From NCBI GenBank assembly GCA_017380635.1, contig JAFODP010000015.1, forward strand, positions 80,771-144,770: a DNA stretch of 64,000 bases, read 5' to 3'. Source of the stretch: Bacteroidales bacterium (GTDB taxonomy: Bacteria > Bacteroidota > Bacteroidia > Bacteroidales > UBA1402). Made by a program: the position numbers and the translations under genes. Shown one piece after another: positions 1 through 64,000 of the stretch (position 1 is its first letter; each line of letters begins with the position of its first letter). The notes beneath the pieces were generated by a model. That model saw only the letters and a program-made list of their open reading frames with translations. It was not told the origin of the DNA and did not search any database.

Positions 1-1
1 T

Positions 2-661
2 ATCGCCAACGCAATGTACAATTCATTGCAGAACTCAGCTCAGCTTACCCACCACTTGGGCGCCGATGCCCGTCGTTTGCAGGCATTGCGCAAGAAAGCC
101 AAGAAGGCTTACGAAGAAGGCCGCATCAAGGCCAACGTTACCATCAACGATTTGGTTTGCTTTGCCGTAGTGAAGGCTTTGCAGAAATTCCCCAATGTCA
201 ACTCACACTGCTTGGGCGACGCTATGCGTCTGTTTGAAAAAGTTCACCTCGGTCTGGCTGTCGATACCGAACGCGGCTTGATGGTGCCCGCCGTAAAGAA
301 TGCCGACGATTTGTCTATCATCGGTTTGAGCAACCAACTCAAGAAAGTGGCCGAAGATTGCAAGAAGGGTTGCATCAATCCCGACTTGTTGTCGTCGCAG
401 GCTGCTTCATTCACCGTAAGCAACTTGGGCAACTACGGCGTAGAAGTGTTTACTCCTATCATCAACGTGCCTCAGAGCGCTATCTTGGGTGTGAACACCA
501 TCGTGCCTCGTCCCAAGGATCTGGGCGGCGGTGTATATGGTTTCGTTCCTTACATCGGCTTGAGCCTTACCTATGACCATCGTGCTTTGGACGGCGGTGA
601 AGCGACTCGTTTCTTGAAACAAATCGCTATCGAAATCGAAAACTTGGATATTGAATTTTAA
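2..661 (+). CDS. Dihydrolipoamide acyltransferase (E2) of a 2-oxoacid/acetoin dehydrogenase complex, C-terminal catalytic domain (5'-truncated by the window edge)
   Basis: Motifs GLMVP, FTVSNLG, PIINVPQSAILG and the catalytic LSLTYDHRALDG. The frame is open from the window edge. Confidence 0.93.
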   Translation: MANAMYNSLQNSAQLTHHLGADARRLQALRKKAKKAYEEGRIKANVTINDLVCFAVVKALQKFPNVNSHCLGDAMRLFEKVHLGLAVDTERGLMVPAVKNADDLSIIGLSNQLKKVAEDCKKGCINPDLLSSQAASFTVSNLGNYGVEVFTPIINVPQSAILGVNTIVPRPKDLGGGVYGFVPYIGLSLTYDHRALDGGEATRFLKQIAIEIENLDIEF

Positions 662-672
662 AACATAGAACG

Positions 673-2031
673 ATGTTTGATGTAGCAATCATTGGTGGCG
701 GCCCTGGTGGATATGTGGCAGCCGAAAGAGCAGGCGCAGCCGGTTTGTCTGTGGTGCTTTTCGAAAAAAGAGAATTGGGTGGCGTTTGTCTGAATGAAGG
801 TTGTATCCCAACCAAAACCCTTTTGTACAGCGCTAAAGTATATAATTACGCTTTGCACGGCGAACAATACGGTGTCAGCGTGGAAAATCCCGTTTTCGAC
901 TATGGCAAGATTGTCGATCGCAAAGATAAAGTGGTGAAGAAATTGGTGGGCGGCGTAAAAGCTGCCATGAAGGCTTACAAGGTGAAAGTGGTGGCTGCTC
1001 CTGCTACCATCGAAGGCCGCAGTGCCGAAGGTATCAGCTTGAGCGCCAATGGCGAAACTTATGTGGCCAAGAACTTGCTCATTTGCTCGGGTTCCGAAGC
1101 TTTCGTTCCCCCGATTCCAGGATTGCAGGAAGCCGGCGATGTTATCGTTACCAACCGCGAAATCCTTTCTTTGCGTGAACAACCCAAGGAATTGGTGGTG
1201 ATCGGTGGTGGCGTTATCGGTATGGAATTCGCTTCTTTCTTCAACAATTTGGGCACCAAAGTAACCGTTATCGAAATGTTGCCCGAAATCTTGGGTGGCT
1301 TGGACGGCGAAATTTCTGCCATGTTGCGTGCCATGTATGCCAAGAAAGGCATTGCTTTCAACTTGCGTTGCAAAGTGGTGGGCATCGAAGGTAATACCGT
1401 GGTGTACGAAGATCCCGAAGGCAAGACCCAGCGCGTGAGCGGCGACAAGATTTTGGTGTCTGTGGGCCGTCGTGCCAACATCAAAGGTTTGGGCTTGGAA
1501 AATATCGGTGTGGAAGCTGAACGCGGCATCAAGGTGGACGACTGTATGCGCACCAATGTTCCCAATGTCTACGCTGCCGGCGACGTTACCGGTTTCTCTT
1601 TGTTGGCTCACACGGCTTCTCGCGAAGGTGAAGTGGCTATCAACAATATTTTGGGCAAGAACGACCGCATGCGTTACGATGCTATTCCCGGCGTGGTGTA
1701 CACCAATCCTGAAGTGGCCGGCGTAGGTCTGACCGAAGAACAAGCTAAGGCTAAGAATATCGATTTCACCGTTTTGAAATTGCCTATGGCTTACTCTGGT
1801 CGTTTCGTGGCCGAAAACGAAGGCGGCGAAGGTATCTGCAAAATCATCGTTGGTAAGAAATATCACGAAGTGTTGGGTGTTCACATGTTGGGTAATCCTT
1901 GTAGCGAAATCATCCAAAGCGCGTGCATCGCCATCGAACAGGAAATGACCGTGGAACAACTCAAAGAAGTGGTATTCCCGCATCCTACCGTAGGTGAAAT
2001 TATCAAGGAAACAGCTTTCAGCATGCATTGA
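673..2031 (+). CDS. lpdA: Dihydrolipoyl dehydrogenase (E3)
   Basis: FAD-binding GGGPGG, redox disulfide GGVCLNEGCIP, NAD-binding GGGVIG and C-terminal HPTVGE. Confidence 0.96.
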   Translation: MFDVAIIGGGPGGYVAAERAGAAGLSVVLFEKRELGGVCLNEGCIPTKTLLYSAKVYNYALHGEQYGVSVENPVFDYGKIVDRKDKVVKKLVGGVKAAMKAYKVKVVAAPATIEGRSAEGISLSANGETYVAKNLLICSGSEAFVPPIPGLQEAGDVIVTNREILSLREQPKELVVIGGGVIGMEFASFFNNLGTKVTVIEMLPEILGGLDGEISAMLRAMYAKKGIAFNLRCKVVGIEGNTVVYEDPEGKTQRVSGDKILVSVGRRANIKGLGLENIGVEAERGIKVDDCMRTNVPNVYAAGDVTGFSLLAHTASREGEVAINNILGKNDRMRYDAIPGVVYTNPEVAGVGLTEEQAKAKNIDFTVLKLPMAYSGRFVAENEGGEGICKIIVGKKYHEVLGVHMLGNPCSEIIQSACIAIEQEMTVEQLKEVVFPHPTVGEIIKETAFSMH

Positions 2032-2082
2032 GATGCACTGACAAAAAATATGGACGAAATAATCATTTAAAATTATAGCATT

Positions 2083-4560
2083 ATGCCAAAATCAATTTTT
2101 ATCGATCCCAAAGAGGTTCGCAAAGCTGGCGAGATTAAAATCGCTCCTATTCCTGTGATGCAGTACAACAAGAGCATCAAGGACGAAATGAAAGAAGGCA
2201 ACTTCACCAAAGAAGATTTGTTGCGCATCTATCGCGATATGTTCTATATCCGCGAATTTGAAACCATGCTCAACTTGGTGAAAACCACCGGTGCTTACAA
2301 TGGTGTGGCTTACAACAACCCTGGTCCTGCTCACCTTTCTGCCGGTCAGGAAGCTGCTGCTGTAGGTATGGCTTACAACCTCGATACCGACGACTTTATT
2401 TTCGGTTCACACCGTAGCCATGGCGAAATCTTGGCCAAAGGTTTGCGTTCTATCCAATTGCTCAGCGACGAAGATTTGACCAAGGTGATGGAAGAATTCT
2501 GGGGTGGTGCTACTTTGAACGTGGCCAAGAAAGGTTACGAAGGTAACAATACCAAAGAATTGGGTATCCGTTTCTTGCTTTACGGAGCTATCGCTGAAAT
2601 CTTTGCTCGCGAAACCGGTTTCAACAAAGGTTTGGGTGGTTCTATGCACACTTTCTTCACTCCTTTCGGTATCTATCCCAACAACGCTATCGTAGGTGGT
2701 TCGGGTAGTATTTCTGTAGGTGCTGCTTTGTACAAGAAAGTAAACCGCAAGAAAGGTATCGTAGTATGTAACATCGGTGACGGTTCTTTGGCTCGCGGTC
2801 CGGTGTTGGAAGGTATGACTTTTGCTTCTATGGACCAGTTCCACACCATGTGGGAAGGCGATATGAAGGGTGGTCTGCCCGTATTGTTCAACGTAATGGA
2901 CAACCAATATGCCATGGGTGGTCAGACTCGTGGTGAAACCATGGGTTACGATATGGCTGCTCGTTTGGGTGCCGGTTTCAACGTAGACGCTATGCACGCT
3001 GAACGCGTTGACGGTTACGATCCTTTGGCAGTTATCGATGCTTTCCGTCGCAAGAAAGCTTTGTTGCTCGACAAGAAAGGTCCCGCTTTGCTCGACGTGG
3101 TTACTTATCGTTATTCAGGTCACTCTCCTTCAGACCAATCATCTTATCGTACCAAGGAAGAAATCGAATTGTGGATGCAGGAAGACTGTATCGTAGCTTA
3201 CGGCGAAAAACTGAAAGAAGCCGGTTTGGCTGTTGATGCCGACTTGGAAGCTATGCAGGCCGAAGTGAAGAACAATATGTTCGAAATGTACAAACTCGCC
3301 ATCGACGACGAATTGTCGCCCCGTATGGATTTGAGCAAGAATACCGAACTCTTGGGCGAAATGATGTTCTCTAACGAAAGTGTAGATGCTATGAACACCG
3401 CTAAGCCCGACGTTTATATGCCTATCGAAGAATGTCCTCGCGTTAAGAAGATTGCCGCTAAGACCCGTTTCTACAAGGATGCCGATGGCAAACCCGTCAG
3501 CAAGATGAAGATGTACAACATCAAGGACGGTATCTTCGAAGCTATGATCGATCGTTTCTACAAAGATGCTTCTTTGGTGGCTTATGGTGAAGAAAACCGT
3601 GAATGGGGTGGTGCTTTCGCTGTATATCAAGGTATGACCGAAACTTTGCCTCCTCATCGTTTGTTCAACTCGCCCATTGCCGAAGCAGCTATCATCGGTA
3701 CCGCTATCGGATATGCTATGTGTGGTGGTCGTGTGGTTCCCGAAATCATGTATTGCGACTTCCTCGGTTGCTGCGGCGACGAAATCTTCAACCAATTGCC
3801 CAAGTGGCAGGCTATGTCGGGTAACATCCTGAAAATGCCTGTAGTGGTTCGCGTTTCTGTAGGTTCTAAATATGGTGCTCAGCACTCACAAGACTGGACC
3901 GGTCTGTGTGCCCACATCCCCGGTTTGAAGGTGGTATTCCCCGTTACTCCTTACGATGCCAAGGGTTTGATGAACGCAGCTTTGCAAGGCACCGACCCCG
4001 TTATCTTCTTCGAAAGTCAACGTATTTACGACAAGGGTGAAGAATTCCATACCGAAGGTGTTCCTGCTGAATATTACGAAATTCCTATCGGTGAACCCGA
4101 TATCAAGCGTGCCGGTAAGGATGTTACTTTCCTCACCATCGGTGCTACTTTGTATCGTGCTTTGGAAGCTGCCGATATGTTGAAAGAAAAATATGGTATG
4201 GAAGCCGAAGTGATCGATGCTCGTTCTATGGTTCCTTTCAACTACGATAAAGTGATTGAATCTGTGAAGAAGACCGGTCGTATCATCATTGCCGGTGACG
4301 CTTCTGCCCGTGGTTCATTCTTGAACGACTTGGCTGCCAACATCACCGACCTTTGCTTCGATTATTTGGATGCAGCTCCCGTGGTACTTGGTTCACGCAA
4401 CTGGATCACGCCTTGTCACGAATTGGAAGAATACTTCTTCCCGCAACCCGCATGGTTCCTGGATGCTATCCACGAAAAGATGATGCCTCTGAAGGACTAT
4501 GTTCCTACTGCAAACCTTACTTGTGCTCAACAAGTTATCCGTGCTAAGAAAGGTATCTAA
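2083..4560 (+). CDS. Fused E1 alpha/beta TPP-dependent 2-oxoacid/acetoin-type dehydrogenase
   Basis: Alpha part has HLSAGQEA, the TPP motif GDG...N and YRYSGHSPSD. Beta part has FNSPIAEAAIIG, GAQHSQ and PGLKVV. 825 aa. Confidence 0.92.
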   Translation: MPKSIFIDPKEVRKAGEIKIAPIPVMQYNKSIKDEMKEGNFTKEDLLRIYRDMFYIREFETMLNLVKTTGAYNGVAYNNPGPAHLSAGQEAAAVGMAYNLDTDDFIFGSHRSHGEILAKGLRSIQLLSDEDLTKVMEEFWGGATLNVAKKGYEGNNTKELGIRFLLYGAIAEIFARETGFNKGLGGSMHTFFTPFGIYPNNAIVGGSGSISVGAALYKKVNRKKGIVVCNIGDGSLARGPVLEGMTFASMDQFHTMWEGDMKGGLPVLFNVMDNQYAMGGQTRGETMGYDMAARLGAGFNVDAMHAERVDGYDPLAVIDAFRRKKALLLDKKGPALLDVVTYRYSGHSPSDQSSYRTKEEIELWMQEDCIVAYGEKLKEAGLAVDADLEAMQAEVKNNMFEMYKLAIDDELSPRMDLSKNTELLGEMMFSNESVDAMNTAKPDVYMPIEECPRVKKIAAKTRFYKDADGKPVSKMKMYNIKDGIFEAMIDRFYKDASLVAYGEENREWGGAFAVYQGMTETLPPHRLFNSPIAEAAIIGTAIGYAMCGGRVVPEIMYCDFLGCCGDEIFNQLPKWQAMSGNILKMPVVVRVSVGSKYGAQHSQDWTGLCAHIPGLKVVFPVTPYDAKGLMNAALQGTDPVIFFESQRIYDKGEEFHTEGVPAEYYEIPIGEPDIKRAGKDVTFLTIGATLYRALEAADMLKEKYGMEAEVIDARSMVPFNYDKVIESVKKTGRIIIAGDASARGSFLNDLAANITDLCFDYLDAAPVVLGSRNWITPCHELEEYFFPQPAWFLDAIHEKMMPLKDYVPTANLTCAQQVIRAKKGI

Positions 4561-4572
4561 TCGTTCTTGACA

Positions 4573-5727
4573 ATGGAAACAGTAAAAGTAAACGCACACT
4601 TGCATACGCCTTATTCGTTTAGCGCTTTTTCAGGAATTGACGAAGCGCTGGACAAGGCGCTTGCCGAAGGTGTAAAGGTAGTGGGAATCAATGATTTCTA
4701 TTCTACCGAAGGTTATGAAGCTTGGAACGAAGGTTGCCGCAAACGTCATTTGTATCCCTTGTTCAATATCGAATTTATTTCTTTGAACGAAGAAGATCAG
4801 AAGGCCGGTTTGCGCGTGAACGACCCCGGTAATCCCGGACGTACTTATCTCAGCGGTAAAGGTTTGACTTGTCCTTTGAGTTTGGGTGAACCCTACGCCA
4901 CTCAGTTGGCCGATGTTCGCGCCGAAGCTAATGCGCAGGTGCAAGCCATGTGTGCCAAACTGAACGAACATTTGGCTGCCAACGAAGCTGGTTTCCAATT
5001 GGATTATCAGTGGATTTGTGATACGCTCACCAAGGGAAGCATCCGCGAACGTCATTTGGCCAAAGCGCTCAGAATGAAGGTATACGAAAACACAGCCAAT
5101 GCCGAAGAAGCCAAGGCTTTGTTGGAAAAACTTTTTGGTGGCAAGGCTTTGAAGTCTGCTATCGAAAACGAAGCGGCTGTTGAAAATGAGATTCGTGGTA
5201 ATTTGCTCAAGGCCGGCGGCGCTGCTTTCGTGCCCGAAGATCCTAAGGCTTTCTTGCCCATGAAGACCGTTTGCGATATCATTTTGGCTGCCGGCGGTAT
5301 TCCCACATATCCTTTCCTGGCCGACGATGCCAAAGGTGGCTACACCGATTTCGAAGGCGATTTGGAAAAAGTGGCCAAGGTTTTGCGCGAACGTGGCTTC
5401 TATTCAGTGGAATTCATCACCACCCGCAACGATGTTCAATTGCTCGAAAAATATGCTTCATATCTGCACGAACAAGGCTTCGTGGTAACTTTGGGTAGCG
5501 AACATAATACCCCTGCCATGGAACCTGTTGAACTCTTTGCCCGCGGTGGCGCTCCTCTGAGCGAACGTCTGTTGCAAATCAACTACGAAGGCGCTTGCGT
5601 GGTGGCTGCTCATCAGCATTTGGTAAAACAAGGCTTGCAAGGTTATGTGGATGCCAATGGAGTGGCTGCTGTAGATAAACGTGACGAATATATTGCACTT
5701 GGTGCACAATTAATTGCTAGTGTATGA
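4573..5727 (+). CDS. PHP-fold metal-dependent hydrolase of unknown function
   Basis: N-terminal HLHTPYS, GINDF, IEF and C-terminal GSEHN, typical of PHP metal ligands. The ATG at 4573 is preferred over the TTG at 4567. Confidence 0.8.
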   Translation: METVKVNAHLHTPYSFSAFSGIDEALDKALAEGVKVVGINDFYSTEGYEAWNEGCRKRHLYPLFNIEFISLNEEDQKAGLRVNDPGNPGRTYLSGKGLTCPLSLGEPYATQLADVRAEANAQVQAMCAKLNEHLAANEAGFQLDYQWICDTLTKGSIRERHLAKALRMKVYENTANAEEAKALLEKLFGGKALKSAIENEAAVENEIRGNLLKAGGAAFVPEDPKAFLPMKTVCDIILAAGGIPTYPFLADDAKGGYTDFEGDLEKVAKVLRERGFYSVEFITTRNDVQLLEKYASYLHEQGFVVTLGSEHNTPAMEPVELFARGGAPLSERLLQINYEGACVVAAHQHLVKQGLQGYVDANGVAAVDKRDEYIALGAQLIASV

Positions 5728-7733
5728 ACGGAGTACAAGATTTGATTAATATTTCTCAGTATTATGGGAAAGATAGCCGCTTTGTGATTGCAGGTGGCGG
5801 TAATACCTCATATAAAACAGCCGACAGACTTTGGGTGAAAGCTTCAGGTTCTGCTTTGGCCACCATCACCGAAGATGGTTTTGCCGTGCTCGATCGTCAG
5901 AAATTGCAGGTGTTGTCGGAAAGACAATACAGCGAAAATACGGCCGAACGCGAAGAACAGGTAAAGAACGATTTGGCTGCTGCTTGCATTTCGCAAGGCA
6001 AGCGTCCGTCGGTGGAAACTTCGATGCACAATGTTATCAACTATGCTTTCGTGGTGCATTTGCATCCCACGGCTGTGAATGGACTTATGTGTGCACAAAA
6101 TGCTGAAAGCGATTTGAAGCAACTCTTCGGCGAAAAGGCTTTGTATATTCCTTACACCGATCCCGGTTATGTCTTATTTAAAAAGGTAGAAGATTCTATC
6201 AAGGCTCATCGTGCTGCTTTTGGTGAAGAACCTTCTGTTATCTGGTTGCAGAATCATGGTATTTTTGTGGCTGCCGATAGCATCGAAGAAATTAAGACGC
6301 AATACGATGCTATTTTGGCCAAGTTGGAAGTGAAGCCGCTCCTTATCGAAGATCGCGACACTTGCTCTTGCACGGAACAGGTTTTGCCCGCTTTGCGTAT
6401 GATGTTGTGTCAGGAAGCTATTCAATTGGCCGGACAAACTTGCAGCGGTATCCGCAATCCTTATGCCGGTGCCAATCTGAAAGTGTTGAAAGTGCGCAAG
6501 AATTCTTTGGTGAAATCGTTCTACGACAGCGCTGAGGCTTACGCAAAAATCAGTCGTCCTTTCACGCCCGACGGCATTGTTTATTGCAAATCGAACTACA
6601 TTTATATCGATGCCGAAGAAAGCCAGGACAAGATTGCTCAGGCTCAGGAAGCTATTCCCGCTTTTGTGAAGAAATTTGGTTATCTGCCCAAGGTGATTCT
6701 TATCAAAGGTATTGGTTTGGTGGCTGTTGGCGATAATGCTGCTCAGTGCGACATCATCCTCGATGTATACGAAGATGCTATGAAGATTGCTGCTTTGGCC
6801 GAAAACTTTGGCGGTGCTCATCCTATGACTCAGGCTCAAATCGATTTCATCGACAACTGGGAAGTGGAAAATTATCGTCGTAGTGTGGCTGCCGGTGGCG
6901 CTTCTGGTCGTGCCGAAAACAAAACCATCGTGGTGACCGGTGCTGCTCAAGGCTTTGGCGAAGGTATTGCTCGTTGTCTTTTGCTCGAAGGTGCTAACAT
7001 CGTGGTGGCCGACCTTAACGAAGAAGTGGGACAAGCTACCGTGGTTCGTTTCAACGCTATGGTCAAGAGCAATCGTGCTATTTTCGTCAAGACCAATGTT
7101 TCTGATATTCCTAGCATTGAAAATCTTGTACATCAGACTATTTGCAATTTTGGTGCTATCGATGCTTTCATCAGCAATGCCGGCGTTTTGCGTGCCGGTG
7201 GTCTCGAAGATATGACGCCTGAAAACTTCGAATTCGTTACCAAAATCAACTACAATGCTTATTTCTATTGCGCTAAGGTGGTGAGCCGCGTGATGAAATT
7301 GCAGACCAAATATTCTGGCGAAGATTATTATGCCGACATCATCCAAGTGAACTCTAAATCTGGTTTGCGTGGTAGTAAGGCTAACTTTGCTTACGCCGGC
7401 GGTAAATTCGGCGGTATCGGTCTGACGCAGTCGTTTGCTTTGGAATTGGCTCCTTTCCGCGTGAAAGTGAACAGCATCTGCCCCGGTAACTTCTACGATG
7501 GACCGCTCTGGAGTAATCCTGAAAACGGTCTCTTCGTTCAGTATTTAAAGGCTGGTAAAGTGCCCGGTGCCAAGACCGTAGAAGATGTAAAAGAATTTTA
7601 TTTGGCTCAAGTGCCCATGCGTAAAGGCTGCTCTCCCGAAGATGTTTGCAAAGGTGCGCTCTATTTGATGGAGCAGCTCGGCGAGACTGGACAGGCTTTG
7701 CCTATCACTGGCGGCCAAGTCATGCTTAATTAA
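5724..7733 (+). CDS. Bifunctional class II aldolase/adducin-like domain fused to an SDR dehydrogenase (SrlD-like)
   Basis: N-terminus has GGGNTS, PSVETSMH, VHLHP and NHG. C-terminus has TGAAQGFG, NAG, NSKSG and YAGGK. Overlaps the PHP stop codon (ATGA), suggesting translational coupling. Confidence 0.88.
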   Translation: MNGVQDLINISQYYGKDSRFVIAGGGNTSYKTADRLWVKASGSALATITEDGFAVLDRQKLQVLSERQYSENTAEREEQVKNDLAAACISQGKRPSVETSMHNVINYAFVVHLHPTAVNGLMCAQNAESDLKQLFGEKALYIPYTDPGYVLFKKVEDSIKAHRAAFGEEPSVIWLQNHGIFVAADSIEEIKTQYDAILAKLEVKPLLIEDRDTCSCTEQVLPALRMMLCQEAIQLAGQTCSGIRNPYAGANLKVLKVRKNSLVKSFYDSAEAYAKISRPFTPDGIVYCKSNYIYIDAEESQDKIAQAQEAIPAFVKKFGYLPKVILIKGIGLVAVGDNAAQCDIILDVYEDAMKIAALAENFGGAHPMTQAQIDFIDNWEVENYRRSVAAGGASGRAENKTIVVTGAAQGFGEGIARCLLLEGANIVVADLNEEVGQATVVRFNAMVKSNRAIFVKTNVSDIPSIENLVHQTICNFGAIDAFISNAGVLRAGGLEDMTPENFEFVTKINYNAYFYCAKVVSRVMKLQTKYSGEDYYADIIQVNSKSGLRGSKANFAYAGGKFGGIGLTQSFALELAPFRVKVNSICPGNFYDGPLWSNPENGLFVQYLKAGKVPGAKTVEDVKEFYLAQVPMRKGCSPEDVCKGALYLMEQLGETGQALPITGGQVMLN

Positions 7734-7855
7734 GGTTGTGTCGCGGGGAATATGCGGCGCCCGCTTCGGCTCAAAGCTCGGTCATTTACGAGAGTAAACT
7801 CCCTTCGCTTTTCGCCTTGTAGCCACCACATATTCCCCGCGCTCCGACCTTAATT
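7728..7855. repeat. ERIC-like hairpin element, copy 1 (128 bp)
   Basis: 27-bp imperfect terminal inverted repeats (aattaaggttgtgtcgcggggaatatg / catattccccgcgctccgaccttaatt) around the core ggtcatttac-gaga-gtaaactccc. Confidence 0.75.
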
Positions 7856-7858
7856 TTT

Positions 7859-7978
7859 AAGATTGTAGAAGACCACTGCTGCGGCGCCCGCTTCGGCTCG
7901 ATCCTCGTTCACGTACTTGAAGTACGCTCCCGTCGTCCTCGCCTCGCGGCCACCATATCATGGGCCTTCTCCAATCTT
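7859..7978. repeat. ERIC-like hairpin element, copy 2 (120 bp)
   Basis: Terminal inverted repeats aagattgtagaagacc / ggccttctccaatctt. Shares gcggcgcccgcttcggctc with copy 1. Core is gttcacgtac-ttgaa-gtacgctccc. Confidence 0.72.
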
Positions 7979-8001
7979 GATTATTTCAAGGATTTCAACC
8001 T

Positions 8002-8328
8002 ATGAGTATTACTGAGAGAATAGTTTGTTTCTTGGCCGTGTGTCCTTGGGCCTTGATTTGGTTTTTGCTGGCTCGCTATCTGCGCCGCCATTCGCAACAA
8101 TCCGCCCAATACCTTATTATTTCGAGGGCTAAACTTGAAAATCTCGACGTTAAGAAAGTTGCCCGCTTTGTGTCTTCGGCTATGTTGGTCGGCTTGCCCT
8201 TTATTCTTCTAGCACCTTGGGCTTCAAGCACAAAGCTTTATTATCCGCTTCAGTTTGGGCTGCCGATTCTTTTCGTAATTATAGCCATTCTTTTTGTGTT
8301 TGTCTTCGACAAGCCCTTTCATAAGTGA
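8002..8328 (+). CDS. Small membrane protein with 3 hydrophobic segments (possibly DUF3784-like)
   Basis: 108-aa ORF with three hydrophobic stretches. The family guess is weak. Confidence 0.6.
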   Translation: MSITERIVCFLAVCPWALIWFLLARYLRRHSQQSAQYLIISRAKLENLDVKKVARFVSSAMLVGLPFILLAPWASSTKLYYPLQFGLPILFVIIAILFVFVFDKPFHK

Positions 8329-8497
8329 GACTTATTTGCGAGTCCGCTGCTCTCTGCGATGGAAATCATTCTGATATTGATGTAATTGTTCAACGCTCGG
8401 TAGAATCTGCGTTGCGGTATCTTCCAATAAATGCTATCTTTGCAGGCTTTTAATGGTTTGCAAGCCGGAACTTTCTGTTGTCAGAATATCTATCAAT

Positions 8498-9898
8498 ATG
8501 AAAATGTGTATCAAAATAAATGGATTTATTGCATTGATTTTCTTGCTGTTTTGCTTGGTGTCATGCGGTGATGATGAAAATAATCGTCGTATTATCAATG
8601 TGCGTATCTCGGAAATTTCGAAAGTGGAGGTGGATAATGTCAAAGCTTTCGCCTCGCTTGGAAAGACTGCAGCCACAAGTAAAGCCGACAACTTCGCAGC
8701 AAATGCTAATGCGGTGACGCGTGCGAGCGGTGATAATATTCTGTATGTCGTGCACGAGAATAACGACATCGACTTTCCTGATATGCAGTTGGAATATCAA
8801 TTTGGAGATGACCTTAGCGACGAAGAAAAAGCCATGCTTTTAGAAGAACTGCAACCTCGTGTTAAGGTATTGTCTATGAGCGATATAGGACGATATGCGC
8901 TTATCGAGGCTACTGCCTATTTTGAACATCAATTACAGGATAGTATTCCTCAGATGTCTAAAATTAGGTATATGGTGGTGCGAAAATCGGATGGAGAAAC
9001 GCTTGCTATCGAGGATAGAGATGGCTACATCCTGAAAGATATTTTTGCAAGAGGCCGAGGCATGCTACGCTATCATATTGATTCAAAGGGAAATGATCGT
9101 TTTGTTTTTGGTAAAGATGATAGTAAACTTTTTGTCACCATCAGCGAAAAGAATGGCCGTTTGCAGCTGCAACAAGAAGAACTTTCAGGCCCCTCATATC
9201 CAAATATAGTAGTAGATGAGTTTGGCTATTTGTATCGTTACAATGAATATATCCTGACGATGAATGGCGCGCAACTTAAATTAGACGGAAACTGTTTAGC
9301 TTTATCGCAAGTGGAAAATAAAGCCTACGCATTTACCTACGATTATGGCGAGCCTTTGCGCGTTTATGAACTCTCTAATGGAGCTAAGTTATTGAATGAA
9401 TACTCTGTAGGCGATGAACATCGCGTGAAGCTTTGGGGCGAACATGCCAGGGATGCCGGTTTCGTCGATGGCGAAATTTTTTTGGTGGCCAACGGCCTTT
9501 TTGTGCGTTATCACATAGCAAACAACACGTTCCAGCTGCAAGAATTTAGTGAAGAATTGAAGCAGGAAATTCAACATAGTGAATGGTATGCAGATTATAA
9601 GCTTTACCAAGGTGGTCTGTATAAAGTTGTCAATCAGGGGACTTATGCGCAAGTGTTGAAAACAAATTTGATTACCATGCAGCAAGAGGAAATCAAGTTG
9701 GCACTTCCCGAAGGTGCTCAGATGACTTCTCATATATTTAAACAATCGTGTTTGGAAAACAATCGTTTAGATCTTAAAGTGTATTACAATTTGGGTACAT
9801 CTCATTCTCAAGCTATCTATTACAATCTGTATGGCGCCGAAGGCGATGTTATCGATTTTGGCGATTATGAAGTCGATGCAGTGCTGCTGTTGAAATAA
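8498..9898 (+). CDS. Hypothetical lipoprotein
   Basis: Lipobox LVSC followed by GDD. Promoter box TATCTTTG at ~8435 favours the ATG at 8498 over 8453. Confidence 0.75.
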   Translation: MKMCIKINGFIALIFLLFCLVSCGDDENNRRIINVRISEISKVEVDNVKAFASLGKTAATSKADNFAANANAVTRASGDNILYVVHENNDIDFPDMQLEYQFGDDLSDEEKAMLLEELQPRVKVLSMSDIGRYALIEATAYFEHQLQDSIPQMSKIRYMVVRKSDGETLAIEDRDGYILKDIFARGRGMLRYHIDSKGNDRFVFGKDDSKLFVTISEKNGRLQLQQEELSGPSYPNIVVDEFGYLYRYNEYILTMNGAQLKLDGNCLALSQVENKAYAFTYDYGEPLRVYELSNGAKLLNEYSVGDEHRVKLWGEHARDAGFVDGEIFLVANGLFVRYHIANNTFQLQEFSEELKQEIQHSEWYADYKLYQGGLYKVVNQGTYAQVLKTNLITMQQEEIKLALPEGAQMTSHIFKQSCLENNRLDLKVYYNLGTSHSQAIYYNLYGAEGDVIDFGDYEVDAVLLLK

Positions 9899-9908
9899 AA
9901 ATCCAAAG

Positions 9909-11471
9909 ATGATTAAACTAAACATTATGAAAATGCTTAATACTCAAGTAAATATCCTAAAATTATGTATGGCTATGTTGATGATGTTTTCTTTCGTGGC
10001 CTGCGATGATTTCCCTACTGGTTCTAAGGATGAGGAATCAGAAACACCTTATACCTATGTCGATATGGGACTTTCGGTGGCTTGGGCGGCCTATAATGTA
10101 GGCGCGGAAGCTGAATGTGGGGTAGGCTACTATTTTGCATGGGGCGAAACTGAACCAGCAAGCTTGGAAAATATTCAAACTTACAAATATGGCGATCCAT
10201 TCTCTGGGCAAATGAGTAAATACAATGAGCTTGATGATAAGTTGGTACTCGAAATGAACGACGATGCAGCTCGCAAACATTGGGGCGGCTATTGGCGTAT
10301 GCCTACAACGGCTGAATTCATGGAACTTTTGGAAAATTGTATAGTAGAACCTGCTGCTGGTGGACAATCTTCTCAGAATGATGTTACTATGGACTACGGT
10401 TTGAGATTTACTAGCAAAATTACGGGTAATAGCATTTTCTTTCCCGCAGCGGGTTATTACGACTATTATAGAGCAGAACAATTAGGATTTGGCGATCAGG
10501 CTTATTATTGGAGCAGTGTACTAGAATTTCTCAATGAAGATCAACAAAAAGATGTAGCTACAGCCTATAGTTTTTCTGCTACTCTTCGAGATGAAGATTT
10601 TGCGCAGTCTTTACTCTATGCTAAACGTCCTATGCATCGTTATATGGCTTGTAATGTTCGTGCGGTGTATGATACGCTTCAAGCGTCAGATTATCCTTTT
10701 GTTTACACTTTGCAATACGATGCCAATGGCGGAAGTGGAAATATGAAAACGATGTCGCATAACAAGGGCGAAAGTATCAAAGTGGCAGCGAATAGCTTTT
10801 TGCGTGATGGCTACTATTTTAGTCATTGGAATACCCAAGCCGACGGAAGTGGTGGTAACTACGATATCAATCAGGTTTTTGCACTTTCTCAAGATACTGT
10901 TTTGTATGCGCAGTGGAAAGAAATACCCGAAGATATCATTGCGATGACTCAAGGATTTGAAAACAATTATGAGTGGGCAGATCTCGGTTTGAGTGTTAAA
11001 TGGGCGGTTTGTAATTTGGGTGCAGCTACCCCCGAATCTTATGGCGACTATTATGCTTGGGGCGAGGCGGAAAGTAAGACATCCTTTACACCAGATAATT
11101 ATGTAACAACATCTTCGGATGCGGCTCAATTGTCAATGGGTGGCACTTGGCGTCAACCTACCTACAACGAATGTATGGAGCTATTAGAAAAATGTACCTG
11201 TGTTTGGTATTCTCAAAATGGGGTGGATGGATGCTTGATTAGAAGTAATATCAATGGTCGAAGTATTTTTATACCTGCTGCCGGTTGCTATTTCAATATC
11301 GGTAATTTGTCGCTAGGCTTTCAAGCTAATTTCTGGGCATCGACTCCTTTCGATCCTGTCCAATATCCGAATTTGCATTTTAGATTTGGTTTTCAGCCGG
11401 GAGGATTTAGTGGTGGCTATTTGTTAGATAATGATTATAATGGCATGTCAATTAGGGCAGTTTGTCAATAA
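9909..11471 (+). CDS. Lipoprotein with two Bacteroidales DUF1566/Fib_succ_major-like domains separated by an InlB B-repeat (Flg_new) domain
   Basis: Lipobox FVAC. Two copies of (V/A)D(M/L)GLSVxWA...GxYxAWGE...WRxPT...SIFxPAAG...RAV. Central YDANGGSG...FSHWNTQADGSG...LYAQW. Confidence 0.8.
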   Translation: MIKLNIMKMLNTQVNILKLCMAMLMMFSFVACDDFPTGSKDEESETPYTYVDMGLSVAWAAYNVGAEAECGVGYYFAWGETEPASLENIQTYKYGDPFSGQMSKYNELDDKLVLEMNDDAARKHWGGYWRMPTTAEFMELLENCIVEPAAGGQSSQNDVTMDYGLRFTSKITGNSIFFPAAGYYDYYRAEQLGFGDQAYYWSSVLEFLNEDQQKDVATAYSFSATLRDEDFAQSLLYAKRPMHRYMACNVRAVYDTLQASDYPFVYTLQYDANGGSGNMKTMSHNKGESIKVAANSFLRDGYYFSHWNTQADGSGGNYDINQVFALSQDTVLYAQWKEIPEDIIAMTQGFENNYEWADLGLSVKWAVCNLGAATPESYGDYYAWGEAESKTSFTPDNYVTTSSDAAQLSMGGTWRQPTYNECMELLEKCTCVWYSQNGVDGCLIRSNINGRSIFIPAAGCYFNIGNLSLGFQANFWASTPFDPVQYPNLHFRFGFQPGGFSGGYLLDNDYNGMSIRAVCQ

Positions 11472-11612
11472 ATTTCTCTTTTCTCTGACCTAAAATTTGC
11501 AGTTTTCAAAAATCTGTCTTTTCTTTGCGCCGCTAAATCAAATTTATTCATTCTTAAACCCATTTGCCTATACGATACATCTCTACTCTTTAGAAACTTT
11601 TATTAAAGAGAA

Positions 11613-12206
11613 ATGGAAACTATGTTTCGCAAGACCGACGAATCGTTGGTTGAGATGTTTGCAAATGGTAACAACCAAGCTTTCGATATTTTGTTGGAAC
11701 GCCACAAGGATAGAGTGTACAACTATATCCTGCTTATTGTGCGCAATCGTGAAATGGCCGAAGATATCTTCCAGGAGACCTTCATGCGTGCCATCATGAC
11801 CATCAAGCAAGGCCGTTATATGGAAAATGGCAAATTTTCGTCGTGGATTTGTCGCATTGCGCACAACCAGATTATCGACATTTATCGTCGTGAACGCAAC
11901 GAAAAAACCGTTTCCAACGAAGAATACGAAGAACAAGATTTGTTTAACGACGCCAAGCTCTGCGAAGAAAATATCGAAGACAAAATGGTGCGCGAACAAG
12001 TGTTGCAAGATGTCAACAACTTGATGCTGCATTTGCCCGACGAACAGCGCGAAGTGGTGTATATGCGTTATTATCAGGATCTTTCCTTTAAAGAAATTGC
12101 CGATATCACGGGTGTGAGTATCAACACGGCTTTGGGTCGTATGCGTTATGCGGTGATGAATATGCGTCGTATGGCACAAGAAAAAGATTTGTCTTTGGCA
12201 GTGTAA
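11613..12206 (+). CDS. ECF sigma-70 factor
   Basis: Region 2 AEDIFQETF...WICRIAHN and region 4 LPDEQREVV...SFKEIADITGVSINTALGRMRYA. Confidence 0.93.
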   Translation: METMFRKTDESLVEMFANGNNQAFDILLERHKDRVYNYILLIVRNREMAEDIFQETFMRAIMTIKQGRYMENGKFSSWICRIAHNQIIDIYRRERNEKTVSNEEYEEQDLFNDAKLCEENIEDKMVREQVLQDVNNLMLHLPDEQREVVYMRYYQDLSFKEIADITGVSINTALGRMRYAVMNMRRMAQEKDLSLAV

Positions 12207-12253
12207 AGGCTCGCTTGGAAAATTTTTTCTTTCAGATACAATAAAATTTGCCG

Positions 12254-12293
12254 ATCCTCGTTTCTACTAACGTAAGAAGCGAGGATTTTTTTT
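12254..12293 (+). terminator. Rho-independent terminator-like hairpin
   Basis: atcctcgtttct...agaagcgaggat followed by a T run. Confidence 0.65.
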
Positions 12294-12305
12294 AAATGAT
12301 TGCCT

Positions 12306-12470
12306 ATGAATAAAATCTCTACTCAAAAAGACGTTCAAGTGAATTCTTCTAAAAAAATTCAAACATCCTTGGGTCCGAAGGCCTCAACTTTGGAATTTTT
12401 ACGTAATTTCGCACGACTCTACGATCCGAATGCAACGCAGGGCGTATGTCCCCAATGTATGCTCAATTGA
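12306..12470 (+). CDS. Small protein (54 aa), absent from the ORF track
   Basis: MNKISTQKDVQVNSSKKIQTSLGPKASTLEFLRNFARLYDPNATQGVCPQCMLN. It lies between the ECF sigma gene and rpe, and its PxxSTLxFLRxFARxY pattern resembles small Bacteroidota proteins (from recollection). Confidence 0.65.
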   Translation: MNKISTQKDVQVNSSKKIQTSLGPKASTLEFLRNFARLYDPNATQGVCPQCMLN

Positions 12471-12499
12471 GTCGATGTAAATTGCTAAAAATCAAAGTT

Positions 12500-13147
12500 A
12501 TGCGAATGATTGCCCCTTCACTCTTGTCGGCCAATTTCAAGAATCTTCAGGCTGATATCGACATGATTAACCAAAGTTCGGCCGATTGGTTGCACCTTGA
12601 TGTGATGGATGGCGTGTTCGTTCCCAATATTTCTTTCGGTTTTCCGGTACTGAAGCATGTGGCAGAAATTTGCCGCAAGCCTTTGGATGTGCATCTGATG
12701 ATAGTACAGCCTGAAAAATTTATCAAAGAGGTGAAAGATTTGGGTGCCTATATGATGAATGTGCATTACGAAGCTTGTCGTCATTTGCATCGTGTGGTGG
12801 CAGAAATTCATCAGGCTGGAATGAAAGCCGGTGTGACGCTGAATCCCACTACGCCGGTGTCTGTGCTGGAAGATATCATTGCCGATTTGGACATGGTCTT
12901 GCTTATGTCGGTGAATCCTGGTTTCGGCGGACAACCTTTCATTGAAAATACTTATCCGAAAATTGCCCGCTTGCGCGAATTGATAGAAAAACACAATAGC
13001 CATGCGCTTATCGAAGTGGACGGCGGGGTGACAGTGGCGAATGCCCAAAGCCTGTACGATGCGGGAGTGGATGTCCTGGTGTCGGGCAGCACGGTGTTCA
13101 GAGCGCCCAATCCGCTTGCGACGATTGATGAAATCCTTGGAAAATAA
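12500..13147 (+). CDS. rpe: Ribulose-phosphate 3-epimerase
   Basis: IAPSLLSANF, HLDVMDGVFVPN, DVHLM, MSVNPGFGGQ and VDGG. The ATG at 12500 matches the family N-terminus. Confidence 0.96.
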   Translation: MRMIAPSLLSANFKNLQADIDMINQSSADWLHLDVMDGVFVPNISFGFPVLKHVAEICRKPLDVHLMIVQPEKFIKEVKDLGAYMMNVHYEACRHLHRVVAEIHQAGMKAGVTLNPTTPVSVLEDIIADLDMVLLMSVNPGFGGQPFIENTYPKIARLRELIEKHNSHALIEVDGGVTVANAQSLYDAGVDVLVSGSTVFRAPNPLATIDEILGK

Positions 13148-13198
13148 ACGGACAGAATACCAATACGAAATAATCTAAACCTTTACCACCATGAAAAC

Positions 13199-14926
13199 AT
13201 GTCTATTCTCAAATATCCTTTTATCAAGTTGGCTCTCGCCTTGATGGCGGGGCGTCTGTTGCTGAGTGTGTTTACAGGGCTTGCTGTGCTGTATTGGCTC
13301 GTGGCGGCGCTGTTTCTCTTGCTTTTGCTGTTGCTTTTTCGTGTTTGTTTGCGCAAACACTTGTGGCTGTGGCGAAGATTTTCGCTGTGGATTTTCTTGG
13401 CTTCGATGGCATTGTTGTATGCGGCTTATGTCATGCATCTGGAGAAATTACCTTCCTTGTCGGAGCAGGAATCTAGCTATTGTGCGGTGCTCTTGTCGCC
13501 GCCGGTGGAAAAGCCCAAATCTTATCAATGCGAGCTGCAGGAAATAAAGCCATCGGCAGGCTTTGCGCTCTTGCGTCCTAAGTCGAAATGGCAGTTGTAT
13601 TTGGCTAAAGATAGTGCGTCGGCCACATTGCGTACGGGCGATGTGCTCTATTTTCGATGTCGCCTGGAGGGCTTGGCTGAGCCGGCTTTGATGGATGCGT
13701 ATCCGGACAGCTTGCGGGCCGCCGCTTCGCGGCGGCCGCAAGCCTTCGACTACCACCGCTTTCTTCGCCGCAAAGGATTCGTGGCCACGGCCTATGTGCC
13801 GGCAGGGCAGTGGTGCAAGGATGAAAATCGTCACTGTTTTCCGCTCAGACGACAAGCTGAACAATTGCGCCAGTGTTGTGTGCGGCGTTACGAAAATGCC
13901 GGCATCGAGGGCGAAGCGCTGGCCTTGATTGCAGCATTGACTTTGGGCGAAAAATCGCAGTTCGAAGATCAGGCCCGCAACAGATACAGCAGCATCGGTG
14001 TATCGCATATCTTGGCGGTGAGCGGCATGCACGTGGGGATTATCTGTCAGCTTATCAGCCTGTTTATCGGAGGCTTGCCCCGTTCCAATCGATGGCTTTT
14101 GTGGTTGCGGCAATGTCTGCTCATCGTTATGCTTTGGGCTTATGCTTTGCTCACCGGCATGTCTGCTTCGGTGCTACGAGCAGTGCTCATGTACACGGTG
14201 GCGGCTTTGGCTGTCTGTCTGCAACGCAAGGCTTATATCTGGAATTCCTTGGCTTTCGCCGCTTGTGCGATGCTTCTTTGGCGGCCGGCTTATTTCTACG
14301 ATCTTGGTTTTCAGCTAAGTTTTGTGGCGGTGGCTTCCATCTTGCTGTGGCAGCCCTATTTTCAGCAAGCCTTTGCTCTGTCCGCAGACTCACCTTTGCA
14401 ATCGATGATGACGGCTTCTTCTGTGATGATGAATGCCCAAGATCACAGCAAAGCATTGCATTCGTTGTGGCGGCGTCTGCTTCACTTTTTTCGTAAATTA
14501 TTCGATTATTTCAAGGAATTGTTCTGTTTGTCGTTGGCGGCGCAAATAGGAACGGCTCCCTTGTCGGCCTATTATTTTCATCAGTTTTCCAATGTCTTCT
14601 GGCTGAGCAATTTGCTGATGGTTCCCTTGGCTTTGCCTTTGACTTATTTGGGCATAGCGCTGCTCTGTTTGTCCGATCTTCCTCTGCTGGGGCCATTGCT
14701 GTCGACCTTGCTCGAGGCGGCATTGCGTTTATTTATTCGTATTTCCGAGGCGCTATCTGCGCTGCCATTGTCTTCGACGCAACATCTTTATCCATCCTTG
14801 GCAGAAATAAGCTTGCTTTATGTCTTGCTTTTTTCGCTTTTCTTTTTGTTGCGATCAAATAAGTGGCATTACTATGTCGATCAAATTTTTCGAGCGCGAA
14901 GAAAAGTAATATGGAAATTGCAATAA
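13199..14926 (+). CDS. comEC: ComEC/Rec2 family competence membrane protein
   Basis: GVSHILAVSGMHVG, SVLRAVLM and GFQLSF, with many transmembrane segments. Confidence 0.9.
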   Translation: MSILKYPFIKLALALMAGRLLLSVFTGLAVLYWLVAALFLLLLLLLFRVCLRKHLWLWRRFSLWIFLASMALLYAAYVMHLEKLPSLSEQESSYCAVLLSPPVEKPKSYQCELQEIKPSAGFALLRPKSKWQLYLAKDSASATLRTGDVLYFRCRLEGLAEPALMDAYPDSLRAAASRRPQAFDYHRFLRRKGFVATAYVPAGQWCKDENRHCFPLRRQAEQLRQCCVRRYENAGIEGEALALIAALTLGEKSQFEDQARNRYSSIGVSHILAVSGMHVGIICQLISLFIGGLPRSNRWLLWLRQCLLIVMLWAYALLTGMSASVLRAVLMYTVAALAVCLQRKAYIWNSLAFAACAMLLWRPAYFYDLGFQLSFVAVASILLWQPYFQQAFALSADSPLQSMMTASSVMMNAQDHSKALHSLWRRLLHFFRKLFDYFKELFCLSLAAQIGTAPLSAYYFHQFSNVFWLSNLLMVPLALPLTYLGIALLCLSDLPLLGPLLSTLLEAALRLFIRISEALSALPLSSTQHLYPSLAEISLLYVLLFSLFFLLRSNKWHYYVDQIFRARRKVIWKLQ

Positions 14927-14968
14927 TCGTCATAAAGTGATTATTTTTGCGTCTTTATCGCATTAATC

Positions 14969-15991
14969 ATGATTTCGAGAGTAATAGAACAAAGCCTTAT
15001 CGAGAAGGTAAACCAATTGATAGACAATGCGCAGCATGTCGTTATCGTGTCGCACGAAAATCCCGATGGCGACGCGGTGGGCTCGTCTCTGGCGATGATG
15101 CATTTTTTGCGCGCTTATGGTAAAGAAGATGTTAAGGTGATACTGCCTTCAGAACTTCCCTACAACCTGAAATGGTTGCCCGGCGTGGAAGATCTGCTTA
15201 TTTACAGTTTGCAGGAAAAATCTTGTTGCCGTGCTTTGCAGGCCTGCGATCTGATTCTCTTCCTCGACTTGAATGCTTTGAGCAGAACCGGAAAGATGAG
15301 TCAGGCTTTCAACGGACTTTCGGCGCAACGCGTGCTTATCGATCATCATGAATTTCCCGAACCTTTTGCGCCGGCCACGATTTCTTGTCCGCAAATCTCT
15401 TCCACCTCGGAATTGGTGTTCCGCTATATCAGCCGTTCGGGTTGTCTCAACGATTTGAATCAGGATGCTGCCGTTTGTATTTATACCGGCATGATGACCG
15501 ACACGGGCTGTTTCTCTTACAATTCCAATCAGCCTGATATTTACGTGATTGTTCATTATCTTTTGCAAAAAGGCGTTGATAAAGATGCTATTTACCGCAA
15601 GGTGTTCTATGCATTCAGCGAAGATCGTATGCGTATGACGGGTTATCTGATGTATAAAGCAATGGAGATAATGCCTGAGTATCAGACGGCTATCACTTCC
15701 ATCAGCAAGCGACGTCTAAAATATTTCAATTATCGTCCGGGCGATACGGAAAATATCGTGAATATGCCTTTGCAGATAGAAGGCGTGAATATTTCCATTT
15801 TTCTGCGCGAAGACAATCCCGTTCGTATTTCCTTCCGTTCGGTGGGCGATATTCCGGTGAATCGTTTGGCCAACGAATTGTTTGGCGGCGGCGGACATAA
15901 AAATGCGGCCGGAGCGCGTTACAAAGGCAAGCTCAGCGAAGCGGTGGAGATGATAAAACAGGCTATTCCGAAATTTGTGGAGAGTCTGTAA
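14969..15991 (+). CDS. nrnA: DHH family phosphoesterase (NrnA-like oligoribonuclease/pAp phosphatase)
   Basis: HENPDGDAVGS, IDHH, TDTG and GGGHKNAAG. Confidence 0.9.
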   Translation: MISRVIEQSLIEKVNQLIDNAQHVVIVSHENPDGDAVGSSLAMMHFLRAYGKEDVKVILPSELPYNLKWLPGVEDLLIYSLQEKSCCRALQACDLILFLDLNALSRTGKMSQAFNGLSAQRVLIDHHEFPEPFAPATISCPQISSTSELVFRYISRSGCLNDLNQDAAVCIYTGMMTDTGCFSYNSNQPDIYVIVHYLLQKGVDKDAIYRKVFYAFSEDRMRMTGYLMYKAMEIMPEYQTAITSISKRRLKYFNYRPGDTENIVNMPLQIEGVNISIFLREDNPVRISFRSVGDIPVNRLANELFGGGGHKNAAGARYKGKLSEAVEMIKQAIPKFVESL

Positions 15992-16084
15992 TTTGCGCTT
16001 GCGCTTGTGGGCGCTTTGTTGTACTTTTGTGCTTTCTGCGAATAAGCTTTCTCGTTCCTCATTTCTAATAACAATTAATTTAAT

Positions 16085-16666
16085 ATGAATAAGTTAACCA
16101 AATTTATTTTCCTTTCGATGACTTGCCTTCTGCTCTTGGCTTTCGGCTCGTGTCAAGATTATAAGACCTATGCCCAGCAGCTGGAAGAAATGGAAGAATA
16201 CATCGAAGATTTCATGAAACAACACGATTACGTCATGACGGAAACCCAACCCGATAGTATTCCTTGGCTCGATGAAAAAGGCCGCCGTATGTTTTACAAA
16301 ACTGAAACGGGTGTGTATATGCACGTTATCGATACGGGTTTGTCGGCCGGAAAAGTGACGAAAAACCAGCCGGTGTTGGTGCGTTATACCGAAATGAGTG
16401 TCAAGGGCGATTCGGTTACCTATAGCAATCTGAACAGCAGTTTCGATCCGGTTGAAATTTGTTATGGCACGGTGAATACCGGTGGCAATTATTCCTATTA
16501 TTGGGGCGATTGTCCGGCTTGGCACGAAGCTTTGACTTACGTGGGCGATGAAGGCCATGTGATGTTGATTGCTCCCACCGATCAGGGTATGCCTATTTAC
16601 AACAACAGTCAGGTGGAATTGCTTTCGCATTTCTATGAATTGAAATTTACCTTCTCTAGATGGTGA
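16085..16666 (+). CDS. Lipoprotein, DUF4827-like
   Basis: Lipobox FGSC, KTYAQQL and GVYMHVIDTG. Its position between the DHH gene and glmM matches Bacteroidales gene order. Confidence 0.7.
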   Translation: MNKLTKFIFLSMTCLLLLAFGSCQDYKTYAQQLEEMEEYIEDFMKQHDYVMTETQPDSIPWLDEKGRRMFYKTETGVYMHVIDTGLSAGKVTKNQPVLVRYTEMSVKGDSVTYSNLNSSFDPVEICYGTVNTGGNYSYYWGDCPAWHEALTYVGDEGHVMLIAPTDQGMPIYNNSQVELLSHFYELKFTFSRW

Positions 16667-16700
16667 ATTTATTTACCTTCTGGAAATAAAAGATATTATT

Positions 16701-18113
16701 ATGAATCAGTTGATTAAATCTATCTCAGGGATTCGTGGCGTGGTAGGTGGTCCTGCCGATAATAGTTTGAATCCCTTTAACATTACCAAGTTTACAGCGG
16801 CTTATGCACGTTGGATTCGCAGTCATTCTACGCGTGGTTCCAATCAGATTGTGGTGGGTCGCGATGCTCGTATTTCCGGTGAAATGGTTTTTCAACTGGT
16901 GTCCGGAACCTTGATGGGCATGGGTTTTGATGTCTTAGATATCGGTTTGGCTACGACGCCCACTACCGAATTGGCTGTTACCATGACGGGCAGCGATGGT
17001 GGTATCATCATTACGGCAAGTCATAATCCCAAGCAATGGAATGCCTTGAAATTGCTCAATCAAGATGGTGAATTTTTCGATAAAGCGGCCGGTCAGTACG
17101 TGATTGAAACCGCCGAACAAGACGATTTTGAATTTGTGGGCGTGGATGCCATTGGTCATTTGAAACAAGCCGATTTCACCCAAAAACATATCGACGCTGT
17201 CTTGGCGCTCGACCTGGTAGATAAAGATGCTATTGCAAAAGCTGGTTTCCGCGTAGCCATCGATTGTGTAAATTCAGTGGGTGGTATCGTGATTCCTCGT
17301 TTGCTGGAAGCTTTGGGCGTGAAAGATATCATTGCTTTGAACTGCACTCCTGATGGTATTTTCCCGCATAATCCCGAACCTCTCCCTCAACATCTTACCG
17401 AAATTTCCGATGTGCTGAAACAAGGCAAGGCCGATTTGGGTATCGTGGTAGATCCCGACGTCGATCGTTTGGCTTTGGTTTGTGAAAATGGCGAAATGTT
17501 TGGCGAAGAATATACCTTGGTTTCTTGTGCCGATTATGTGTTGAGCAAGACGCCCGGCAATACGGTTTCCAACTTGAGCTCTACCCGTGCTTTGCGCGAT
17601 GTTACCCGCGCTCGTGGTGGTGAATACGAAGCGGCTGCCGTCGGCGAACTGAATGTGGTTGCCTTGATGAAGGCTAAAAATGCCGTGATTGGCGGAGAAG
17701 GTAATGGTGGTGTTATTTATCCTGCTTCTCACTATGGTCGTGATGCTTTGGTTGGCGTGGCTTTGTTCTTGTCGAATCTGGCTCACAAAGGCTGCAAAGC
17801 TAGCGAATTGCGTGCGCAATATCCTGCTTATTTCATGGATAAGCAACGTCTCGATTTGACGCCCGAAATGAAATTGCCGCTTATTTTCGATGCTCTGAAA
17901 GCAAAATTCCAGCCCGGTGTGCAAGCTTTCAATTCTACCGTAGAACGCATCACCGATATCGACGGTGTCAAGATCGACTTTGCCGACAAGTGGGTGCATG
18001 TGCGCGGTTCTAACACCGAGCCGATTGCTCGTATTTATACTGAGGCGCAGTCGGCGGAAGAGGCGCATCTTTTAGCCGAAGACATCAAATCCTTCGTATT
18101 AAACTTGTTATAA
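16701..18113 (+). CDS. glmM: Phosphoglucosamine mutase / phosphohexomutase
   Basis: SISGIRG, phosphoserine motif TASHNP, metal loop DPDVDR, GGEGNGG and RGSNTEP. Confidence 0.9.
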   Translation: MNQLIKSISGIRGVVGGPADNSLNPFNITKFTAAYARWIRSHSTRGSNQIVVGRDARISGEMVFQLVSGTLMGMGFDVLDIGLATTPTTELAVTMTGSDGGIIITASHNPKQWNALKLLNQDGEFFDKAAGQYVIETAEQDDFEFVGVDAIGHLKQADFTQKHIDAVLALDLVDKDAIAKAGFRVAIDCVNSVGGIVIPRLLEALGVKDIIALNCTPDGIFPHNPEPLPQHLTEISDVLKQGKADLGIVVDPDVDRLALVCENGEMFGEEYTLVSCADYVLSKTPGNTVSNLSSTRALRDVTRARGGEYEAAAVGELNVVALMKAKNAVIGGEGNGGVIYPASHYGRDALVGVALFLSNLAHKGCKASELRAQYPAYFMDKQRLDLTPEMKLPLIFDALKAKFQPGVQAFNSTVERITDIDGVKIDFADKWVHVRGSNTEPIARIYTEAQSAEEAHLLAEDIKSFVLNLL

Positions 18114-18224
18114 CGAACAAACTACCGCGTTGTTTTCAATCTTGGACTTGGTCGAGTACTTCGGTACACTCCCTTCGTCCAATTTTCAACAACGCGGTAT
18201 TTTATTCATTCTAACAAGTTTAAT
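18098..18224. repeat. ERIC-like hairpin element, copy 3 (127 bp), overlapping the glmM 3' end
   Basis: 37-bp terminal inverted repeats (33/37 identical) around the core ggtcgagtac-ttcg-gtacactccc. Confidence 0.78.
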
Positions 18225-18249
18225 TGTCGCGATTCACCGGTTTTGCGAA

Positions 18250-18308
18250 TAACAAACAAACTACCGCGTTGTTTCAATCTTGGACTCGGTCGAGTACTTT
18301 GGTACACA
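18250..18308. repeat. Truncated direct copy of the left half of element 3
   Basis: taacaaacaaactaccgcgttgtttcaatcttggactcggtcgagtactttggtacac is near-identical to 18111-18169. Confidence 0.75.
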
Positions 18309-18310
18309 GC

Positions 18311-18352
18311 AAATAAAAAAGTCGCTATTCTTTCGAGTAGCGACTTTATTTA
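18311..18352. terminator. Bidirectional rho-independent terminator between glmM and rpmA
   Basis: aaagtcgctattc-tttc-gagtagcgacttt, flanked by A and T runs. Confidence 0.75.
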
Positions 18353-18371
18353 TGTTGACAAAGTATCTTGA

Positions 18372-18632
18372 TTAGTCCTGAGCAGGAACTACTGATACAT
18401 AAGAGCGATCGTCTTTCTTACGTCTGAAGGTAACGACGCCGTCTACCAATGCGTAAAGTGTGTGATCTTTACCAAGGCCTACGTTTTCACCGGGATGATG
18501 AACGGTACCACGTTGACGAACCAAAATGTTACCGGCTTTAGCTACTTGGCCACCAAAAACTTTAACACCCAATCTCTTGCTTTCAGATTCACGGCCGTTC
18601 TTAGAACTACCTACACCTTTTTTATGTGCCAT
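18372..18632 (-). CDS. rpmA: 50S ribosomal protein L27
   Basis: [24 protein letters not shown]. Confidence 0.98.
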
Positions 18633-18647
18633 TGTTTTATAATTTAA

Positions 18648-18962
18648 TTAAGCCAATACAATTTCGTTAATTTTAATCTGTGACAGATACTGACGATGAC
18701 CGTTCAATTTTCTGTAACCTTTTCTTCTTTTCTTGTGGAAAACAAGCACCTTGTCGTCTTTCAAGTGAGAAAGAACTTCAGCGGTTACTTTTGCACCTTC
18801 GATACAAGGAGTACCTACGGTAACGTTACCGTCGTTGTCAACCAACAACACTTTGTCAAATTCAACTACAGAACCTTGTTCTGCTTCCAAGCGATGAACA
18901 TACAATTTCAAACCTGCTTCGGCTTTAAACTGTTGTCCCGCAATTTCTACAATTGCATACAT
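18648..18962 (-). CDS. rplU: 50S ribosomal protein L21
   Basis: [13 protein letters not shown]...[15 protein letters not shown]. Confidence 0.98.
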
Positions 18963-19052
18963 TGTTTTAAAGAACTTATAGAGTTAAGCGGTAAGGTGGG
19001 ATGTTCCAACATTGAACAGTGCCTCTTGACGAACCTTTTCCGAAATGGACTG

Positions 19053-19083
19053 CAAAGGTAATGCAAATTTTTTAATCTGCAAA
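19053..19083 (-). promoter_or_regulatory. Bacteroidota housekeeping promoter of rplU-rpmA
   Basis: Minus-strand TTTG-N19-TACCTTTG, matching the -33/-7 consensus. Confidence 0.75.
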
Positions 19084-19144
19084 GCTTGCGATGAAATTTA
19101 ATCCAGACTTCTTCTGATTGCCTTTTGCAAAGACTTTCAGCGAA

Positions 19145-20083
19145 TTAGAGCGAATGTTCCACCAAGTATTTTTCGGCTTCCAATGCCGCCTTGCAACCCG
19201 ATGCGGCAGCCGTAATCGCCTGACGATAGAGCGGATCGGCAACGTCGCCGGCGGCAAAAATACCGGGCAAGTTGGTGCGAGGTGTGGCGCCTTGGGTGAT
19301 GATGTAGCCTTGTTCGTCGGTATCGATATAGTCGGCAAATACTTTAGAGTGAGGCGTATGACCAATGGCCAAGAAGAATCCATCGATGGCAATGTCCACT
19401 TTTTCTTCGTCGGGTTGGCCGAGTCGTTTCACCAGATGCGCACCTTCCACGCCGTTTTCGCCGAACAAGCCCAAAGTCTGATGTTCGAACAGGATGGTGA
19501 TGTTTTCTGTGTTGAATACGCGTTCCTGCATGATTTTCGAAGCACGCAGTTCGTCGCGACGCACAATCATGTACACTTGTTTGGCCAAGCCTGCCAGGTA
19601 AGAAGCTTCTTCGCAAGCCGTGTCGCCGCCGCCCACAACAGCCACTGTTTTACGACGATAGAAGAATCCATCGCAAGTGGCGCAAGCAGAAACGCCCATG
19701 CCGGCATATTTTTGTTCGTCGGGCAAGCCCAAATATTTGGCGGTAGCACCGGTGGCAATAATCACCGTGTCGGCTTCGATTTCTTTTTCATTGTCAATCC
19801 ACAGACGATAGGGTTGCGCTGAAAAATCTACTTTGGTAACGATGCCTGCGCGCATTTCGCATTGAAAACGAGAAGCTTGTGCGCGCAAATCTTCCATCAG
19901 CTGATTGCCATCCACGCCTTGGGGATAGCCGGGAAAATTCTCGATTTCGGTGGTGGTGATGAGCTGACCGCCCAACTGAATGCCTTCGTACAAAACGGGT
20001 TGCAGATTGGCGCGTCCTGCATAAATGCCGGCAGTGTAACCGGCTGGGCCAGAGCCTATAATAAGGCAACGAATATGTTCCAT
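19145..20083 (-). CDS. trxB: Thioredoxin reductase
   Basis: GSGPAG, CATCDG, GGGDTA and FAAGD...YRQAITAA. Confidence 0.96.
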   Translation of the reverse strand: MEHIRCLIIGSGPAGYTAGIYAGRANLQPVLYEGIQLGGQLITTTEIENFPGYPQGVDGNQLMEDLRAQASRFQCEMRAGIVTKVDFSAQPYRLWIDNEKEIEADTVIIATGATAKYLGLPDEQKYAGMGVSACATCDGFFYRRKTVAVVGGGDTACEEASYLAGLAKQVYMIVRRDELRASKIMQERVFNTENITILFEHQTLGLFGENGVEGAHLVKRLGQPDEEKVDIAIDGFFLAIGHTPHSKVFADYIDTDEQGYIITQGATPRTNLPGIFAAGDVADPLYRQAITAAASGCKAALEAEKYLVEHSL

Positions 20084-20085
20084 AG

Positions 20086-20748
20086 TTAACGTAAATCTAT
20101 AACTTCCACCATCGGATAATCTTTCTGCGGAAACAGAAAACGGCTGTTCGGATGGTTTTGGTTGGTTTGATATTGATAAATGTTGATAATTGCGTGGTTT
20201 CCGTCACGTTGATAAATGACGATTTCTGCGGGATGCAGCTTGTTTTTGTCTACATAAATAACGATGCGCGAAATCTCTGCCGAGGCTTCTAGCACTTTCA
20301 ACTCAATGCCGCTGAGAGATTGTTTGCCGCTTTGTTTGTCGCCAAGTAAACGGCTTTGGTAGCCTTGTTTGTACAAGCTAAAGATATTTACCGGATTGAG
20401 CATCAGCAATTCTTCGGGAGAGGGCGTGCTCAGGTTTACTTCCTGGGCATTGATAATCAGAGTCCAGAGGTCGCGACCATCGAACCAGGCCTTCATTTCG
20501 TCGGGCACTTCCAAATAGAAACGCGAGCCTTGCATGGCGATGCTTCCTTCAATTTCGGTCTGTAAAGACTTGCTGCTGTCGAAAGTGCGGATCTTGAAGG
20601 CGGCGGTGATGCCTTGGCTTTGTTCATAAGCATTGGCGGCCCGATTAAGCAGGTCGATGGCATTCTGTTGCGATTGAGCCGATAAGATATTGCAACTCAG
20701 GCAAAAAACGCAGCATGCGAAAATGATATGTTTGCAAAATCTTATCAT
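20086..20748 (-). CDS. lolA: Outer-membrane lipoprotein carrier LolA-like protein
   Basis: Signal peptide and WFDGRDLW...EVN...NP motif. Located between ftsK and trxB. Confidence 0.8.
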   Translation of the reverse strand: MIRFCKHIIFACCVFCLSCNILSAQSQQNAIDLLNRAANAYEQSQGITAAFKIRTFDSSKSLQTEIEGSIAMQGSRFYLEVPDEMKAWFDGRDLWTLIINAQEVNLSTPSPEELLMLNPVNIFSLYKQGYQSRLLGDKQSGKQSLSGIELKVLEASAEISRIVIYVDKNKLHPAEIVIYQRDGNHAIINIYQYQTNQNHPNSRFLFPQKDYPMVEVIDLR

Positions 20749-23288
20749 AAGCCACTGAGAATTTGATCGAGATGAGCTTCGGTATCAACCAAGACCTGAC
20801 GCGGTTTGCTGCCTTCGGCCGGACCTACAATGCCCGCAGCTTCCAATTGGTCCATGATGCGGCCGGCGCGGTTGTAGCCCAAGCCCAATTTTCTTTGTAA
20901 GTAAGAAGTAGATCCTTGTTGCGTGGTCACCACCATGCGGGCGGCTTGTTCGAAGAAAGAGTCGCGACTGCTCAAATCGGCTTTGCTGCCACCGCTGTCG
21001 GTAGCGCCGTTGTCGGGCGTGTATTCGGGCAATTCGAAAGCGCCGGGATAGCCGCGCTGGTCGCCGATGAAATTCACCACGTCTTCCACTTCGGGCGTAT
21101 CGACAAAAGCACATTGAATACGAGTAAGTTCACTGCCCGACAGATAAAGCGCATCACCTTTACCAATCAGTTGCTGAGCGCCGCTGGCGTCGAGGATGGT
21201 GCGCGAGTCGGTCATTGAAGAAACACGGAACGACAGACGGGCAGGGAAGTTGGCCTTGATGGTACCGGTAATGATATTGGTGGTAGGACGCTGCGTGGCG
21301 ATAACCATGTGCATACCAACGGCACGGGCTTTCTGGGCAATACGGGCGATGGGCATTTCAATTTCTTTGCCGGCAGTCATAATCAAATCGCCAAACTCGT
21401 CGATAATGATAACGATATAAGGCAAGAAGCGATGACCCTTTTCGGGATTCAGCTTGCGCAGTTTGAATTTCTCGTTGTATTCCTTGATGTTGCGGCATTT
21501 GGCCTTGCTCAGCAAATCGTAGCGGTCGTCCATTTCGATGCAGAGCGAGTTGAGCGTGATTTTCACTTTGTCCGATTCGGTGATGATAGCGGGATTGTCG
21601 CCGGGCACCTTGGCCAAATAATGCTTTTCGATGCTCGAATAGATGCTGAATTCCACCATTTTGGGGTCGACCAACACGATTTTCAATTCCGAAGGATGTT
21701 TCTTGTAGAGCAAAGAAGTAATCAAAGCATTCAGTCCCACCGATTTACCTTGACCCGTGGCACCGGCCACCAAGAGGTGCGGCGTTTTGCAAAGGTCGAA
21801 ACAGAACACTTCGTTCATGATGGTCTTGCCAAGTACGATAGGCAAATCGTATTTGCTTTCCTGAAATTTCTTCGACATGATTAAACCCTTCATCGAAACG
21901 ATGCTCGGATCGCGACGCGGCACTTCGATACCGATGGTGCCCTTGCCGGGAATGGGCGCAATGATACGGATACCTAAAGCGGCCAGGCTCAGTGCGATAT
22001 CGTTTTCCAAGTTGCGAATTTTGGCAATACGAACACCGGCTGCAGGCACCACTTCGTACAGCGTTACCGTCGGGCCCACCGTGCCGTGAATACTCTGAAT
22101 GCTGATGCCGAAATTCGACAATACTTCGATGATTTTGTTCTGATTTTCTTTTTGTTCTTCCTGATTGATGACGGGATTGCTATCGCCATAATCTTTCAGC
22201 AGACGCACCGGCGGATTCTTGAAACTGTGCAACTCGGCTTTGGGATCGTATTCGCCCAATTCGGCCAGCGCGTCGTATTCGCCTTTGCTTTGGCTGATGT
22301 GGATGTTTTCTTCTGCTTTATCGGCTTCGTCTTCGGCCTTGGCCACCTCTACACTGATGCTGATATCGGAATTGTCTACCGGAGAAATTTCAATATCATT
22401 TTCGATGAATTCGTCTTCAAGGGGATTTTCCGAGAAGTTTTCGTCTATTTCGCGATCGATGTCTTCGGCGTAGATAATGCCCTCGTTTTCAGTAGGCTCT
22501 TCGTTGATGAAGTAATCTTCTCTGAGATTGTTGTTTTCGTTTTCATCGCTGATGGTTTCCGTTTCGATAGGCTCGTCTTCGATCTTTTCTTCTTCGTCCT
22601 TTTCGTCGGTGATGAATTCCTTTACTTTGCGGGCCTGAGCTTTCGCTTTGTCAGAAAGGTTGAATTGCAAGCTTTTGCGGATAAAAGGAATGGTATTCTG
22701 GATGGCAAAAATCAAGAAAACGAGCATGCTGAAAAACAGTACGATAACCGTTCCGGGAATGCCGATTTTTACATTGAGCCATTGGCTGATATGATAACCA
22801 TGTGCGCCGCCCAAAAACAACAATTGCGGCTGGCCGGCGAAAATGAATCCGAAGAAAATGGATATCCAGATAAATAAGAAAGCGCTGTAAACAAAACCTT
22901 TGCCCAGTTTGGAAACCCTAACGCGCATCAGTCGTAGGCCGGCCAACAGTCCGTAGAATGCCAACAAGAGCGAGGAAACGCCAAACCATTTGTTCATGAT
23001 GATATTCGACAACCAGGCACCGAAGGCACCGTTCCAGTTGTGCACATCGCCTTTGGCAACGCTGCCAAGTTCGGTAAAACGCAGATGACCCACCACGCTT
23101 TGGTCGGCAGCGCCGGTGAAGAAAAATGAAATGAGCAGGATGCACAAATAAAGCATCAGCAGCACCAAGAGTGCGCCGACAATGAAGTATGCTTTTTCGT
23201 TCTGTGCAATATGGACGATGTTATTCCACTGTTCTTTAAGGCTTTGCAAAATATTTGCCTTGTTGTTGGTCTTCTTTTTCTGGGCCAT
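20745..23288 (-). CDS. ftsK: DNA translocase FtsK
   Basis: N-terminal 4TM domain, acidic linker, PHLLVAGATGQGKS, IIIDEF and a gamma domain (LQRKLGLGYNRAGRIMDQLE). Confidence 0.97.
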   Translation of the reverse strand: MAQKKKTNNKANILQSLKEQWNNIVHIAQNEKAYFIVGALLVLLMLYLCILLISFFFTGAADQSVVGHLRFTELGSVAKGDVHNWNGAFGAWLSNIIMNKWFGVSSLLLAFYGLLAGLRLMRVRVSKLGKGFVYSAFLFIWISIFFGFIFAGQPQLLFLGGAHGYHISQWLNVKIGIPGTVIVLFFSMLVFLIFAIQNTIPFIRKSLQFNLSDKAKAQARKVKEFITDEKDEEEKIEDEPIETETISDENENNNLREDYFINEEPTENEGIIYAEDIDREIDENFSENPLEDEFIENDIEISPVDNSDISISVEVAKAEDEADKAEENIHISQSKGEYDALAELGEYDPKAELHSFKNPPVRLLKDYGDSNPVINQEEQKENQNKIIEVLSNFGISIQSIHGTVGPTVTLYEVVPAAGVRIAKIRNLENDIALSLAALGIRIIAPIPGKGTIGIEVPRRDPSIVSMKGLIMSKKFQESKYDLPIVLGKTIMNEVFCFDLCKTPHLLVAGATGQGKSVGLNALITSLLYKKHPSELKIVLVDPKMVEFSIYSSIEKHYLAKVPGDNPAIITESDKVKITLNSLCIEMDDRYDLLSKAKCRNIKEYNEKFKLRKLNPEKGHRFLPYIVIIIDEFGDLIMTAGKEIEMPIARIAQKARAVGMHMVIATQRPTTNIITGTIKANFPARLSFRVSSMTDSRTILDASGAQQLIGKGDALYLSGSELTRIQCAFVDTPEVEDVVNFIGDQRGYPGAFELPEYTPDNGATDSGGSKADLSSRDSFFEQAARMVVTTQQGSTSYLQRKLGLGYNRAGRIMDQLEAAGIVGPAEGSKPRQVLVDTEAHLDQILSGL

Positions 23289-23322
23289 GGTGATGTACTT
23301 TCTTCAGTTTGGATAAAACACA

Positions 23323-23361
23323 CAAAGGTAGTAAATATTTATCAAAAAGGTCTTACCTTTG
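23323..23361. promoter_or_regulatory. Back-to-back divergent -7 promoter boxes (ftsK / exonuclease)
   Basis: TACCTTTG on the minus strand (23323-23330) and on the plus strand (23354-23361). Confidence 0.6.
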
Positions 23362-23379
23362 CATTCCGAAAAAATGATT

Positions 23380-23979
23380 ATGTCAAACTTTGCATCCACC
23401 ATCGATAAAGAGCAGTTGCAAAGCCTGGAGACCGCTGTGTTTCCGGGTAAAATCGTGTTGCTGGATGCCGAGGAAATTTCGCCCGAACTGGAAGAAATTT
23501 TTCGCGCAGAAACACTTTGGGGCTTCGACACCGAATCGAAACCGGTCTTCAAAAAAGGTGCGAAAAATCGTATCGCGCTCATTCAGATGGCTACCAAGGA
23601 TACATGCTATCTGGTGCGTCTGAGTAAGCAATTTCCGCCGGTGCTGACAGAAATTTTCAACAATCCCGAAGTGATGAAAGTGGGATTGTCGTCGAAAGAC
23701 GATTTTCTGCAATTGCGAAGCATCTGCAAAGACTTGAAGCCTCAGAACGTGGTGGAACTTCAGTCGATGGTGAAAAGTTATGGTATTGAGGAACTTAGCT
23801 TGCAAAAAATTTACGCCATTCTTTTCGGACAACGCATTTCCAAAACCCAACGACTTTCCAATTGGCAGGCACCTGAACTTTCCGAAGCTCAACAACAATA
23901 TGCCGCCATGGATGCCTGGTCGGTGCGCGAAATCTATCTAAAATTGCAAGAGTTTACACCTCAAGCAGTTCGCGAATAA
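23380..23979 (+). CDS. 3'-5' exonuclease (DEDDy, RNase D/WRN-like)
   Basis: GFDTESKP, LIQMAT, SNWQ and YAAMDA. The listed TTG start at 23359 overlaps the promoter box, so an ATG at 23374 or 23380 is more likely. Confidence 0.9.
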   Translation: MSNFASTIDKEQLQSLETAVFPGKIVLLDAEEISPELEEIFRAETLWGFDTESKPVFKKGAKNRIALIQMATKDTCYLVRLSKQFPPVLTEIFNNPEVMKVGLSSKDDFLQLRSICKDLKPQNVVELQSMVKSYGIEELSLQKIYAILFGQRISKTQRLSNWQAPELSEAQQQYAAMDAWSVREIYLKLQEFTPQAVRE

Positions 23980-25090
23980 TATTATCCGAAACGAAATAAG
24001 CCGAAGGCGCTATCTGCAGCTGTGTTTCTGTTGAAATTAGCTGTTTTTGCTCGATGAAAAGCGCCGATTCCTGCTGTAATTGTTGCCATTTTTCTTGTCC
24101 GAATCTTGCGATGAGATCATGCTTGGCGATGCCTTCGCGCGTTCGCAGGCGCGTCAGCAAATAATCGTTGTAGTTGTCTTCCGGGCTTAGCATTTCTTCT
24201 TCTCGAACGAAATTACCTTTAATATAAGTGTGCAAATCGGAGGCGTTCCAGCGTCGGCCGATAAGATTGTATGCGTGCGCCGACGGGCCGAGTCCTATAT
24301 AAGGCAAGCCTTTCCAGTAAGAAGAATTGTGTCGTGAACGGCGGCCCGGCAAAGCAAAGTTGGAAATTTCGTAATGTTCGTAACCGGCGGCTTGCAATTG
24401 CTCAGACAAATATTGATACATGTCGGCGGCCGTTTCGTCGTCGCAGGCTTGCCAAAGACCGGCTTCTAAGCTTTTAGCCAAAGGCACTTCGGGCTCCAGT
24501 CCCAGCATATAGGCAGAAATGTGTTCCGCTTTCAGCGCGATGGCTTGACGGATGCTTTCGGCGAAACTTTCCATCGTCTGCAAAGGCAGACCAAACATCA
24601 GATCGATGCTGATATTGTTGAAACCGGCCTTGCGAGCTTCTTTCACTGCCCGAATGGCTGTCTGCGCGTCGTGCCGACGATGGATGAATGTCAATTCCTG
24701 GTTGTTGAAGCTTTGTATCCCGATGCTCAAACGATTGAAGGGCAAGCTTTTTAGGCTTTGTAGATAATCGGCAGATAAGTCGTCGGGGTTGGCTTCAAGC
24801 GTGATTTCTTCCACGCGGCTCAGGTCGTAATGTTGCGCCAGGCAGTCGAAAATCTTTTGAAAATGCTCGGCCGACAACTGACTGGGCGTTCCTCCTCCGA
24901 AATAAATCGTTGCTATATAATATGGTGCGGCAGCGTCCAAATAGTTGCTGCTTTCGGCAATTTCCTGACATAGCGCTGCGATATATGGTGCTATGAGTTG
25001 CTTTTCGGCCCGCGAATAAAAATCGCAATAGGCGCATTTGCGTTGGCAGAAAGGAACATGAATGTACAGGCCGGCCGCTTTTTCTTCCAT
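23954..25090 (-). CDS. hemW: Radical SAM heme chaperone HemW (HemN-like)
   Basis: YIHVPFCQRKCAYCDF, YFGGGTPS, YEISNFA and HNSSYW. Confidence 0.93.
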   Translation of the reverse strand: MEEKAAGLYIHVPFCQRKCAYCDFYSRAEKQLIAPYIAALCQEIAESSNYLDAAAPYYIATIYFGGGTPSQLSAEHFQKIFDCLAQHYDLSRVEEITLEANPDDLSADYLQSLKSLPFNRLSIGIQSFNNQELTFIHRRHDAQTAIRAVKEARKAGFNNISIDLMFGLPLQTMESFAESIRQAIALKAEHISAYMLGLEPEVPLAKSLEAGLWQACDDETAADMYQYLSEQLQAAGYEHYEISNFALPGRRSRHNSSYWKGLPYIGLGPSAHAYNLIGRRWNASDLHTYIKGNFVREEEMLSPEDNYNDYLLTRLRTREGIAKHDLIARFGQEKWQQLQQESALFIEQKQLISTETQLQIAPSAYFVSDNIIRELLEV

Positions 25091-25210
25091 GGGATAAAAT
25101 TAGTTTCGTTGCTGGGATAATTAGCGTGCGAAGTTATTTGTTTATTCGTCAATAATCGTTATCTTGCGCCACTTTTTTACAAAAAACAACTAACAACAAT
25201 AACAACAACT

Positions 25211-27373
25211 ATGAAAACTTATCAAACCGGCGAAATTAGAAACATCGCCATTATCGGTAGTTCCGGCTCTGGAAAAACCACCCTTGCAGAAGCCATGCTT
25301 TTCGAGGGTGGAGTTATTAAACGTCGTGGTTCAGTAGAAGCCAAGAACGCAGTTTGCGATTATTCTCCTGTAGAACAAGAATATGGCTACTCTGTATTTG
25401 CCACTCCTTTCTGTGTTGAATGGAATAACAAGAAACTCAATATTATCGACTGTCCCGGTGCTGACGACTTTGTGGGTGGTGCTGTTACCGCTCTGAACGT
25501 TACCGAGGCAGCCGTTATTTTGGTAAATGGTCAGGCTGGTTTGGATGGCGGTACCATGAACGCTTTCCGTAACACCGAAACTTACCATAAACCCGCTGTA
25601 TTCGGTATCAACCAACTCGACCGTGATAAAGTTGATTTCGAATCGGTTATCGAACAATTGCGCGAAGCTTGCGGCAACAAGGTGGTTAGAGTGCAATATC
25701 CTATCGCTACAGGCGAAGGCTTCAACCAGGTTATCGACGTATTGTTGATGAAGCGTTATACCTGGAAGCCCGAAGGTGGTGTTCCCACTATCGACGATGT
25801 TCCTGAAGATCAAATGGAAAGAGCATTGGAATTGCGTTCTGAATTGGTGGAAGCCGCTGCTGAATGCGACGATGCTATGTTGGAAAAATTCTTCGAAGAA
25901 GGCGATTTGAGCGAAGATGAAATCCGTACCGGTATCCGTCATGGTTTGCTTAACCGTACCATGTTCCCCGTTTTCTGCGTATGCGCACACAAAGACATGG
26001 GTGTTCGTCGTATGATGGAATTCTTGGGTAATGTGGCTCCTTCTCCTCTGGAAGTGAAGCCTTTGGTAAACACCGAAGGTGTAGAAGTACCTTACGATGC
26101 CAAGGCTGCTGCTCCCAGCATTTTCTTCTATAAGACCACTGTTGAACCGCATATCGGTGAAGTAAACTACTTCAAGGTGATTTCCGGTACTTTGCACGAA
26201 GGCGACGACTTGGTAAATGCCGATCGTGGTTCTAAGGAACGCATCGCTCAGATTTTCTCTGCTGCCGGTTCAAGCCGTATCCAAGTGTCTGAACTCGTAG
26301 CCGGCGACTTGGGTGTTACCGTTAAATTGAAAGACGTTAAGACCGGTAATACCTTGAATGGCAAGGGTGCTGACAACAAGTTCAACTTCATCCAATATCC
26401 CGATCCCAAATATCGTCGTTCGGTTAAGCCCGTGAACGAATCGGATATGGAAAAGATGATGGCTATCTTGAACCGTTTGCGTTTGGAAGATCCTACCTAT
26501 ATCATCGAACAATCTCGCGAATTGAAGCAAACCATTTTGCAAGGTCAGGGTGAATTCCACTTGCGTACCTTGAAATGGACGGTTGAACACATGGATAAAT
26601 TGGCTATCGAATTCGAAGAACCCAAGATTCCTTATCGTGAAACCATCACCAAGGCTGCCCGTTCAGATTATCGTCACAAGAAACAATCCGGTGGTTCGGG
26701 TCAGTTTGGTGAAGTTCACCTGATTGTAGAACCTTATACCGAAGGCATGCCATTGCCCGAAACTTTCAAGTTCAATGGTCAGGAATTCAAGATGAACGTG
26801 AAAGGTATGGACGAATTCCCCTTGGAATGGGGCGGTAAGTTGGTATTTATCAATAGTATCGTGGGTGGTGCTATCGATGCTCGCTTTATCCCCGCTATCC
26901 AGAAGGGTATCATGCAACGTATGGAACAAGGTCCTCTTACCGGTTCGTATGCCCGCGATATCCGCGTTATCGTTTACGATGGTAAGATGCACCCGGTAGA
27001 TTCAAACGAAATCTCCTTCATGTTGGCAGGCCGTAATGCCTTCTCACAAGCCTTTAAAGAAGCAGGTCCTAAGGTGCTCGAACCTATCTACGATGTAGAA
27101 GTGTTGGTTCCCGGCGATCGCATGGGTGATGTGATGAGCGATTTGCAAGGTCGTCGTGCCATCATCATGGGTATGGAAAGCGAAAGAGGTATGCAGAAAC
27201 TGGTGGCTAAAGTGCCTTTGAAAGAAATGTCCGACTATTCAACTTCTTTGAGTTCTATCTCTGGTGGTCGTGCTTCTTTCACCATGAAGTTTGCTTCTTA
27301 CGAATTGGTTCCGACCGATGTTCAAAACCAATTGTTGAAAGACTACGAAGCTCAACAACAAGACAAAGACTAA
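25211..27373 (+). CDS. fusA2: Elongation factor G paralog EF-G2
   Basis: GSSGSGKTT, DCPGADDF (the switch II His is absent), KKQSGGSGQFGEV and an insertion in domain IV. Confidence 0.92.
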   Translation: MKTYQTGEIRNIAIIGSSGSGKTTLAEAMLFEGGVIKRRGSVEAKNAVCDYSPVEQEYGYSVFATPFCVEWNNKKLNIIDCPGADDFVGGAVTALNVTEAAVILVNGQAGLDGGTMNAFRNTETYHKPAVFGINQLDRDKVDFESVIEQLREACGNKVVRVQYPIATGEGFNQVIDVLLMKRYTWKPEGGVPTIDDVPEDQMERALELRSELVEAAAECDDAMLEKFFEEGDLSEDEIRTGIRHGLLNRTMFPVFCVCAHKDMGVRRMMEFLGNVAPSPLEVKPLVNTEGVEVPYDAKAAAPSIFFYKTTVEPHIGEVNYFKVISGTLHEGDDLVNADRGSKERIAQIFSAAGSSRIQVSELVAGDLGVTVKLKDVKTGNTLNGKGADNKFNFIQYPDPKYRRSVKPVNESDMEKMMAILNRLRLEDPTYIIEQSRELKQTILQGQGEFHLRTLKWTVEHMDKLAIEFEEPKIPYRETITKAARSDYRHKKQSGGSGQFGEVHLIVEPYTEGMPLPETFKFNGQEFKMNVKGMDEFPLEWGGKLVFINSIVGGAIDARFIPAIQKGIMQRMEQGPLTGSYARDIRVIVYDGKMHPVDSNEISFMLAGRNAFSQAFKEAGPKVLEPIYDVEVLVPGDRMGDVMSDLQGRRAIIMGMESERGMQKLVAKVPLKEMSDYSTSLSSISGGRASFTMKFASYELVPTDVQNQLLKDYEAQQQDKD

Positions 27374-27395
27374 TAGAAATAACTTTATGTCCGAG

Positions 27396-27427
27396 AAAGG
27401 GAGTGTCACTATGGTGCTCCCTTTTTT
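27396..27427 (+). terminator. Rho-independent terminator after fusA2
   Basis: aaagggagtgtcactatggtgctccctttttt. Confidence 0.7.
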
Positions 27428-27479
27428 CGTCCATTATAAACGGAAAAAACTCTCAAGCAACTTTTAAGATTTAAACACT

Positions 27480-30400
27480 ATGAACAAGAAAACCATTTTA
27501 TGTCTGCTTCTCATGTCTATAGGTATGTGTGCATGGGCAGCCGGCGTGAACGACATTCCGACCACTGCTAGCAATCCTTTTGATATGACAAAAGGTGAAT
27601 TGCATGGTTCTCGCGCTAGTTTTGGTAGCGATCATCACATCGATTGGATGTACAACGGCGACTATGCTGTGTACGAACTGAACAACACCATCGATGCCAA
27701 GTATTACGACATCAGTTTTGGCGTGGGCACTACACAACCTTCGGTGAGCATCACCTTTGCTTTGAAGGATGCATTGGGCAAGGAAGTGTGGAAGGGTACT
27801 TCTGAGATTGCCAACAATAACAATTGGAATGAATATGTTCCCTATTCGTTGCGTACCGGCGAACTGCCACAAGGGAAATACTCGCTCAACATTACTTTCA
27901 ACAGTGTGGGCGGTAATGGTACTACGGGAAATCTGAATCATATCGCTTTCACAGCCAAGGAAAAATTTGTCCCTGTAACGGTGGATAAACAGCCGGCCAC
28001 TGCTACTTTTGCTTTCGGCAGCGGTGAAGAAGGACAAGTGGCCACCTTGGGTCAGGCTGCTCAATATTTCAAGGCGACTTACGTGGAAGCCGGTGAAAAC
28101 TTGAATTGGGCCGGTCCGAAATCGGCCGGCGGTGTGGCTCAGACCGGTTTTCAGCCAACGCTCAATAACGAAGGCAGCGCCAACGACGGTAACCGCATCG
28201 ACTTTATGATTAATCCGCTGAACGGCTTGAGTTTCACACCTACCAAGATATCTTTCCAAACCACGCGTCACGGAACGGATGGCGGCAAGGTGGATGTTTC
28301 CTGGATTAATGCCAGCGGCAGTGTCGTTGATTTGCAAAAAGGTATTTCTCCTGCCCGTAACAATGCTTCTCCTGCCGTCAGCGATGTACTTTGTGAAGTG
28401 CCCAATGCCGAAGCAAGTTTTGGCCCCTGTGGTTTGCGTCTACATCTATATGGCTTGGGCAATACCAAAGTGGTGAGCTTTGCCAATATCGTTATTGAAG
28501 GGGTGGTGAACGGAACTTCCGAAGATGTGCCTCAATATAAATTGGTGGTCAATGTTGACGCCGCTGCTGCCGAATGTAAGATTTCTCCCGCTACCGATGA
28601 ATATTCCGAAGGTGACGAAATCAGCATTACCTTGAAAGAAAATTTTGGTTATCATTTCAAGGAATGGCAAGATGCTGCAGGCAAGATGGTTTCTACCGAA
28701 AATCCTTATACCTTTATTATTAAGGCCGATACGGAATTGAAAGCTGTTTTCGATAAGAAGGAAGTGTATGCGCTCAACCTGAAAATGATTGACGACCTCG
28801 ACAATGTGTATACTAACGCCAATATGGTAAGCGTATCGCCCGAAGGAAATGTGATAAACGGTGTGCATCATTACGAAGAAGGTACCGATGTCAAGCTCTT
28901 GGCCAACAATAACAAGATTCTGAGTTTTACTTCTTGGGAAGATGCTTCCACCAATGCAGAGCGCATTATTCGCATGGACGAAACTAAATCTGTGACTGCC
29001 AATTTCGCCGTGGCCGATTACATCGTAGCTTGGGACTTTTACAAGGATCAGCCCGGACAAGACCGTTCGGCCGATTATTATAGCAATCCTGAAAATCGAG
29101 GTATGTTGAGCCTGCATAATGCGCAAGGCAATAGCAGCGGCTGGTTGTCGCGTGGTGTGGGCAATGGTGCAGAAAACGGACGTTGGGCGGCCAGAATATG
29201 GAAACTTCGTTCGCAAGGATTGTACTTTGAAGCTTCTTTCTCTACGAAGGGATTTAGCAACGTGGTGGTTTACAACGCCTTGGGTGTGAATTATAATACT
29301 TACGCCAAGTTCCGTGCCGAATATTCGGTGGATGGACAGAACTACAACGCCTTGGGTACGGTGGATATGCCGAGCAATGGTTGGGTAGATTGTGAATGGC
29401 CTTTGCCTGCCGACGCCAACGAAAAAGACAGGGTTTATATCCGCTGGATGCCTGCTTCCGAAGATTTGGTGGGTAGCGCCACCGATTACGATGGTTTGGC
29501 TATTTCAGGCATTTATGTGATGGCTGAAAGTGCTCAGGCTTCGGACGATGTGGCTCCCGTTTTGATCAGCAGCAATCCGGCTGCTGGCGCCGAAGGCGCC
29601 AGCGCCAACGGTAGCGTGGTGCTTACTTTCGACGAACGCATCAAGGCCGGTCAGGGTCAGGCAACTTTGAATGGCGAAGCGCTTCAGGTTCAGGTGAATG
29701 GCAAGACGGCAGTCTTCCCTTACGCAGCGCTCGATTATGGCAAGGAATACACTTTCCAATTGCCGGCCGGCCTCATTTGCGACCGCAGCGGCAATGCTTT
29801 CGCCGGATTGACGCTCAGCTTCACGACCATGCAACGCTCTCAACCGCAGCCGAAAGTGTTTGATGCTGTGATTGCTGCCGATGGCTCTGGCGATTTTACT
29901 TCGGTGCAATCTGCCATCGATGCTGCGCCCGCAGGTAGAGCAACGCCATGGCTTATCTTCATCAAGAATGGTGAATACAAAGGTCACGTGAACATTCCTG
30001 CCAACAAACCTTATCTTCACTTTATCGGTCAGGAACGCGACAAGGTAATCATCACCGACGACCGTCTTTGCGGCGGCGACAATGCGGTGCATGTCAGTGT
30101 GGGCGCTACCGTTGTGGTGAATGCCAACGACTGTTATTTCGACAACCTGACGCTGGAAAATTCTTGGGGACACGACAAGCAGGCCGGTCCGCAGGCTTTA
30201 GCCCTGAACACCAGTGGCGACCGTACCATCTTCAAAAATGTGGCCATGTTGTCGTATCAAGATACTTGGATTACGCCATCAACTTCCAACTATCGCGTGT
30301 ATGCCAAGGATTGCTTCATCGAAGGCGCTGTGGATTTTATCTACAATAGCGGAAATATTTACATCGACAACACCACCTTGTATATCAACCGTAAGAGTGG

Positions 30401-31187
30401 CGGTTACATTGTGGCACCTTCACATGCTTCCGATGTAAAATGGGGTTATGTCTTTATGAATTGTCGTATCACGGCTCCCGGAAATCCTGCCGAAACAGAT
30501 GTTTGGTTGGGTCGTCCCTGGCATAATAGTCCGAAGACTGTCTTTATCAATACCATTGCCGAAGTGACCATTCCTGCTAAAGGTTGGTATCCTACCATGG
30601 GCGGTCTGCCGGTGCTTTGGGCCGATTATAACACCATGGATGCCAACGGAAATCCTGTGGATTTGAGTCAGCGTGAAGATACCTATTATTATACCAAGGA
30701 CGATGGTAGCAAGGTTTATGGCAAGGCCAAGAATTACCTGACGGCCGAAGAAGCTGCCCAATACACGGTGAAAAATGTGCTGAGTGGTTCCGACAACTGG
30801 CAACCTGCTCTGATGACGGAGTCTTGCGCCAATCCCGAAGTGCGCATCAATGCCGGCCATTTGGAATGGGAAGCTGTGCCATACGCTATCTGTTATCTGG
30901 TGAGCCGCAACGGCGAAGTGCTGGGCTTCACCACAGATTGTAGCTATCCTTACGAAGATGGTTATCAGTATAAAGTGCAGGCAGTCAACGAGTATGGTAG
31001 CTTGTCGGGTGCAGGAAAGCAATCTCAGCCCGATGCTTTGCCTCAGGTGCAAGAAACGCAATCTGCTCAAGTATTGGCCATTTACACTTTGGGTGGCGTA
31101 GAAGTAAAAGAATTGCAAGAAGGTCTTAATATAGTTAAAATGATGGATGCCGACAACAAGATTGTTTATCGCAAAATAATGAAGTAA
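27480..31187 (+). CDS. Multidomain pectin methylesterase (CE8) with a CBM-like N-terminus, B-repeats, an Ig-like domain and a probable T9SS C-terminal domain
   Basis: Signal peptide. CE8 motifs DGSGDFTSVQSAI, QALAL, YQDT, VDFIY and LGRPW. C-terminal IYTLGG...GLNIVK...RKIMK. Confidence 0.88.
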   Translation: MNKKTILCLLLMSIGMCAWAAGVNDIPTTASNPFDMTKGELHGSRASFGSDHHIDWMYNGDYAVYELNNTIDAKYYDISFGVGTTQPSVSITFALKDALGKEVWKGTSEIANNNNWNEYVPYSLRTGELPQGKYSLNITFNSVGGNGTTGNLNHIAFTAKEKFVPVTVDKQPATATFAFGSGEEGQVATLGQAAQYFKATYVEAGENLNWAGPKSAGGVAQTGFQPTLNNEGSANDGNRIDFMINPLNGLSFTPTKISFQTTRHGTDGGKVDVSWINASGSVVDLQKGISPARNNASPAVSDVLCEVPNAEASFGPCGLRLHLYGLGNTKVVSFANIVIEGVVNGTSEDVPQYKLVVNVDAAAAECKISPATDEYSEGDEISITLKENFGYHFKEWQDAAGKMVSTENPYTFIIKADTELKAVFDKKEVYALNLKMIDDLDNVYTNANMVSVSPEGNVINGVHHYEEGTDVKLLANNNKILSFTSWEDASTNAERIIRMDETKSVTANFAVADYIVAWDFYKDQPGQDRSADYYSNPENRGMLSLHNAQGNSSGWLSRGVGNGAENGRWAARIWKLRSQGLYFEASFSTKGFSNVVVYNALGVNYNTYAKFRAEYSVDGQNYNALGTVDMPSNGWVDCEWPLPADANEKDRVYIRWMPASEDLVGSATDYDGLAISGIYVMAESAQASDDVAPVLISSNPAAGAEGASANGSVVLTFDERIKAGQGQATLNGEALQVQVNGKTAVFPYAALDYGKEYTFQLPAGLICDRSGNAFAGLTLSFTTMQRSQPQPKVFDAVIAADGSGDFTSVQSAIDAAPAGRATPWLIFIKNGEYKGHVNIPANKPYLHFIGQERDKVIITDDRLCGGDNAVHVSVGATVVVNANDCYFDNLTLENSWGHDKQAGPQALALNTSGDRTIFKNVAMLSYQDTWITPSTSNYRVYAKDCFIEGAVDFIYNSGNIYIDNTTLYINRKSGGYIVAPSHASDVKWGYVFMNCRITAPGNPAETDVWLGRPWHNSPKTVFINTIAEVTIPAKGWYPTMGGLPVLWADYNTMDANGNPVDLSQREDTYYYTKDDGSKVYGKAKNYLTAEEAAQYTVKNVLSGSDNWQPALMTESCANPEVRINAGHLEWEAVPYAICYLVSRNGEVLGFTTDCSYPYEDGYQYKVQAVNEYGSLSGAGKQSQPDALPQVQETQSAQVLAIYTLGGVEVKELQEGLNIVKMMDADNKIVYRKIMK

Positions 31188-31209
31188 TTCTTTCAGATTG
31201 CCCATAGAT

Positions 31210-31245
31210 AAAAGCCCGAGAGTCAAGTACGATTTTCGGGCTTTT
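31210..31245 (+). terminator. Rho-independent terminator
   Basis: aaaagcccgagagtc...gattttcgggctttt. Confidence 0.7.
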
Positions 31246-31344
31246 GTGTTTCATTTCGCCATCTCTGTGAATTTAGGAATTAAATTGTTAATTATTTTGA
31301 AATCGGTATGAATTGTTAAATTTGACTTTTATATTTGTGCCGCT

Positions 31345-32907
31345 ATGAAAAAGTCTACTATCTGGTTGCTTATCTTGATTCTGGTTGTGGTGTTTGTTGC
31401 ATTGATAGGCGTAGAAATTTCCTACATGCGCTCGCTTATCACCATCCATACCAACGATTTTGACGGAGCTGTTCATCGCAGCCTCGCCCGTGTTGCGTAT
31501 TTTTTGGAACGTGACGAAACACAGCGCTATCTCGATTTGGAATTGGAAGAACGCGACCGTCGCATGTTGGATGCACAATCCAGTATGAGAAAATGGACGC
31601 TTGTGCCGCCCAGCTCTGTCGATGCCGATTCTATTCCTTTCGATATCACCTTATTGGCTAATCCGGCTTTTTATTCCTATTTGACGCAAATGCCCGAGGA
31701 TGACGATTTGGATCCCGAAAGAAAAGGCATCAGCCTGGAAGATGTAATGACCAGCGAAGACCTGAAAGACAAATATCTACGACAAAAAGATCTTTTGAAC
31801 GATGTGGTATTGCGCGTGCTGCATCAAGCCAGCAATCGTCCGGTAGAACAGCGCGTCGATTTTGCGCAGTTGCAGGCTTATCTCGATGCCGAGTTGGATA
31901 TGCAGGGCTTGTCGTCGGTGCCTTATCATTATGTGGTAGAAAATAAGTTGGGCGAAGTGGTGTACATCAGCGAAGATTTCGAAGATTATTACGATGGCTT
32001 CGATCAATTCAACTATCGTCAGGATTTGTTTATCAACGACCCAGGCTACGTATATCCCACTATTTATGTGTGGTTTCCTACCCGCGACCAATATCGACAT
32101 ACGCCGCTGGGTATTTTTATTCCGACCTTGGCATTGAGTCTTTTATTGTTGGTTCTTTCGGGGTTAGTGGTGAACAGCTTTCTTCGTCAGAAGAGTTATT
32201 CCGATATGAAGAGCGACTTTATCAGCAATATGACCCACGAGTTGAAAACACCGGTATCTTGTATTTCATTGGCTTCGCAGATGCTTTCCGACAAGGATGT
32301 GGCCAAATCGCCGGCCGTCATGGAGCATATCACTACAGTAATCAGCGACGAAAGTAAGCGTTTGAGCATGTTGGTGGAAAAAGTGTTGCAACTGTCGATG
32401 TTTTCTAAAAACGAAAACAAAACCATCAACTTTAAGAATCTGGATTTGCATGAGGTGGTAGACGTGGTGGTACAGACTTTCAAACTGAAAGTGGAACAGT
32501 CGGGAGGCTTTCTTGAAACCGATTTGGGCGCCGAACAAAATTGTGTGCTCGCCGATGAAATGCATATCACCAACGTGTTGTTCAATCTTTTGGATAATGC
32601 CATGAAATATAGCAGCGAAGAAAGATCTTTACATTTGAAAATCACAACCAGCAATCTTGACGATGGAAAATCTTTGCTCTTGTCTATCGAAGACAATGGC
32701 ATCGGCATCGCCAAAGAAGATTTGAAGAAGATATTCGATCGTTTCTTCCGTGTACAAAAAGGCAACGTGCACAATGTGAAGGGTTTCGGCTTAGGCTTGT
32801 CGTATGTGCAGATGATTATTCATAAACATCGTGGCACGATAGCCGCCGAAAGTGAATTAGGAAAAGGAACAACATTCAATATTATTTTACCTACTATTAA
32901 AAATTAA
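31345..32907 (+). CDS. rprX: Sensor histidine kinase (RprX-like)
   Basis: Two transmembrane segments, H-box SNMTHELKTP, N-box NLLDNAMKY, DNGIG and GFGLGL. Confidence 0.88.
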   Translation: MKKSTIWLLILILVVVFVALIGVEISYMRSLITIHTNDFDGAVHRSLARVAYFLERDETQRYLDLELEERDRRMLDAQSSMRKWTLVPPSSVDADSIPFDITLLANPAFYSYLTQMPEDDDLDPERKGISLEDVMTSEDLKDKYLRQKDLLNDVVLRVLHQASNRPVEQRVDFAQLQAYLDAELDMQGLSSVPYHYVVENKLGEVVYISEDFEDYYDGFDQFNYRQDLFINDPGYVYPTIYVWFPTRDQYRHTPLGIFIPTLALSLLLLVLSGLVVNSFLRQKSYSDMKSDFISNMTHELKTPVSCISLASQMLSDKDVAKSPAVMEHITTVISDESKRLSMLVEKVLQLSMFSKNENKTINFKNLDLHEVVDVVVQTFKLKVEQSGGFLETDLGAEQNCVLADEMHITNVLFNLLDNAMKYSSEERSLHLKITTSNLDDGKSLLLSIEDNGIGIAKEDLKKIFDRFFRVQKGNVHNVKGFGLGLSYVQMIIHKHRGTIAAESELGKGTTFNIILPTIKN

Positions 32908-32912
32908 CAACT

Positions 32913-33617
32913 ATGACAGAAGAAAAATTGCACATCATGTTGTGCGAAGACGACAGCAATCTGGGCTTCCTACTCAGCGAGTATTTGCAGGCAAAGGGTT
33001 ACGATGTGGATCTTTTGTCTGATGGAGAGCAAGGTTACGAAGCTTTTCAGAAGAAAAAGTATGATATGTGTATCCTTGATGTGATGATGCCTAAGAAAGA
33101 TGGTTATACCTTGGCGCAGGATATCCGTTTGATGAATGCCGACGTGCCCATTATCTTTTTGACTGCCAAGAACCTAAAAGACGATATTCTGAAAGGTTTC
33201 AAGCTGGGTGCCGACGATTATATTACCAAACCCTTCAGCATGGAAGAGTTGATTTTCCGTATGGAAGCCATCAGTCGTCGTGTAAAGGGAACGAAAAACA
33301 AGGATGTTACTTCTTATCGTGTGGGCAGCCTTACCTTCGATACTCCCAAGCAGACGCTCAGCCTGGAAAATGGCGAAGTGATCCGTCTCACTACCAAGGA
33401 ATGCGAATTGCTCAGTTTGCTTTGCAGTCACCAAAACCAGATTCTGGAACGTAACTATGCCTTGATGACCATTTGGGGCGAAAATACCTATTTCAACGCC
33501 CGAAGCATGGACGTGTACATCACCAAATTGCGTAAGCACCTGAAAGCCGATCCTAACGTTCAGATTATGAACATCCACGGTAAGGGCTACAAACTGGTGG
33601 TGCCCGAACAGAAATAA
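32913..33617 (+). CDS. rprY: OmpR-family response regulator (RprY-like)
   Basis: EDD, LDVMMP, GADDYITKPF and winged helix RSMDVYITKLRKHL...HGKGYKL. Confidence 0.9.
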   Translation: MTEEKLHIMLCEDDSNLGFLLSEYLQAKGYDVDLLSDGEQGYEAFQKKKYDMCILDVMMPKKDGYTLAQDIRLMNADVPIIFLTAKNLKDDILKGFKLGADDYITKPFSMEELIFRMEAISRRVKGTKNKDVTSYRVGSLTFDTPKQTLSLENGEVIRLTTKECELLSLLCSHQNQILERNYALMTIWGENTYFNARSMDVYITKLRKHLKADPNVQIMNIHGKGYKLVVPEQK

Positions 33618-33640
33618 GAACTGTCTTGATAATGAACAGC

Positions 33641-33675
33641 GCGGCCGGCTAAAGTACTTTAGCCGGCCGCTTTTC
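33641..33675. terminator. Perfect 30-bp palindrome, terminator between convergent genes
   Basis: gcggccggctaaagtactttagccggccgc followed by tttt. Confidence 0.75.
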
Positions 33676-33703
33676 TTGTTACACCTGGTAATGAATTAGA
33701 TGG

Positions 33704-35434
33704 TTATTTCACCAGTCGAGATGTGATATGACGACGGAAAATACTATCTTCACCAAAAGCATCAATTTTTTCATTGATTGCTTGAAGACGTTCAATCGGT
33801 GTGAGATTGGGTTGTTCGTCAGTTGTATCTTCTTGCAGAGTCATTGAACCGGATCCCATAACTGGAATATATTCATCCCAATGAACGGGAACATCATAAT
33901 AATTACCATTACTACAATATTTGGACACGTAATCTATGCGAGGCTCTGCACGATAGCCATAGGCACGAACCTTAACTTCGACGCTTCCATCATCCTTACG
34001 CTCTTCTGAGGTTTTAAGGATGCAATGTGTAGCACAGCTTGGATCTGCAAATTTATCCTCACCCCAGAAGTTTGCGAGAGACTCATGTTCCCAATACGTA
34101 CTCTGACGAGGCATATCGGTGCCATAGATGGCGGATACAGGACGGATTTGTTGATACATGGGAATACTGAGCAATGGTGCAAATGCAAAGTAAATAGCTC
34201 TAAAGTTTTCACAAGTTGTTTCAAGGAACACCTGCTTTGCTTTATCGTAATTACTGCTCCAGAACATGCGTGGATTCATGTCAAGCGGAAGGTCTTGCAT
34301 ATGTCCGGCTGTAAGCGTATTCATCTTACGATGTTTCATGAATTGGAAGTTGTCTCCATAACCCAACTCTTTATCACGAATGATTTTAATCATATTTTCT
34401 TGTGCCAAGGGAGTGAATAACAAGAAATATTGTTGGTTATTGTTACGGTTGGTAGTGGTGAACAGAACTTCAAACTCTTCGTTGGTAGCCATTGCAAAGT
34501 CGTTCTTAAGGTCACGAGAAAATTTCTCAATTTCTTTAAGTTTGCGTTTATAGGCACGAGAATCAACTTCTAATTTGTCATCGTTTGTATCTCTGGTAAA
34601 GTTGAGGTCGGGTGCGGCATCGTTACCATAGATTAGGCGAGTCTTTTCGTAGTATTCCGGATAGGGCTTATGAACACTAGCGCGAAGAGTTTCGCTATGA
34701 TTGCGTTCGTGTCTTTTGCCTTCGGAGTCAATCTCAACTGTTTTCCATTTTACAGTTAATTCTCCTTTGTATTCTTTGGTTCCCATTTCCATTTTTCGTG
34801 TACGTGCAATGACAAATGGATTTCCATTGATGAGACCGCTATGAGAGTAAATAACTGAACGTTCTTTGCTGAAATTTTCATCCCATCCGTAACTATTAAC
34901 AAGATCTGCTAAACGCTGGCTGGTAAAATATGGGTCAAATTCGAGACGAGGAACCGTTTGCGTCATCATACGATTGAATACGTCCCAATCGTACAGTCGG
35001 TTAAGAGGAGCCATCATATCCCAAGCTTCCTGTTCCTTGTTCTTGATGAGTGTCTCTTGTTCATTTTTTATCGACTTGTACTTCTTGATGATAGGATGTA
35101 TCTTCCAAAATAATAGTACGAGCATTGATACACATCCAACAATGCACAATGTTGGGATTAACCAGCCATTTTTAAAGCCATCAGCAATGCAAATGATTAC
35201 ACAGACTGCTGCTACAATCCACATAAAAATACATAGCGCGGTCCATAGTTTTAAGGTTTTAGCTGTTTTCTTGTTGTTTGTCTGAATGTCTTGTATTTCT
35301 ACACATAAGGCCCTGTTTTCTTCAGGATTTACACCAGAAGCGGAGGTCAGTTCCTCAAATGTTTTTTCTGCAATTTCGCGAAATTTTTCTTTATATGCCT
35401 GGAATTGTTCCAAGGGACTTAAAATATCTTCCAT
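33704..35434 (-). CDS. Membrane-anchored hypothetical protein (MAG1210-like), partner of LemA
   Basis: Coiled-coil N-terminus, two transmembrane helices and a large soluble domain (SGLINGNPF, EFEVLF...RNNNQQYFLLFTPLAQ). AT-richer codon usage than the flanks. The family name is from recollection. Confidence 0.75.
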   Translation of the reverse strand: MEDILSPLEQFQAYKEKFREIAEKTFEELTSASGVNPEENRALCVEIQDIQTNNKKTAKTLKLWTALCIFMWIVAAVCVIICIADGFKNGWLIPTLCIVGCVSMLVLLFWKIHPIIKKYKSIKNEQETLIKNKEQEAWDMMAPLNRLYDWDVFNRMMTQTVPRLEFDPYFTSQRLADLVNSYGWDENFSKERSVIYSHSGLINGNPFVIARTRKMEMGTKEYKGELTVKWKTVEIDSEGKRHERNHSETLRASVHKPYPEYYEKTRLIYGNDAAPDLNFTRDTNDDKLEVDSRAYKRKLKEIEKFSRDLKNDFAMATNEEFEVLFTTTNRNNNQQYFLLFTPLAQENMIKIIRDKELGYGDNFQFMKHRKMNTLTAGHMQDLPLDMNPRMFWSSNYDKAKQVFLETTCENFRAIYFAFAPLLSIPMYQQIRPVSAIYGTDMPRQSTYWEHESLANFWGEDKFADPSCATHCILKTSEERKDDGSVEVKVRAYGYRAEPRIDYVSKYCSNGNYYDVPVHWDEYIPVMGSGSMTLQEDTTDEQPNLTPIERLQAINEKIDAFGEDSIFRRHITSRLVK

Positions 35435-35457
35435 AACTCTATCAAATTTAGGGGCGA

Positions 35458-36183
35458 TTAAAAGAAATTACTTCTGGCTCGTTGTTTTGTCTCTGCTGAG
35501 GCAATGAATGGAATGCGGGTGGTGTATCGCTGTTTAGCAGCCACGATTTGTTTTGCGGGCCAATCGAATATGTCTCGGTTCCACTGATTTACACGATTGT
35601 TATAAACCGTACGAGCTGCTGTTATTTCGCGTTGGAGATAACTGTTCTGCTGTATGGCATCTGCAATTCCTTGATGAGATTTTAATTCCGGATAAGCTTC
35701 TACCTGCGGAAATAAACGTCCAGCCAATGAATCAACTTGAGAAGACATCGTATTTCGATCTTCACCTTGTTGTATACCGCTGCGAAGTCCTGCAACGCTT
35801 TTCATCACATCTTTGTCAAGTTCAATTGCACGATTAATCAATGATGCAAGATTCTCGAGAATAACTACACGTTGTTCGATGTAGTTGTCAATAGTCGAAG
35901 CATCGGCATTTATCCTTTGTTCAAGTTGTTGGAGGTAGTTCTCTGCCTTCATTTTGATATAAAGCCAGATAAGTCCGGGTACAATACCGGCTGCTGCAAT
36001 GAACCAAGTTTCTCCGGTTAGCCAAGGGATGAGAACTGCAATTGCGATAGGAACCACCCATAAACAAATTTCAAAGATAGTGGTCCCTACACCCACTGTT
36101 ACAGGTAGTTGTTTGTCAATGACATTGATGTCATGACCTGCGGCGTTAACAGGGCCTGTTTTTTCGTCTAATAAATTAGCCAT
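35458..36183 (-). CDS. lemA: LemA family protein
   Basis: Transmembrane N-terminus, IDNYIEQR, VEAYPELKS, EITAARTVYNNRVNQWN and WPAKQIVA. Confidence 0.85.
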   Translation of the reverse strand: MANLLDEKTGPVNAAGHDINVIDKQLPVTVGVGTTIFEICLWVVPIAIAVLIPWLTGETWFIAAAGIVPGLIWLYIKMKAENYLQQLEQRINADASTIDNYIEQRVVILENLASLINRAIELDKDVMKSVAGLRSGIQQGEDRNTMSSQVDSLAGRLFPQVEAYPELKSHQGIADAIQQNSYLQREITAARTVYNNRVNQWNRDIFDWPAKQIVAAKQRYTTRIPFIASAETKQRARSNFF

Positions 36184-36189
36184 AATAAT

Positions 36190-36460
36190 ACATTTATTCC
36201 GGTATCAGTCCCCACTACCGGAGTTGATAAAGAAAGCGTGGGACTATATGCCCACGTCTTAATGTACAGGCCCTGAGAAAACCTTTGGAAACAGATGTAG
36301 GAATAACAGCCCCACGCAAACACGTGGAGACCATTATGACACTTCTCTTGTTTCCATTGTTTGTGAAGTTTCTCAGGCTTCGTACATACAAGATAAGAGC
36401 ATAACGCCTCAATATTTTCGAATGTCTTGGAATGTATGCGTCATTCCAAGTGCAATGATA
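36190..36460 (-). ncRNA. Putative structured 5' leader / cis-regulatory RNA upstream of lemA
   Basis: At least six complementary stem pairs within ~270 nt, downstream of a near-consensus -7 box (TATCATTG, 36453-36460). Confidence 0.55.
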
Positions 36461-36559
36461 AGCAAAAAATATGAAAATAAATTTACATTAGGTAATATAT
36501 TTAAATAATTAAGAACATCATCATATAGGTTTGCATATGTCCGTCTATGAAAATAATGA

Positions 36560-36593
36560 CTGGCTAAAAAGTCAAATTTAACTCTTTAGCCAG
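36560..36593 (-). terminator. Hairpin downstream of the SusC/D operon
   Basis: ctggctaaa...tttagccag inverted repeat. Confidence 0.5.
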
Positions 36594-36643
36594 CCTTATG
36601 TGTAGATGCACCTATCAAAAGAATTGGTGGCAGTCTTTGTATA

Positions 36644-38428
36644 TTACTCTGGATCAATGGCTTTCAAGTCCCATTTAACCCAGTATTCGCCGTTCAGGAT
36701 GGCGGAGCGAACCTTTTCGTAGTAGGGCGTTCCTTTGTATTTGTCGGCAATGCGATCTACCACGAATTCGGCGCCGTAACGTTCGGCCATGCGGCAAACG
36801 TAAGCGTAAGAACGTCCTTCGCCGGCATATTCGGCCAAAGCTTCGTCCATGATGAGCAAGTCGTATTCTTTCATACGTTCTGCTTCGTTGAATTCTTGGC
36901 CTTTGCTATTGTAGAAGGGGCCGCTGCCATCAGAAGTCTTGTCTACGGGATTCAGTTTGCGAACAGGAAAATCGCGCAAGCTGCCATATACGCAAGAAGC
37001 TACACCGATGTCGCCATAACCGCCCGAAGGACAGAACCAGGTGCTGTATTTCGGACTCCAGTAAGTAGGCAAAATCTTGTCGGCAAATTCGTTGGTGACA
37101 CCTTCGTTCATAATCACTTCTGCCTGATGCCAGTTGCCCAGATGGTTTTCTGCTTCGGCCAAATAGAAATGGTAGTCGTGACCGCGGAACAAAGGAATAA
37201 CGGGATGGATTTCCACGATGCGGTTGCGCAGCCATTCGCCACGATGATAATAATACTTCACGAAAGCTGTATCGCCGTCGATAATGTCGATGTTGTTGCG
37301 CTGAACGATGCTTCGCAAGTCGGAACCATTGTATTTGCCGATGGCGAAATCGGAAGGACGCAAGTAATACTTACCGGGCGTGCGCGGACAGAAATACTCG
37401 ACGATGCGGTTGCGCTGGTTGTGTTCGTAATCGTACATGATGCCGGTCACCACCTGATAGAAATTGGTGAAGTTGCTGGCATTGTAGAGTTCGTTAAAGA
37501 AAGTACGATAATATTCGGTGGCATAGAGGTTGTCGGCACCGGTGCGGATAGGAATGTTGCAAGCAAAGCGCCAGTCGTCGTAGGCAACTTCCAAACCATC
37601 GTTGATGCTACCATTCTGCACCTTATACAAATAGCCGATTACTTCGTCTCTCACCCAAAGATAATCTTCGGGATTACCGCGCCACAAGAGCAATTCGCAG
37701 CGCAGCGAGAGCCATTCGGGAATCATGTATTGCCAACAGTCGTAGTCGGTGGTTACTTCGGCATCGTTCAGCCAAGAAGCCCAATCCATTTCCAATTTAG
37801 AGGAGATGGTCTGATCTTTGTAAAGCTTCAATCCATTGTCGAGCAGGTTCAAGCATTTTTCTACCAAACTGCGCATATCGGGGCAGTAGGTGAAGATTTC
37901 GCTATTGTTCAGGTCGATTTTTTCTTCCAGCGGATCGTCAAACCAAACGGCTTGTCCGTAGATGCTACCCAATTTCAGGTAAGCCCACACTTTCAAACGA
38001 ATCGTGCTGCTTATCAAAGCGTTGAAGTGCGTGATGGCATTGTTGTCCATTTCGTTTCCAACACTTTCACGGTATTGCTTCATTTTGTCGATAAAGTCGT
38101 TACAGGCGATAACCACGGCATAGTAAGGCGCCGGATCGGCGTAGCTGTTGCCATCGGTGGCTTCGTAGTGGTAAATTTTCTGCAAATCCAGCGGCGCATT
38201 GGATGTGGTCTGGAAATAGTCGCCACGCGTGTCGGTCAGAATGATGGAATGGTCGGCGGCCTCTTGCATGCGCGTCATGATGCCCAAGAAACCTTTGTAC
38301 ATTTCATCGTCTTGTCCGATGTAATCTTCACGATTGATGATATCGTCGGGATCGGTCAGAAACATGTCGCGGCACGAAGTGCAGAGCAGCAGACAGCTCA
38401 AAACCATCAATAATATTTTCTTATTCAT
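36644..38428 (-). CDS. SusD/RagB family lipoprotein
   Basis: Lipobox CTSC, directly follows a SusC gene. YYAVVIACNDFI and EALAEYAGEGR resemble the SusD terminal motif. Confidence 0.8.
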   Translation of the reverse strand: MNKKILLMVLSCLLLCTSCRDMFLTDPDDIINREDYIGQDDEMYKGFLGIMTRMQEAADHSIILTDTRGDYFQTTSNAPLDLQKIYHYEATDGNSYADPAPYYAVVIACNDFIDKMKQYRESVGNEMDNNAITHFNALISSTIRLKVWAYLKLGSIYGQAVWFDDPLEEKIDLNNSEIFTYCPDMRSLVEKCLNLLDNGLKLYKDQTISSKLEMDWASWLNDAEVTTDYDCWQYMIPEWLSLRCELLLWRGNPEDYLWVRDEVIGYLYKVQNGSINDGLEVAYDDWRFACNIPIRTGADNLYATEYYRTFFNELYNASNFTNFYQVVTGIMYDYEHNQRNRIVEYFCPRTPGKYYLRPSDFAIGKYNGSDLRSIVQRNNIDIIDGDTAFVKYYYHRGEWLRNRIVEIHPVIPLFRGHDYHFYLAEAENHLGNWHQAEVIMNEGVTNEFADKILPTYWSPKYSTWFCPSGGYGDIGVASCVYGSLRDFPVRKLNPVDKTSDGSGPFYNSKGQEFNEAERMKEYDLLIMDEALAEYAGEGRSYAYVCRMAERYGAEFVVDRIADKYKGTPYYEKVRSAILNGEYWVKWDLKAIDPE

Positions 38429-38446
38429 AATAGAGGTATGATTGGG

Positions 38447-41400
38447 TTAGAAGTTCAAGTTAAAACCTATCTTGATGCTACGCGGGTTGGGCACTTTGGC
38501 ATAGTCGATGCCGTAGAGGAAATCGTTGTAGCTGTAAGACAATTCCGGATCGTTGCCCAAATAATGGCTCCAGGTGAAAAGATTTTCTCCCGAGATCCAA
38601 ATGTTGCCGGAACGGATGAAATCGGCCTTGGGCATATCGATGGCATAATTCAGCGTAAGGCTTCCCAACTTGGCGTAAGTGGCGTCTTCCAACCAACGGT
38701 CGGAGAAGATATTGTTGCCATTGGGGTCGCCATAAACGGCGCGAGGCATTGAGGTCTGTTGGCCTTCCATTTGCCAGCGATTCAGCACGGCGGTAGATTG
38801 GTTGTGGAAATTTTCCATCGATTCCAACTGACGACGCACGGCGTTGTAGATTTTGCCGCCGATGCTGTAGTTCACTTGAGCCGACAAACTCAGCTTACCA
38901 AAACGCAGGGTGCTGAACACCGAACCGAAATAATCGGGACGCGAACTTCCCAGCAACACTTTGTCTTGTTCGTTGATGACATTGTCTTGATTGTGTGTAT
39001 TGACAAATTTTACGTCACCGGCTTGGTAGCGCGTGTTATACACCGATGTGAGTCCGGCCTGAGCGGCTTCTTCAGCGTTTTGATAAATGCCATCGGTCTT
39101 GTATCCGTAGAATTGATAAGGTTCCTGGCCCACTTTCATCTTCACGATGGCGTCTTCATTTTTGCTGATGCCGTTGAAAGTGATATCCATTTCGTCTTGT
39201 TCACCCAAATCTTTTACCACGCTCTTGTTGAAGGTGATGTTGCCGCCCAAAGTCCATCCGAAGTTTTTGCTTTCCACGATGGCCGTACGCAAATTGGCCG
39301 TAAAGCCCTTGGTGGTGATGGCTGCCGCGTTGGCAAAATAATTGTCGGAGGCGTAGATGCTTGAGATATCTTGCGGGATAATCAAGTCGTAAGCATCCTG
39401 CACGAAGCCTTCCAAGCCCACTTGCAGACGATGTCCGAACAAGCTGCTGTTCACGGCCAACTGATATTGATTCTGCTTTTCGGGTTCCAGCAAAGTGTTG
39501 GGAATATCGCTACGGATGATGGCACCCAAAGAGAAGAAATTGGCGCTATGATAATAATTCTTGGCATAGTTGCTCGAGAATCGGCTGTTGCCTGTTTTGG
39601 AAGCACTTACGCTCAGGTCGAGTTGGTTTACCCAAGCGGGCATCATCGCCATGTTTGCAGCCATGTAGGTTATTTTGGCAGCGGGGTAGAGATAATACAA
39701 AGGCGCCGAGTTGCCACTTACAGAACTACCGTCGAGGCTGGCAGTCAGATCCAGCGCAAGCAGACGTTTCCAGGTATATTGGGCTTGCAGATAATAGTTG
39801 GCCCACACCCATTCGTTGATGTAGCCGTCGGTGTATTCTTCGTCGGTGGTTTTGTCCAAAGTAGAGTAGTAGTCGTTGGCCGTGTTGTAACCGGTGGAAA
39901 TGTCGTACTCGTGCGAAGTGGTCATGATACGGGCACCCATGTTGGCCACCACTTCGTGTATGTCGTCGAAATTGTTGTGGTAGTTGGCATTGGCAGAGAA
40001 GTAGTTGTTGCGGCTTTCGGCAATGGCCATGCGTACCGTGTTGCGACCAATACCATAATACTGCGGATAAATGGCTTGGTTATCGACACCGGGAATGAAC
40101 AGGCTTTCTTCCACATAGCGATACTGGCGATTGTAGGTTCCGGTCAGTTTCAAGTGGTCGGTGGCCTGATAGTTGATACCCAGCAGCACGTTCACGTCGT
40201 AAATCTTGTCGTCGGCATGCAAGGTGTTCACAATGGCCGTCGGGTTGCTGACGTTTTCGTAGGGGAAAGTGGGTCGCTCGTTGACGTTGGCAAAGTTGTA
40301 GGTGGCGTAACGGCTTGTCAGGCTACCATCGGTGCCGGCGTGGAAAGGATTCAGAACGGGCATGTTGCTCCATGCAGCCAGCATAGGATTGGTTTCCTGG
40401 CTCATACCTTGTTCCTGCAATTTGCTGCGCATGTAAGACAAACCAACAGAGGTGAAGATATCCACCTTACGGCTCACCATGACATTCGAGTTCAGCAAGG
40501 TATGATAACGTTCGTTACTGGTGCCTTTGATGATACCGCCGTCGGACGAATAACCAACGCTCATGTTGTACTTGGCAATTTCGTCACCACCTTCTACGCG
40601 GAACACATTGTTGGTGGTGGGGGCATTGCGGTAAATTTCGTCTTGCCAGCGCGTGTCGTTGTTGAAAATGTAGGCCGTAGGATAATTGACGCCGTTCTGC
40701 AAGAAAGGATAATCGCTCAGCAACTGACCCATACGATCGTAGCGAGTCATACCGATTTCGCGCAAATAATTCTTGTATTCGTTGGCATCCAAACTTTCTA
40801 CTGTGCGGCCCACTTGCTTGACGCCATATTGTCCGGAGAAGGAGATACGCGTATCGAGGTTATCGCTGGTGGCCTGTTCGGTTTCGATAAGCAATACGCC
40901 GTTAGAACCCAACGATCCATAGGCTGCAGCGTCGGCGCCGGTAAGCAGGGTGATATTGCGGATATCGTCGATGTTCAGCGAACTGAAAAGGCTGCGGCTG
41001 TAGGCATTGATGGCCGAAGAAACTTCCTGATTCATCATGTAAGGCACACCATTCAATACAATCAGCGGCGTGTTTTCGGCATACATAGAGTGAATGCCGC
41101 CTGCATTCAGGTAAGCGCCTTCGCCGGGCATACCGCTCTTGCTCACCACTTGCAGGCCGGGAACGTTGCCCTTCAAAGCTTGATCTATGCTCATGGCTTG
41201 ACGCATGTCTTTCTTGTTGAGCGAAGATTCGGCGCTGTATTTTTCCCAACTTTCGGGAATCATCACGATAGTAATTTCCTTGCTGGCCTCATTCACGGGG
41301 ATTTCCACCGGATAATAACCATCGCAGGTGATGCTTACCAAAGCGTAGCCATCTTTCAATGACAAAGTAAAATAACCATTTTCATCGCTGATGGCGGCTT

Positions 41401-41542
41401 TTTCTGCCTTAGGAGAAACCACCATGGCACCCTTCAGAGCCTCTTTCTGCGTATTCACCAGACGAGCCTTGAATTCATAGCCTTGGGCCCAAGTGCTCAG
41501 GCAGACAGAGATGATAAGGATAAAGCTATATATCTTTTTCAT
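38447..41542 (-). CDS. SusC/RagA TonB-dependent transporter
   Basis: PGLQVVSKSGMPG, AAAYGSLGSNGVLLIET, GDVKF and C-terminal PRSIKIGFNLNF. Confidence 0.92.
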   Translation of the reverse strand: MKKIYSFILIISVCLSTWAQGYEFKARLVNTQKEALKGAMVVSPKAEKAAISDENGYFTLSLKDGYALVSITCDGYYPVEIPVNEASKEITIVMIPESWEKYSAESSLNKKDMRQAMSIDQALKGNVPGLQVVSKSGMPGEGAYLNAGGIHSMYAENTPLIVLNGVPYMMNQEVSSAINAYSRSLFSSLNIDDIRNITLLTGADAAAYGSLGSNGVLLIETEQATSDNLDTRISFSGQYGVKQVGRTVESLDANEYKNYLREIGMTRYDRMGQLLSDYPFLQNGVNYPTAYIFNNDTRWQDEIYRNAPTTNNVFRVEGGDEIAKYNMSVGYSSDGGIIKGTSNERYHTLLNSNVMVSRKVDIFTSVGLSYMRSKLQEQGMSQETNPMLAAWSNMPVLNPFHAGTDGSLTSRYATYNFANVNERPTFPYENVSNPTAIVNTLHADDKIYDVNVLLGINYQATDHLKLTGTYNRQYRYVEESLFIPGVDNQAIYPQYYGIGRNTVRMAIAESRNNYFSANANYHNNFDDIHEVVANMGARIMTTSHEYDISTGYNTANDYYSTLDKTTDEEYTDGYINEWVWANYYLQAQYTWKRLLALDLTASLDGSSVSGNSAPLYYLYPAAKITYMAANMAMMPAWVNQLDLSVSASKTGNSRFSSNYAKNYYHSANFFSLGAIIRSDIPNTLLEPEKQNQYQLAVNSSLFGHRLQVGLEGFVQDAYDLIIPQDISSIYASDNYFANAAAITTKGFTANLRTAIVESKNFGWTLGGNITFNKSVVKDLGEQDEMDITFNGISKNEDAIVKMKVGQEPYQFYGYKTDGIYQNAEEAAQAGLTSVYNTRYQAGDVKFVNTHNQDNVINEQDKVLLGSSRPDYFGSVFSTLRFGKLSLSAQVNYSIGGKIYNAVRRQLESMENFHNQSTAVLNRWQMEGQQTSMPRAVYGDPNGNNIFSDRWLEDATYAKLGSLTLNYAIDMPKADFIRSGNIWISGENLFTWSHYLGNDPELSYSYNDFLYGIDYAKVPNPRSIKIGFNLNF

Positions 41543-41543
41543 A

Positions 41544-43352
41544 TCAATAATTGTTTTTAGTAGGACGTAAGCACCAATGGTACATCATCAACTGTTTAAC
41601 ATTGGAGGTGTTGCGTTGTGCGTTGTAATCGTACAGACGGCTCATATCGTTGGAAGTGATGGTAATGGTGAAATTGCCTTCTTCCTTTACATTGACGATT
41701 CCCACCTGGAAACCATCGGTGTCGTAGGCTTGTGCCTTTTCGCTCAAAGACGACCAATCGTGCCAGTTGTAACCTTCGGGATAACCGATAGACGATTCTC
41801 CGTAATTGTCCACCACCGAAACCGAACCACGGTCGAAGTGATAGTTAGAGCCTTGTGCATACATCACCATGTCTTCAATCAGCATCGTGTCGTTGAACTG
41901 AATACTGAGTGAATATTCCAACGAGTGCTTGAATCCCATACGCAGATAATATTCACCGGCAGGAATGCAGCATTCCACAATCTGTTGGCCGCGCGGGTTG
42001 TTGGGCAAGTAAAGCAAACCATCGTAGGTGACGCTACAGGGCAGACTGTCGCGACGAGCCTCCTTGTCGGGAATGGCGGTGAGCACGTGGTAGTACATGG
42101 TGGGCAAAGTTTCGCTCAGCGTGAAAGAACCTTGTGCATCGTTGATAATCATCGGATCGATCCAGTGCGTCCAGCGGAAATATTTGTCGTGTTGTTCGGC
42201 TGTGCTGTTGTTCCACAGTTCGTAGAAACGGCTCTTCAGACGATAAATGATGACGTTGTTGGGCACCTTCATCCAATCGATGAAATAGAGCGTACCATTG
42301 TTGGCCTTCATCTTGTTGTCGGTGCGGACTTTCTGTACGCTGGGACGCCACATGGCTACATCGGCAGCGCTGAGCTTGTTGTTGTTTTCCGTGTCGCGCG
42401 TGAAGCCACCAACACAATCGATGTCTTTGTTTCCGCAAACTTCGGCTTCGCTCAATTCTCTATCGACAAAGCAAGCGCGTACCAACCAGTTTTCGTACTT
42501 GGCGCGGTCGGAAGCCGTGGCCTTTCTTCCTAACCAGCGAGGCACCTTGGCCAAAGCCGTATCGATAACAGCTTTAATCAGGTCGTTGGAAGGAACGAAT
42601 ACGGTGTTGTTGTAGGTTTCGCTACGCATGTTCCACATTTCTTGTCCTTCTTCGGTGTAACGGTCCATCAAGGTATTTTCGGTGACCCAACCTTTGATAG
42701 AGTCGCTGTAGATGGTATTACCCTGCGCATTAGTACCGATAGGCGTACATTTGTCAGGATCGAAGTAGGTGCGTTCGTGACGCTTGATGAGTTTTTTGAA
42801 TTCAGAGTAATTGTCGTCCAAAGCCATGATGGCATCGTAAACGGAAGGCAAAACAGAGAGCATTTTCTCTTCGATTACATAGAGATACGCATCGTCGGTC
42901 TTGATGATTTTGCTCACGGGGCAGCCGCCCAACAGGATTAATCCGTTTTCTGTTTCAACCCAAATGGTTTTTCCTTGCCAGGTGCTCAGGCCCATACCGT
43001 CCCACATGCTGCTGGGCGAACAGGCCACATCGCTGATACAGAAAGAAGCATAAGCCGTGTCGCCAGCCAAGCCGGAAGCGCTCAACAAGTTGTTGGGATA
43101 CACAATGATGCTGTAATCTTGTTCGGGATTCATCTGAGCCAGGATGCCGGCATTTCCGAGCATACGGTGCATTTCGCTATAATTGGCCTGCAGATAATCG
43201 GCCGCATTGCCTTTGTATATCAATACCTCGCCATCAACCTGCAGTTCTTGTGCCTGATAATGCTGATTCCAAGCATCTTGGCAACTACCCAGAACGAGGC
43301 AGGCAAGTATCAATAAGCTGATATATTTGATAGTTTTCATAATTGTATTCAT
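41544..43352 (-). CDS. Fasciclin-like surface lipoprotein
   Basis: Lipobox LGSC, TVFVPSND and ANNGTLYFID. Confidence 0.75.
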   Translation of the reverse strand: MNTIMKTIKYISLLILACLVLGSCQDAWNQHYQAQELQVDGEVLIYKGNAADYLQANYSEMHRMLGNAGILAQMNPEQDYSIIVYPNNLLSASGLAGDTAYASFCISDVACSPSSMWDGMGLSTWQGKTIWVETENGLILLGGCPVSKIIKTDDAYLYVIEEKMLSVLPSVYDAIMALDDNYSEFKKLIKRHERTYFDPDKCTPIGTNAQGNTIYSDSIKGWVTENTLMDRYTEEGQEMWNMRSETYNNTVFVPSNDLIKAVIDTALAKVPRWLGRKATASDRAKYENWLVRACFVDRELSEAEVCGNKDIDCVGGFTRDTENNNKLSAADVAMWRPSVQKVRTDNKMKANNGTLYFIDWMKVPNNVIIYRLKSRFYELWNNSTAEQHDKYFRWTHWIDPMIINDAQGSFTLSETLPTMYYHVLTAIPDKEARRDSLPCSVTYDGLLYLPNNPRGQQIVECCIPAGEYYLRMGFKHSLEYSLSIQFNDTMLIEDMVMYAQGSNYHFDRGSVSVVDNYGESSIGYPEGYNWHDWSSLSEKAQAYDTDGFQVGIVNVKEEGNFTITITSNDMSRLYDYNAQRNTSNVKQLMMYHWCLRPTKNNY

Positions 43353-45130
43353 TAATCAAGGATAGGAGTAAACTTGATATAGTCCCACAAATGGTTGTAG
43401 TTGGCGTAAGACGATGCATTCACATCCATGAAGGTGGCGCGCAAGGTGTGGCTATTGGTGCCTTCGAAAATCAAAGATTCGAAAATGCAGTCGCTCTTCA
43501 CCGTGTGGTCGTTTTTGTCCCAACCTTTCCACATATACACTTGTTTGCTGAAATCGTCCAAGTTGAACTTAACGGCACTACCGCCGCCATAAAACTTGGT
43601 GGCCAAAGGCTTGGCACCGGCGTAGAAGATTTCAACGCGATAACGTCCCTTTACCAAAGTCGGCGTCTTGAATTCGATGTAACCCGAATAACCCAAGTTG
43701 AGTGTCATCAGGTTGTTCATGTAGGCATTCAAGGTGTTTTCGTAAGGAAGCGTTTCGTCGGTGTTCATCTTGGTTTTGAGGAAGCCCACCGTCTGTTTCT
43801 TCGATTTGGGAGAAGTTTTCTTGTAGATGAACGAATTGGCCGTGCCGTATTCGCTGGTAGACGATAAATCGATTTGGTATTCGCCATTATCTACCGGCGA
43901 GCTGAAAAGATTACCCAAATTGTTCTTGGCCCCATAGGTATTGACGATAGAGATGATGTCGCTGCTGTTGCAGAAATCCCAGATCACCACCGTGGGCTCC
44001 GGACACCATACGGGCAATACGCTGCCGATACGATGAATGTAACCATTGCAAGCCGGAATGTTTGAACGAACGAAAGTGCAAGAATCTTCGCTGCCGCGGT
44101 TTATCACGCTGATGCCGTCCAAAGTCTGGATGGTGATGATTTCGTTGGCCAAACCGCTGTCCAATACTTTCTTGTCGCCTTCCACGGCGGTGAAAACCAA
44201 TTCTTCTTTGGTGTAGGCGCCCGAGAGAATATGATAATTGACATAACGGAACAGCACGTGAGAACTGTCGCTCATGGGAACATCTATCCTGCCGGCTTCG
44301 TCGGTGGCTTTCAGATAGTTGCAGAGCTCATCAAGATTGTTGATGCCTTGTGCGTTGTATTGCTCGTCGGTAACAGCCAAGATGGTGTAACGAATTTGGT
44401 TCACCGTGTACGAACCATCCAACTGAGGAATGGTATCGGCCGTTTTTTCCAACATGTCGCGCAAGCCGCTCTTTTGGATAGCTTCCACCAGAATCTTGTG
44501 TTCGCCGCTCAGCTCCAGTTTATCGACAACGCTTTCCACCAAAGGAATGATAACGCTACCCACTTTGTACACACGACCGTTCATCGTCTGATGATCCAGT
44601 TCCTTCACCTTCGATTGGTTGTTGATGTAGATGTTGAGCGTGTCTTCGTAACTGCTCTGAGCCAGCATGTCATCGTCCACGTCACGGTCGATAAAACCAT
44701 AGCTGAGGCTGAGGTAGTCGCCGAAAACGGTGGGCATGCTGATGCTGCCTTCGGTCAGATATTGGATGAACGACGCTTCGTTGATAGAACCCTCAATCAT
44801 GTGCGTTTGAATAATCTGACGCGCATACATCGAATCGAGTTCTTCGAAAGAAGTGATGTTTCTTTCTTGCATGAATGTTTCCATTGCCTCATTGTCGGGC
44901 GCCATCAGGGTGACGATGGTGCTGGCGTCGTTCAAGGCATTGTAATAGTCGGCGGCCTGCAGGAAGTCCAGGAACAGTGAATAATCTTCCATGTGTTTTT
45001 CCAAATAGGCGATGTTGGTGATTTTTGTGTCGTCACCATCGTCCAGTTCGAACATCTGTCCTAAGTAGGGATCCTTGCAAGCGGCTACGCTAAGGGCTAA
45101 AGCCAAAAGTGATAAAATATATTTTTTCAT
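43352..45130 (-). CDS. Fasciclin-domain (DUF5108-like) surface lipoprotein
   Basis: Lipobox VAAC, TLMAPDNEAM, NGRVYKV, YHIL and CNGYIHRI. Confidence 0.8.
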   Translation of the reverse strand: MKKYILSLLALALSVAACKDPYLGQMFELDDGDDTKITNIAYLEKHMEDYSLFLDFLQAADYYNALNDASTIVTLMAPDNEAMETFMQERNITSFEELDSMYARQIIQTHMIEGSINEASFIQYLTEGSISMPTVFGDYLSLSYGFIDRDVDDDMLAQSSYEDTLNIYINNQSKVKELDHQTMNGRVYKVGSVIIPLVESVVDKLELSGEHKILVEAIQKSGLRDMLEKTADTIPQLDGSYTVNQIRYTILAVTDEQYNAQGINNLDELCNYLKATDEAGRIDVPMSDSSHVLFRYVNYHILSGAYTKEELVFTAVEGDKKVLDSGLANEIITIQTLDGISVINRGSEDSCTFVRSNIPACNGYIHRIGSVLPVWCPEPTVVIWDFCNSSDIISIVNTYGAKNNLGNLFSSPVDNGEYQIDLSSTSEYGTANSFIYKKTSPKSKKQTVGFLKTKMNTDETLPYENTLNAYMNNLMTLNLGYSGYIEFKTPTLVKGRYRVEIFYAGAKPLATKFYGGGSAVKFNLDDFSKQVYMWKGWDKNDHTVKSDCIFESLIFEGTNSHTLRATFMDVNASSYANYNHLWDYIKFTPILD

Positions 45131-45145
45131 AGTGTCGCTACTTGA

Positions 45146-46681
45146 TTATTCGTAATAAGGATTCTGTGTCAATTTGGGGTTGTTTTCCAATTCGTCTTCC
45201 CAAACGGGCAAATACAGCGCGTTGTTGTCGGAAAGAACGGAACGCAACCAACTGGTGCTGGCGCTTTGATTGAATTCGAGCACGCGAGCCGTGATAAGGC
45301 TTTCCTTGTATTGGTAGTTGTGACGACGTCCCATGCGCAACATATCGTACCAGGCTTTTGCTTCGCCGGCCAATTCGGTGGCACGTTCGTTCAATACCAA
45401 GGTGAGCATATCGAGCTGGCTGGCAGTGGCAGGATCCAAATCTTCTTCTACCATGGGCAGGTTGGCGCGCAGACGCAACTTGTTGATTTCGGCAGCGGCT
45501 TCGGCATGACGACCTTGCATAATCAAGGCTTCAGCTTTCATAAGTACCACTTCGGCCACGCGGTAGAGAATAAAGTTGACATCGTAATGTTCGGAAGTTC
45601 TCTTTTCGGTAAGCACTTCGGAACCGATATATTTCCAACAATAACCGGTTTCGGCCGTTACATACGAACCACTGCAGTAGAATCCGCCATACATGCTACG
45701 CACCGCTTCTGTCATTTTCTGCTGGGTGTAAGTATATTCATCCACGAAAAGTTCGGTCATGCGACGGGTGTAGGAATATTGTCGCGAAGCATCCACGTCG
45801 CTGAACAAGACGGGCAAGTTGCAAAGCTGTTCTTCTTCCTCGCTCCATTGCAATTCGAGAATAGATTCGTTGCTGTTGCCGGGATTGAAGATAGAAAACC
45901 ATGCATTGTGCGTGGGTGAGGTCAGCAATTTGGGTGCGTGAGCCGAAGCAGACAAGAGAATGGAGTCGCAATATAGTTCGGCCTTCTGATAATCTTCGCT
46001 CCAGAGGCAGACATCGGCCATGAGCGCATACAAGGCCCACTTGGTGGCACGACCTTTGGTTTCCCATTTCTTGGCATAATATTCCTTGGCGGCACCCGAG
46101 TTCAAAGCTGTGGTAATATCGCTCTTAATCTGCATGATAACAGAATCTTCCGAGCTTTTAGCTACCAGATAGCTTTGGGCATCATCTTCGTAGGGATCCA
46201 ATACCAAAGGAACATCTTTCCAGTTGCGAACCAAGTAGAAATAACTGAGCGCGCGCAAGAAATAAGCTTCTGCCTTATGCGCATTCAACATGTTCTGGTC
46301 GTAAGTTTCGTCGTTTGCCAAGACTTTTTCGGCATTTTTCAGCACGCCGTTGGCCACGTTGATGACGGCATAGAAAGGTCCCCAGCTGGCAATGCTCTTT
46401 TCGGTTTCCTTCACGCGGAATTCCTGCAGAGAAGAACCGCGGCTCACGATTTGTCCGGCACGCAGTTCACCGTAAGGAATCAGGTTGGTGGTGACCATGT
46501 CGCGATAGTAGTAATAACAACCATTGAGCATGGCTTCCACTTCTTCTTTGTTTTCCCAATAGTAATCGCTTACCTGTTCGTTTTGGGGATAAACTTCCAA
46601 CCATTCGGTACATGACGACAAGCAAGCGCCACAACCCAAGCACAGAAGGAAGCTGTAAAATAATGTTTTAATCTTTTTCAT
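45146..46681 (-). CDS. SusD/RagB family lipoprotein
   Basis: Lipobox LSSC, AEAYFLRALSYFYLVR, YRVAEVVLMKAEA and ERATELAGE...WYDMLR...NPYY. Confidence 0.92.
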   Translation of the reverse strand: MKKIKTLFYSFLLCLGCGACLSSCTEWLEVYPQNEQVSDYYWENKEEVEAMLNGCYYYYRDMVTTNLIPYGELRAGQIVSRGSSLQEFRVKETEKSIASWGPFYAVINVANGVLKNAEKVLANDETYDQNMLNAHKAEAYFLRALSYFYLVRNWKDVPLVLDPYEDDAQSYLVAKSSEDSVIMQIKSDITTALNSGAAKEYYAKKWETKGRATKWALYALMADVCLWSEDYQKAELYCDSILLSASAHAPKLLTSPTHNAWFSIFNPGNSNESILELQWSEEEEQLCNLPVLFSDVDASRQYSYTRRMTELFVDEYTYTQQKMTEAVRSMYGGFYCSGSYVTAETGYCWKYIGSEVLTEKRTSEHYDVNFILYRVAEVVLMKAEALIMQGRHAEAAAEINKLRLRANLPMVEEDLDPATASQLDMLTLVLNERATELAGEAKAWYDMLRMGRRHNYQYKESLITARVLEFNQSASTSWLRSVLSDNNALYLPVWEDELENNPKLTQNPYYE

Positions 46682-46695
46682 AGTCATTCCTCCTT

Positions 46696-49600
46696 TTAGA
46701 AATTAATGGTGATACCGGCCGCGATACGTTTGCTCGGAGGCGTTTGAGCCTTGTCCATGGCAATATCGGTGACATTCGAAGGTAAAGTTACTTCGGGGTC
46801 TTGTCCGGCATAGTTGGTCCAGGTGAACAAGTCGTATCCGGTAACGAATACATTGGCGCTGCTCAGACTGAGTTTCTGACAGAAATTCTTAGGCAACTGA
46901 TAACTCAAGGAAATGCTTTTCAGACGCAAATAAGAACAATCTTCTACGAAACGGTCGCTACCCAAGTAGTTGAGACCATATTTCCAAAGAGCGCGAGGAA
47001 TGGTGGTATCGTCGCCCGGGCTGCGCCAACGTTTCAGTACGGCCAGACTTTGGTTGTCGGTGCCGTACATGGCTTCGCTGTTCATGCGTGCCTGGTTGAT
47101 GATTTTTTGTCCCAAACGATAATGCAAGAAAGTGTTCAACGACAATTGTTTGTATCGGATGTTAAAACCGCCACCACCGGTAACGATGGGGTTGGAGTTA
47201 CCAATGTAAACCATGTCGCTTTCGTTGATGACACCGTCGTGATTCACGTCCTGATATTTGGCGTCGCCGGGGAAGCAAGTGTAAGAACCGTTCTTCATGA
47301 CGATGGCTTCGCCTTTGAGGTTGGTCATGACATTGCCTTTGGCATCACGCGCGTAAGTTTCTTCTGTGGTGTCATAAACGCCAAGGTAACGATAACCGAA
47401 GAAACTACCCACAGGCGCACCCTCGATGATACGTTTGGCATACTCGCCGTTTCTCAGAGAATAAGTCGATTCCGGCAGGTTGCTCGGCAATTTTTCGATA
47501 CGGTTGATGTTGCGGGCAATGTTGTAGTTGAGAGCAACCTTCCAATCTTTGTCTTGCAACAAAGTGTAATCCACGCGGAATTCCCAACCGGTGTTGCTCA
47601 TTTCACCAGAGTTGTAATATTTGATGGTATTGCCTTTGTAATCGTAACCCGTGGTGGTAGGAACAGCGATGCTCTTCTGCAACAGATCGCTCACATATTT
47701 GTAATAGATATCGAAAGTGGTGGTCAGACGATCTTCGAAGAATCCGGCATCGAAACCGGCGTCGTATTCGCGGGCGGTCTGCCACTTAAGGTTGTTCAGC
47801 TGAACGGATACCGGCACGATGGCAGCATTGTCCATGTAGCCGTCGCCCAAGGCAGAGTAAGTACCCATGTAAGGAGCGGTGCCCGAAGGAGCGCTACCAC
47901 TTTCACCATAGCTGGCGCGGAGTTTCAGGTTGCTCAGCCAATCCCAGTTTTGCAAGAACCATTCTTCCTTCATGTGCCAAGCCAAACCCACGGAGGGGAA
48001 GATACCCCAACGGTTGCGGCGACCCAATGAAGATTTTCCTTCAAAGTTGACCGTACCCGAAATGATGTACTTATTGAGCAAAGTATAGTTCAAACCACCG
48101 ATACCGCTCACCGAGCGCACCTGAGAATCGCCCGAACCGCGGTTCACCAAAGCTCCGTTGGTAGATGGGTCAGACGCATGCTGTGATGATACGCCGTAAA
48201 TGGTGCTCATGTAGTTGCTGCTCTGGCTGTCGCTGGTACGCCAAAGACCCGTCACCACCAAGTTGTGCTTGTTTTCCCAGTTCTTGCGGTAGATCAACTT
48301 GTTTTCGGTCTGAAGGGCCAAGTTGTCGTTGTACGAATCGGTACTCTGGTTGGCATAGATGTTGTCCATGCTCACGCCCGTGGCGCTTTGCGGCAAGAAA
48401 GCACGGTTCTTGATGGTCTTGAACTTCATGGAGATATAAGCCGTGTAAGTGAAGCCGGGCAAAATATCGTAGTTCAAGCGGAAATTCATTTTTTCTTCCT
48501 GTTGCTTGCTATTGTTGTAGCTGTCCTTGGCCATGGCAATAGGATGGAAATTCTTTCCGTTGAAAGCGCCTTGGAATTCTTCCGCATTCTGACGATTGAA
48601 ATAACGGTCGGTGGGTTCCAAGGTGGCATCGTCTATCCAGTAGGGACTCTTGTTGGGCATCTTCAACATGGCTTCAGAACGCACGTTTTCGGTCCAAGGA
48701 GCTTTCTTGTTGGTTTCGGCAAAGCTGAAGTCGGCATCCACGCGCAACTTGTCGCTGAAACGATAAGCAATGTTGAAAGACGTCGAAAGACGATTCATGT
48801 TCGTGCCGATGGTGGTGCCATCTTCGTCGGCCAAAGAAAGGCTGAAACGATAAGTAGCCTTTTCACCACCACCGCTCATAGAGAAGTTGTTGTCGAAGGT
48901 GTAAGCGCTTTGTATTACTTGCGACAACCAATCGGTAGAGGTGTTGTATTCGTTGAAGTAACGCCAGTCTTTGTTGAAGTTGATTTCGGGCGTGTCGTAG
49001 AGCAGGTCGAGCAAGTCAGAGCTGTTGGCTACACCCTTGGCATTGGCCGTGTTCCAGATAGCATCCTGGATGAAAGCTACGTATTCCTTGCCATTCAACA
49101 TAGGAATAGATTCGGGTTCGTGTTTGGCTGTAAACTTAGACGAAACAGTGAAACGAGGCTTGCCCTTGCTACCGGTCTTGGTGGTAATCAAAAGTACACC
49201 ATTAGCGCCGGCTGTACCATAAATAGCGGTAGAAGCAGCATCTTTCAATACTTCGATGCTTTCAATATCGTAGGGCGAGAGGTTCAACATGGCGGCATAG
49301 TCGTCGTTGTTGGCCGTCGAGAAGTCGAAACTATCGTCGATATCGGTAGAATAGGGCACGCCGTTAATCACAATCAGCGGATCGGCACTGGTATTCAACG
49401 TGGCGGTACCACGAATACGGATAGAACTGCGGGCACCTGGGTCGCCACCCGTCAAAATGTCCACACCGGCCAAACGACCTTGCAAGGCTTCTTCCACCGA
49501 AGTTACCGGGGTAAATGCCACGATGTCGTTCATTTGGATACGTTCGGTGGCAGCCGTTTGTTCGCGCATGGTGATACCCATTTCGCTCTTGTATTCTCTT

Positions 49601-49953
49601 CGGGCCGAAACCACCACATCGCTAAGCGCTTGAGCATCTTCGCTCATCACCACTTCCAAGCTGGTCTGTCCGGTGTAAGGAATGCTCTGGGTTTTCATAC
49701 CGATATAAGAGAAAACCAGGGTCAGCTGGCCTTTACCTTCGGGAATGCGGAGGCTGAATTCACCGTTATAATTCGTTACCGTACCTTCAATCATACGGTT
49801 CTGACTATTGTTGACAGAGATATTTACGCCGATGGCAATAGATTTTTTACCTTCGAACATTTCATACACATGGCCTGTCAGAATAGTTTGTGCAGAGATT
49901 GACATACTGATGCCGAGCACTGCAAGAAGCAACATTATCTTTTTCATAAGCAT
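46696..49953 (-). CDS. SusC/RagA TonB-dependent transporter
   Basis: IRIRGTATL, DIESIEVLKDAASTAIYG..GANGVLLITTK, PGDAKYQDVN and a C-terminal Phe. Confidence 0.95.
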   Translation of the reverse strand: MLMKKIMLLLAVLGISMSISAQTILTGHVYEMFEGKKSIAIGVNISVNNSQNRMIEGTVTNYNGEFSLRIPEGKGQLTLVFSYIGMKTQSIPYTGQTSLEVVMSEDAQALSDVVVSARREYKSEMGITMREQTAATERIQMNDIVAFTPVTSVEEALQGRLAGVDILTGGDPGARSSIRIRGTATLNTSADPLIVINGVPYSTDIDDSFDFSTANNDDYAAMLNLSPYDIESIEVLKDAASTAIYGTAGANGVLLITTKTGSKGKPRFTVSSKFTAKHEPESIPMLNGKEYVAFIQDAIWNTANAKGVANSSDLLDLLYDTPEINFNKDWRYFNEYNTSTDWLSQVIQSAYTFDNNFSMSGGGEKATYRFSLSLADEDGTTIGTNMNRLSTSFNIAYRFSDKLRVDADFSFAETNKKAPWTENVRSEAMLKMPNKSPYWIDDATLEPTDRYFNRQNAEEFQGAFNGKNFHPIAMAKDSYNNSKQQEEKMNFRLNYDILPGFTYTAYISMKFKTIKNRAFLPQSATGVSMDNIYANQSTDSYNDNLALQTENKLIYRKNWENKHNLVVTGLWRTSDSQSSNYMSTIYGVSSQHASDPSTNGALVNRGSGDSQVRSVSGIGGLNYTLLNKYIISGTVNFEGKSSLGRRNRWGIFPSVGLAWHMKEEWFLQNWDWLSNLKLRASYGESGSAPSGTAPYMGTYSALGDGYMDNAAIVPVSVQLNNLKWQTAREYDAGFDAGFFEDRLTTTFDIYYKYVSDLLQKSIAVPTTTGYDYKGNTIKYYNSGEMSNTGWEFRVDYTLLQDKDWKVALNYNIARNINRIEKLPSNLPESTYSLRNGEYAKRIIEGAPVGSFFGYRYLGVYDTTEETYARDAKGNVMTNLKGEAIVMKNGSYTCFPGDAKYQDVNHDGVINESDMVYIGNSNPIVTGGGGFNIRYKQLSLNTFLHYRLGQKIINQARMNSEAMYGTDNQSLAVLKRWRSPGDDTTIPRALWKYGLNYLGSDRFVEDCSYLRLKSISLSYQLPKNFCQKLSLSSANVFVTGYDLFTWTNYAGQDPEVTLPSNVTDIAMDKAQTPPSKRIAAGITINF

Positions 49954-52343
49954 CAGAACATTTCGTTAATAAATTGAACACAGCCATCTTCGAAAACGAA
50001 GGGGAAATAATGATAATCTCCGCAGAAATCTATTTCCTTGGCATTGTCTTCCAATAATTTGACACAAAGTTTATCGCCCTTGTCGGTGATCACCAATTTC
50101 ACGGCGTCGTAGCTGACCTTGCTGGTGACAGGATCCACAATTTCTACCGAGTTCAAGGTGGTCATGCCCTTCGAAGTATCTTCCTTCCATCCCAAGTAAG
50201 GATAATTGCTGACACCGGCACTCGACATGGGTACAAAATACTGCTTCATGTACATCTGCATGATAGAGTCGTTGTTGACGCTGCAATGCGCGAAAACATC
50301 ATCACCTTCTACGTAAGAAGCTTTGTCGAAATATAGTCCGGGAATACTATCCTTGATAGCAGCGAAAACGGCTTCGTTGGTGGGCACCAGCATCATCTGC
50401 AATTCGCCTTCCTGTACAAAATTGAAAGAAGCTTCGTTGTACATGCCGGCCATTTCCAGAAGATTGACAAATCCGTAATACGGCAACTCAGCATTGACGA
50501 TGTTGTTTTTCATCATGCCCTGGAACGATTTGTAAGTGGTCTTTCCTGCCGTACTGGGCATAAGGTCGCCCTCGTAAGCATAAGCTTTACCATTGCTCCA
50601 GTTGCCGTCTTCGGTGTACGATTTCAGCTCGTGGAAAGGAGCGAAAATTTCTTCTTCGGTTTTGGCCGTGGGATAGATCAATTGGTTGAAGCTATAGCTG
50701 TTACAAATCTTGCCGTCCTTAAAGTATATATAAAAGGTGTAGTCGGGCGAGAAAGTTCTGAAAACCTGCGTGCCGCTTGCCAGGCTGTCCAATTCGTTGG
50801 CGCTGCCTGTGCAGTTGGCCAAGTCGATAAAGTGCGCATACGAATTTTCGCTCTTCACGCCGGCGCTCACTTCTTTGCCATCGATGGCGATATAGGTTCT
50901 TCCCGATTGGCTCTTTTGCTGGTAACCGGCAGCCTTGAACTGATCGTCGTTGGGCATCAAGGCAATGAAGTTCATGTCGGTACCGTAGAGCATGCTTTCC
51001 ATGTCGCCCAGGCCGGCCAACATTTCCAGGAAGAATCCGTAGTGCTTGTACTGATAAGCCGGACCGGTCACGGCAGCAAACATGGCAGGAACCGCCAAAT
51101 CTTCGCAACCATAAAGCAAACCATTCTGGCAGAGAATACGATATTTTTCAGGCACTCTGTCCAAATCCAGGCTGATGGGCGATCCATAACTGTTGATGAC
51201 GTCGCCGCGGCGAATTTCTTCGGGGAAGGCAATGTTGCCATCGTAGTTCTTTCCGTCTTCGCTCTTTCCTTTGTAAACGCAGTTGAACAGCAATTTCTTG
51301 ATAGATTCTCCACTTACATTCGACAAAGAAGCATAACCGCCCTTGGCCCAATAATTGTTGAAGAACTTGTTGAGTGCATCATTGGTAGGCGCAAAAATGG
51401 TATAACCTACCGACGAAAGAGTGGTGAGTTGTGAATAATCGGTGCTGGGCCATTCGCAAGCAATTTGAGGCATGGGGTCGAGGAACAGATGTTCGTACAG
51501 ACGCTCGCCATTGCCATATTCCAACGAAAGCGTGGGATTGTAAGCGAAATATTCGTACTTCTTGTACAAATCGAGGAACATGGTGAAGTTGCTGTCTCTT
51601 TTCAGCTCGCTGTAAATGGTGTTCACCGGCTCGAGCACGCGGTCTATTTCGTGTACGTAACCATTGCTGGTAATCTGGTTGCCCTTGGTTACGGCAGCAC
51701 CGGCCACATTATAACCAATACCCGTGGGATTCCATTCCGTGTTGGGGAAGAAGTAACGATAATTTTCTTCCGCATCGATTTGCTTGGTGTTGAAGTAATT
51801 CTGCGAGAAAACCGGCAAGAAACGTTCGTGATGATAAATGGTGACGTCTTGCTGAATGGTCTGATAATATTCCTTGGTGTTGGCATCCTTGCTTTTGGTA
51901 CGATGCTTGTAGTACATGCCGGCATTGACGCGTTTTTCTTCGTCAGAGACGTCGTCGCCTTCTTGTGGACGGAAATTGTTCAATTTATCGGCGCTGTAAG
52001 CATAATACATCAGGTGAAAACCGATAAGTTTGTCCAATTCGACCGAATCCATTTCTTCGATGCTGTTCAGCCCTTTTGCCTGCAGATACTGGGCGAAGGC
52101 TTCGTCGTTGGGAGCCATGACGGTAAGAATGCTCTTTCCATCCACCATGTCGCGGAAACCTGCCAGCTCGATACCTTTCAAGAAGGTTGAGTAATGTCCG
52201 TCTTTCTCCAAGACTTCGTAGCAATTGCCTTTGATCCAATCGGGACGTTCGTAGTATTCCGCCATATAGTCGCGGCAACTACTCAGCCCCAATAGTGTCA
52301 GGCAAATGAGCCACAAGACATTTTTAGAACATAATTGTTTCAT
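49953..52343 (-). CDS. Multi-fasciclin-domain lipoprotein
   Basis: Lipobox LSSC, TVMAPNDEAF, SNGYVHEIDRVL and YTIFAPTNDAL. Confidence 0.85.
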   Translation of the reverse strand: MKQLCSKNVLWLICLTLLGLSSCRDYMAEYYERPDWIKGNCYEVLEKDGHYSTFLKGIELAGFRDMVDGKSILTVMAPNDEAFAQYLQAKGLNSIEEMDSVELDKLIGFHLMYYAYSADKLNNFRPQEGDDVSDEEKRVNAGMYYKHRTKSKDANTKEYYQTIQQDVTIYHHERFLPVFSQNYFNTKQIDAEENYRYFFPNTEWNPTGIGYNVAGAAVTKGNQITSNGYVHEIDRVLEPVNTIYSELKRDSNFTMFLDLYKKYEYFAYNPTLSLEYGNGERLYEHLFLDPMPQIACEWPSTDYSQLTTLSSVGYTIFAPTNDALNKFFNNYWAKGGYASLSNVSGESIKKLLFNCVYKGKSEDGKNYDGNIAFPEEIRRGDVINSYGSPISLDLDRVPEKYRILCQNGLLYGCEDLAVPAMFAAVTGPAYQYKHYGFFLEMLAGLGDMESMLYGTDMNFIALMPNDDQFKAAGYQQKSQSGRTYIAIDGKEVSAGVKSENSYAHFIDLANCTGSANELDSLASGTQVFRTFSPDYTFYIYFKDGKICNSYSFNQLIYPTAKTEEEIFAPFHELKSYTEDGNWSNGKAYAYEGDLMPSTAGKTTYKSFQGMMKNNIVNAELPYYGFVNLLEMAGMYNEASFNFVQEGELQMMLVPTNEAVFAAIKDSIPGLYFDKASYVEGDDVFAHCSVNNDSIMQMYMKQYFVPMSSAGVSNYPYLGWKEDTSKGMTTLNSVEIVDPVTSKVSYDAVKLVITDKGDKLCVKLLEDNAKEIDFCGDYHYFPFVFEDGCVQFINEMF

Positions 52344-52349
52344 AGGTAG

Positions 52350-54023
52350 TTATTTAATAATTGTTTTCTTGTTTCTTCCGATGTAAATGCCGCTTTGTTG
52401 AGGCTCGTCAGTGGGACGTCCCTGCAAATCGAACCAAACTTGCTGTTGCTGAGATGCTTCGCTCTGAACGCTAGGCAGGTTTGTAACAAAATCGTTGGCA
52501 TCGCCTCCGGCAATATAGTCGAAGTCGCTCAATTCGGCCTTGACAATGTGTTCTACCAAGGAATTGATGTAAACTTCTAGATAGGTGTAACCGCTTTCGT
52601 GCTTGTTGTTGCGGTCGAGCGGATATTTAGGGTTCAGGCCATGAGCTTCTTCCCACTCGTCGGGCATGCCGTCTTGGTCGGTGTCCTTGGGCTTTTCACC
52701 GCCTTCCAAACTGGGCCAAGCGCTCCAGTCGGCGGGAGCTCCGCTGGGTTTCAAGTCGTTCTGAGAATCGATGATGCCGCCCACCTTGCTGACATTGCCT
52801 TTGAAAGTGGCTTTGCCTTCGCGGGTTTCCTTGACGATGCGTTCATCGATAATGTCGCGGTCGAGCGAGCATCCGGCCGTTGCCAAAACCTTTTCGAAAG
52901 CATTCTGGGCCGAGTGTGTGGTGACCAATCCGGCATCCAAGGGCTGGCTGCGGCGCATAGCTTTTTTCTCGGCAGCAGTGATGCTGGCAGAAATGCTGTT
53001 GTAGATGCCGTAGTTCCAGTTGTCTTGGCTGCATGCGCGTTCGTAGGCGTCGGTGGGCGTGGCGTAAATGTCGCTGCGCGAAGAACACCAGTTGCCGCTG
53101 ATAAAATATTCACCCCATTTCGGGCGGTTCGGGTCGTAATTGTCTGCCTTCGGGTCGTTGGGACTGATGCCCATGATCATGCTGCGACGCGTGCTTCCCG
53201 TCTTGGTCGATGGCCCCGGCTTGTAGTAACAATTGATGATATTGGCATTCATGCCTTCGGCACCATAAGCACCCACCACGGCTCCATAATTATAGATGAC
53301 ATTGTTGCGCAAATCCACGTTGTCCACTTCGGGCACCTGGTAATCGTGGCCCAAGCGAGGCGAGCGGCTGCTGTGATGTGCCAAGAGGTTGTGATGGAAC
53401 GAAGCCGAAGGTCCGCCCCAGATACCGCCGTAGCCGTGTCCACCTTTTTGGTGGTTGCTATATCTTAAACTTTCGCTGATGATACACCATTGCATGGTGA
53501 AATTTTTATCGCCGTAGAAGGAAACGCATTCGTCGATGCTCCACGAACAAGAGCAATGGTCCACAATGACATTCTTGATGGCGCGTCCACCCAAGGCGTC
53601 GTCTTCCACTTCCAAATGAAGGTCGCCCATTCTGACGCGGATGAATCGCATGATGACGTTGCTGCAGTTGATACGAACCGGATAACCGGCAATGCAAATA
53701 CCTTCGCCCGGCGCAGTTTGTCCGGCAATGGTGACATTACCTTGGTCGATGTTCAAATAATCGTCGAGGAAAATAGTGCCGGCTACGTCGAACACGATGG
53801 TGCGGGCGCCGCTTTTGTTCAGACAATAACGCAGCGATCCGTAAGGAGGATTGTCTTTATCGTCTTCCAAATTGGTGACATGATAGACGGCTCCGCCGCG
53901 TCCGCCACTGGTATAGCGACCGTGGCCCTCGGCTCCGGGAAAAGCGGGCAATGTTTGCGCGAAGCTTGGAAAAACTAAGCTTGTCAGCCACAACAATGCG
54001 ATGGCAATAGATGTTTTCTTCAT
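52350..54023 (-). CDS. Pectate lyase, PL1 family, with a T9SS-type C-terminal tail
   Basis: AFPGAEGHG..TSGGRGG, TIAGQTAPG, IVDHCSCSWSIDE, RSPR and DTDQDGMPDEWE. The tail is WFDLQGR...GIYI...KTIIK. Confidence 0.92.
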   Translation of the reverse strand: MKKTSIAIALLWLTSLVFPSFAQTLPAFPGAEGHGRYTSGGRGGAVYHVTNLEDDKDNPPYGSLRYCLNKSGARTIVFDVAGTIFLDDYLNIDQGNVTIAGQTAPGEGICIAGYPVRINCSNVIMRFIRVRMGDLHLEVEDDALGGRAIKNVIVDHCSCSWSIDECVSFYGDKNFTMQWCIISESLRYSNHQKGGHGYGGIWGGPSASFHHNLLAHHSSRSPRLGHDYQVPEVDNVDLRNNVIYNYGAVVGAYGAEGMNANIINCYYKPGPSTKTGSTRRSMIMGISPNDPKADNYDPNRPKWGEYFISGNWCSSRSDIYATPTDAYERACSQDNWNYGIYNSISASITAAEKKAMRRSQPLDAGLVTTHSAQNAFEKVLATAGCSLDRDIIDERIVKETREGKATFKGNVSKVGGIIDSQNDLKPSGAPADWSAWPSLEGGEKPKDTDQDGMPDEWEEAHGLNPKYPLDRNNKHESGYTYLEVYINSLVEHIVKAELSDFDYIAGGDANDFVTNLPSVQSEASQQQQVWFDLQGRPTDEPQQSGIYIGRNKKTIIK

Positions 54024-54052
54024 AAGGAAATAAAAGTGAAAATTTTCGTAAG

Positions 54053-54177
54053 CAAAAGTAGCAAAGCATACCTACAATAGGGTGTAGCATTATTCTCAAT
54101 AGGTGGATATTTTGTCAAATAATCGGCCTAAAGCGATAAAATATCCACCGATTATTATTTCGCGCGCGATACATTTG
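54053..54177. promoter_or_regulatory. Divergent promoter region of the pectin locus with candidate operator repeats
   Basis: -7 boxes TACTTTTG (minus, 54053-54060) and TACATTTG (plus, 54170-54177). 12-bp inverted repeat ggtggatatttt/aaaatatccacc. Direct repeat caatagg about 22 bp apart. Confidence 0.6.
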
Positions 54178-54224
54178 CAGCGATTCAAACGAATTCCTTT
54201 TTTAAATTTTAATTTATAAGCTTT

Positions 54225-56432
54225 ATGAAAAAAATTACTCTTTTCCTCTGTTCTTTGATGCTCGCTTTCGTAGCATCTGCGAACGTGATCGTAGTAGATA
54301 GTGTACAGCATTACCCCACAAAGTATGCTGCCGCTATGGACGGTGATACCCTGTTGCTTTACAGCGGTACTTATGCCAACCAAAACTTCCCCGTGGCCAA
54401 ATGTCTCACCATTATGGCTCCTGATACCTGCGAAGTATTTTTGACAGGTGAAATTAAAGGTCAAGACGGTACCGATTACACTGGTTCTGGTTTGATTTTC
54501 GAAAATGTGACCATCGGTGATGGTGCTTCTTATTTGTTCAACTTTGGTTACAGTGGTACTCACGGTGTGGTAAAAACCATTACTTTGAAGAACTGTGTAC
54601 TCCAAAATGTTAACCGTTGTTCTTTCTACATTAATAGCGCAGGCATTACAGTAGACGATATCACTTTCGAAGGCTCTACTTTGAGAAGTTTGAACTCAGG
54701 TAACTGGAACTTCTCTTGGTCTACCGCTACATTCAACAAAATGACCTTCAACGAATGTACTTTCTATAGTAACAATCCGATGGAATCAATTCTGTTGCCT
54801 CGTACCACCAGCGAAGGAAGTTTGAAGTTTACCTTCACCAAGAATACCTGGTTCACTGGTTGTCGTGATGCTAATCGTTATATCCTGCAAGCTGGCGGTA
54901 GCTACACTGGCGAAGAAAACACCCTTATCATCAAGGATAACGTTATCATTGCTCCCGAAGGTACCAATGCTGGTAAATTGTTCTCTATCTCCGCAGGTTG
55001 GTGGGAAGGCGAAATCAGCCACAACTTGATCCACGGTTGGGTATTGCCCGAATTGGGTGAAGATTTCGGTGTATTGGAAGTTTCTGACAACTATACTTTG
55101 GAAGACCTCGGTTACACTTCTACCGCTGCTATCTTTGCTGATGCTGCCAATGGCGATTTCTCTATCTATGCAGGTATCAGTCCTCTCGATGGCAAGGCTT
55201 CTGACGGTAGCTCTTTGGGTGCTTCAAAATGGTTGAAGGCTGCCGACAACCTCAAGACTTTGACCACCGGTTTGGCCGAAGGCGTTGACGCTGCTGCAGG
55301 TACTATCTCAGGTCCTAGCGGTAATGTGGCTGCCGGTACCAATGTTACCTTGACTGCTGTTAAGAACTTCGGTTTCAAATTCGTGAAGTGGGTTGACGCT
55401 AACGGTGCTACCTTGAGCGAAGAAGCTGTTTATACTTTCGAAATGAAGGAAGATGTTACCGTTTTGGCAGTATTTGCTCCTGTAAACGTTTACAAACTTA
55501 CTATTAATTGTGTTGGTGGTGGTTCTTATACTGTATCAGAAGCCGGTAAGGATGGTTTGTTCGAAGAATACGAAGAAGGTACCGAATTGATGATTACTAC
55601 CGTAGTTAATAAGGTAACCGAATTTGTTATGGGTACCGAAGCTGCCGGTGAAATGTATTTCACTCCCGAATTCGCCATTGTGATGAACAAGGATTTGAAC
55701 ATCACTTTGGAATTTGTTCAGAAGGATTACATCTGTGGTTGGGACAACTTCTTTGATGGTGCTACCAACAGCCGTCCTGCCGATTACTTGAGTGAAGATT
55801 ATGCATTGGCCGAAGATTCATCTAACATTCCTGCTTTGGAAATGTACTACACCTACCTCCCCGGTGCTCCTCACGGTGGCTGGTGGAACCGCGATGGTCA
55901 AGGTTTGATCTGGCTTCGTTGTAACGAAAATGGTTCTGGCGATGAGTTCGACAAAGACTCTACCATGTTTTTCAAGGATCAGGGCTACTACTTGCAGACC
56001 GCTTTCTCTACCAAGGGCTACAAGACCGACGTTACTTTCTTTATCTCTATGAAGGGTTCATATCGTTACTATCACGAACAACTCGTACAGTATTCATACA
56101 ATGCTATGAGCTGGGAAACCGTTGACACCCTTACCGTTACCGGTGGATTCCAAGATTATGAAACCGTTCTTCCCAATACTGCCGATCAGGAAATCGTTTA
56201 CGTTCGCGTATATCCCAACTTGAATGGTCCCTTCGATATGAACCGTTACTTCGATACCTATGGTTTGTATTTCGACAACATCTTCTTCGTGGCTGAAAGC
56301 AGCCTCAATGCTATCCAGGCTCCTAAGGCTGAAGGTGAAACCGTTATCTACGACATCATGGGTCGTCGTTTGATGAATGCAGAACGTCCGGGTCTTTACA
56401 TTATCAATGGTCAAAAAACCTTGGTAAAGTAA
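54225..56432 (+). CDS. Secreted beta-helix (DUF4957/DUF5123-like) protein with B-repeats and a T9SS-type tail
   Basis: Signal peptide, GDTLLLYSGTY, beta-helix-like repeats, FADAANGDFS...LGASKW and tail IYDIMGRRL...GLYIINGQKTLVK. Confidence 0.7.
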   Translation: MKKITLFLCSLMLAFVASANVIVVDSVQHYPTKYAAAMDGDTLLLYSGTYANQNFPVAKCLTIMAPDTCEVFLTGEIKGQDGTDYTGSGLIFENVTIGDGASYLFNFGYSGTHGVVKTITLKNCVLQNVNRCSFYINSAGITVDDITFEGSTLRSLNSGNWNFSWSTATFNKMTFNECTFYSNNPMESILLPRTTSEGSLKFTFTKNTWFTGCRDANRYILQAGGSYTGEENTLIIKDNVIIAPEGTNAGKLFSISAGWWEGEISHNLIHGWVLPELGEDFGVLEVSDNYTLEDLGYTSTAAIFADAANGDFSIYAGISPLDGKASDGSSLGASKWLKAADNLKTLTTGLAEGVDAAAGTISGPSGNVAAGTNVTLTAVKNFGFKFVKWVDANGATLSEEAVYTFEMKEDVTVLAVFAPVNVYKLTINCVGGGSYTVSEAGKDGLFEEYEEGTELMITTVVNKVTEFVMGTEAAGEMYFTPEFAIVMNKDLNITLEFVQKDYICGWDNFFDGATNSRPADYLSEDYALAEDSSNIPALEMYYTYLPGAPHGGWWNRDGQGLIWLRCNENGSGDEFDKDSTMFFKDQGYYLQTAFSTKGYKTDVTFFISMKGSYRYYHEQLVQYSYNAMSWETVDTLTVTGGFQDYETVLPNTADQEIVYVRVYPNLNGPFDMNRYFDTYGLYFDNIFFVAESSLNAIQAPKAEGETVIYDIMGRRLMNAERPGLYIINGQKTLVK

Positions 56433-56467
56433 GAAAAGGAGTAAAATATCCATAATTAACTGAAATG

Positions 56468-56500
56468 AAGGAGGGGACGGTAAATCTGTCCCCTTTTTTT
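56468..56500 (+). terminator. Rho-independent terminator
   Basis: aggggacgg-taaat-ctgtcccct followed by a T run. Confidence 0.75.
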
Positions 56501-56562
56501 GTACGATAATCCACATCCCAAGCATGGCTTCGTATCTATCTTTGCAGAAAAATTAGAATAAT

Positions 56563-58341
56563 ATGAGAAAAGTTTTGACAACACTTTGCCTGTTTGTATC
56601 CATTATGAGCTTGATGGCCGCATCGATTTCACCGAAGGTGCCCATGAACAATCAGGAAAATGTAGCAGTGAATGCACAAATTGTGGTACAAGGTTCGTCT
56701 GCCCTGGTACAGGGAAGCGATAGTTGTTTCTTGAATGGCGAATATTTGCCGGTTACTTCCATTGCTTCCAATATGGCTATCTTCAAGCTGGGTATCATGG
56801 ACTATGCCACCGATTATGAATTTGTGGTACGCGATGGCGCCTTTCTTGCCAAAGATGGTTCGCCCATGAAGGGTTGTACCATTCGTTTCCGCACAACCTT
56901 GCCCAAAGCAAAACTTTTCGATGCAGTGGTGGCCAAAGACGGAAGTGGCGATTATACCAGTATTCGCGCTGCTGTGAAGGCGGCTCCCAATAACCGAACC
57001 GAACCTTGGATTATTTTCGTTAAGAACGGAACTTACGAAGAATTAGTTCGTGTCAATCAACCATACATCACTTTGGTGGGTGAAGATATCAACAAGACTA
57101 TCTTGAAATTCAGCATCACTTCCACTGGTGGTCACGAACGCGACAATGCCAACTTCCTCGAAGCCGAAGGTCAAGGTCCGGTATTGGTGACCAATGCGCC
57201 CAACTTTTATTTGCACAACATGACGGTAATCAACAGTTGGGGTTACGAAAAGCAAGCCGGTCCTATGGCTTTGGCCCTGGGTTCTTATGCCGACCGCTTC
57301 GTTATGTTCAATGCCAATTTGAAGAGTTATCAGGATACATGGCAAACCGGTAGAGATGAACATCGTCATTATGCACGTCGCAGCTATATCGAAGGTGCTG
57401 TCGATTTTATCTATTGTTCCGGCGATATGGTTTTGGATAGCTGTACGCTTGGTCTTTGTCGCGATGGTTCAGTGATTGTGGCTCCCTCGCATGGCGCCGG
57501 CGTGCAGTACGGTTATGTGTTCCGCGATACCAAGATTGTTTCCAGCAAGCCCGGCGTGCTCCGCACCAAAAACTCATACGGACGTCCTTGGCATAATTTC
57601 CCCAGAACTTCTTTCATCAATACCACTTGGTCTAAGGATGTTCAGTTTACCACGGCCGGATGGACCGATCACATGGGCGGACTGCCCGTTGTTTTCGCCG
57701 AATACAACACCCGCAACCACAAGGGTGAAGTGGTGGATTTGTCAAAACGCAATACCTATTATTATACAGGCGACAAAAATAATCCTACGGCCACTTGTAC
57801 GGCCAAGGCTGTTCTTACCAAGGAAGAAGCCGATGCGCTTACCGTTCGCACCGTGTTGAGTGGCAAGGATGGTTGGGCTCCCGATAAGATTTGTCAAGAA
57901 CTTCCTGCTCCGAAGCTCACTTACAAAGGTGATGTGCTCACTTGGGCCAAAGAAGATCAGGCTATTTGTTACATTGTGATGAGAAATGGCGAATACTACC
58001 AGACCACTACGGAAACCACCATGGCTTTCGAAGGTGATGTGAAGGAATATAGTGTGCGTGCCGTCAGTTATTATGGTACTTTGGGTCATGTTTCTTCGGT
58101 CCCTTTTCTAGACGGCATTCAGGCAGAAAAGGCCGTTAGTCTGGATGCCCGCTTCGACGGCGAATATTTGCATATCGGACAACTCTCGGCTAAGGCAACG
58201 GTGGAATTTGTTTCGTTAGATGGTCGCGTTCTCTCTTTGGTGGAAGTTTCTTCAAATAGCCGTATTCCGGTAGCTGACGCAGCTATCTTGGCTCGAATCC
58301 GTTGTCAGGATGAAGTTTGCGTGCTTAAATGTATCAGATGA
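56563..58341 (+). CDS. Pectin methylesterase-like protein (CE8) with an Ig-like domain
   Basis: DGSGDYTSIRAAV, GTYEE, YQDT, VDFIY and YGRPW. Confidence 0.87.
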   Translation: MRKVLTTLCLFVSIMSLMAASISPKVPMNNQENVAVNAQIVVQGSSALVQGSDSCFLNGEYLPVTSIASNMAIFKLGIMDYATDYEFVVRDGAFLAKDGSPMKGCTIRFRTTLPKAKLFDAVVAKDGSGDYTSIRAAVKAAPNNRTEPWIIFVKNGTYEELVRVNQPYITLVGEDINKTILKFSITSTGGHERDNANFLEAEGQGPVLVTNAPNFYLHNMTVINSWGYEKQAGPMALALGSYADRFVMFNANLKSYQDTWQTGRDEHRHYARRSYIEGAVDFIYCSGDMVLDSCTLGLCRDGSVIVAPSHGAGVQYGYVFRDTKIVSSKPGVLRTKNSYGRPWHNFPRTSFINTTWSKDVQFTTAGWTDHMGGLPVVFAEYNTRNHKGEVVDLSKRNTYYYTGDKNNPTATCTAKAVLTKEEADALTVRTVLSGKDGWAPDKICQELPAPKLTYKGDVLTWAKEDQAICYIVMRNGEYYQTTTETTMAFEGDVKEYSVRAVSYYGTLGHVSSVPFLDGIQAEKAVSLDARFDGEYLHIGQLSAKATVEFVSLDGRVLSLVEVSSNSRIPVADAAILARIRCQDEVCVLKCIR

Positions 58342-58360
58342 TTCAAAAAAATAAAAGGCG

Positions 58361-60115
58361 ATGAAAATCAGAATCTTATTGACATTGTTTTTGGTGTCGG
58401 CATTCACTTTGTCGGCGGCGCCCAACTTGGTAAAGGTGATGCCCGCCAGTGGAAGTGAAAATGTTGGCATTGCGGGAAGCATTGTACTGATGTTCGATAA
58501 AGAGGTGGTGGCCGGCGAGGCGGTTTGCAGTTTGAATGGCGAAAAAATCGTTCCAACCCTTATCTCGAAAGTTGCCAAATTTGAATATGCAGGTCTGCGC
58601 TACAGCACCGATTATTTGCTCGAAGTACCTGCCGGTGCTATCCTCGATAAGTCGGGCGAAGCCTTTGCCGGAACGACGGTGAAATTTACCACAGAAGCTC
58701 GTCCCGAAGTGACGCCCAAACTTTTCGATTTCGTGGTCGATCCCAATGCTGTGCAAACCGGCGCGAAAGTGGGCAAAACCATACAGTCGGCATTCAAGGC
58801 AATCCCGGAAAAATCTGCCAAACGCTTCTATGTCTTCATCAAGAATGGCGTGTATAACGAACGCCTTACCTTGCCCAATACTAAGCAGAACGTCACCTTT
58901 ATCGGCGAAAGCCGCGATGGCGTCATCATCCAGAATTCCGGAAATCCTGCCGTTGAAATTTATGGTAAGCATATTTATTTCGAGAACCTTACGTTCAAGG
59001 CAACCAATAATCCCGATGTGACGCAATACAATATTGCCATTTATGCCGAAGGCGAACAGAATATCTACAAGAATGTTCGTTTTCTCGGACACCAGGATAC
59101 GCAGCGCACCGGTGGCGACCGTCATTACATGAAAGATTGCGAAATTCACGGCACCATCGACTTTATCTATGGTAGCGGCAATGTTTTCTACGATGAATGT
59201 TATATCTATCTGGAAAAGCGCAACAAGATGATGTTGGAATCGACTACTTGGGATACGGCTTGTGTCATTGCGGCCGGCTCGCATAACATCACCGAAGTAT
59301 GGGGCCACGTGTTCAACCATTGCACCATCGATGGCGACCCGACCAACGACAATCGCTATAGTCTGGGCCGTCCCTGGCACAATTGCGCACGCGCGGTATA
59401 TATCAATACGGTAATGAAAATAAAACCTTTCGCTTTCGGTTGGACCAGCATGGGTAATCCTCCCACGCTTTATACCGAGTACGGAAGTGTGGATGCGCAG
59501 GGCAATCCTATCGATTTGAGTCAGCGTCACAATAAGTATCTCTACAACGATTCGCTTTATGTCTGCGATTTCAGTCCGGTGCTCACGGCCGAAGAAGCTG
59601 CCAAATATACTTTGCGCAATGTTTTGGCTGGCTCAGATGCTTGGCATCCCGACGAAATTTGTGCAACGCACACTGCTCCTGTCGTTGCTTTGGATGCTGC
59701 CACATTGACTTGGAATGCAGTGCCTTATACCATTTGTTATGTTATTCGCTCTCAAGGAAAATTTCTGGATGCCACGACTGATTGTCAATATCAATTGCCG
59801 GCTTACGGAGAATATAGTGTGGAAGCTATTGGGGAATATGGTTTCTCTTCTGAACCAACGAAAGTGTTGTATGCCGATCCTGCCGCTTTGACGCAACCAT
59901 CTGCCGCTTATACATATAAGGTAGATGCCGGCATGTTGCATGTGGAATCTTTTCTTCCCAATACTTCTCTGAAGCTTTTCGATATGACGGGCAAATGTGT
60001 GCTCTCTCAGCAGATGGCGGGAAAAACGGTTTTCCCTATTAACGAGCAGGGTCTTTTACTGATGCAGTTGGAAAATGCGCAAGGTCGCTGGGTGGAAAAA
60101 ATCAGACTTCAATAG
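58361..60115 (+). CDS. Pectin methylesterase-like protein (CE8) with an Ig-like domain and a T9SS-type tail
   Basis: TIQSAF, GVYNE, HQDT, IDFIYG, LGRPW and tail LFDMTGK...EKIRLQ. Confidence 0.87.
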   Translation: MKIRILLTLFLVSAFTLSAAPNLVKVMPASGSENVGIAGSIVLMFDKEVVAGEAVCSLNGEKIVPTLISKVAKFEYAGLRYSTDYLLEVPAGAILDKSGEAFAGTTVKFTTEARPEVTPKLFDFVVDPNAVQTGAKVGKTIQSAFKAIPEKSAKRFYVFIKNGVYNERLTLPNTKQNVTFIGESRDGVIIQNSGNPAVEIYGKHIYFENLTFKATNNPDVTQYNIAIYAEGEQNIYKNVRFLGHQDTQRTGGDRHYMKDCEIHGTIDFIYGSGNVFYDECYIYLEKRNKMMLESTTWDTACVIAAGSHNITEVWGHVFNHCTIDGDPTNDNRYSLGRPWHNCARAVYINTVMKIKPFAFGWTSMGNPPTLYTEYGSVDAQGNPIDLSQRHNKYLYNDSLYVCDFSPVLTAEEAAKYTLRNVLAGSDAWHPDEICATHTAPVVALDAATLTWNAVPYTICYVIRSQGKFLDATTDCQYQLPAYGEYSVEAIGEYGFSSEPTKVLYADPAALTQPSAAYTYKVDAGMLHVESFLPNTSLKLFDMTGKCVLSQQMAGKTVFPINEQGLLLMQLENAQGRWVEKIRLQ

Positions 60116-60254
60116 TATGTTAAAATAGTTAGTTTTTAGAGAGAAGGGGGTGTTTCTTTTGCGGGGAATGCCCTCTTTTCTTTATAGAGAGATAGGTACA
60201 AAAAAAGCCCGACCCAGTGGATCAGGCTTTATGTGTTCAACAAGAATGGCTCTT

Positions 60255-60437
60255 TTAGATGAGACGCTTGTTAACGAATACTTCTGCAAGGATACCGGCT
60301 ACGAACAAACCGGCGGCAATGAACAAATGTGTATTCTGCAAAACGCCTTGGAATTGAGCGGTGGCCAAAACAGCTACGCCGGCCAAAACGAGAATAGAAC
60401 CGGTGTTCTTAGCCAAAAGGGTGAAAAATCTTTTCAT
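60255..60437 (-). CDS. Small membrane protein (60 aa, 2 TM)
   Basis: Two hydrophobic helices, its own -7 box (TATCTTTG, minus, 60477-60484) and a downstream hairpin at ~60200-60230. Confidence 0.7.
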   Translation of the reverse strand: MKRFFTLLAKNTGSILVLAGVAVLATAQFQGVLQNTHLFIAAGLFVAGILAEVFVNKRLI

Positions 60438-60552
60438 TATGATGATATTTAATTGTTTGACTTTGAATCATTGGCGCAAAGATAAGCATTAAATCAATTA
60501 TTACAACAAAATCTGTGGGCTTTTTTCTTGAGGAAAATAATGATAGAATCAT

Positions 60553-60583
60553 TTTGTGGTTTCGAGAAATAGCACTACCTTTG
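60553..60583 (+). promoter_or_regulatory. Housekeeping promoter of rpsF-rpsR-rplI
   Basis: TTTG-N19-TACCTTTG. Confidence 0.75.
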
Positions 60584-60656
60584 CGCCGCTCTTTGAGTTA
60601 TTGCCTCTTGGTAAGTCAAAGATTATCTAATTAATTAATTTTTAAACGTTTCATTT

Positions 60657-60992
60657 ATGAACAATTACGAAACCGTTTTCATTTTGACTCCCGTTTTGTC
60701 TGAACAACAGATGAAGGAAACGGTAGAAAAATTCAAAAACCTTTTGGTTGCAGAAGGTTCTGAAATTGTGCATGAAGAAAATTGGGGTCTTCGCAAGCTG
60801 GAATACGCTATCCAGAAAAAGACCACCGGTTTCTATCAGCTCATCGAATTCAAGGCCAACCCTGAAGTGGTTGCCAAGTTGGAAACCCAATTCCGTCGTT
60901 CGGATCAAGTGCTCCGTTTCTTGGTGTTGAAGCAGGATAAATTCTTCGCTCAATACGCAGAAAAGAGAAGAAGTTTGAAAAAATCTAATTAA
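60657..60992 (+). CDS. rpsF: 30S ribosomal protein S6
   Basis: [12 protein letters not shown]...[13 protein letters not shown]. Confidence 0.97.
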
Positions 60993-61009
60993 GTAAAGGA
61001 GAACTAATT

Positions 61010-61279
61010 ATGGCACAGAATCCCAATGAAGTAAGGTATCTTGTACCTCCCACGGTTGATACCAAGAAGAAAAAATATTGCCGTTTCAAAAAGAACGGTA
61101 TCAAGTTTATCGACTACAAGGATCCCGAATTCTTGAAGAAATTCTTGAACGAACAAGGTAAGTTGTTGCCCCGTCGCATCACCGGTACCTCTTTGAAATA
61201 TCAGCGCAAGATTGCTCAAGCCGTTAAACGTGCTCGTCATCTCGCTTTGCTGCCTTACGTAACCGATTTAATGAAGTAA
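61010..61279 (+). CDS. rpsR: 30S ribosomal protein S18
   Basis: IDYKD...[10 protein letters not shown]...[19 protein letters not shown]. Confidence 0.98.
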
Positions 61280-61285
61280 GAGACT

Positions 61286-61732
61286 ATGGAAATTATTTTG
61301 AAAGAAGACATCGTCAATCTCGGCTACAAAGACGATATTGTAAAAGTTAAAGACGGTTATGGCCGCAACTATCTGATTCCTCAGGGCAAGGCTGTCATTG
61401 CCAGCGAATCTGCCAAGAAAGTGTTGGCTGAAAACTTGAGACAACGTGCTCACAAGATTGAAAGACTGAGAAGCGAAGCTGCTGCTATGGCTGAAAAGTT
61501 GAACGCAGTTTCATTGACCATCGCTGCTAAGGCTGCTGAAGGTGGCAAGATTTACGGTTCAGTAAGCAACATCCAAGTGGCTGAAGAATTGGCTAAATTG
61601 GGCCTCGAAGTTGATCGCAAGAGCATCGTAATGAAAGACGCTAAGGAACTTGGTGAATATACCGCTGTTGTTAAGTTGTATAAGGAAATCCAAGGCACCG
61701 TTGCTTTCACCGTTGTTGCTGAAGCTGAATAA
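61286..61732 (+). CDS. rplI: 50S ribosomal protein L9
   Basis: MEIILKEDIVNLG...VKDGYGRNYLIPQG. Confidence 0.98.
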   Translation: MEIILKEDIVNLGYKDDIVKVKDGYGRNYLIPQGKAVIASESAKKVLAENLRQRAHKIERLRSEAAAMAEKLNAVSLTIAAKAAEGGKIYGSVSNIQVAEELAKLGLEVDRKSIVMKDAKELGEYTAVVKLYKEIQGTVAFTVVAEAE

Positions 61733-61755
61733 TTTAAGCTTTACATAGCATAAAG

Positions 61756-61786
61756 AAACCGACCTCAATCATGGGGTCGGTTTTTT
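61756..61786 (+). terminator. Rho-independent terminator after rplI
   Basis: aaaccgacctc-aatcat-ggggtcggtttttt. Confidence 0.8.
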
Positions 61787-61799
61787 GTTGTTTGATGAT

Positions 61800-61990
61800 G
61801 TCTGCTTGCTTGCCGGCAGCATTGCACTTGAATCTCGCTTGTCGCTCGCTTGCGGCGGCATTGCACTTGAATCTCGCTTGTCGCTTGCTTGCAGCAGCAT
61901 TGCACTTGAATCTCGCTTGTCGCTCGCTTGCAGCAGCATTGCACTTGAATCTCGCTTGTCTGCTTCCTTGCGGCAGCATTGCGCTTGTCG
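61800..61990. repeat. 39-bp tandem repeat (4 full units plus partial units)
   Basis: gcattgcacttgaatctcgcttgtc recurs at 61819, 61858, 61897 and 61936, with a degenerate copy at 61976. Confidence 0.9.
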
Positions 61991-62182
61991 CTTGGCTGCT
62001 CATCGCTGCTTCGTTTGGCTTTCGCCTAAAACGAAGAACTCGGCCTTATAGCCAGCCTCGCTTCGTGCTACTCCGCTCGGCAGGCTAACGCGCCTCAAAC
62101 AGCTTCGTTTTTATACGGCTACAGCCCGCACTGCGCTCTTCCGCTCTTCGCGGAATCGCTCCAAGCGCAATGCTGCCGCAAG
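61967..62182. mobile_element. Putative MITE/REP-like element with perfect 21-bp terminal inverted repeats
   Basis: cttgcggcagcattgcgcttg (61967-61987) / caagcgcaatgctgccgcaag (62162-62182), with an inner stem aaaacgaag...cttcgtttt. Confidence 0.55.
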
Positions 62183-62218
62183 TGGGCAACGAGCGCACCA
62201 CTGCAGTCGGTGAATAGT

Positions 62219-63394
62219 TTAGAACTTCAAATCGCTGAAGTGTTTTTTGCCTTTCAGGAAATAATCGACGATGGAAATGCCGTGATAGATTTCGGGAATG
62301 TCCTGATGGATGGCTGAGGCTTGCACTTCGCGGCGAACGCTTTCGTAGTCGGGCTTCATCTGGCGATAGGCGCGACGCGCTTCGAAAACTGCCTTGGCAT
62401 TTTTGCGTTCGCCCTTCAACAGGAAGAAGATGGCTGCGATAAAGTCGAGTAGGGCTCTTTGGAAAAGCGTACTTTTCAATTTCTTTTCGGGCAGGTTTTT
62501 GTAGAGCATCAATAGGTTGTTGCGGAAATTGAGGAAAGTTTTGCGTGGGTTTTCAGTACTGAGCGTGCCGCCGCCCCAGTGCCACACGCGACTTTCGGGC
62601 AAGCAGACAAGGCGGCGGCCGCGACTGCGCAATCGCCAGCACAAGTCAATTTCTTCCATGTGGGCAAAGAAACGCGCGTCCAATCCACCGGCTTGCAAAT
62701 AATCCTGGCGACGAATGAGCAGACAAGCACCTGTGGCCCAAAATAAATCGATGGCAGTGTCGTACTGTCCCATGTCTTTTTCTATGTCAGACTGTATGCG
62801 GCCCCGACAGAAAGGATAACCCAGTCGGTCGATGAAGCCGCCGGCTGCGCCGGCGTGCTCAAACATGCCCGGCTCTCTGTCTGACAAGATCTTCGGCTGA
62901 CAAGCGGCCACCTCGGGATGCGCGTCCATATAAGCAATCATCGGCTGCAACCAATTCGCTTCCACGCGCACATCGTCGTTCAAAAGCACCACATATTCAG
63001 CCTCCACCGACTTAATAGCACGATTGTAACCTTCGGCAAAGCCATAGTTTTTGTCCAAAGTCAACACTTCGCATTGCGAAGCATAATGCTCTGATAGCCA
63101 AGCTAAAGAATCGTCGGTAGAACCATTGTCGGCAATCACCACTTTCGTTCCGGTGGGAAAATTTCCACAAGCATTTTCCCCGCAGGAAAGTTCTCCGCGC
63201 GAGTCACAGGAATCTTCTCCACACGAATCGCTCAAATCGCACAAATCGCTCGAATCGCTCGAATCGCTCGAAAGCTCGCTATGCGAGCCGCTTGAAACAT
63301 CGTTTTGCAAACTATGCTGCAGCACGCCCGGCAAATATTTCTCGAGCAAATGTCGTCCGTTCCAATTGAGTATGATGATGGCGGTCTTTGTCAT
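62219..63394 (-). CDS. Glycosyltransferase family 2 (rhamnosyltransferase-like) with a Ser/Asp/Cys-rich insertion
   Basis: IILNWNG, ADNGSTD, NYGFAEGYN, LLNDD, WATGACL and FFAHMEEIDLCWR. Confidence 0.92.
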   Translation of the reverse strand: MTKTAIIILNWNGRHLLEKYLPGVLQHSLQNDVSSGSHSELSSDSSDSSDLCDLSDSCGEDSCDSRGELSCGENACGNFPTGTKVVIADNGSTDDSLAWLSEHYASQCEVLTLDKNYGFAEGYNRAIKSVEAEYVVLLNDDVRVEANWLQPMIAYMDAHPEVAACQPKILSDREPGMFEHAGAAGGFIDRLGYPFCRGRIQSDIEKDMGQYDTAIDLFWATGACLLIRRQDYLQAGGLDARFFAHMEEIDLCWRLRSRGRRLVCLPESRVWHWGGGTLSTENPRKTFLNFRNNLLMLYKNLPEKKLKSTLFQRALLDFIAAIFFLLKGERKNAKAVFEARRAYRQMKPDYESVRREVQASAIHQDIPEIYHGISIVDYFLKGKKHFSDLKF

Positions 63395-63406
63395 AATGGT
63401 CTGATA

Positions 63407-64000
63407 TTAAGAAAGTTTGGCAATCAAGGCACTCTTGTCTTCATTGAAGTTGCCCAAGCATAAAGTTTGCGTGCTGTTTTCCCAATCCTTGCGATAAGGC
63501 GCTTCCACCCGGATATAATTGTCGCTAAAACCGTACATTTTGCCGTTTTTCTTGCCATGTTCAAAGAGAACGCTGCGCTTTTTCCCGCTTTGCGAACGAT
63601 AAAATTCCAAGCGCTTCTGTTCCGAAAGTTCGTGCAAAAGACGGCTGCGTTGCTTTTTGTCCTTCTCGGCCACCTTATAATCTATGTTCAAAGCTCTCGT
63701 GCCGGGGCGTTCCGAATAACTGAACACGTGCAATTGCGAAATGGGCAGACTTTCCAGAAACTGACGGCCGTCTTCGAACAGCTCCTCTTTTTCGCCACGC
63801 ATGCCCACAATCACGTCCACACCGATAAAGGCATCCGGCATGGCTTTTTTGATGGCGTGAATCTTTTCGGCAAACAATTCCCGATGATAATGTCGGCCCA
63901 TCAAGTCGAGCATCTCGTTGTTGCCGGCTTGCAGTGGCAGATGGAAATGCGGTGCAAAACGTTTCGATTGAGCTACGAAGGCAATCATTTCATCGCTCAA
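63407..64000 (-). CDS. mtaB: tRNA methylthiotransferase MtaB, C-terminal part (5' end outside the window)
   Basis: PHFHLPLQAG...M.R.Y, IGVDVIVG, LHVFSYSERPGT and GFSDNYIRV. Confidence 0.88.
   Translation of the reverse strand: MSDEMIAFVAQSKRFAPHFHLPLQAGNNEMLDLMGRHYHRELFAEKIHAIKKAMPDAFIGVDVIVGMRGEKEELFEDGRQFLESLPISQLHVFSYSERPGTRALNIDYKVAEKDKKQRSRLLHELSEQKRLEFYRSQSGKKRSVLFEHGKKNGKMYGFSDNYIRVEAPYRKDWENSTQTLCLGNFNEDKSALIAKLS

Follow-up and report, generated by a model that had tools for sequence, protein, structure and literature searches.

A conserved Bacteroidales gene set joining a lipoamide-dependent E1/E2/E3 complex to sugar-phosphate enzymes, with a possible role in deoxyhexose breakdown

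The DNA analyzed was a 64,000-nucleotide stretch of a Bacteroidales genome (hereafter, the window). Five plus-strand genes are located at its start, in the order E2, E3, fused E1 alpha-beta, PHP-fold protein, and class II aldolase/SDR fusion. The 3' part of the E2 (dihydrolipoyl acyltransferase) gene occupies positions 2..661, and this part was matched by the Pfam model 2-oxoacid_dh at 197 bits; the complete gene (C47:80070-81431, 453 aa) begins 701 bases upstream of it. Next are E3, a dihydrolipoyl dehydrogenase of 452 aa (673..2031; 499.9 bits against TIGR01350, cut-off 408.8), and the thiamine-diphosphate-dependent fused E1 of 825 aa (2083..4560), which contains E1_dh, Transket_pyr, and Transketolase_C domains. 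The gene for the PHP-fold protein (4567..5727, 386 aa) features a TTG start, and its product scored 23.6 bits against Pfam PHP, below the cut-off of 26.4. The class II aldolase-like/SDR fusion (5724..7733, 669 aa) was matched by Aldolase_II and adh_short. The E3 gene has a shadow ORF of 456 aa on the opposite strand (658-2028).

The E2-E3 and E3-E1 gaps are 11 bp and 51 bp, respectively, and the PHP and aldolase/SDR genes overlap by 4 bp. The preliminary description of five tightly spaced, co-directional genes was right, the sole difference being the E1-PHP gap, which is 6 bp (12 bp if translation of the PHP protein begins at ATG 4573). This arrangement is not a matter of chance, because the identical order was found in 32 of 33 related loci with flanks of 8 kb or more on each side. 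To rank codon usage, a self-consistent codon adaptation index was computed for 1574 ORFs (median index 0.36). The ranks were 23 for E1, 137 for E3, 180 for the aldolase/SDR fusion, 200 for E2, and 206 for the PHP protein; the EF-G paralogue in the window ranked 57. The earlier suggestion of codon usage typical of high expression thus held insofar as the top 13% includes all five genes, but E1 alone reaches the top 2%.

The full E2 protein comprises Biotin_lipoyl, E3_binding, and 2-oxoacid_dh domains, and its translation shows a lipoyl-lysine motif (ETDKA) and a catalytic motif (DHRALDG). No E1 or E2 besides the operon copies was found in this genome. The best NCBIfam matches of the fused E1 were to pyruvate dehydrogenase E1 alpha and beta models, none of which reached its cut-off (203 vs. 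394 bits; 224 vs. 321 or 454 bits). In trees that featured one reference per class (annotated rather than characterized) and for which the program issued long-branch warnings at the joins, E1 was placed outside the branched-chain-labelled clade and in a clade of its own (SH-aLRT 100 in both halves), together with a plasmid-borne Agrobacterium orthologue (53.5% identity); its alpha half grouped with PDH- and Aco-labelled sequences rather than branched-chain ones, and its beta half was sister to an annotated AcoB from an acoXABC-lplA cluster. The Agrobacterium orthologue is surrounded by genes for a lone lipoyl protein, an alpha/beta hydrolase, lipA, a mannitol-dehydrogenase-family protein, a sugar ABC transporter, and xylulokinase.

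An AlphaFold model of the PHP protein (mean pLDDT 95.6) contains an inserted helical region about 130 residues long. The nearest solved folds were the PHP phosphoesterases RNase AM, Cv1693, and BAD_1165 (TM-scores of 0.66-0.74 on the target, Foldseek probability 1.00), to which its sequence is only 13-15% identical. The search returned 5280 relatives; among the 120 matches listed, "hypothetical protein" was the only name given by the source. Natural fusions of these relatives to Mannitol_dh and to Aldolase_II domains were observed. Conserved motifs comprise HxH on strand 1, a Glu following strand 3, and GSEH late in the sequence. At one metal site, what we take to be the ligand positions appear to be replaced (SA for DG, NDF for TDH). 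The earlier idea that this protein is a phosphatase was not borne out by any result.

The fusion protein consists of a class II aldolase-like domain (residues ~1-200), a middle region, and an SDR domain resembling SrlD and RhaW (~396-669). All of its scores against models of bifunctional aldolase/SDR proteins were under the cut-off (e.g. 247 bits vs. 568 for TIGR02632). The aldolase-like domain retains every catalytic and metal motif of class II (GGN, Glu, HxH, His). For the SDR domain, the best solved relative was sorbitol-6-phosphate dehydrogenase (5o3z, 131 bits); it scored 205 bits against the SrlD model (cut-off 307) and is only 25% identical to the SDR of the Klebsiella sor operon. In seven sampled genomes, an SDR that has no aldolase domain adjoins the PHP gene. 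One 94%-complete genome, G036, harbors the E2-E3-E1-PHP-SDR-reductase set and yielded zero class II aldolase matches.

Conservation was assessed in a Bacteroidales synteny set, in which 33 of 80 PHP-gene loci had flanks of 8 kb or more on each side. E1, E2, and E3 were each present in 32 of these 33 long-flank loci, the aldolase/SDR gene in all 33, and a SorE-like reductase gene in 31; 26 had a tandem aldolase, 14 had LplA, and 20 had at least one rhamnose gene. For co-occurrence, 251 genomes drawn evenly across the order were sampled. The PHP gene was found in 36, and E1, PHP, and SDR occurred together in 36/36. The 825-aa E1 was detected in all 36 and as one fragment elsewhere (orthologues of at least 63% identity in 37 of the 251), the SDR in all 36 and in two other genomes holding the aldolase domain only, and the SorE-like reductase in 35 of the 36 and in one other. 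In about ten sampled genomes, as in this one, the parts are split over contigs. E1/E2/E3, the PHP-fold protein, the SDR, and the SorE-like reductase are inherited as one set. The set extends beyond the five genes: the SorE-like reductase, tandem aldolase, LplA, and RhaB-RhaA also belong to it. No published description of this gene set was found in the literature.

A distant set comprised 80 metagenome loci with PHP relatives of 31-39% identity (G+C 0.47-0.77). Of these loci, 41 extended at least 2.5 kb downstream, and in 33 of them the PHP gene was followed by the aldolase/SDR gene. Orthologues of E1 (57-60% identity) were present in 17 of the 80, and in 10 of 15 with long flanks; the other five had no E1 nearby. 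Neighbors at the distant loci included DeoR regulators, RhaB, RhaI-like isomerases, and sugar ABC transporters.

The neighbors of the module are isomerase, kinase, and transporter genes for rhamnose or fucose. RhaA was found in 28 of the 36 PHP-gene genomes vs. 32 of the 215 that have no PHP gene. Eight PHP-gene genomes have no RhaA; five were tested, and three had an L-fucose isomerase match (two above the model cut-off; the third, truncated at a contig end, scored slightly under it and is on the cluster's own contig). Rhamnose and fucose are 6-deoxyhexoses. Because pectin contains rhamnose and the module's partners are genes for L-rhamnose, the pectin-derived substrate suggested in the preliminary description is reasonable. 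A generic polyol or polyol phosphate, also suggested there, is not what the neighbors indicate; they point to a 6-deoxyhexose, namely rhamnose or, in some genomes, fucose. In this genome, RhaB-RhaA, the SorE-like reductase, the tandem aldolase, and LplA are on contigs other than that of the operon. The SorE-like reductase (C37:97718-98980) shares 50% identity across 415 residues with the L-sorbose-1-phosphate reductase encoded by sorE in a Klebsiella sor operon, and its gene directly precedes the genes for pyruvate formate-lyase and the corresponding activase. This genome also encodes a pyruvate:ferredoxin oxidoreductase (1929 bits), and no lactaldehyde reductase match above the cut-off was obtained in it.

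The tandem aldolase is probably a rhamnulose-1-phosphate aldolase, because it adjoins RhaA in several genomes (e.g. G067, G078, G156, G193, and G236) and accompanies RhaA in three module-free genomes, directly adjoining it in G001 and G170. Canonical RhaD was found in 4 of the 28 module-bearing RhaA genomes vs. 25 of the other 32, a rarity that the tandem aldolase can explain. If this enzyme forms lactaldehyde here, the module may be the consumer of that lactaldehyde.

We tentatively prefer, at somewhat short of an even chance, a reading in which a conserved set for L-rhamnose (elsewhere L-fucose) breakdown has the five genes as its core; by analogy, the carbonyl would be shifted to C5 and acetyl-CoA split off in the manner of acetoin dehydrogenase. 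RhaA and RhaB would furnish L-rhamnulose-1-phosphate, the C2 keto group of which would be reduced by the SorE-like reductase, and C5 would be oxidized by the SrlD-like SDR domain. The carbonyl would therefore come to lie beside the methyl group, as the L-sorbose pathway shifts it from end to end. The methyl ketol so formed, a 1-deoxy-ketohexose 6-phosphate, would be cleaved by the thiamine-dependent E1 as acetoin is by acetoin dehydrogenase. The acetyl group would pass to the lipoyl arm of E2 and thence to CoA, the lipoamide being reoxidized by E3 with NAD+; the other product would be a four-carbon sugar phosphate. The PHP-fold protein may act with the SDR on a phosphorylated intermediate or on the four-carbon product, and the aldolase-like domain and tandem aldolase could serve a parallel aldol branch or process pathway products. 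If this scheme is true, a fermenter would not lose the methyl end of the sugar as excreted propanediol but would convert it to acetyl-CoA and thereby gain ATP. Counted in its favor were the synteny and co-occurrence of the set in Bacteroidales, its rhamnose and fucose neighbors, the distant loci, the homology of the reductase and the SDR to sorbose- and sorbitol-phosphate enzymes, the position of E1 in the trees, the G036 set, which suggests independence from class II aldolases, and the mannitol-dehydrogenase-family fusions of PHP relatives. For this genome, the lack of a second E1 or E2 and of an above-cut-off lactaldehyde reductase match, and the presence already of a pyruvate:ferredoxin oxidoreductase and pyruvate formate-lyase, were counted likewise. 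Counted against it were the intact class II aldolase motifs, the probable rhamnulose-1-phosphate aldolase function of the tandem aldolase, the SDR's score under the SrlD cut-off and its low identity to the Klebsiella protein, the five distant long-flank loci that have no E1 nearby, the sparse references and long-branch warnings of the E1 trees, and the want of a definite step for the PHP protein. Stereochemical reasoning also counts against it: the tetrose phosphate would by analogy be D-threose-4-phosphate, for which we know of no route.

The main rival to such deoxy-ketose cleavage is a dedicated pyruvate dehydrogenase fed via lactaldehyde, a rival that we regard as unlikely. L-Rhamnulose-1-phosphate would be split into DHAP and L-lactaldehyde by the aldolase domain or tandem aldolase, the SDR would form L-lactate as RhaW does, a further dehydrogenase would yield pyruvate, and E1/E2/E3 would be a co-regulated but ordinary pyruvate dehydrogenase complex. 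The fusion shares the architecture of the characterized RhaEW (YuxG of Bacillus subtilis and Caur_2283 of Chloroflexus aurantiacus), described in the main text of PMC3870299 as a bifunctional L-rhamnulose-1-phosphate aldolase/L-lactaldehyde dehydrogenase that gives DHAP and lactate; this fits the lactaldehyde route and counts against the deoxy-ketose scheme. The same route is consistent with the intact aldolase motifs, the tandem aldolase beside RhaA, the NCBIfam matches of E1 and the grouping of its alpha half, and the distant loci having PHP and aldolase/SDR genes but no E1 nearby. Yet E1 is below every pyruvate dehydrogenase E1 cut-off, the genome already has two pyruvate-cleaving enzymes, and the Agrobacterium orthologue resides among polyol/sugar genes, where the E2 is of a split, AcoC-like type. 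Moreover, a SorE-type ketose-1-phosphate reductase and the PHP protein would be left with no role, and G036 has the module despite its zero aldolase matches. Less probable still, in our view, is cleavage of a three-carbon compound, whereby aldolase-released L-lactaldehyde would be converted to methylglyoxal (by a dehydrogenase acting on the C2 hydroxyl) or hydroxyacetone (by an isomerase), from which E1/E2/E3 would form acetyl-CoA plus formate or formaldehyde. AcoAB is established to cleave acetoin and diacetyl, and the chemistry would be alike; the absence of an above-cut-off lactaldehyde reductase match, the tandem aldolase in the module's operon at 26 of the long-flank loci, and the position of the SorE-like gene before pyruvate formate-lyase also agree with it. 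Against these must be set the toxicity of the intermediates, the G036 result, a PHP protein again left unexplained, and the improbability that sugar-phosphate dehydrogenase homologues (SorE-like, SrlD-like, and the PHP-fused mannitol-dehydrogenase family) act on three-carbon aldehydes.

The preliminary description had instead envisaged oxidation of a polyol phosphate to a ketose that would be cut beside C2, as a transketolase donor is, yielding glycolyl- or lactyl-CoA and an aldehyde, with PHP as a phosphatase. This is very improbable. The mannitol-dehydrogenase-family and xylulokinase genes near the Agrobacterium orthologue and the phosphoesterase-type PHP fold would suit it, but the partner genes in Bacteroidales and distant phyla are for rhamnose/fucose, not polyols, a fate for glycolyl-CoA is not evident here, and the PHP protein combines its sub-cut-off score with presumably replaced metal ligands; acetyl-CoA from a CH3-CO end would be the likelier acyl product. 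Least credible of all is that the complex is a housekeeping one for pyruvate or branched-chain substrates and its neighbors are unrelated genes. Its domain content is that of any E1/E2/E3 complex, but the strict co-occurrence with the PHP gene, SDR, and reductase already contradicts it, and this E1 occurs in only 37 of the 251 genomes. The widespread fused E1 of the order is a different protein (~690 aa, only 25-30% identical), present with and without the PHP gene. The earlier proposal of a module dedicated to sugar catabolism was supported.

Among known systems, the COG0613-type PHP phosphoesterases (RNase AM/TrpH, the nucleotide bisphosphate phosphatase Cv1693, and BAD_1165) resemble the PHP protein in predicted fold and in the conserved HxH, Glu, and GSEH motifs; they differ from it in sequence, in its helical insert and weak Pfam score, and in its partners, which are sugar enzymes rather than nucleic-acid enzymes. 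PdhABCD, a pyruvate dehydrogenase with heterotetrameric E1, has the same domain set and E2 motifs, and the module's E3 is above the equivalog cut-off; the module's E1, however, is under all such cut-offs for pyruvate dehydrogenase, forms a separate clade, and is inherited with sugar genes. In RhaEW, too, the SDR domain comes after a class II aldolase domain, and rhamnose genes occur at related loci, but the module's fusion falls far below the RhaEW-model cut-off and nearly always occurs in the company of a PHP-fold gene, a SorE-like reductase, and E1/E2/E3. In the main text of PMC3870299, the terms "pyruvate dehydrogenase", "lipoamide", and "dehydrogenase complex" are absent, and its RhaEW passages do not mention such partners. 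The L-sorbose enzymes SorE and SorD/SrlD (glucitol-6-phosphate dehydrogenase) are mirrored by the reductase and the SrlD-like SDR, and in a ketose-1-phosphate such a pair transfers the carbonyl to the opposite end of the chain. Because the putative sugar here is a 6-deoxy ketose, the product would be a methyl ketone, not fructose-6-phosphate; the pair is also coupled to a lipoamide complex, and in this genome the reductase gene is on a separate contig. The acetoin system (AcoA/AcoB/AcoC/AcoL) similarly features a thiamine-dependent heteromeric-type E1, a lipoyl-bearing E2, and E3, frequently has a lipoate ligase gene in its cluster, and includes the annotated AcoB to which the E1 beta half is sister; the reaction proposed here would also convert a CH3-CO-CHOH- ketol to acetyl-CoA and an aldehyde. 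The module departs from it in having a single fused E1 chain in its own deep clade, an E2 with a classical catalytic domain, sugar-phosphate enzymes and rhamnose/fucose genes as partners rather than acoR/acoX, and, putatively, a phosphorylated deoxy sugar as its substrate.

The five-gene layout given in the preliminary description was confirmed with an ORF listing and family scans over window 2-7733. All five genes are on the plus strand: the 3' portion of a gene for an E2 acyltransferase (2-661), which is cut by the window start; an E3 dihydrolipoyl dehydrogenase (673-2031), which scored above its equivalog cut-off; a fused E1 alpha-beta protein of 825 aa (2083-4560); a PHP protein of 386 aa (4567-5727), which gave a sub-threshold PHP match; and a class II aldolase/SDR fusion of 669 aa (5724-7733) with Aldolase_II and SDR domains. 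In this order, the genes are spaced by 11, 51, and 6 bp, and the last two overlap by 4 bp. When read upstream of the window, which spans 80771-144770 of contig C47, the whole E2 comprised 453 aa and featured lipoyl, E3-binding, and catalytic domains, including the motifs ETDKA and DHRALDG. The earlier remark that the codon usage of these genes resembles that of highly expressed ones held in part; by codon adaptation, the five rank from 23 to 206 of 1574 ORFs. A 456-aa frame on the minus strand (658-2028), antisense to the whole E3 gene, is a shadow frame.

A pectinesterase of 1101 aa with Listeria-Bacteroides repeats (C47:76586-79891 on the contig of the window; 14587-17892 of its locus, L001) is encoded on the same strand and ends ca. 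180 bp 5' of E2. It is one of two large, secreted-looking pectinesterase proteins, the other being of 1235 aa (window 27480-31187); both also bear Listeria-Bacteroides or InlB-type repeats and Ig-like domains. On the 3' side of the last gene, a terminator scan located no terminator, and no Rfam family was found at window 7650-8450. A G+C-rich element of ca. 80 nt is present there in two copies (7735-7850 and about 7880-7960). The first copy had 30 matches genome-wide, often as tandem pairs, and a 35-nt core (7775-7809) recurred, between unrelated flanks, in short contigs of the RNA libraries that were very abundant (depths of 300-1200). This may be a REP-like transcript-end element. Three ORFs of the window (8453-9898, 481 aa; 33704-35434, 576 aa; 36644-38428, 594 aa) had no Pfam match.

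A strain about 97% identical was present in four metatranscriptome runs of one study. In one run, contigs covered window 1-5823 and 5795-7938; in a second, they covered 850-2129, 2103-4593, and 4588-7934. The RNA-library contigs demonstrate presence and bridge the gene junctions; because the libraries are represented by contigs alone, depth can neither rank the genes nor prove a single transcript or an expression level.

The domains for a thiamine diphosphate-dependent E1, a lipoyl-domain E2, and an E3 are all encoded, and a GDG...NQY stretch is legible in E1. All pyruvate dehydrogenase equivalog models scored below their cut-offs on E1; TIGR03182 gave 203 bits (cut-off 394), NF006667 gave 224 bits (cut-off 321), and NF008854 gave 224 bits (cut-off 454). 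The solved relatives were split: for the beta half, the closest was a Thermus 2-oxoacid dehydrogenase, and for the alpha half, human pyruvate dehydrogenase. The preliminary description had likened the complex to the ketol-cleaving acetoin dehydrogenase and had suggested a phylogeny of E1. Trees were calculated for each half using annotated AcoAB, PdhAB, BCKDH, and Clostridioides E1s from plasmids along with Bacteroidales paralogues; the references numbered one or two per class and were annotated rather than characterized. The 825-aa E1s and an Agrobacterium protein formed one clade (support 100) outside of the BCKDH-labelled clade, which for both halves contained a Rhizobium E1 labelled BCKDH together with the split E1s and the 690-aa fused E1s of Bacteroidales. 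The beta half was sister to Burkholderia AcoB (SH-aLRT 96, with long branches flagged and few annotated references), and the alpha half was placed among the Aco and PDH references without resolution.

The Agrobacterium protein, found in a protein search of plasmids, is a fused E1 orthologue on pAt15955 of A. tumefaciens that is 53.5% identical. Its neighbours (L092, 480485-510884) are a lone lipoyl protein of 78 aa, an alpha/beta hydrolase, lipA, and a mannitol-dehydrogenase-family gene; a sugar ABC transporter and a xylulokinase are also located there, and there is no PHP gene. The plasmid locus may represent a second uncharacterized sugar or polyol route that utilizes this clade of E1.

In the PHP protein, the PF02811 match (23.6 bits; gathering threshold 26.4) was confined to residues 10-77. 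A structural model (pLDDT 95.6) had the PHP barrel fold, and the top Foldseek matches were the PHP phosphoesterases RNase AM, BAD_1165, and Cv1693; comparison of the sequence to solved structures yielded only a chance-level match. Using the positions that we take to be the PHP metal ligands, a motif reading of the alignments suggested the loss of one metal site out of three. A single sequence search returned 5280 relatives. Among the 120 that were listed, identities were 73% to 98%, and every name given by the sources was “hypothetical protein”. In a representative library, the relatives fell into 524 clusters at 50% identity, two of which are fusions (one with a mannitol-dehydrogenase-family domain, the other with an Aldolase_II domain).

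For the aldolase/SDR protein, the RhaEW model TIGR02632 gave 246.6 bits (cut-off 567.75), and nine other bifunctional aldolase/SDR models were also below their cut-offs. Alignment with RhaD and FucA-like proteins showed that the aldolase-like domain retains the GGN, Glu, HxH, and His motifs. The SDR domain, which is nearest sorbitol-6-phosphate dehydrogenase, has TGxxxGxG as TGAAQGFG and YxxxK as YAGGK. In seven sampled genomes, the SDR beside the PHP gene lacks the aldolase domain.

The assembly is 2.34 Mb in size and 97% complete; a tblastn search of it with the five proteins brought up no further E1 or E2. Four partner genes that share an operon with the module in related genomes are scattered over other contigs here. 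Rhamnulokinase (RhaB) and L-rhamnose isomerase (RhaA) occupy C21:103.6-106.4 kb, where no aldolase gene adjoins them; the aldolase/SDR gene, not adjacent to these rhamnose genes in this genome, is adjacent to rhamnose genes in 20 of 33 related loci in which the PHP gene is flanked on either side by 8 kb or more (“long-flank” loci). A tandem class II aldolase of 432 aa (C50:20599-21894) has the four aldolase motifs in its first half only, and lipoate-protein ligase (LplA; C50:19856-20596) comes after it. The 421-aa zinc dehydrogenase (C37:97718-98980) shares 50.1% identity over 415 residues with the product of Klebsiella sorE (L-sorbose-1-phosphate reductase), a gene whose neighbours encode a sorbose-type PTS and a SorC-type regulator (all genes named as annotated in the record). 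Directly 3' of the zinc dehydrogenase gene, after a gap of 19 bp, are pyruvate formate-lyase and its activating enzyme (C37:97718-102000, L090); this neighbour may be due to chance or may hint at formate/pyruvate metabolism coupled to the pathway.

Scanning one genome per species with the PHP alignment yielded 80 loci, all labelled Bacteroidales/Bacteroidota and including Paludibacter, Proteiniphilum, Alistipes, Tannerella, Rikenellaceae, and Seramator. Among them are the loci of two cultivable carriers, Proteiniphilum acetatigenes DSM 18083 (L033) and Seramator thermalis (L056). The aldolase/SDR gene was present in all 33 long-flank loci; E1, E2, and E3 were each present in 32, the zinc dehydrogenase in 31, the tandem aldolase in 26, RhaB in 19, LplA in 14, RhaA in 13, and RhaT in 12. 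With looser flank limits, E1 was found in 57 of 60 loci (absent from L071, L076, and L088) and the aldolase/SDR gene in 61 of 62 (absent from L066). Each module part was then used to search 251 genomes drawn evenly across the order; these genomes are related and thus not independent, so the counts overstate the statistical weight. The PHP gene was detected in 36 of the 251. The co-occurrence of PHP and SDR genes with this E1, on which the ketol proposal had depended, was upheld, as all 36 have both. E1 orthologues of at least 63% identity were limited to those 36 genomes and one 300-residue fragment (G245), and SDR or aldolase/SDR genes to the same 36 and two genomes with the aldolase-like domain only; the zinc dehydrogenase was in 35 of the 36 and in one other genome. 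Because the parts lie on different contigs in about ten genomes, co-occurrence holds even without adjacency. The other E1 matches in the order were fused proteins of about 690 aa that are 25-30% identical and widespread in genomes with and without the PHP gene.

RhaA was found in 28 of the 36 genomes having the PHP gene versus 32 of the 215 lacking it. L-fucose isomerase was sought in five of the eight PHP-bearing genomes without RhaA. Two passed the cut-off, a third had a match on the module's contig that was cut by the contig end (847.8 bits; cut-off 850), and the remaining two had weak relatives only. Metagenome contigs were also scanned with distant PHP relatives (31-39% identity; G+C 0.47-0.77), resulting in 80 loci. 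Enough sequence was available downstream of the PHP gene in 41 of them, and in 33 of these the aldolase/SDR gene came next. Among the 80, 17 contained E1 orthologues of 57-60% identity; of the 15 loci with long flanks, 10 did. Neighbours included DeoR regulators, RhaB, a xylose-isomerase-like barrel (RhaI-like), parts of sugar ABC transporters, and a longer zinc dehydrogenase. By this gene content, the association extends to distant lineages, some of whose loci have no E1 nearby. At one sampled locus (L195, on contig C22 of G036), the module variant has a GntR regulator and an SDR without an aldolase domain; directly 3' of it are KduI/IolB-family and KduD-like SDR genes (17150-19044), which provide a further tie to the degradation of pectin or uronates.

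The sorbose pathway uses SorE together with a glucitol-6-phosphate dehydrogenase to shift a ketose-1-phosphate's keto group to the opposite end of its chain. By analogy, the most likely function of the module would be such a keto shift in a deoxy sugar phosphate, followed by cleavage by the lipoamide complex. L-Rhamnulose-1-phosphate or L-fuculose-1-phosphate would be taken through SorE-like and SrlD-like dehydrogenase steps, and the product of both would be a methyl ketone beside a carbinol. This is the motif cleaved by the E1 of acetoin dehydrogenase, and here it would be cleaved by the module's E1; the complex would hand on acetyl-CoA and free a four-carbon sugar phosphate. Such a pathway gives roles to E1/E2/E3, LplA, both dehydrogenases, and the kinase, and it assigns the PHP protein and the aldolase-like domains no firm step. 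The main rival holds that an aldolase frees lactaldehyde, which is oxidized via lactate to pyruvate for a dedicated pyruvate dehydrogenase. The intact aldolase motifs favour it, as does RhaEW, which has the same architecture and, according to the part of the report considered here (PMC3870299), gives DHAP plus lactate; the neighbours of the module are absent from that portion of the text. The rival is also favoured by the tandem aldolase, which adjoins RhaA in several genomes, including genomes without the module, and on this positional evidence is probably a real rhamnulose-1-phosphate aldolase.

The keto shift is consistent with the complement of this genome, which already encodes pyruvate:ferredoxin oxidoreductase and pyruvate formate-lyase and has no lactaldehyde reductase above its cut-off. 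A 94%-complete genome (G036) also fits, as it has the module and no class II aldolase match at all. Canonical RhaD was present in 4 of the 28 RhaA-containing genomes with the module versus 25 of the 32 without it. The proposal that the module replaces the aldolase, which had been drawn from this scarcity, was withdrawn: the tandem aldolase, found in 18 of the 24 module-bearing genomes without RhaD, explains it at least as well. A more specific version of the keto shift was considered a minority prospect, namely that a 1-deoxy-ketohexose 6-phosphate is cleaved directly to acetyl-CoA and a tetrose 4-phosphate, with the PHP protein acting non-hydrolytically to isomerize the tetrose phosphate towards erythrose-4-phosphate. 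If it were true, deoxy-sugar fermentation would be aldolase-independent and propanediol-free and would yield one more ATP per sugar, and bacteria of many phyla, from gut, rumen, and sediment, would share the route.

Pectin, mucus, and algal polymers contain abundant rhamnose and fucose. By the textbook account, anaerobes excrete the methyl end of these sugars as 1,2-propanediol, a food for other gut microbes. Were the module to turn the methyl end into acetyl-CoA, the energy yield of the carriers would change, fermentation would shift to more acetate and less propanediol, and the cross-feeding expected from the carriers would change. These carriers include Alistipes, Paludibacter, Proteiniphilum, relatives of Tannerella, and many uncultured gut and rumen lineages. 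The keto shift would also provide the first sugar-phosphate substrate for a complex of the 2-oxoacid/acetoin-dehydrogenase type and a function for a widespread PHP family. A full-text literature search located no paper describing the module. Its parts resemble known systems: the order of domains in RhaEW (Aldolase_II with Zn and catalytic residues, then SDR) is also that of the aldolase/SDR protein, and acetoin dehydrogenase (AcoABC/L) shares with the module a thiamine-site E1 alpha/beta, a lipoyl E2, and an E3.
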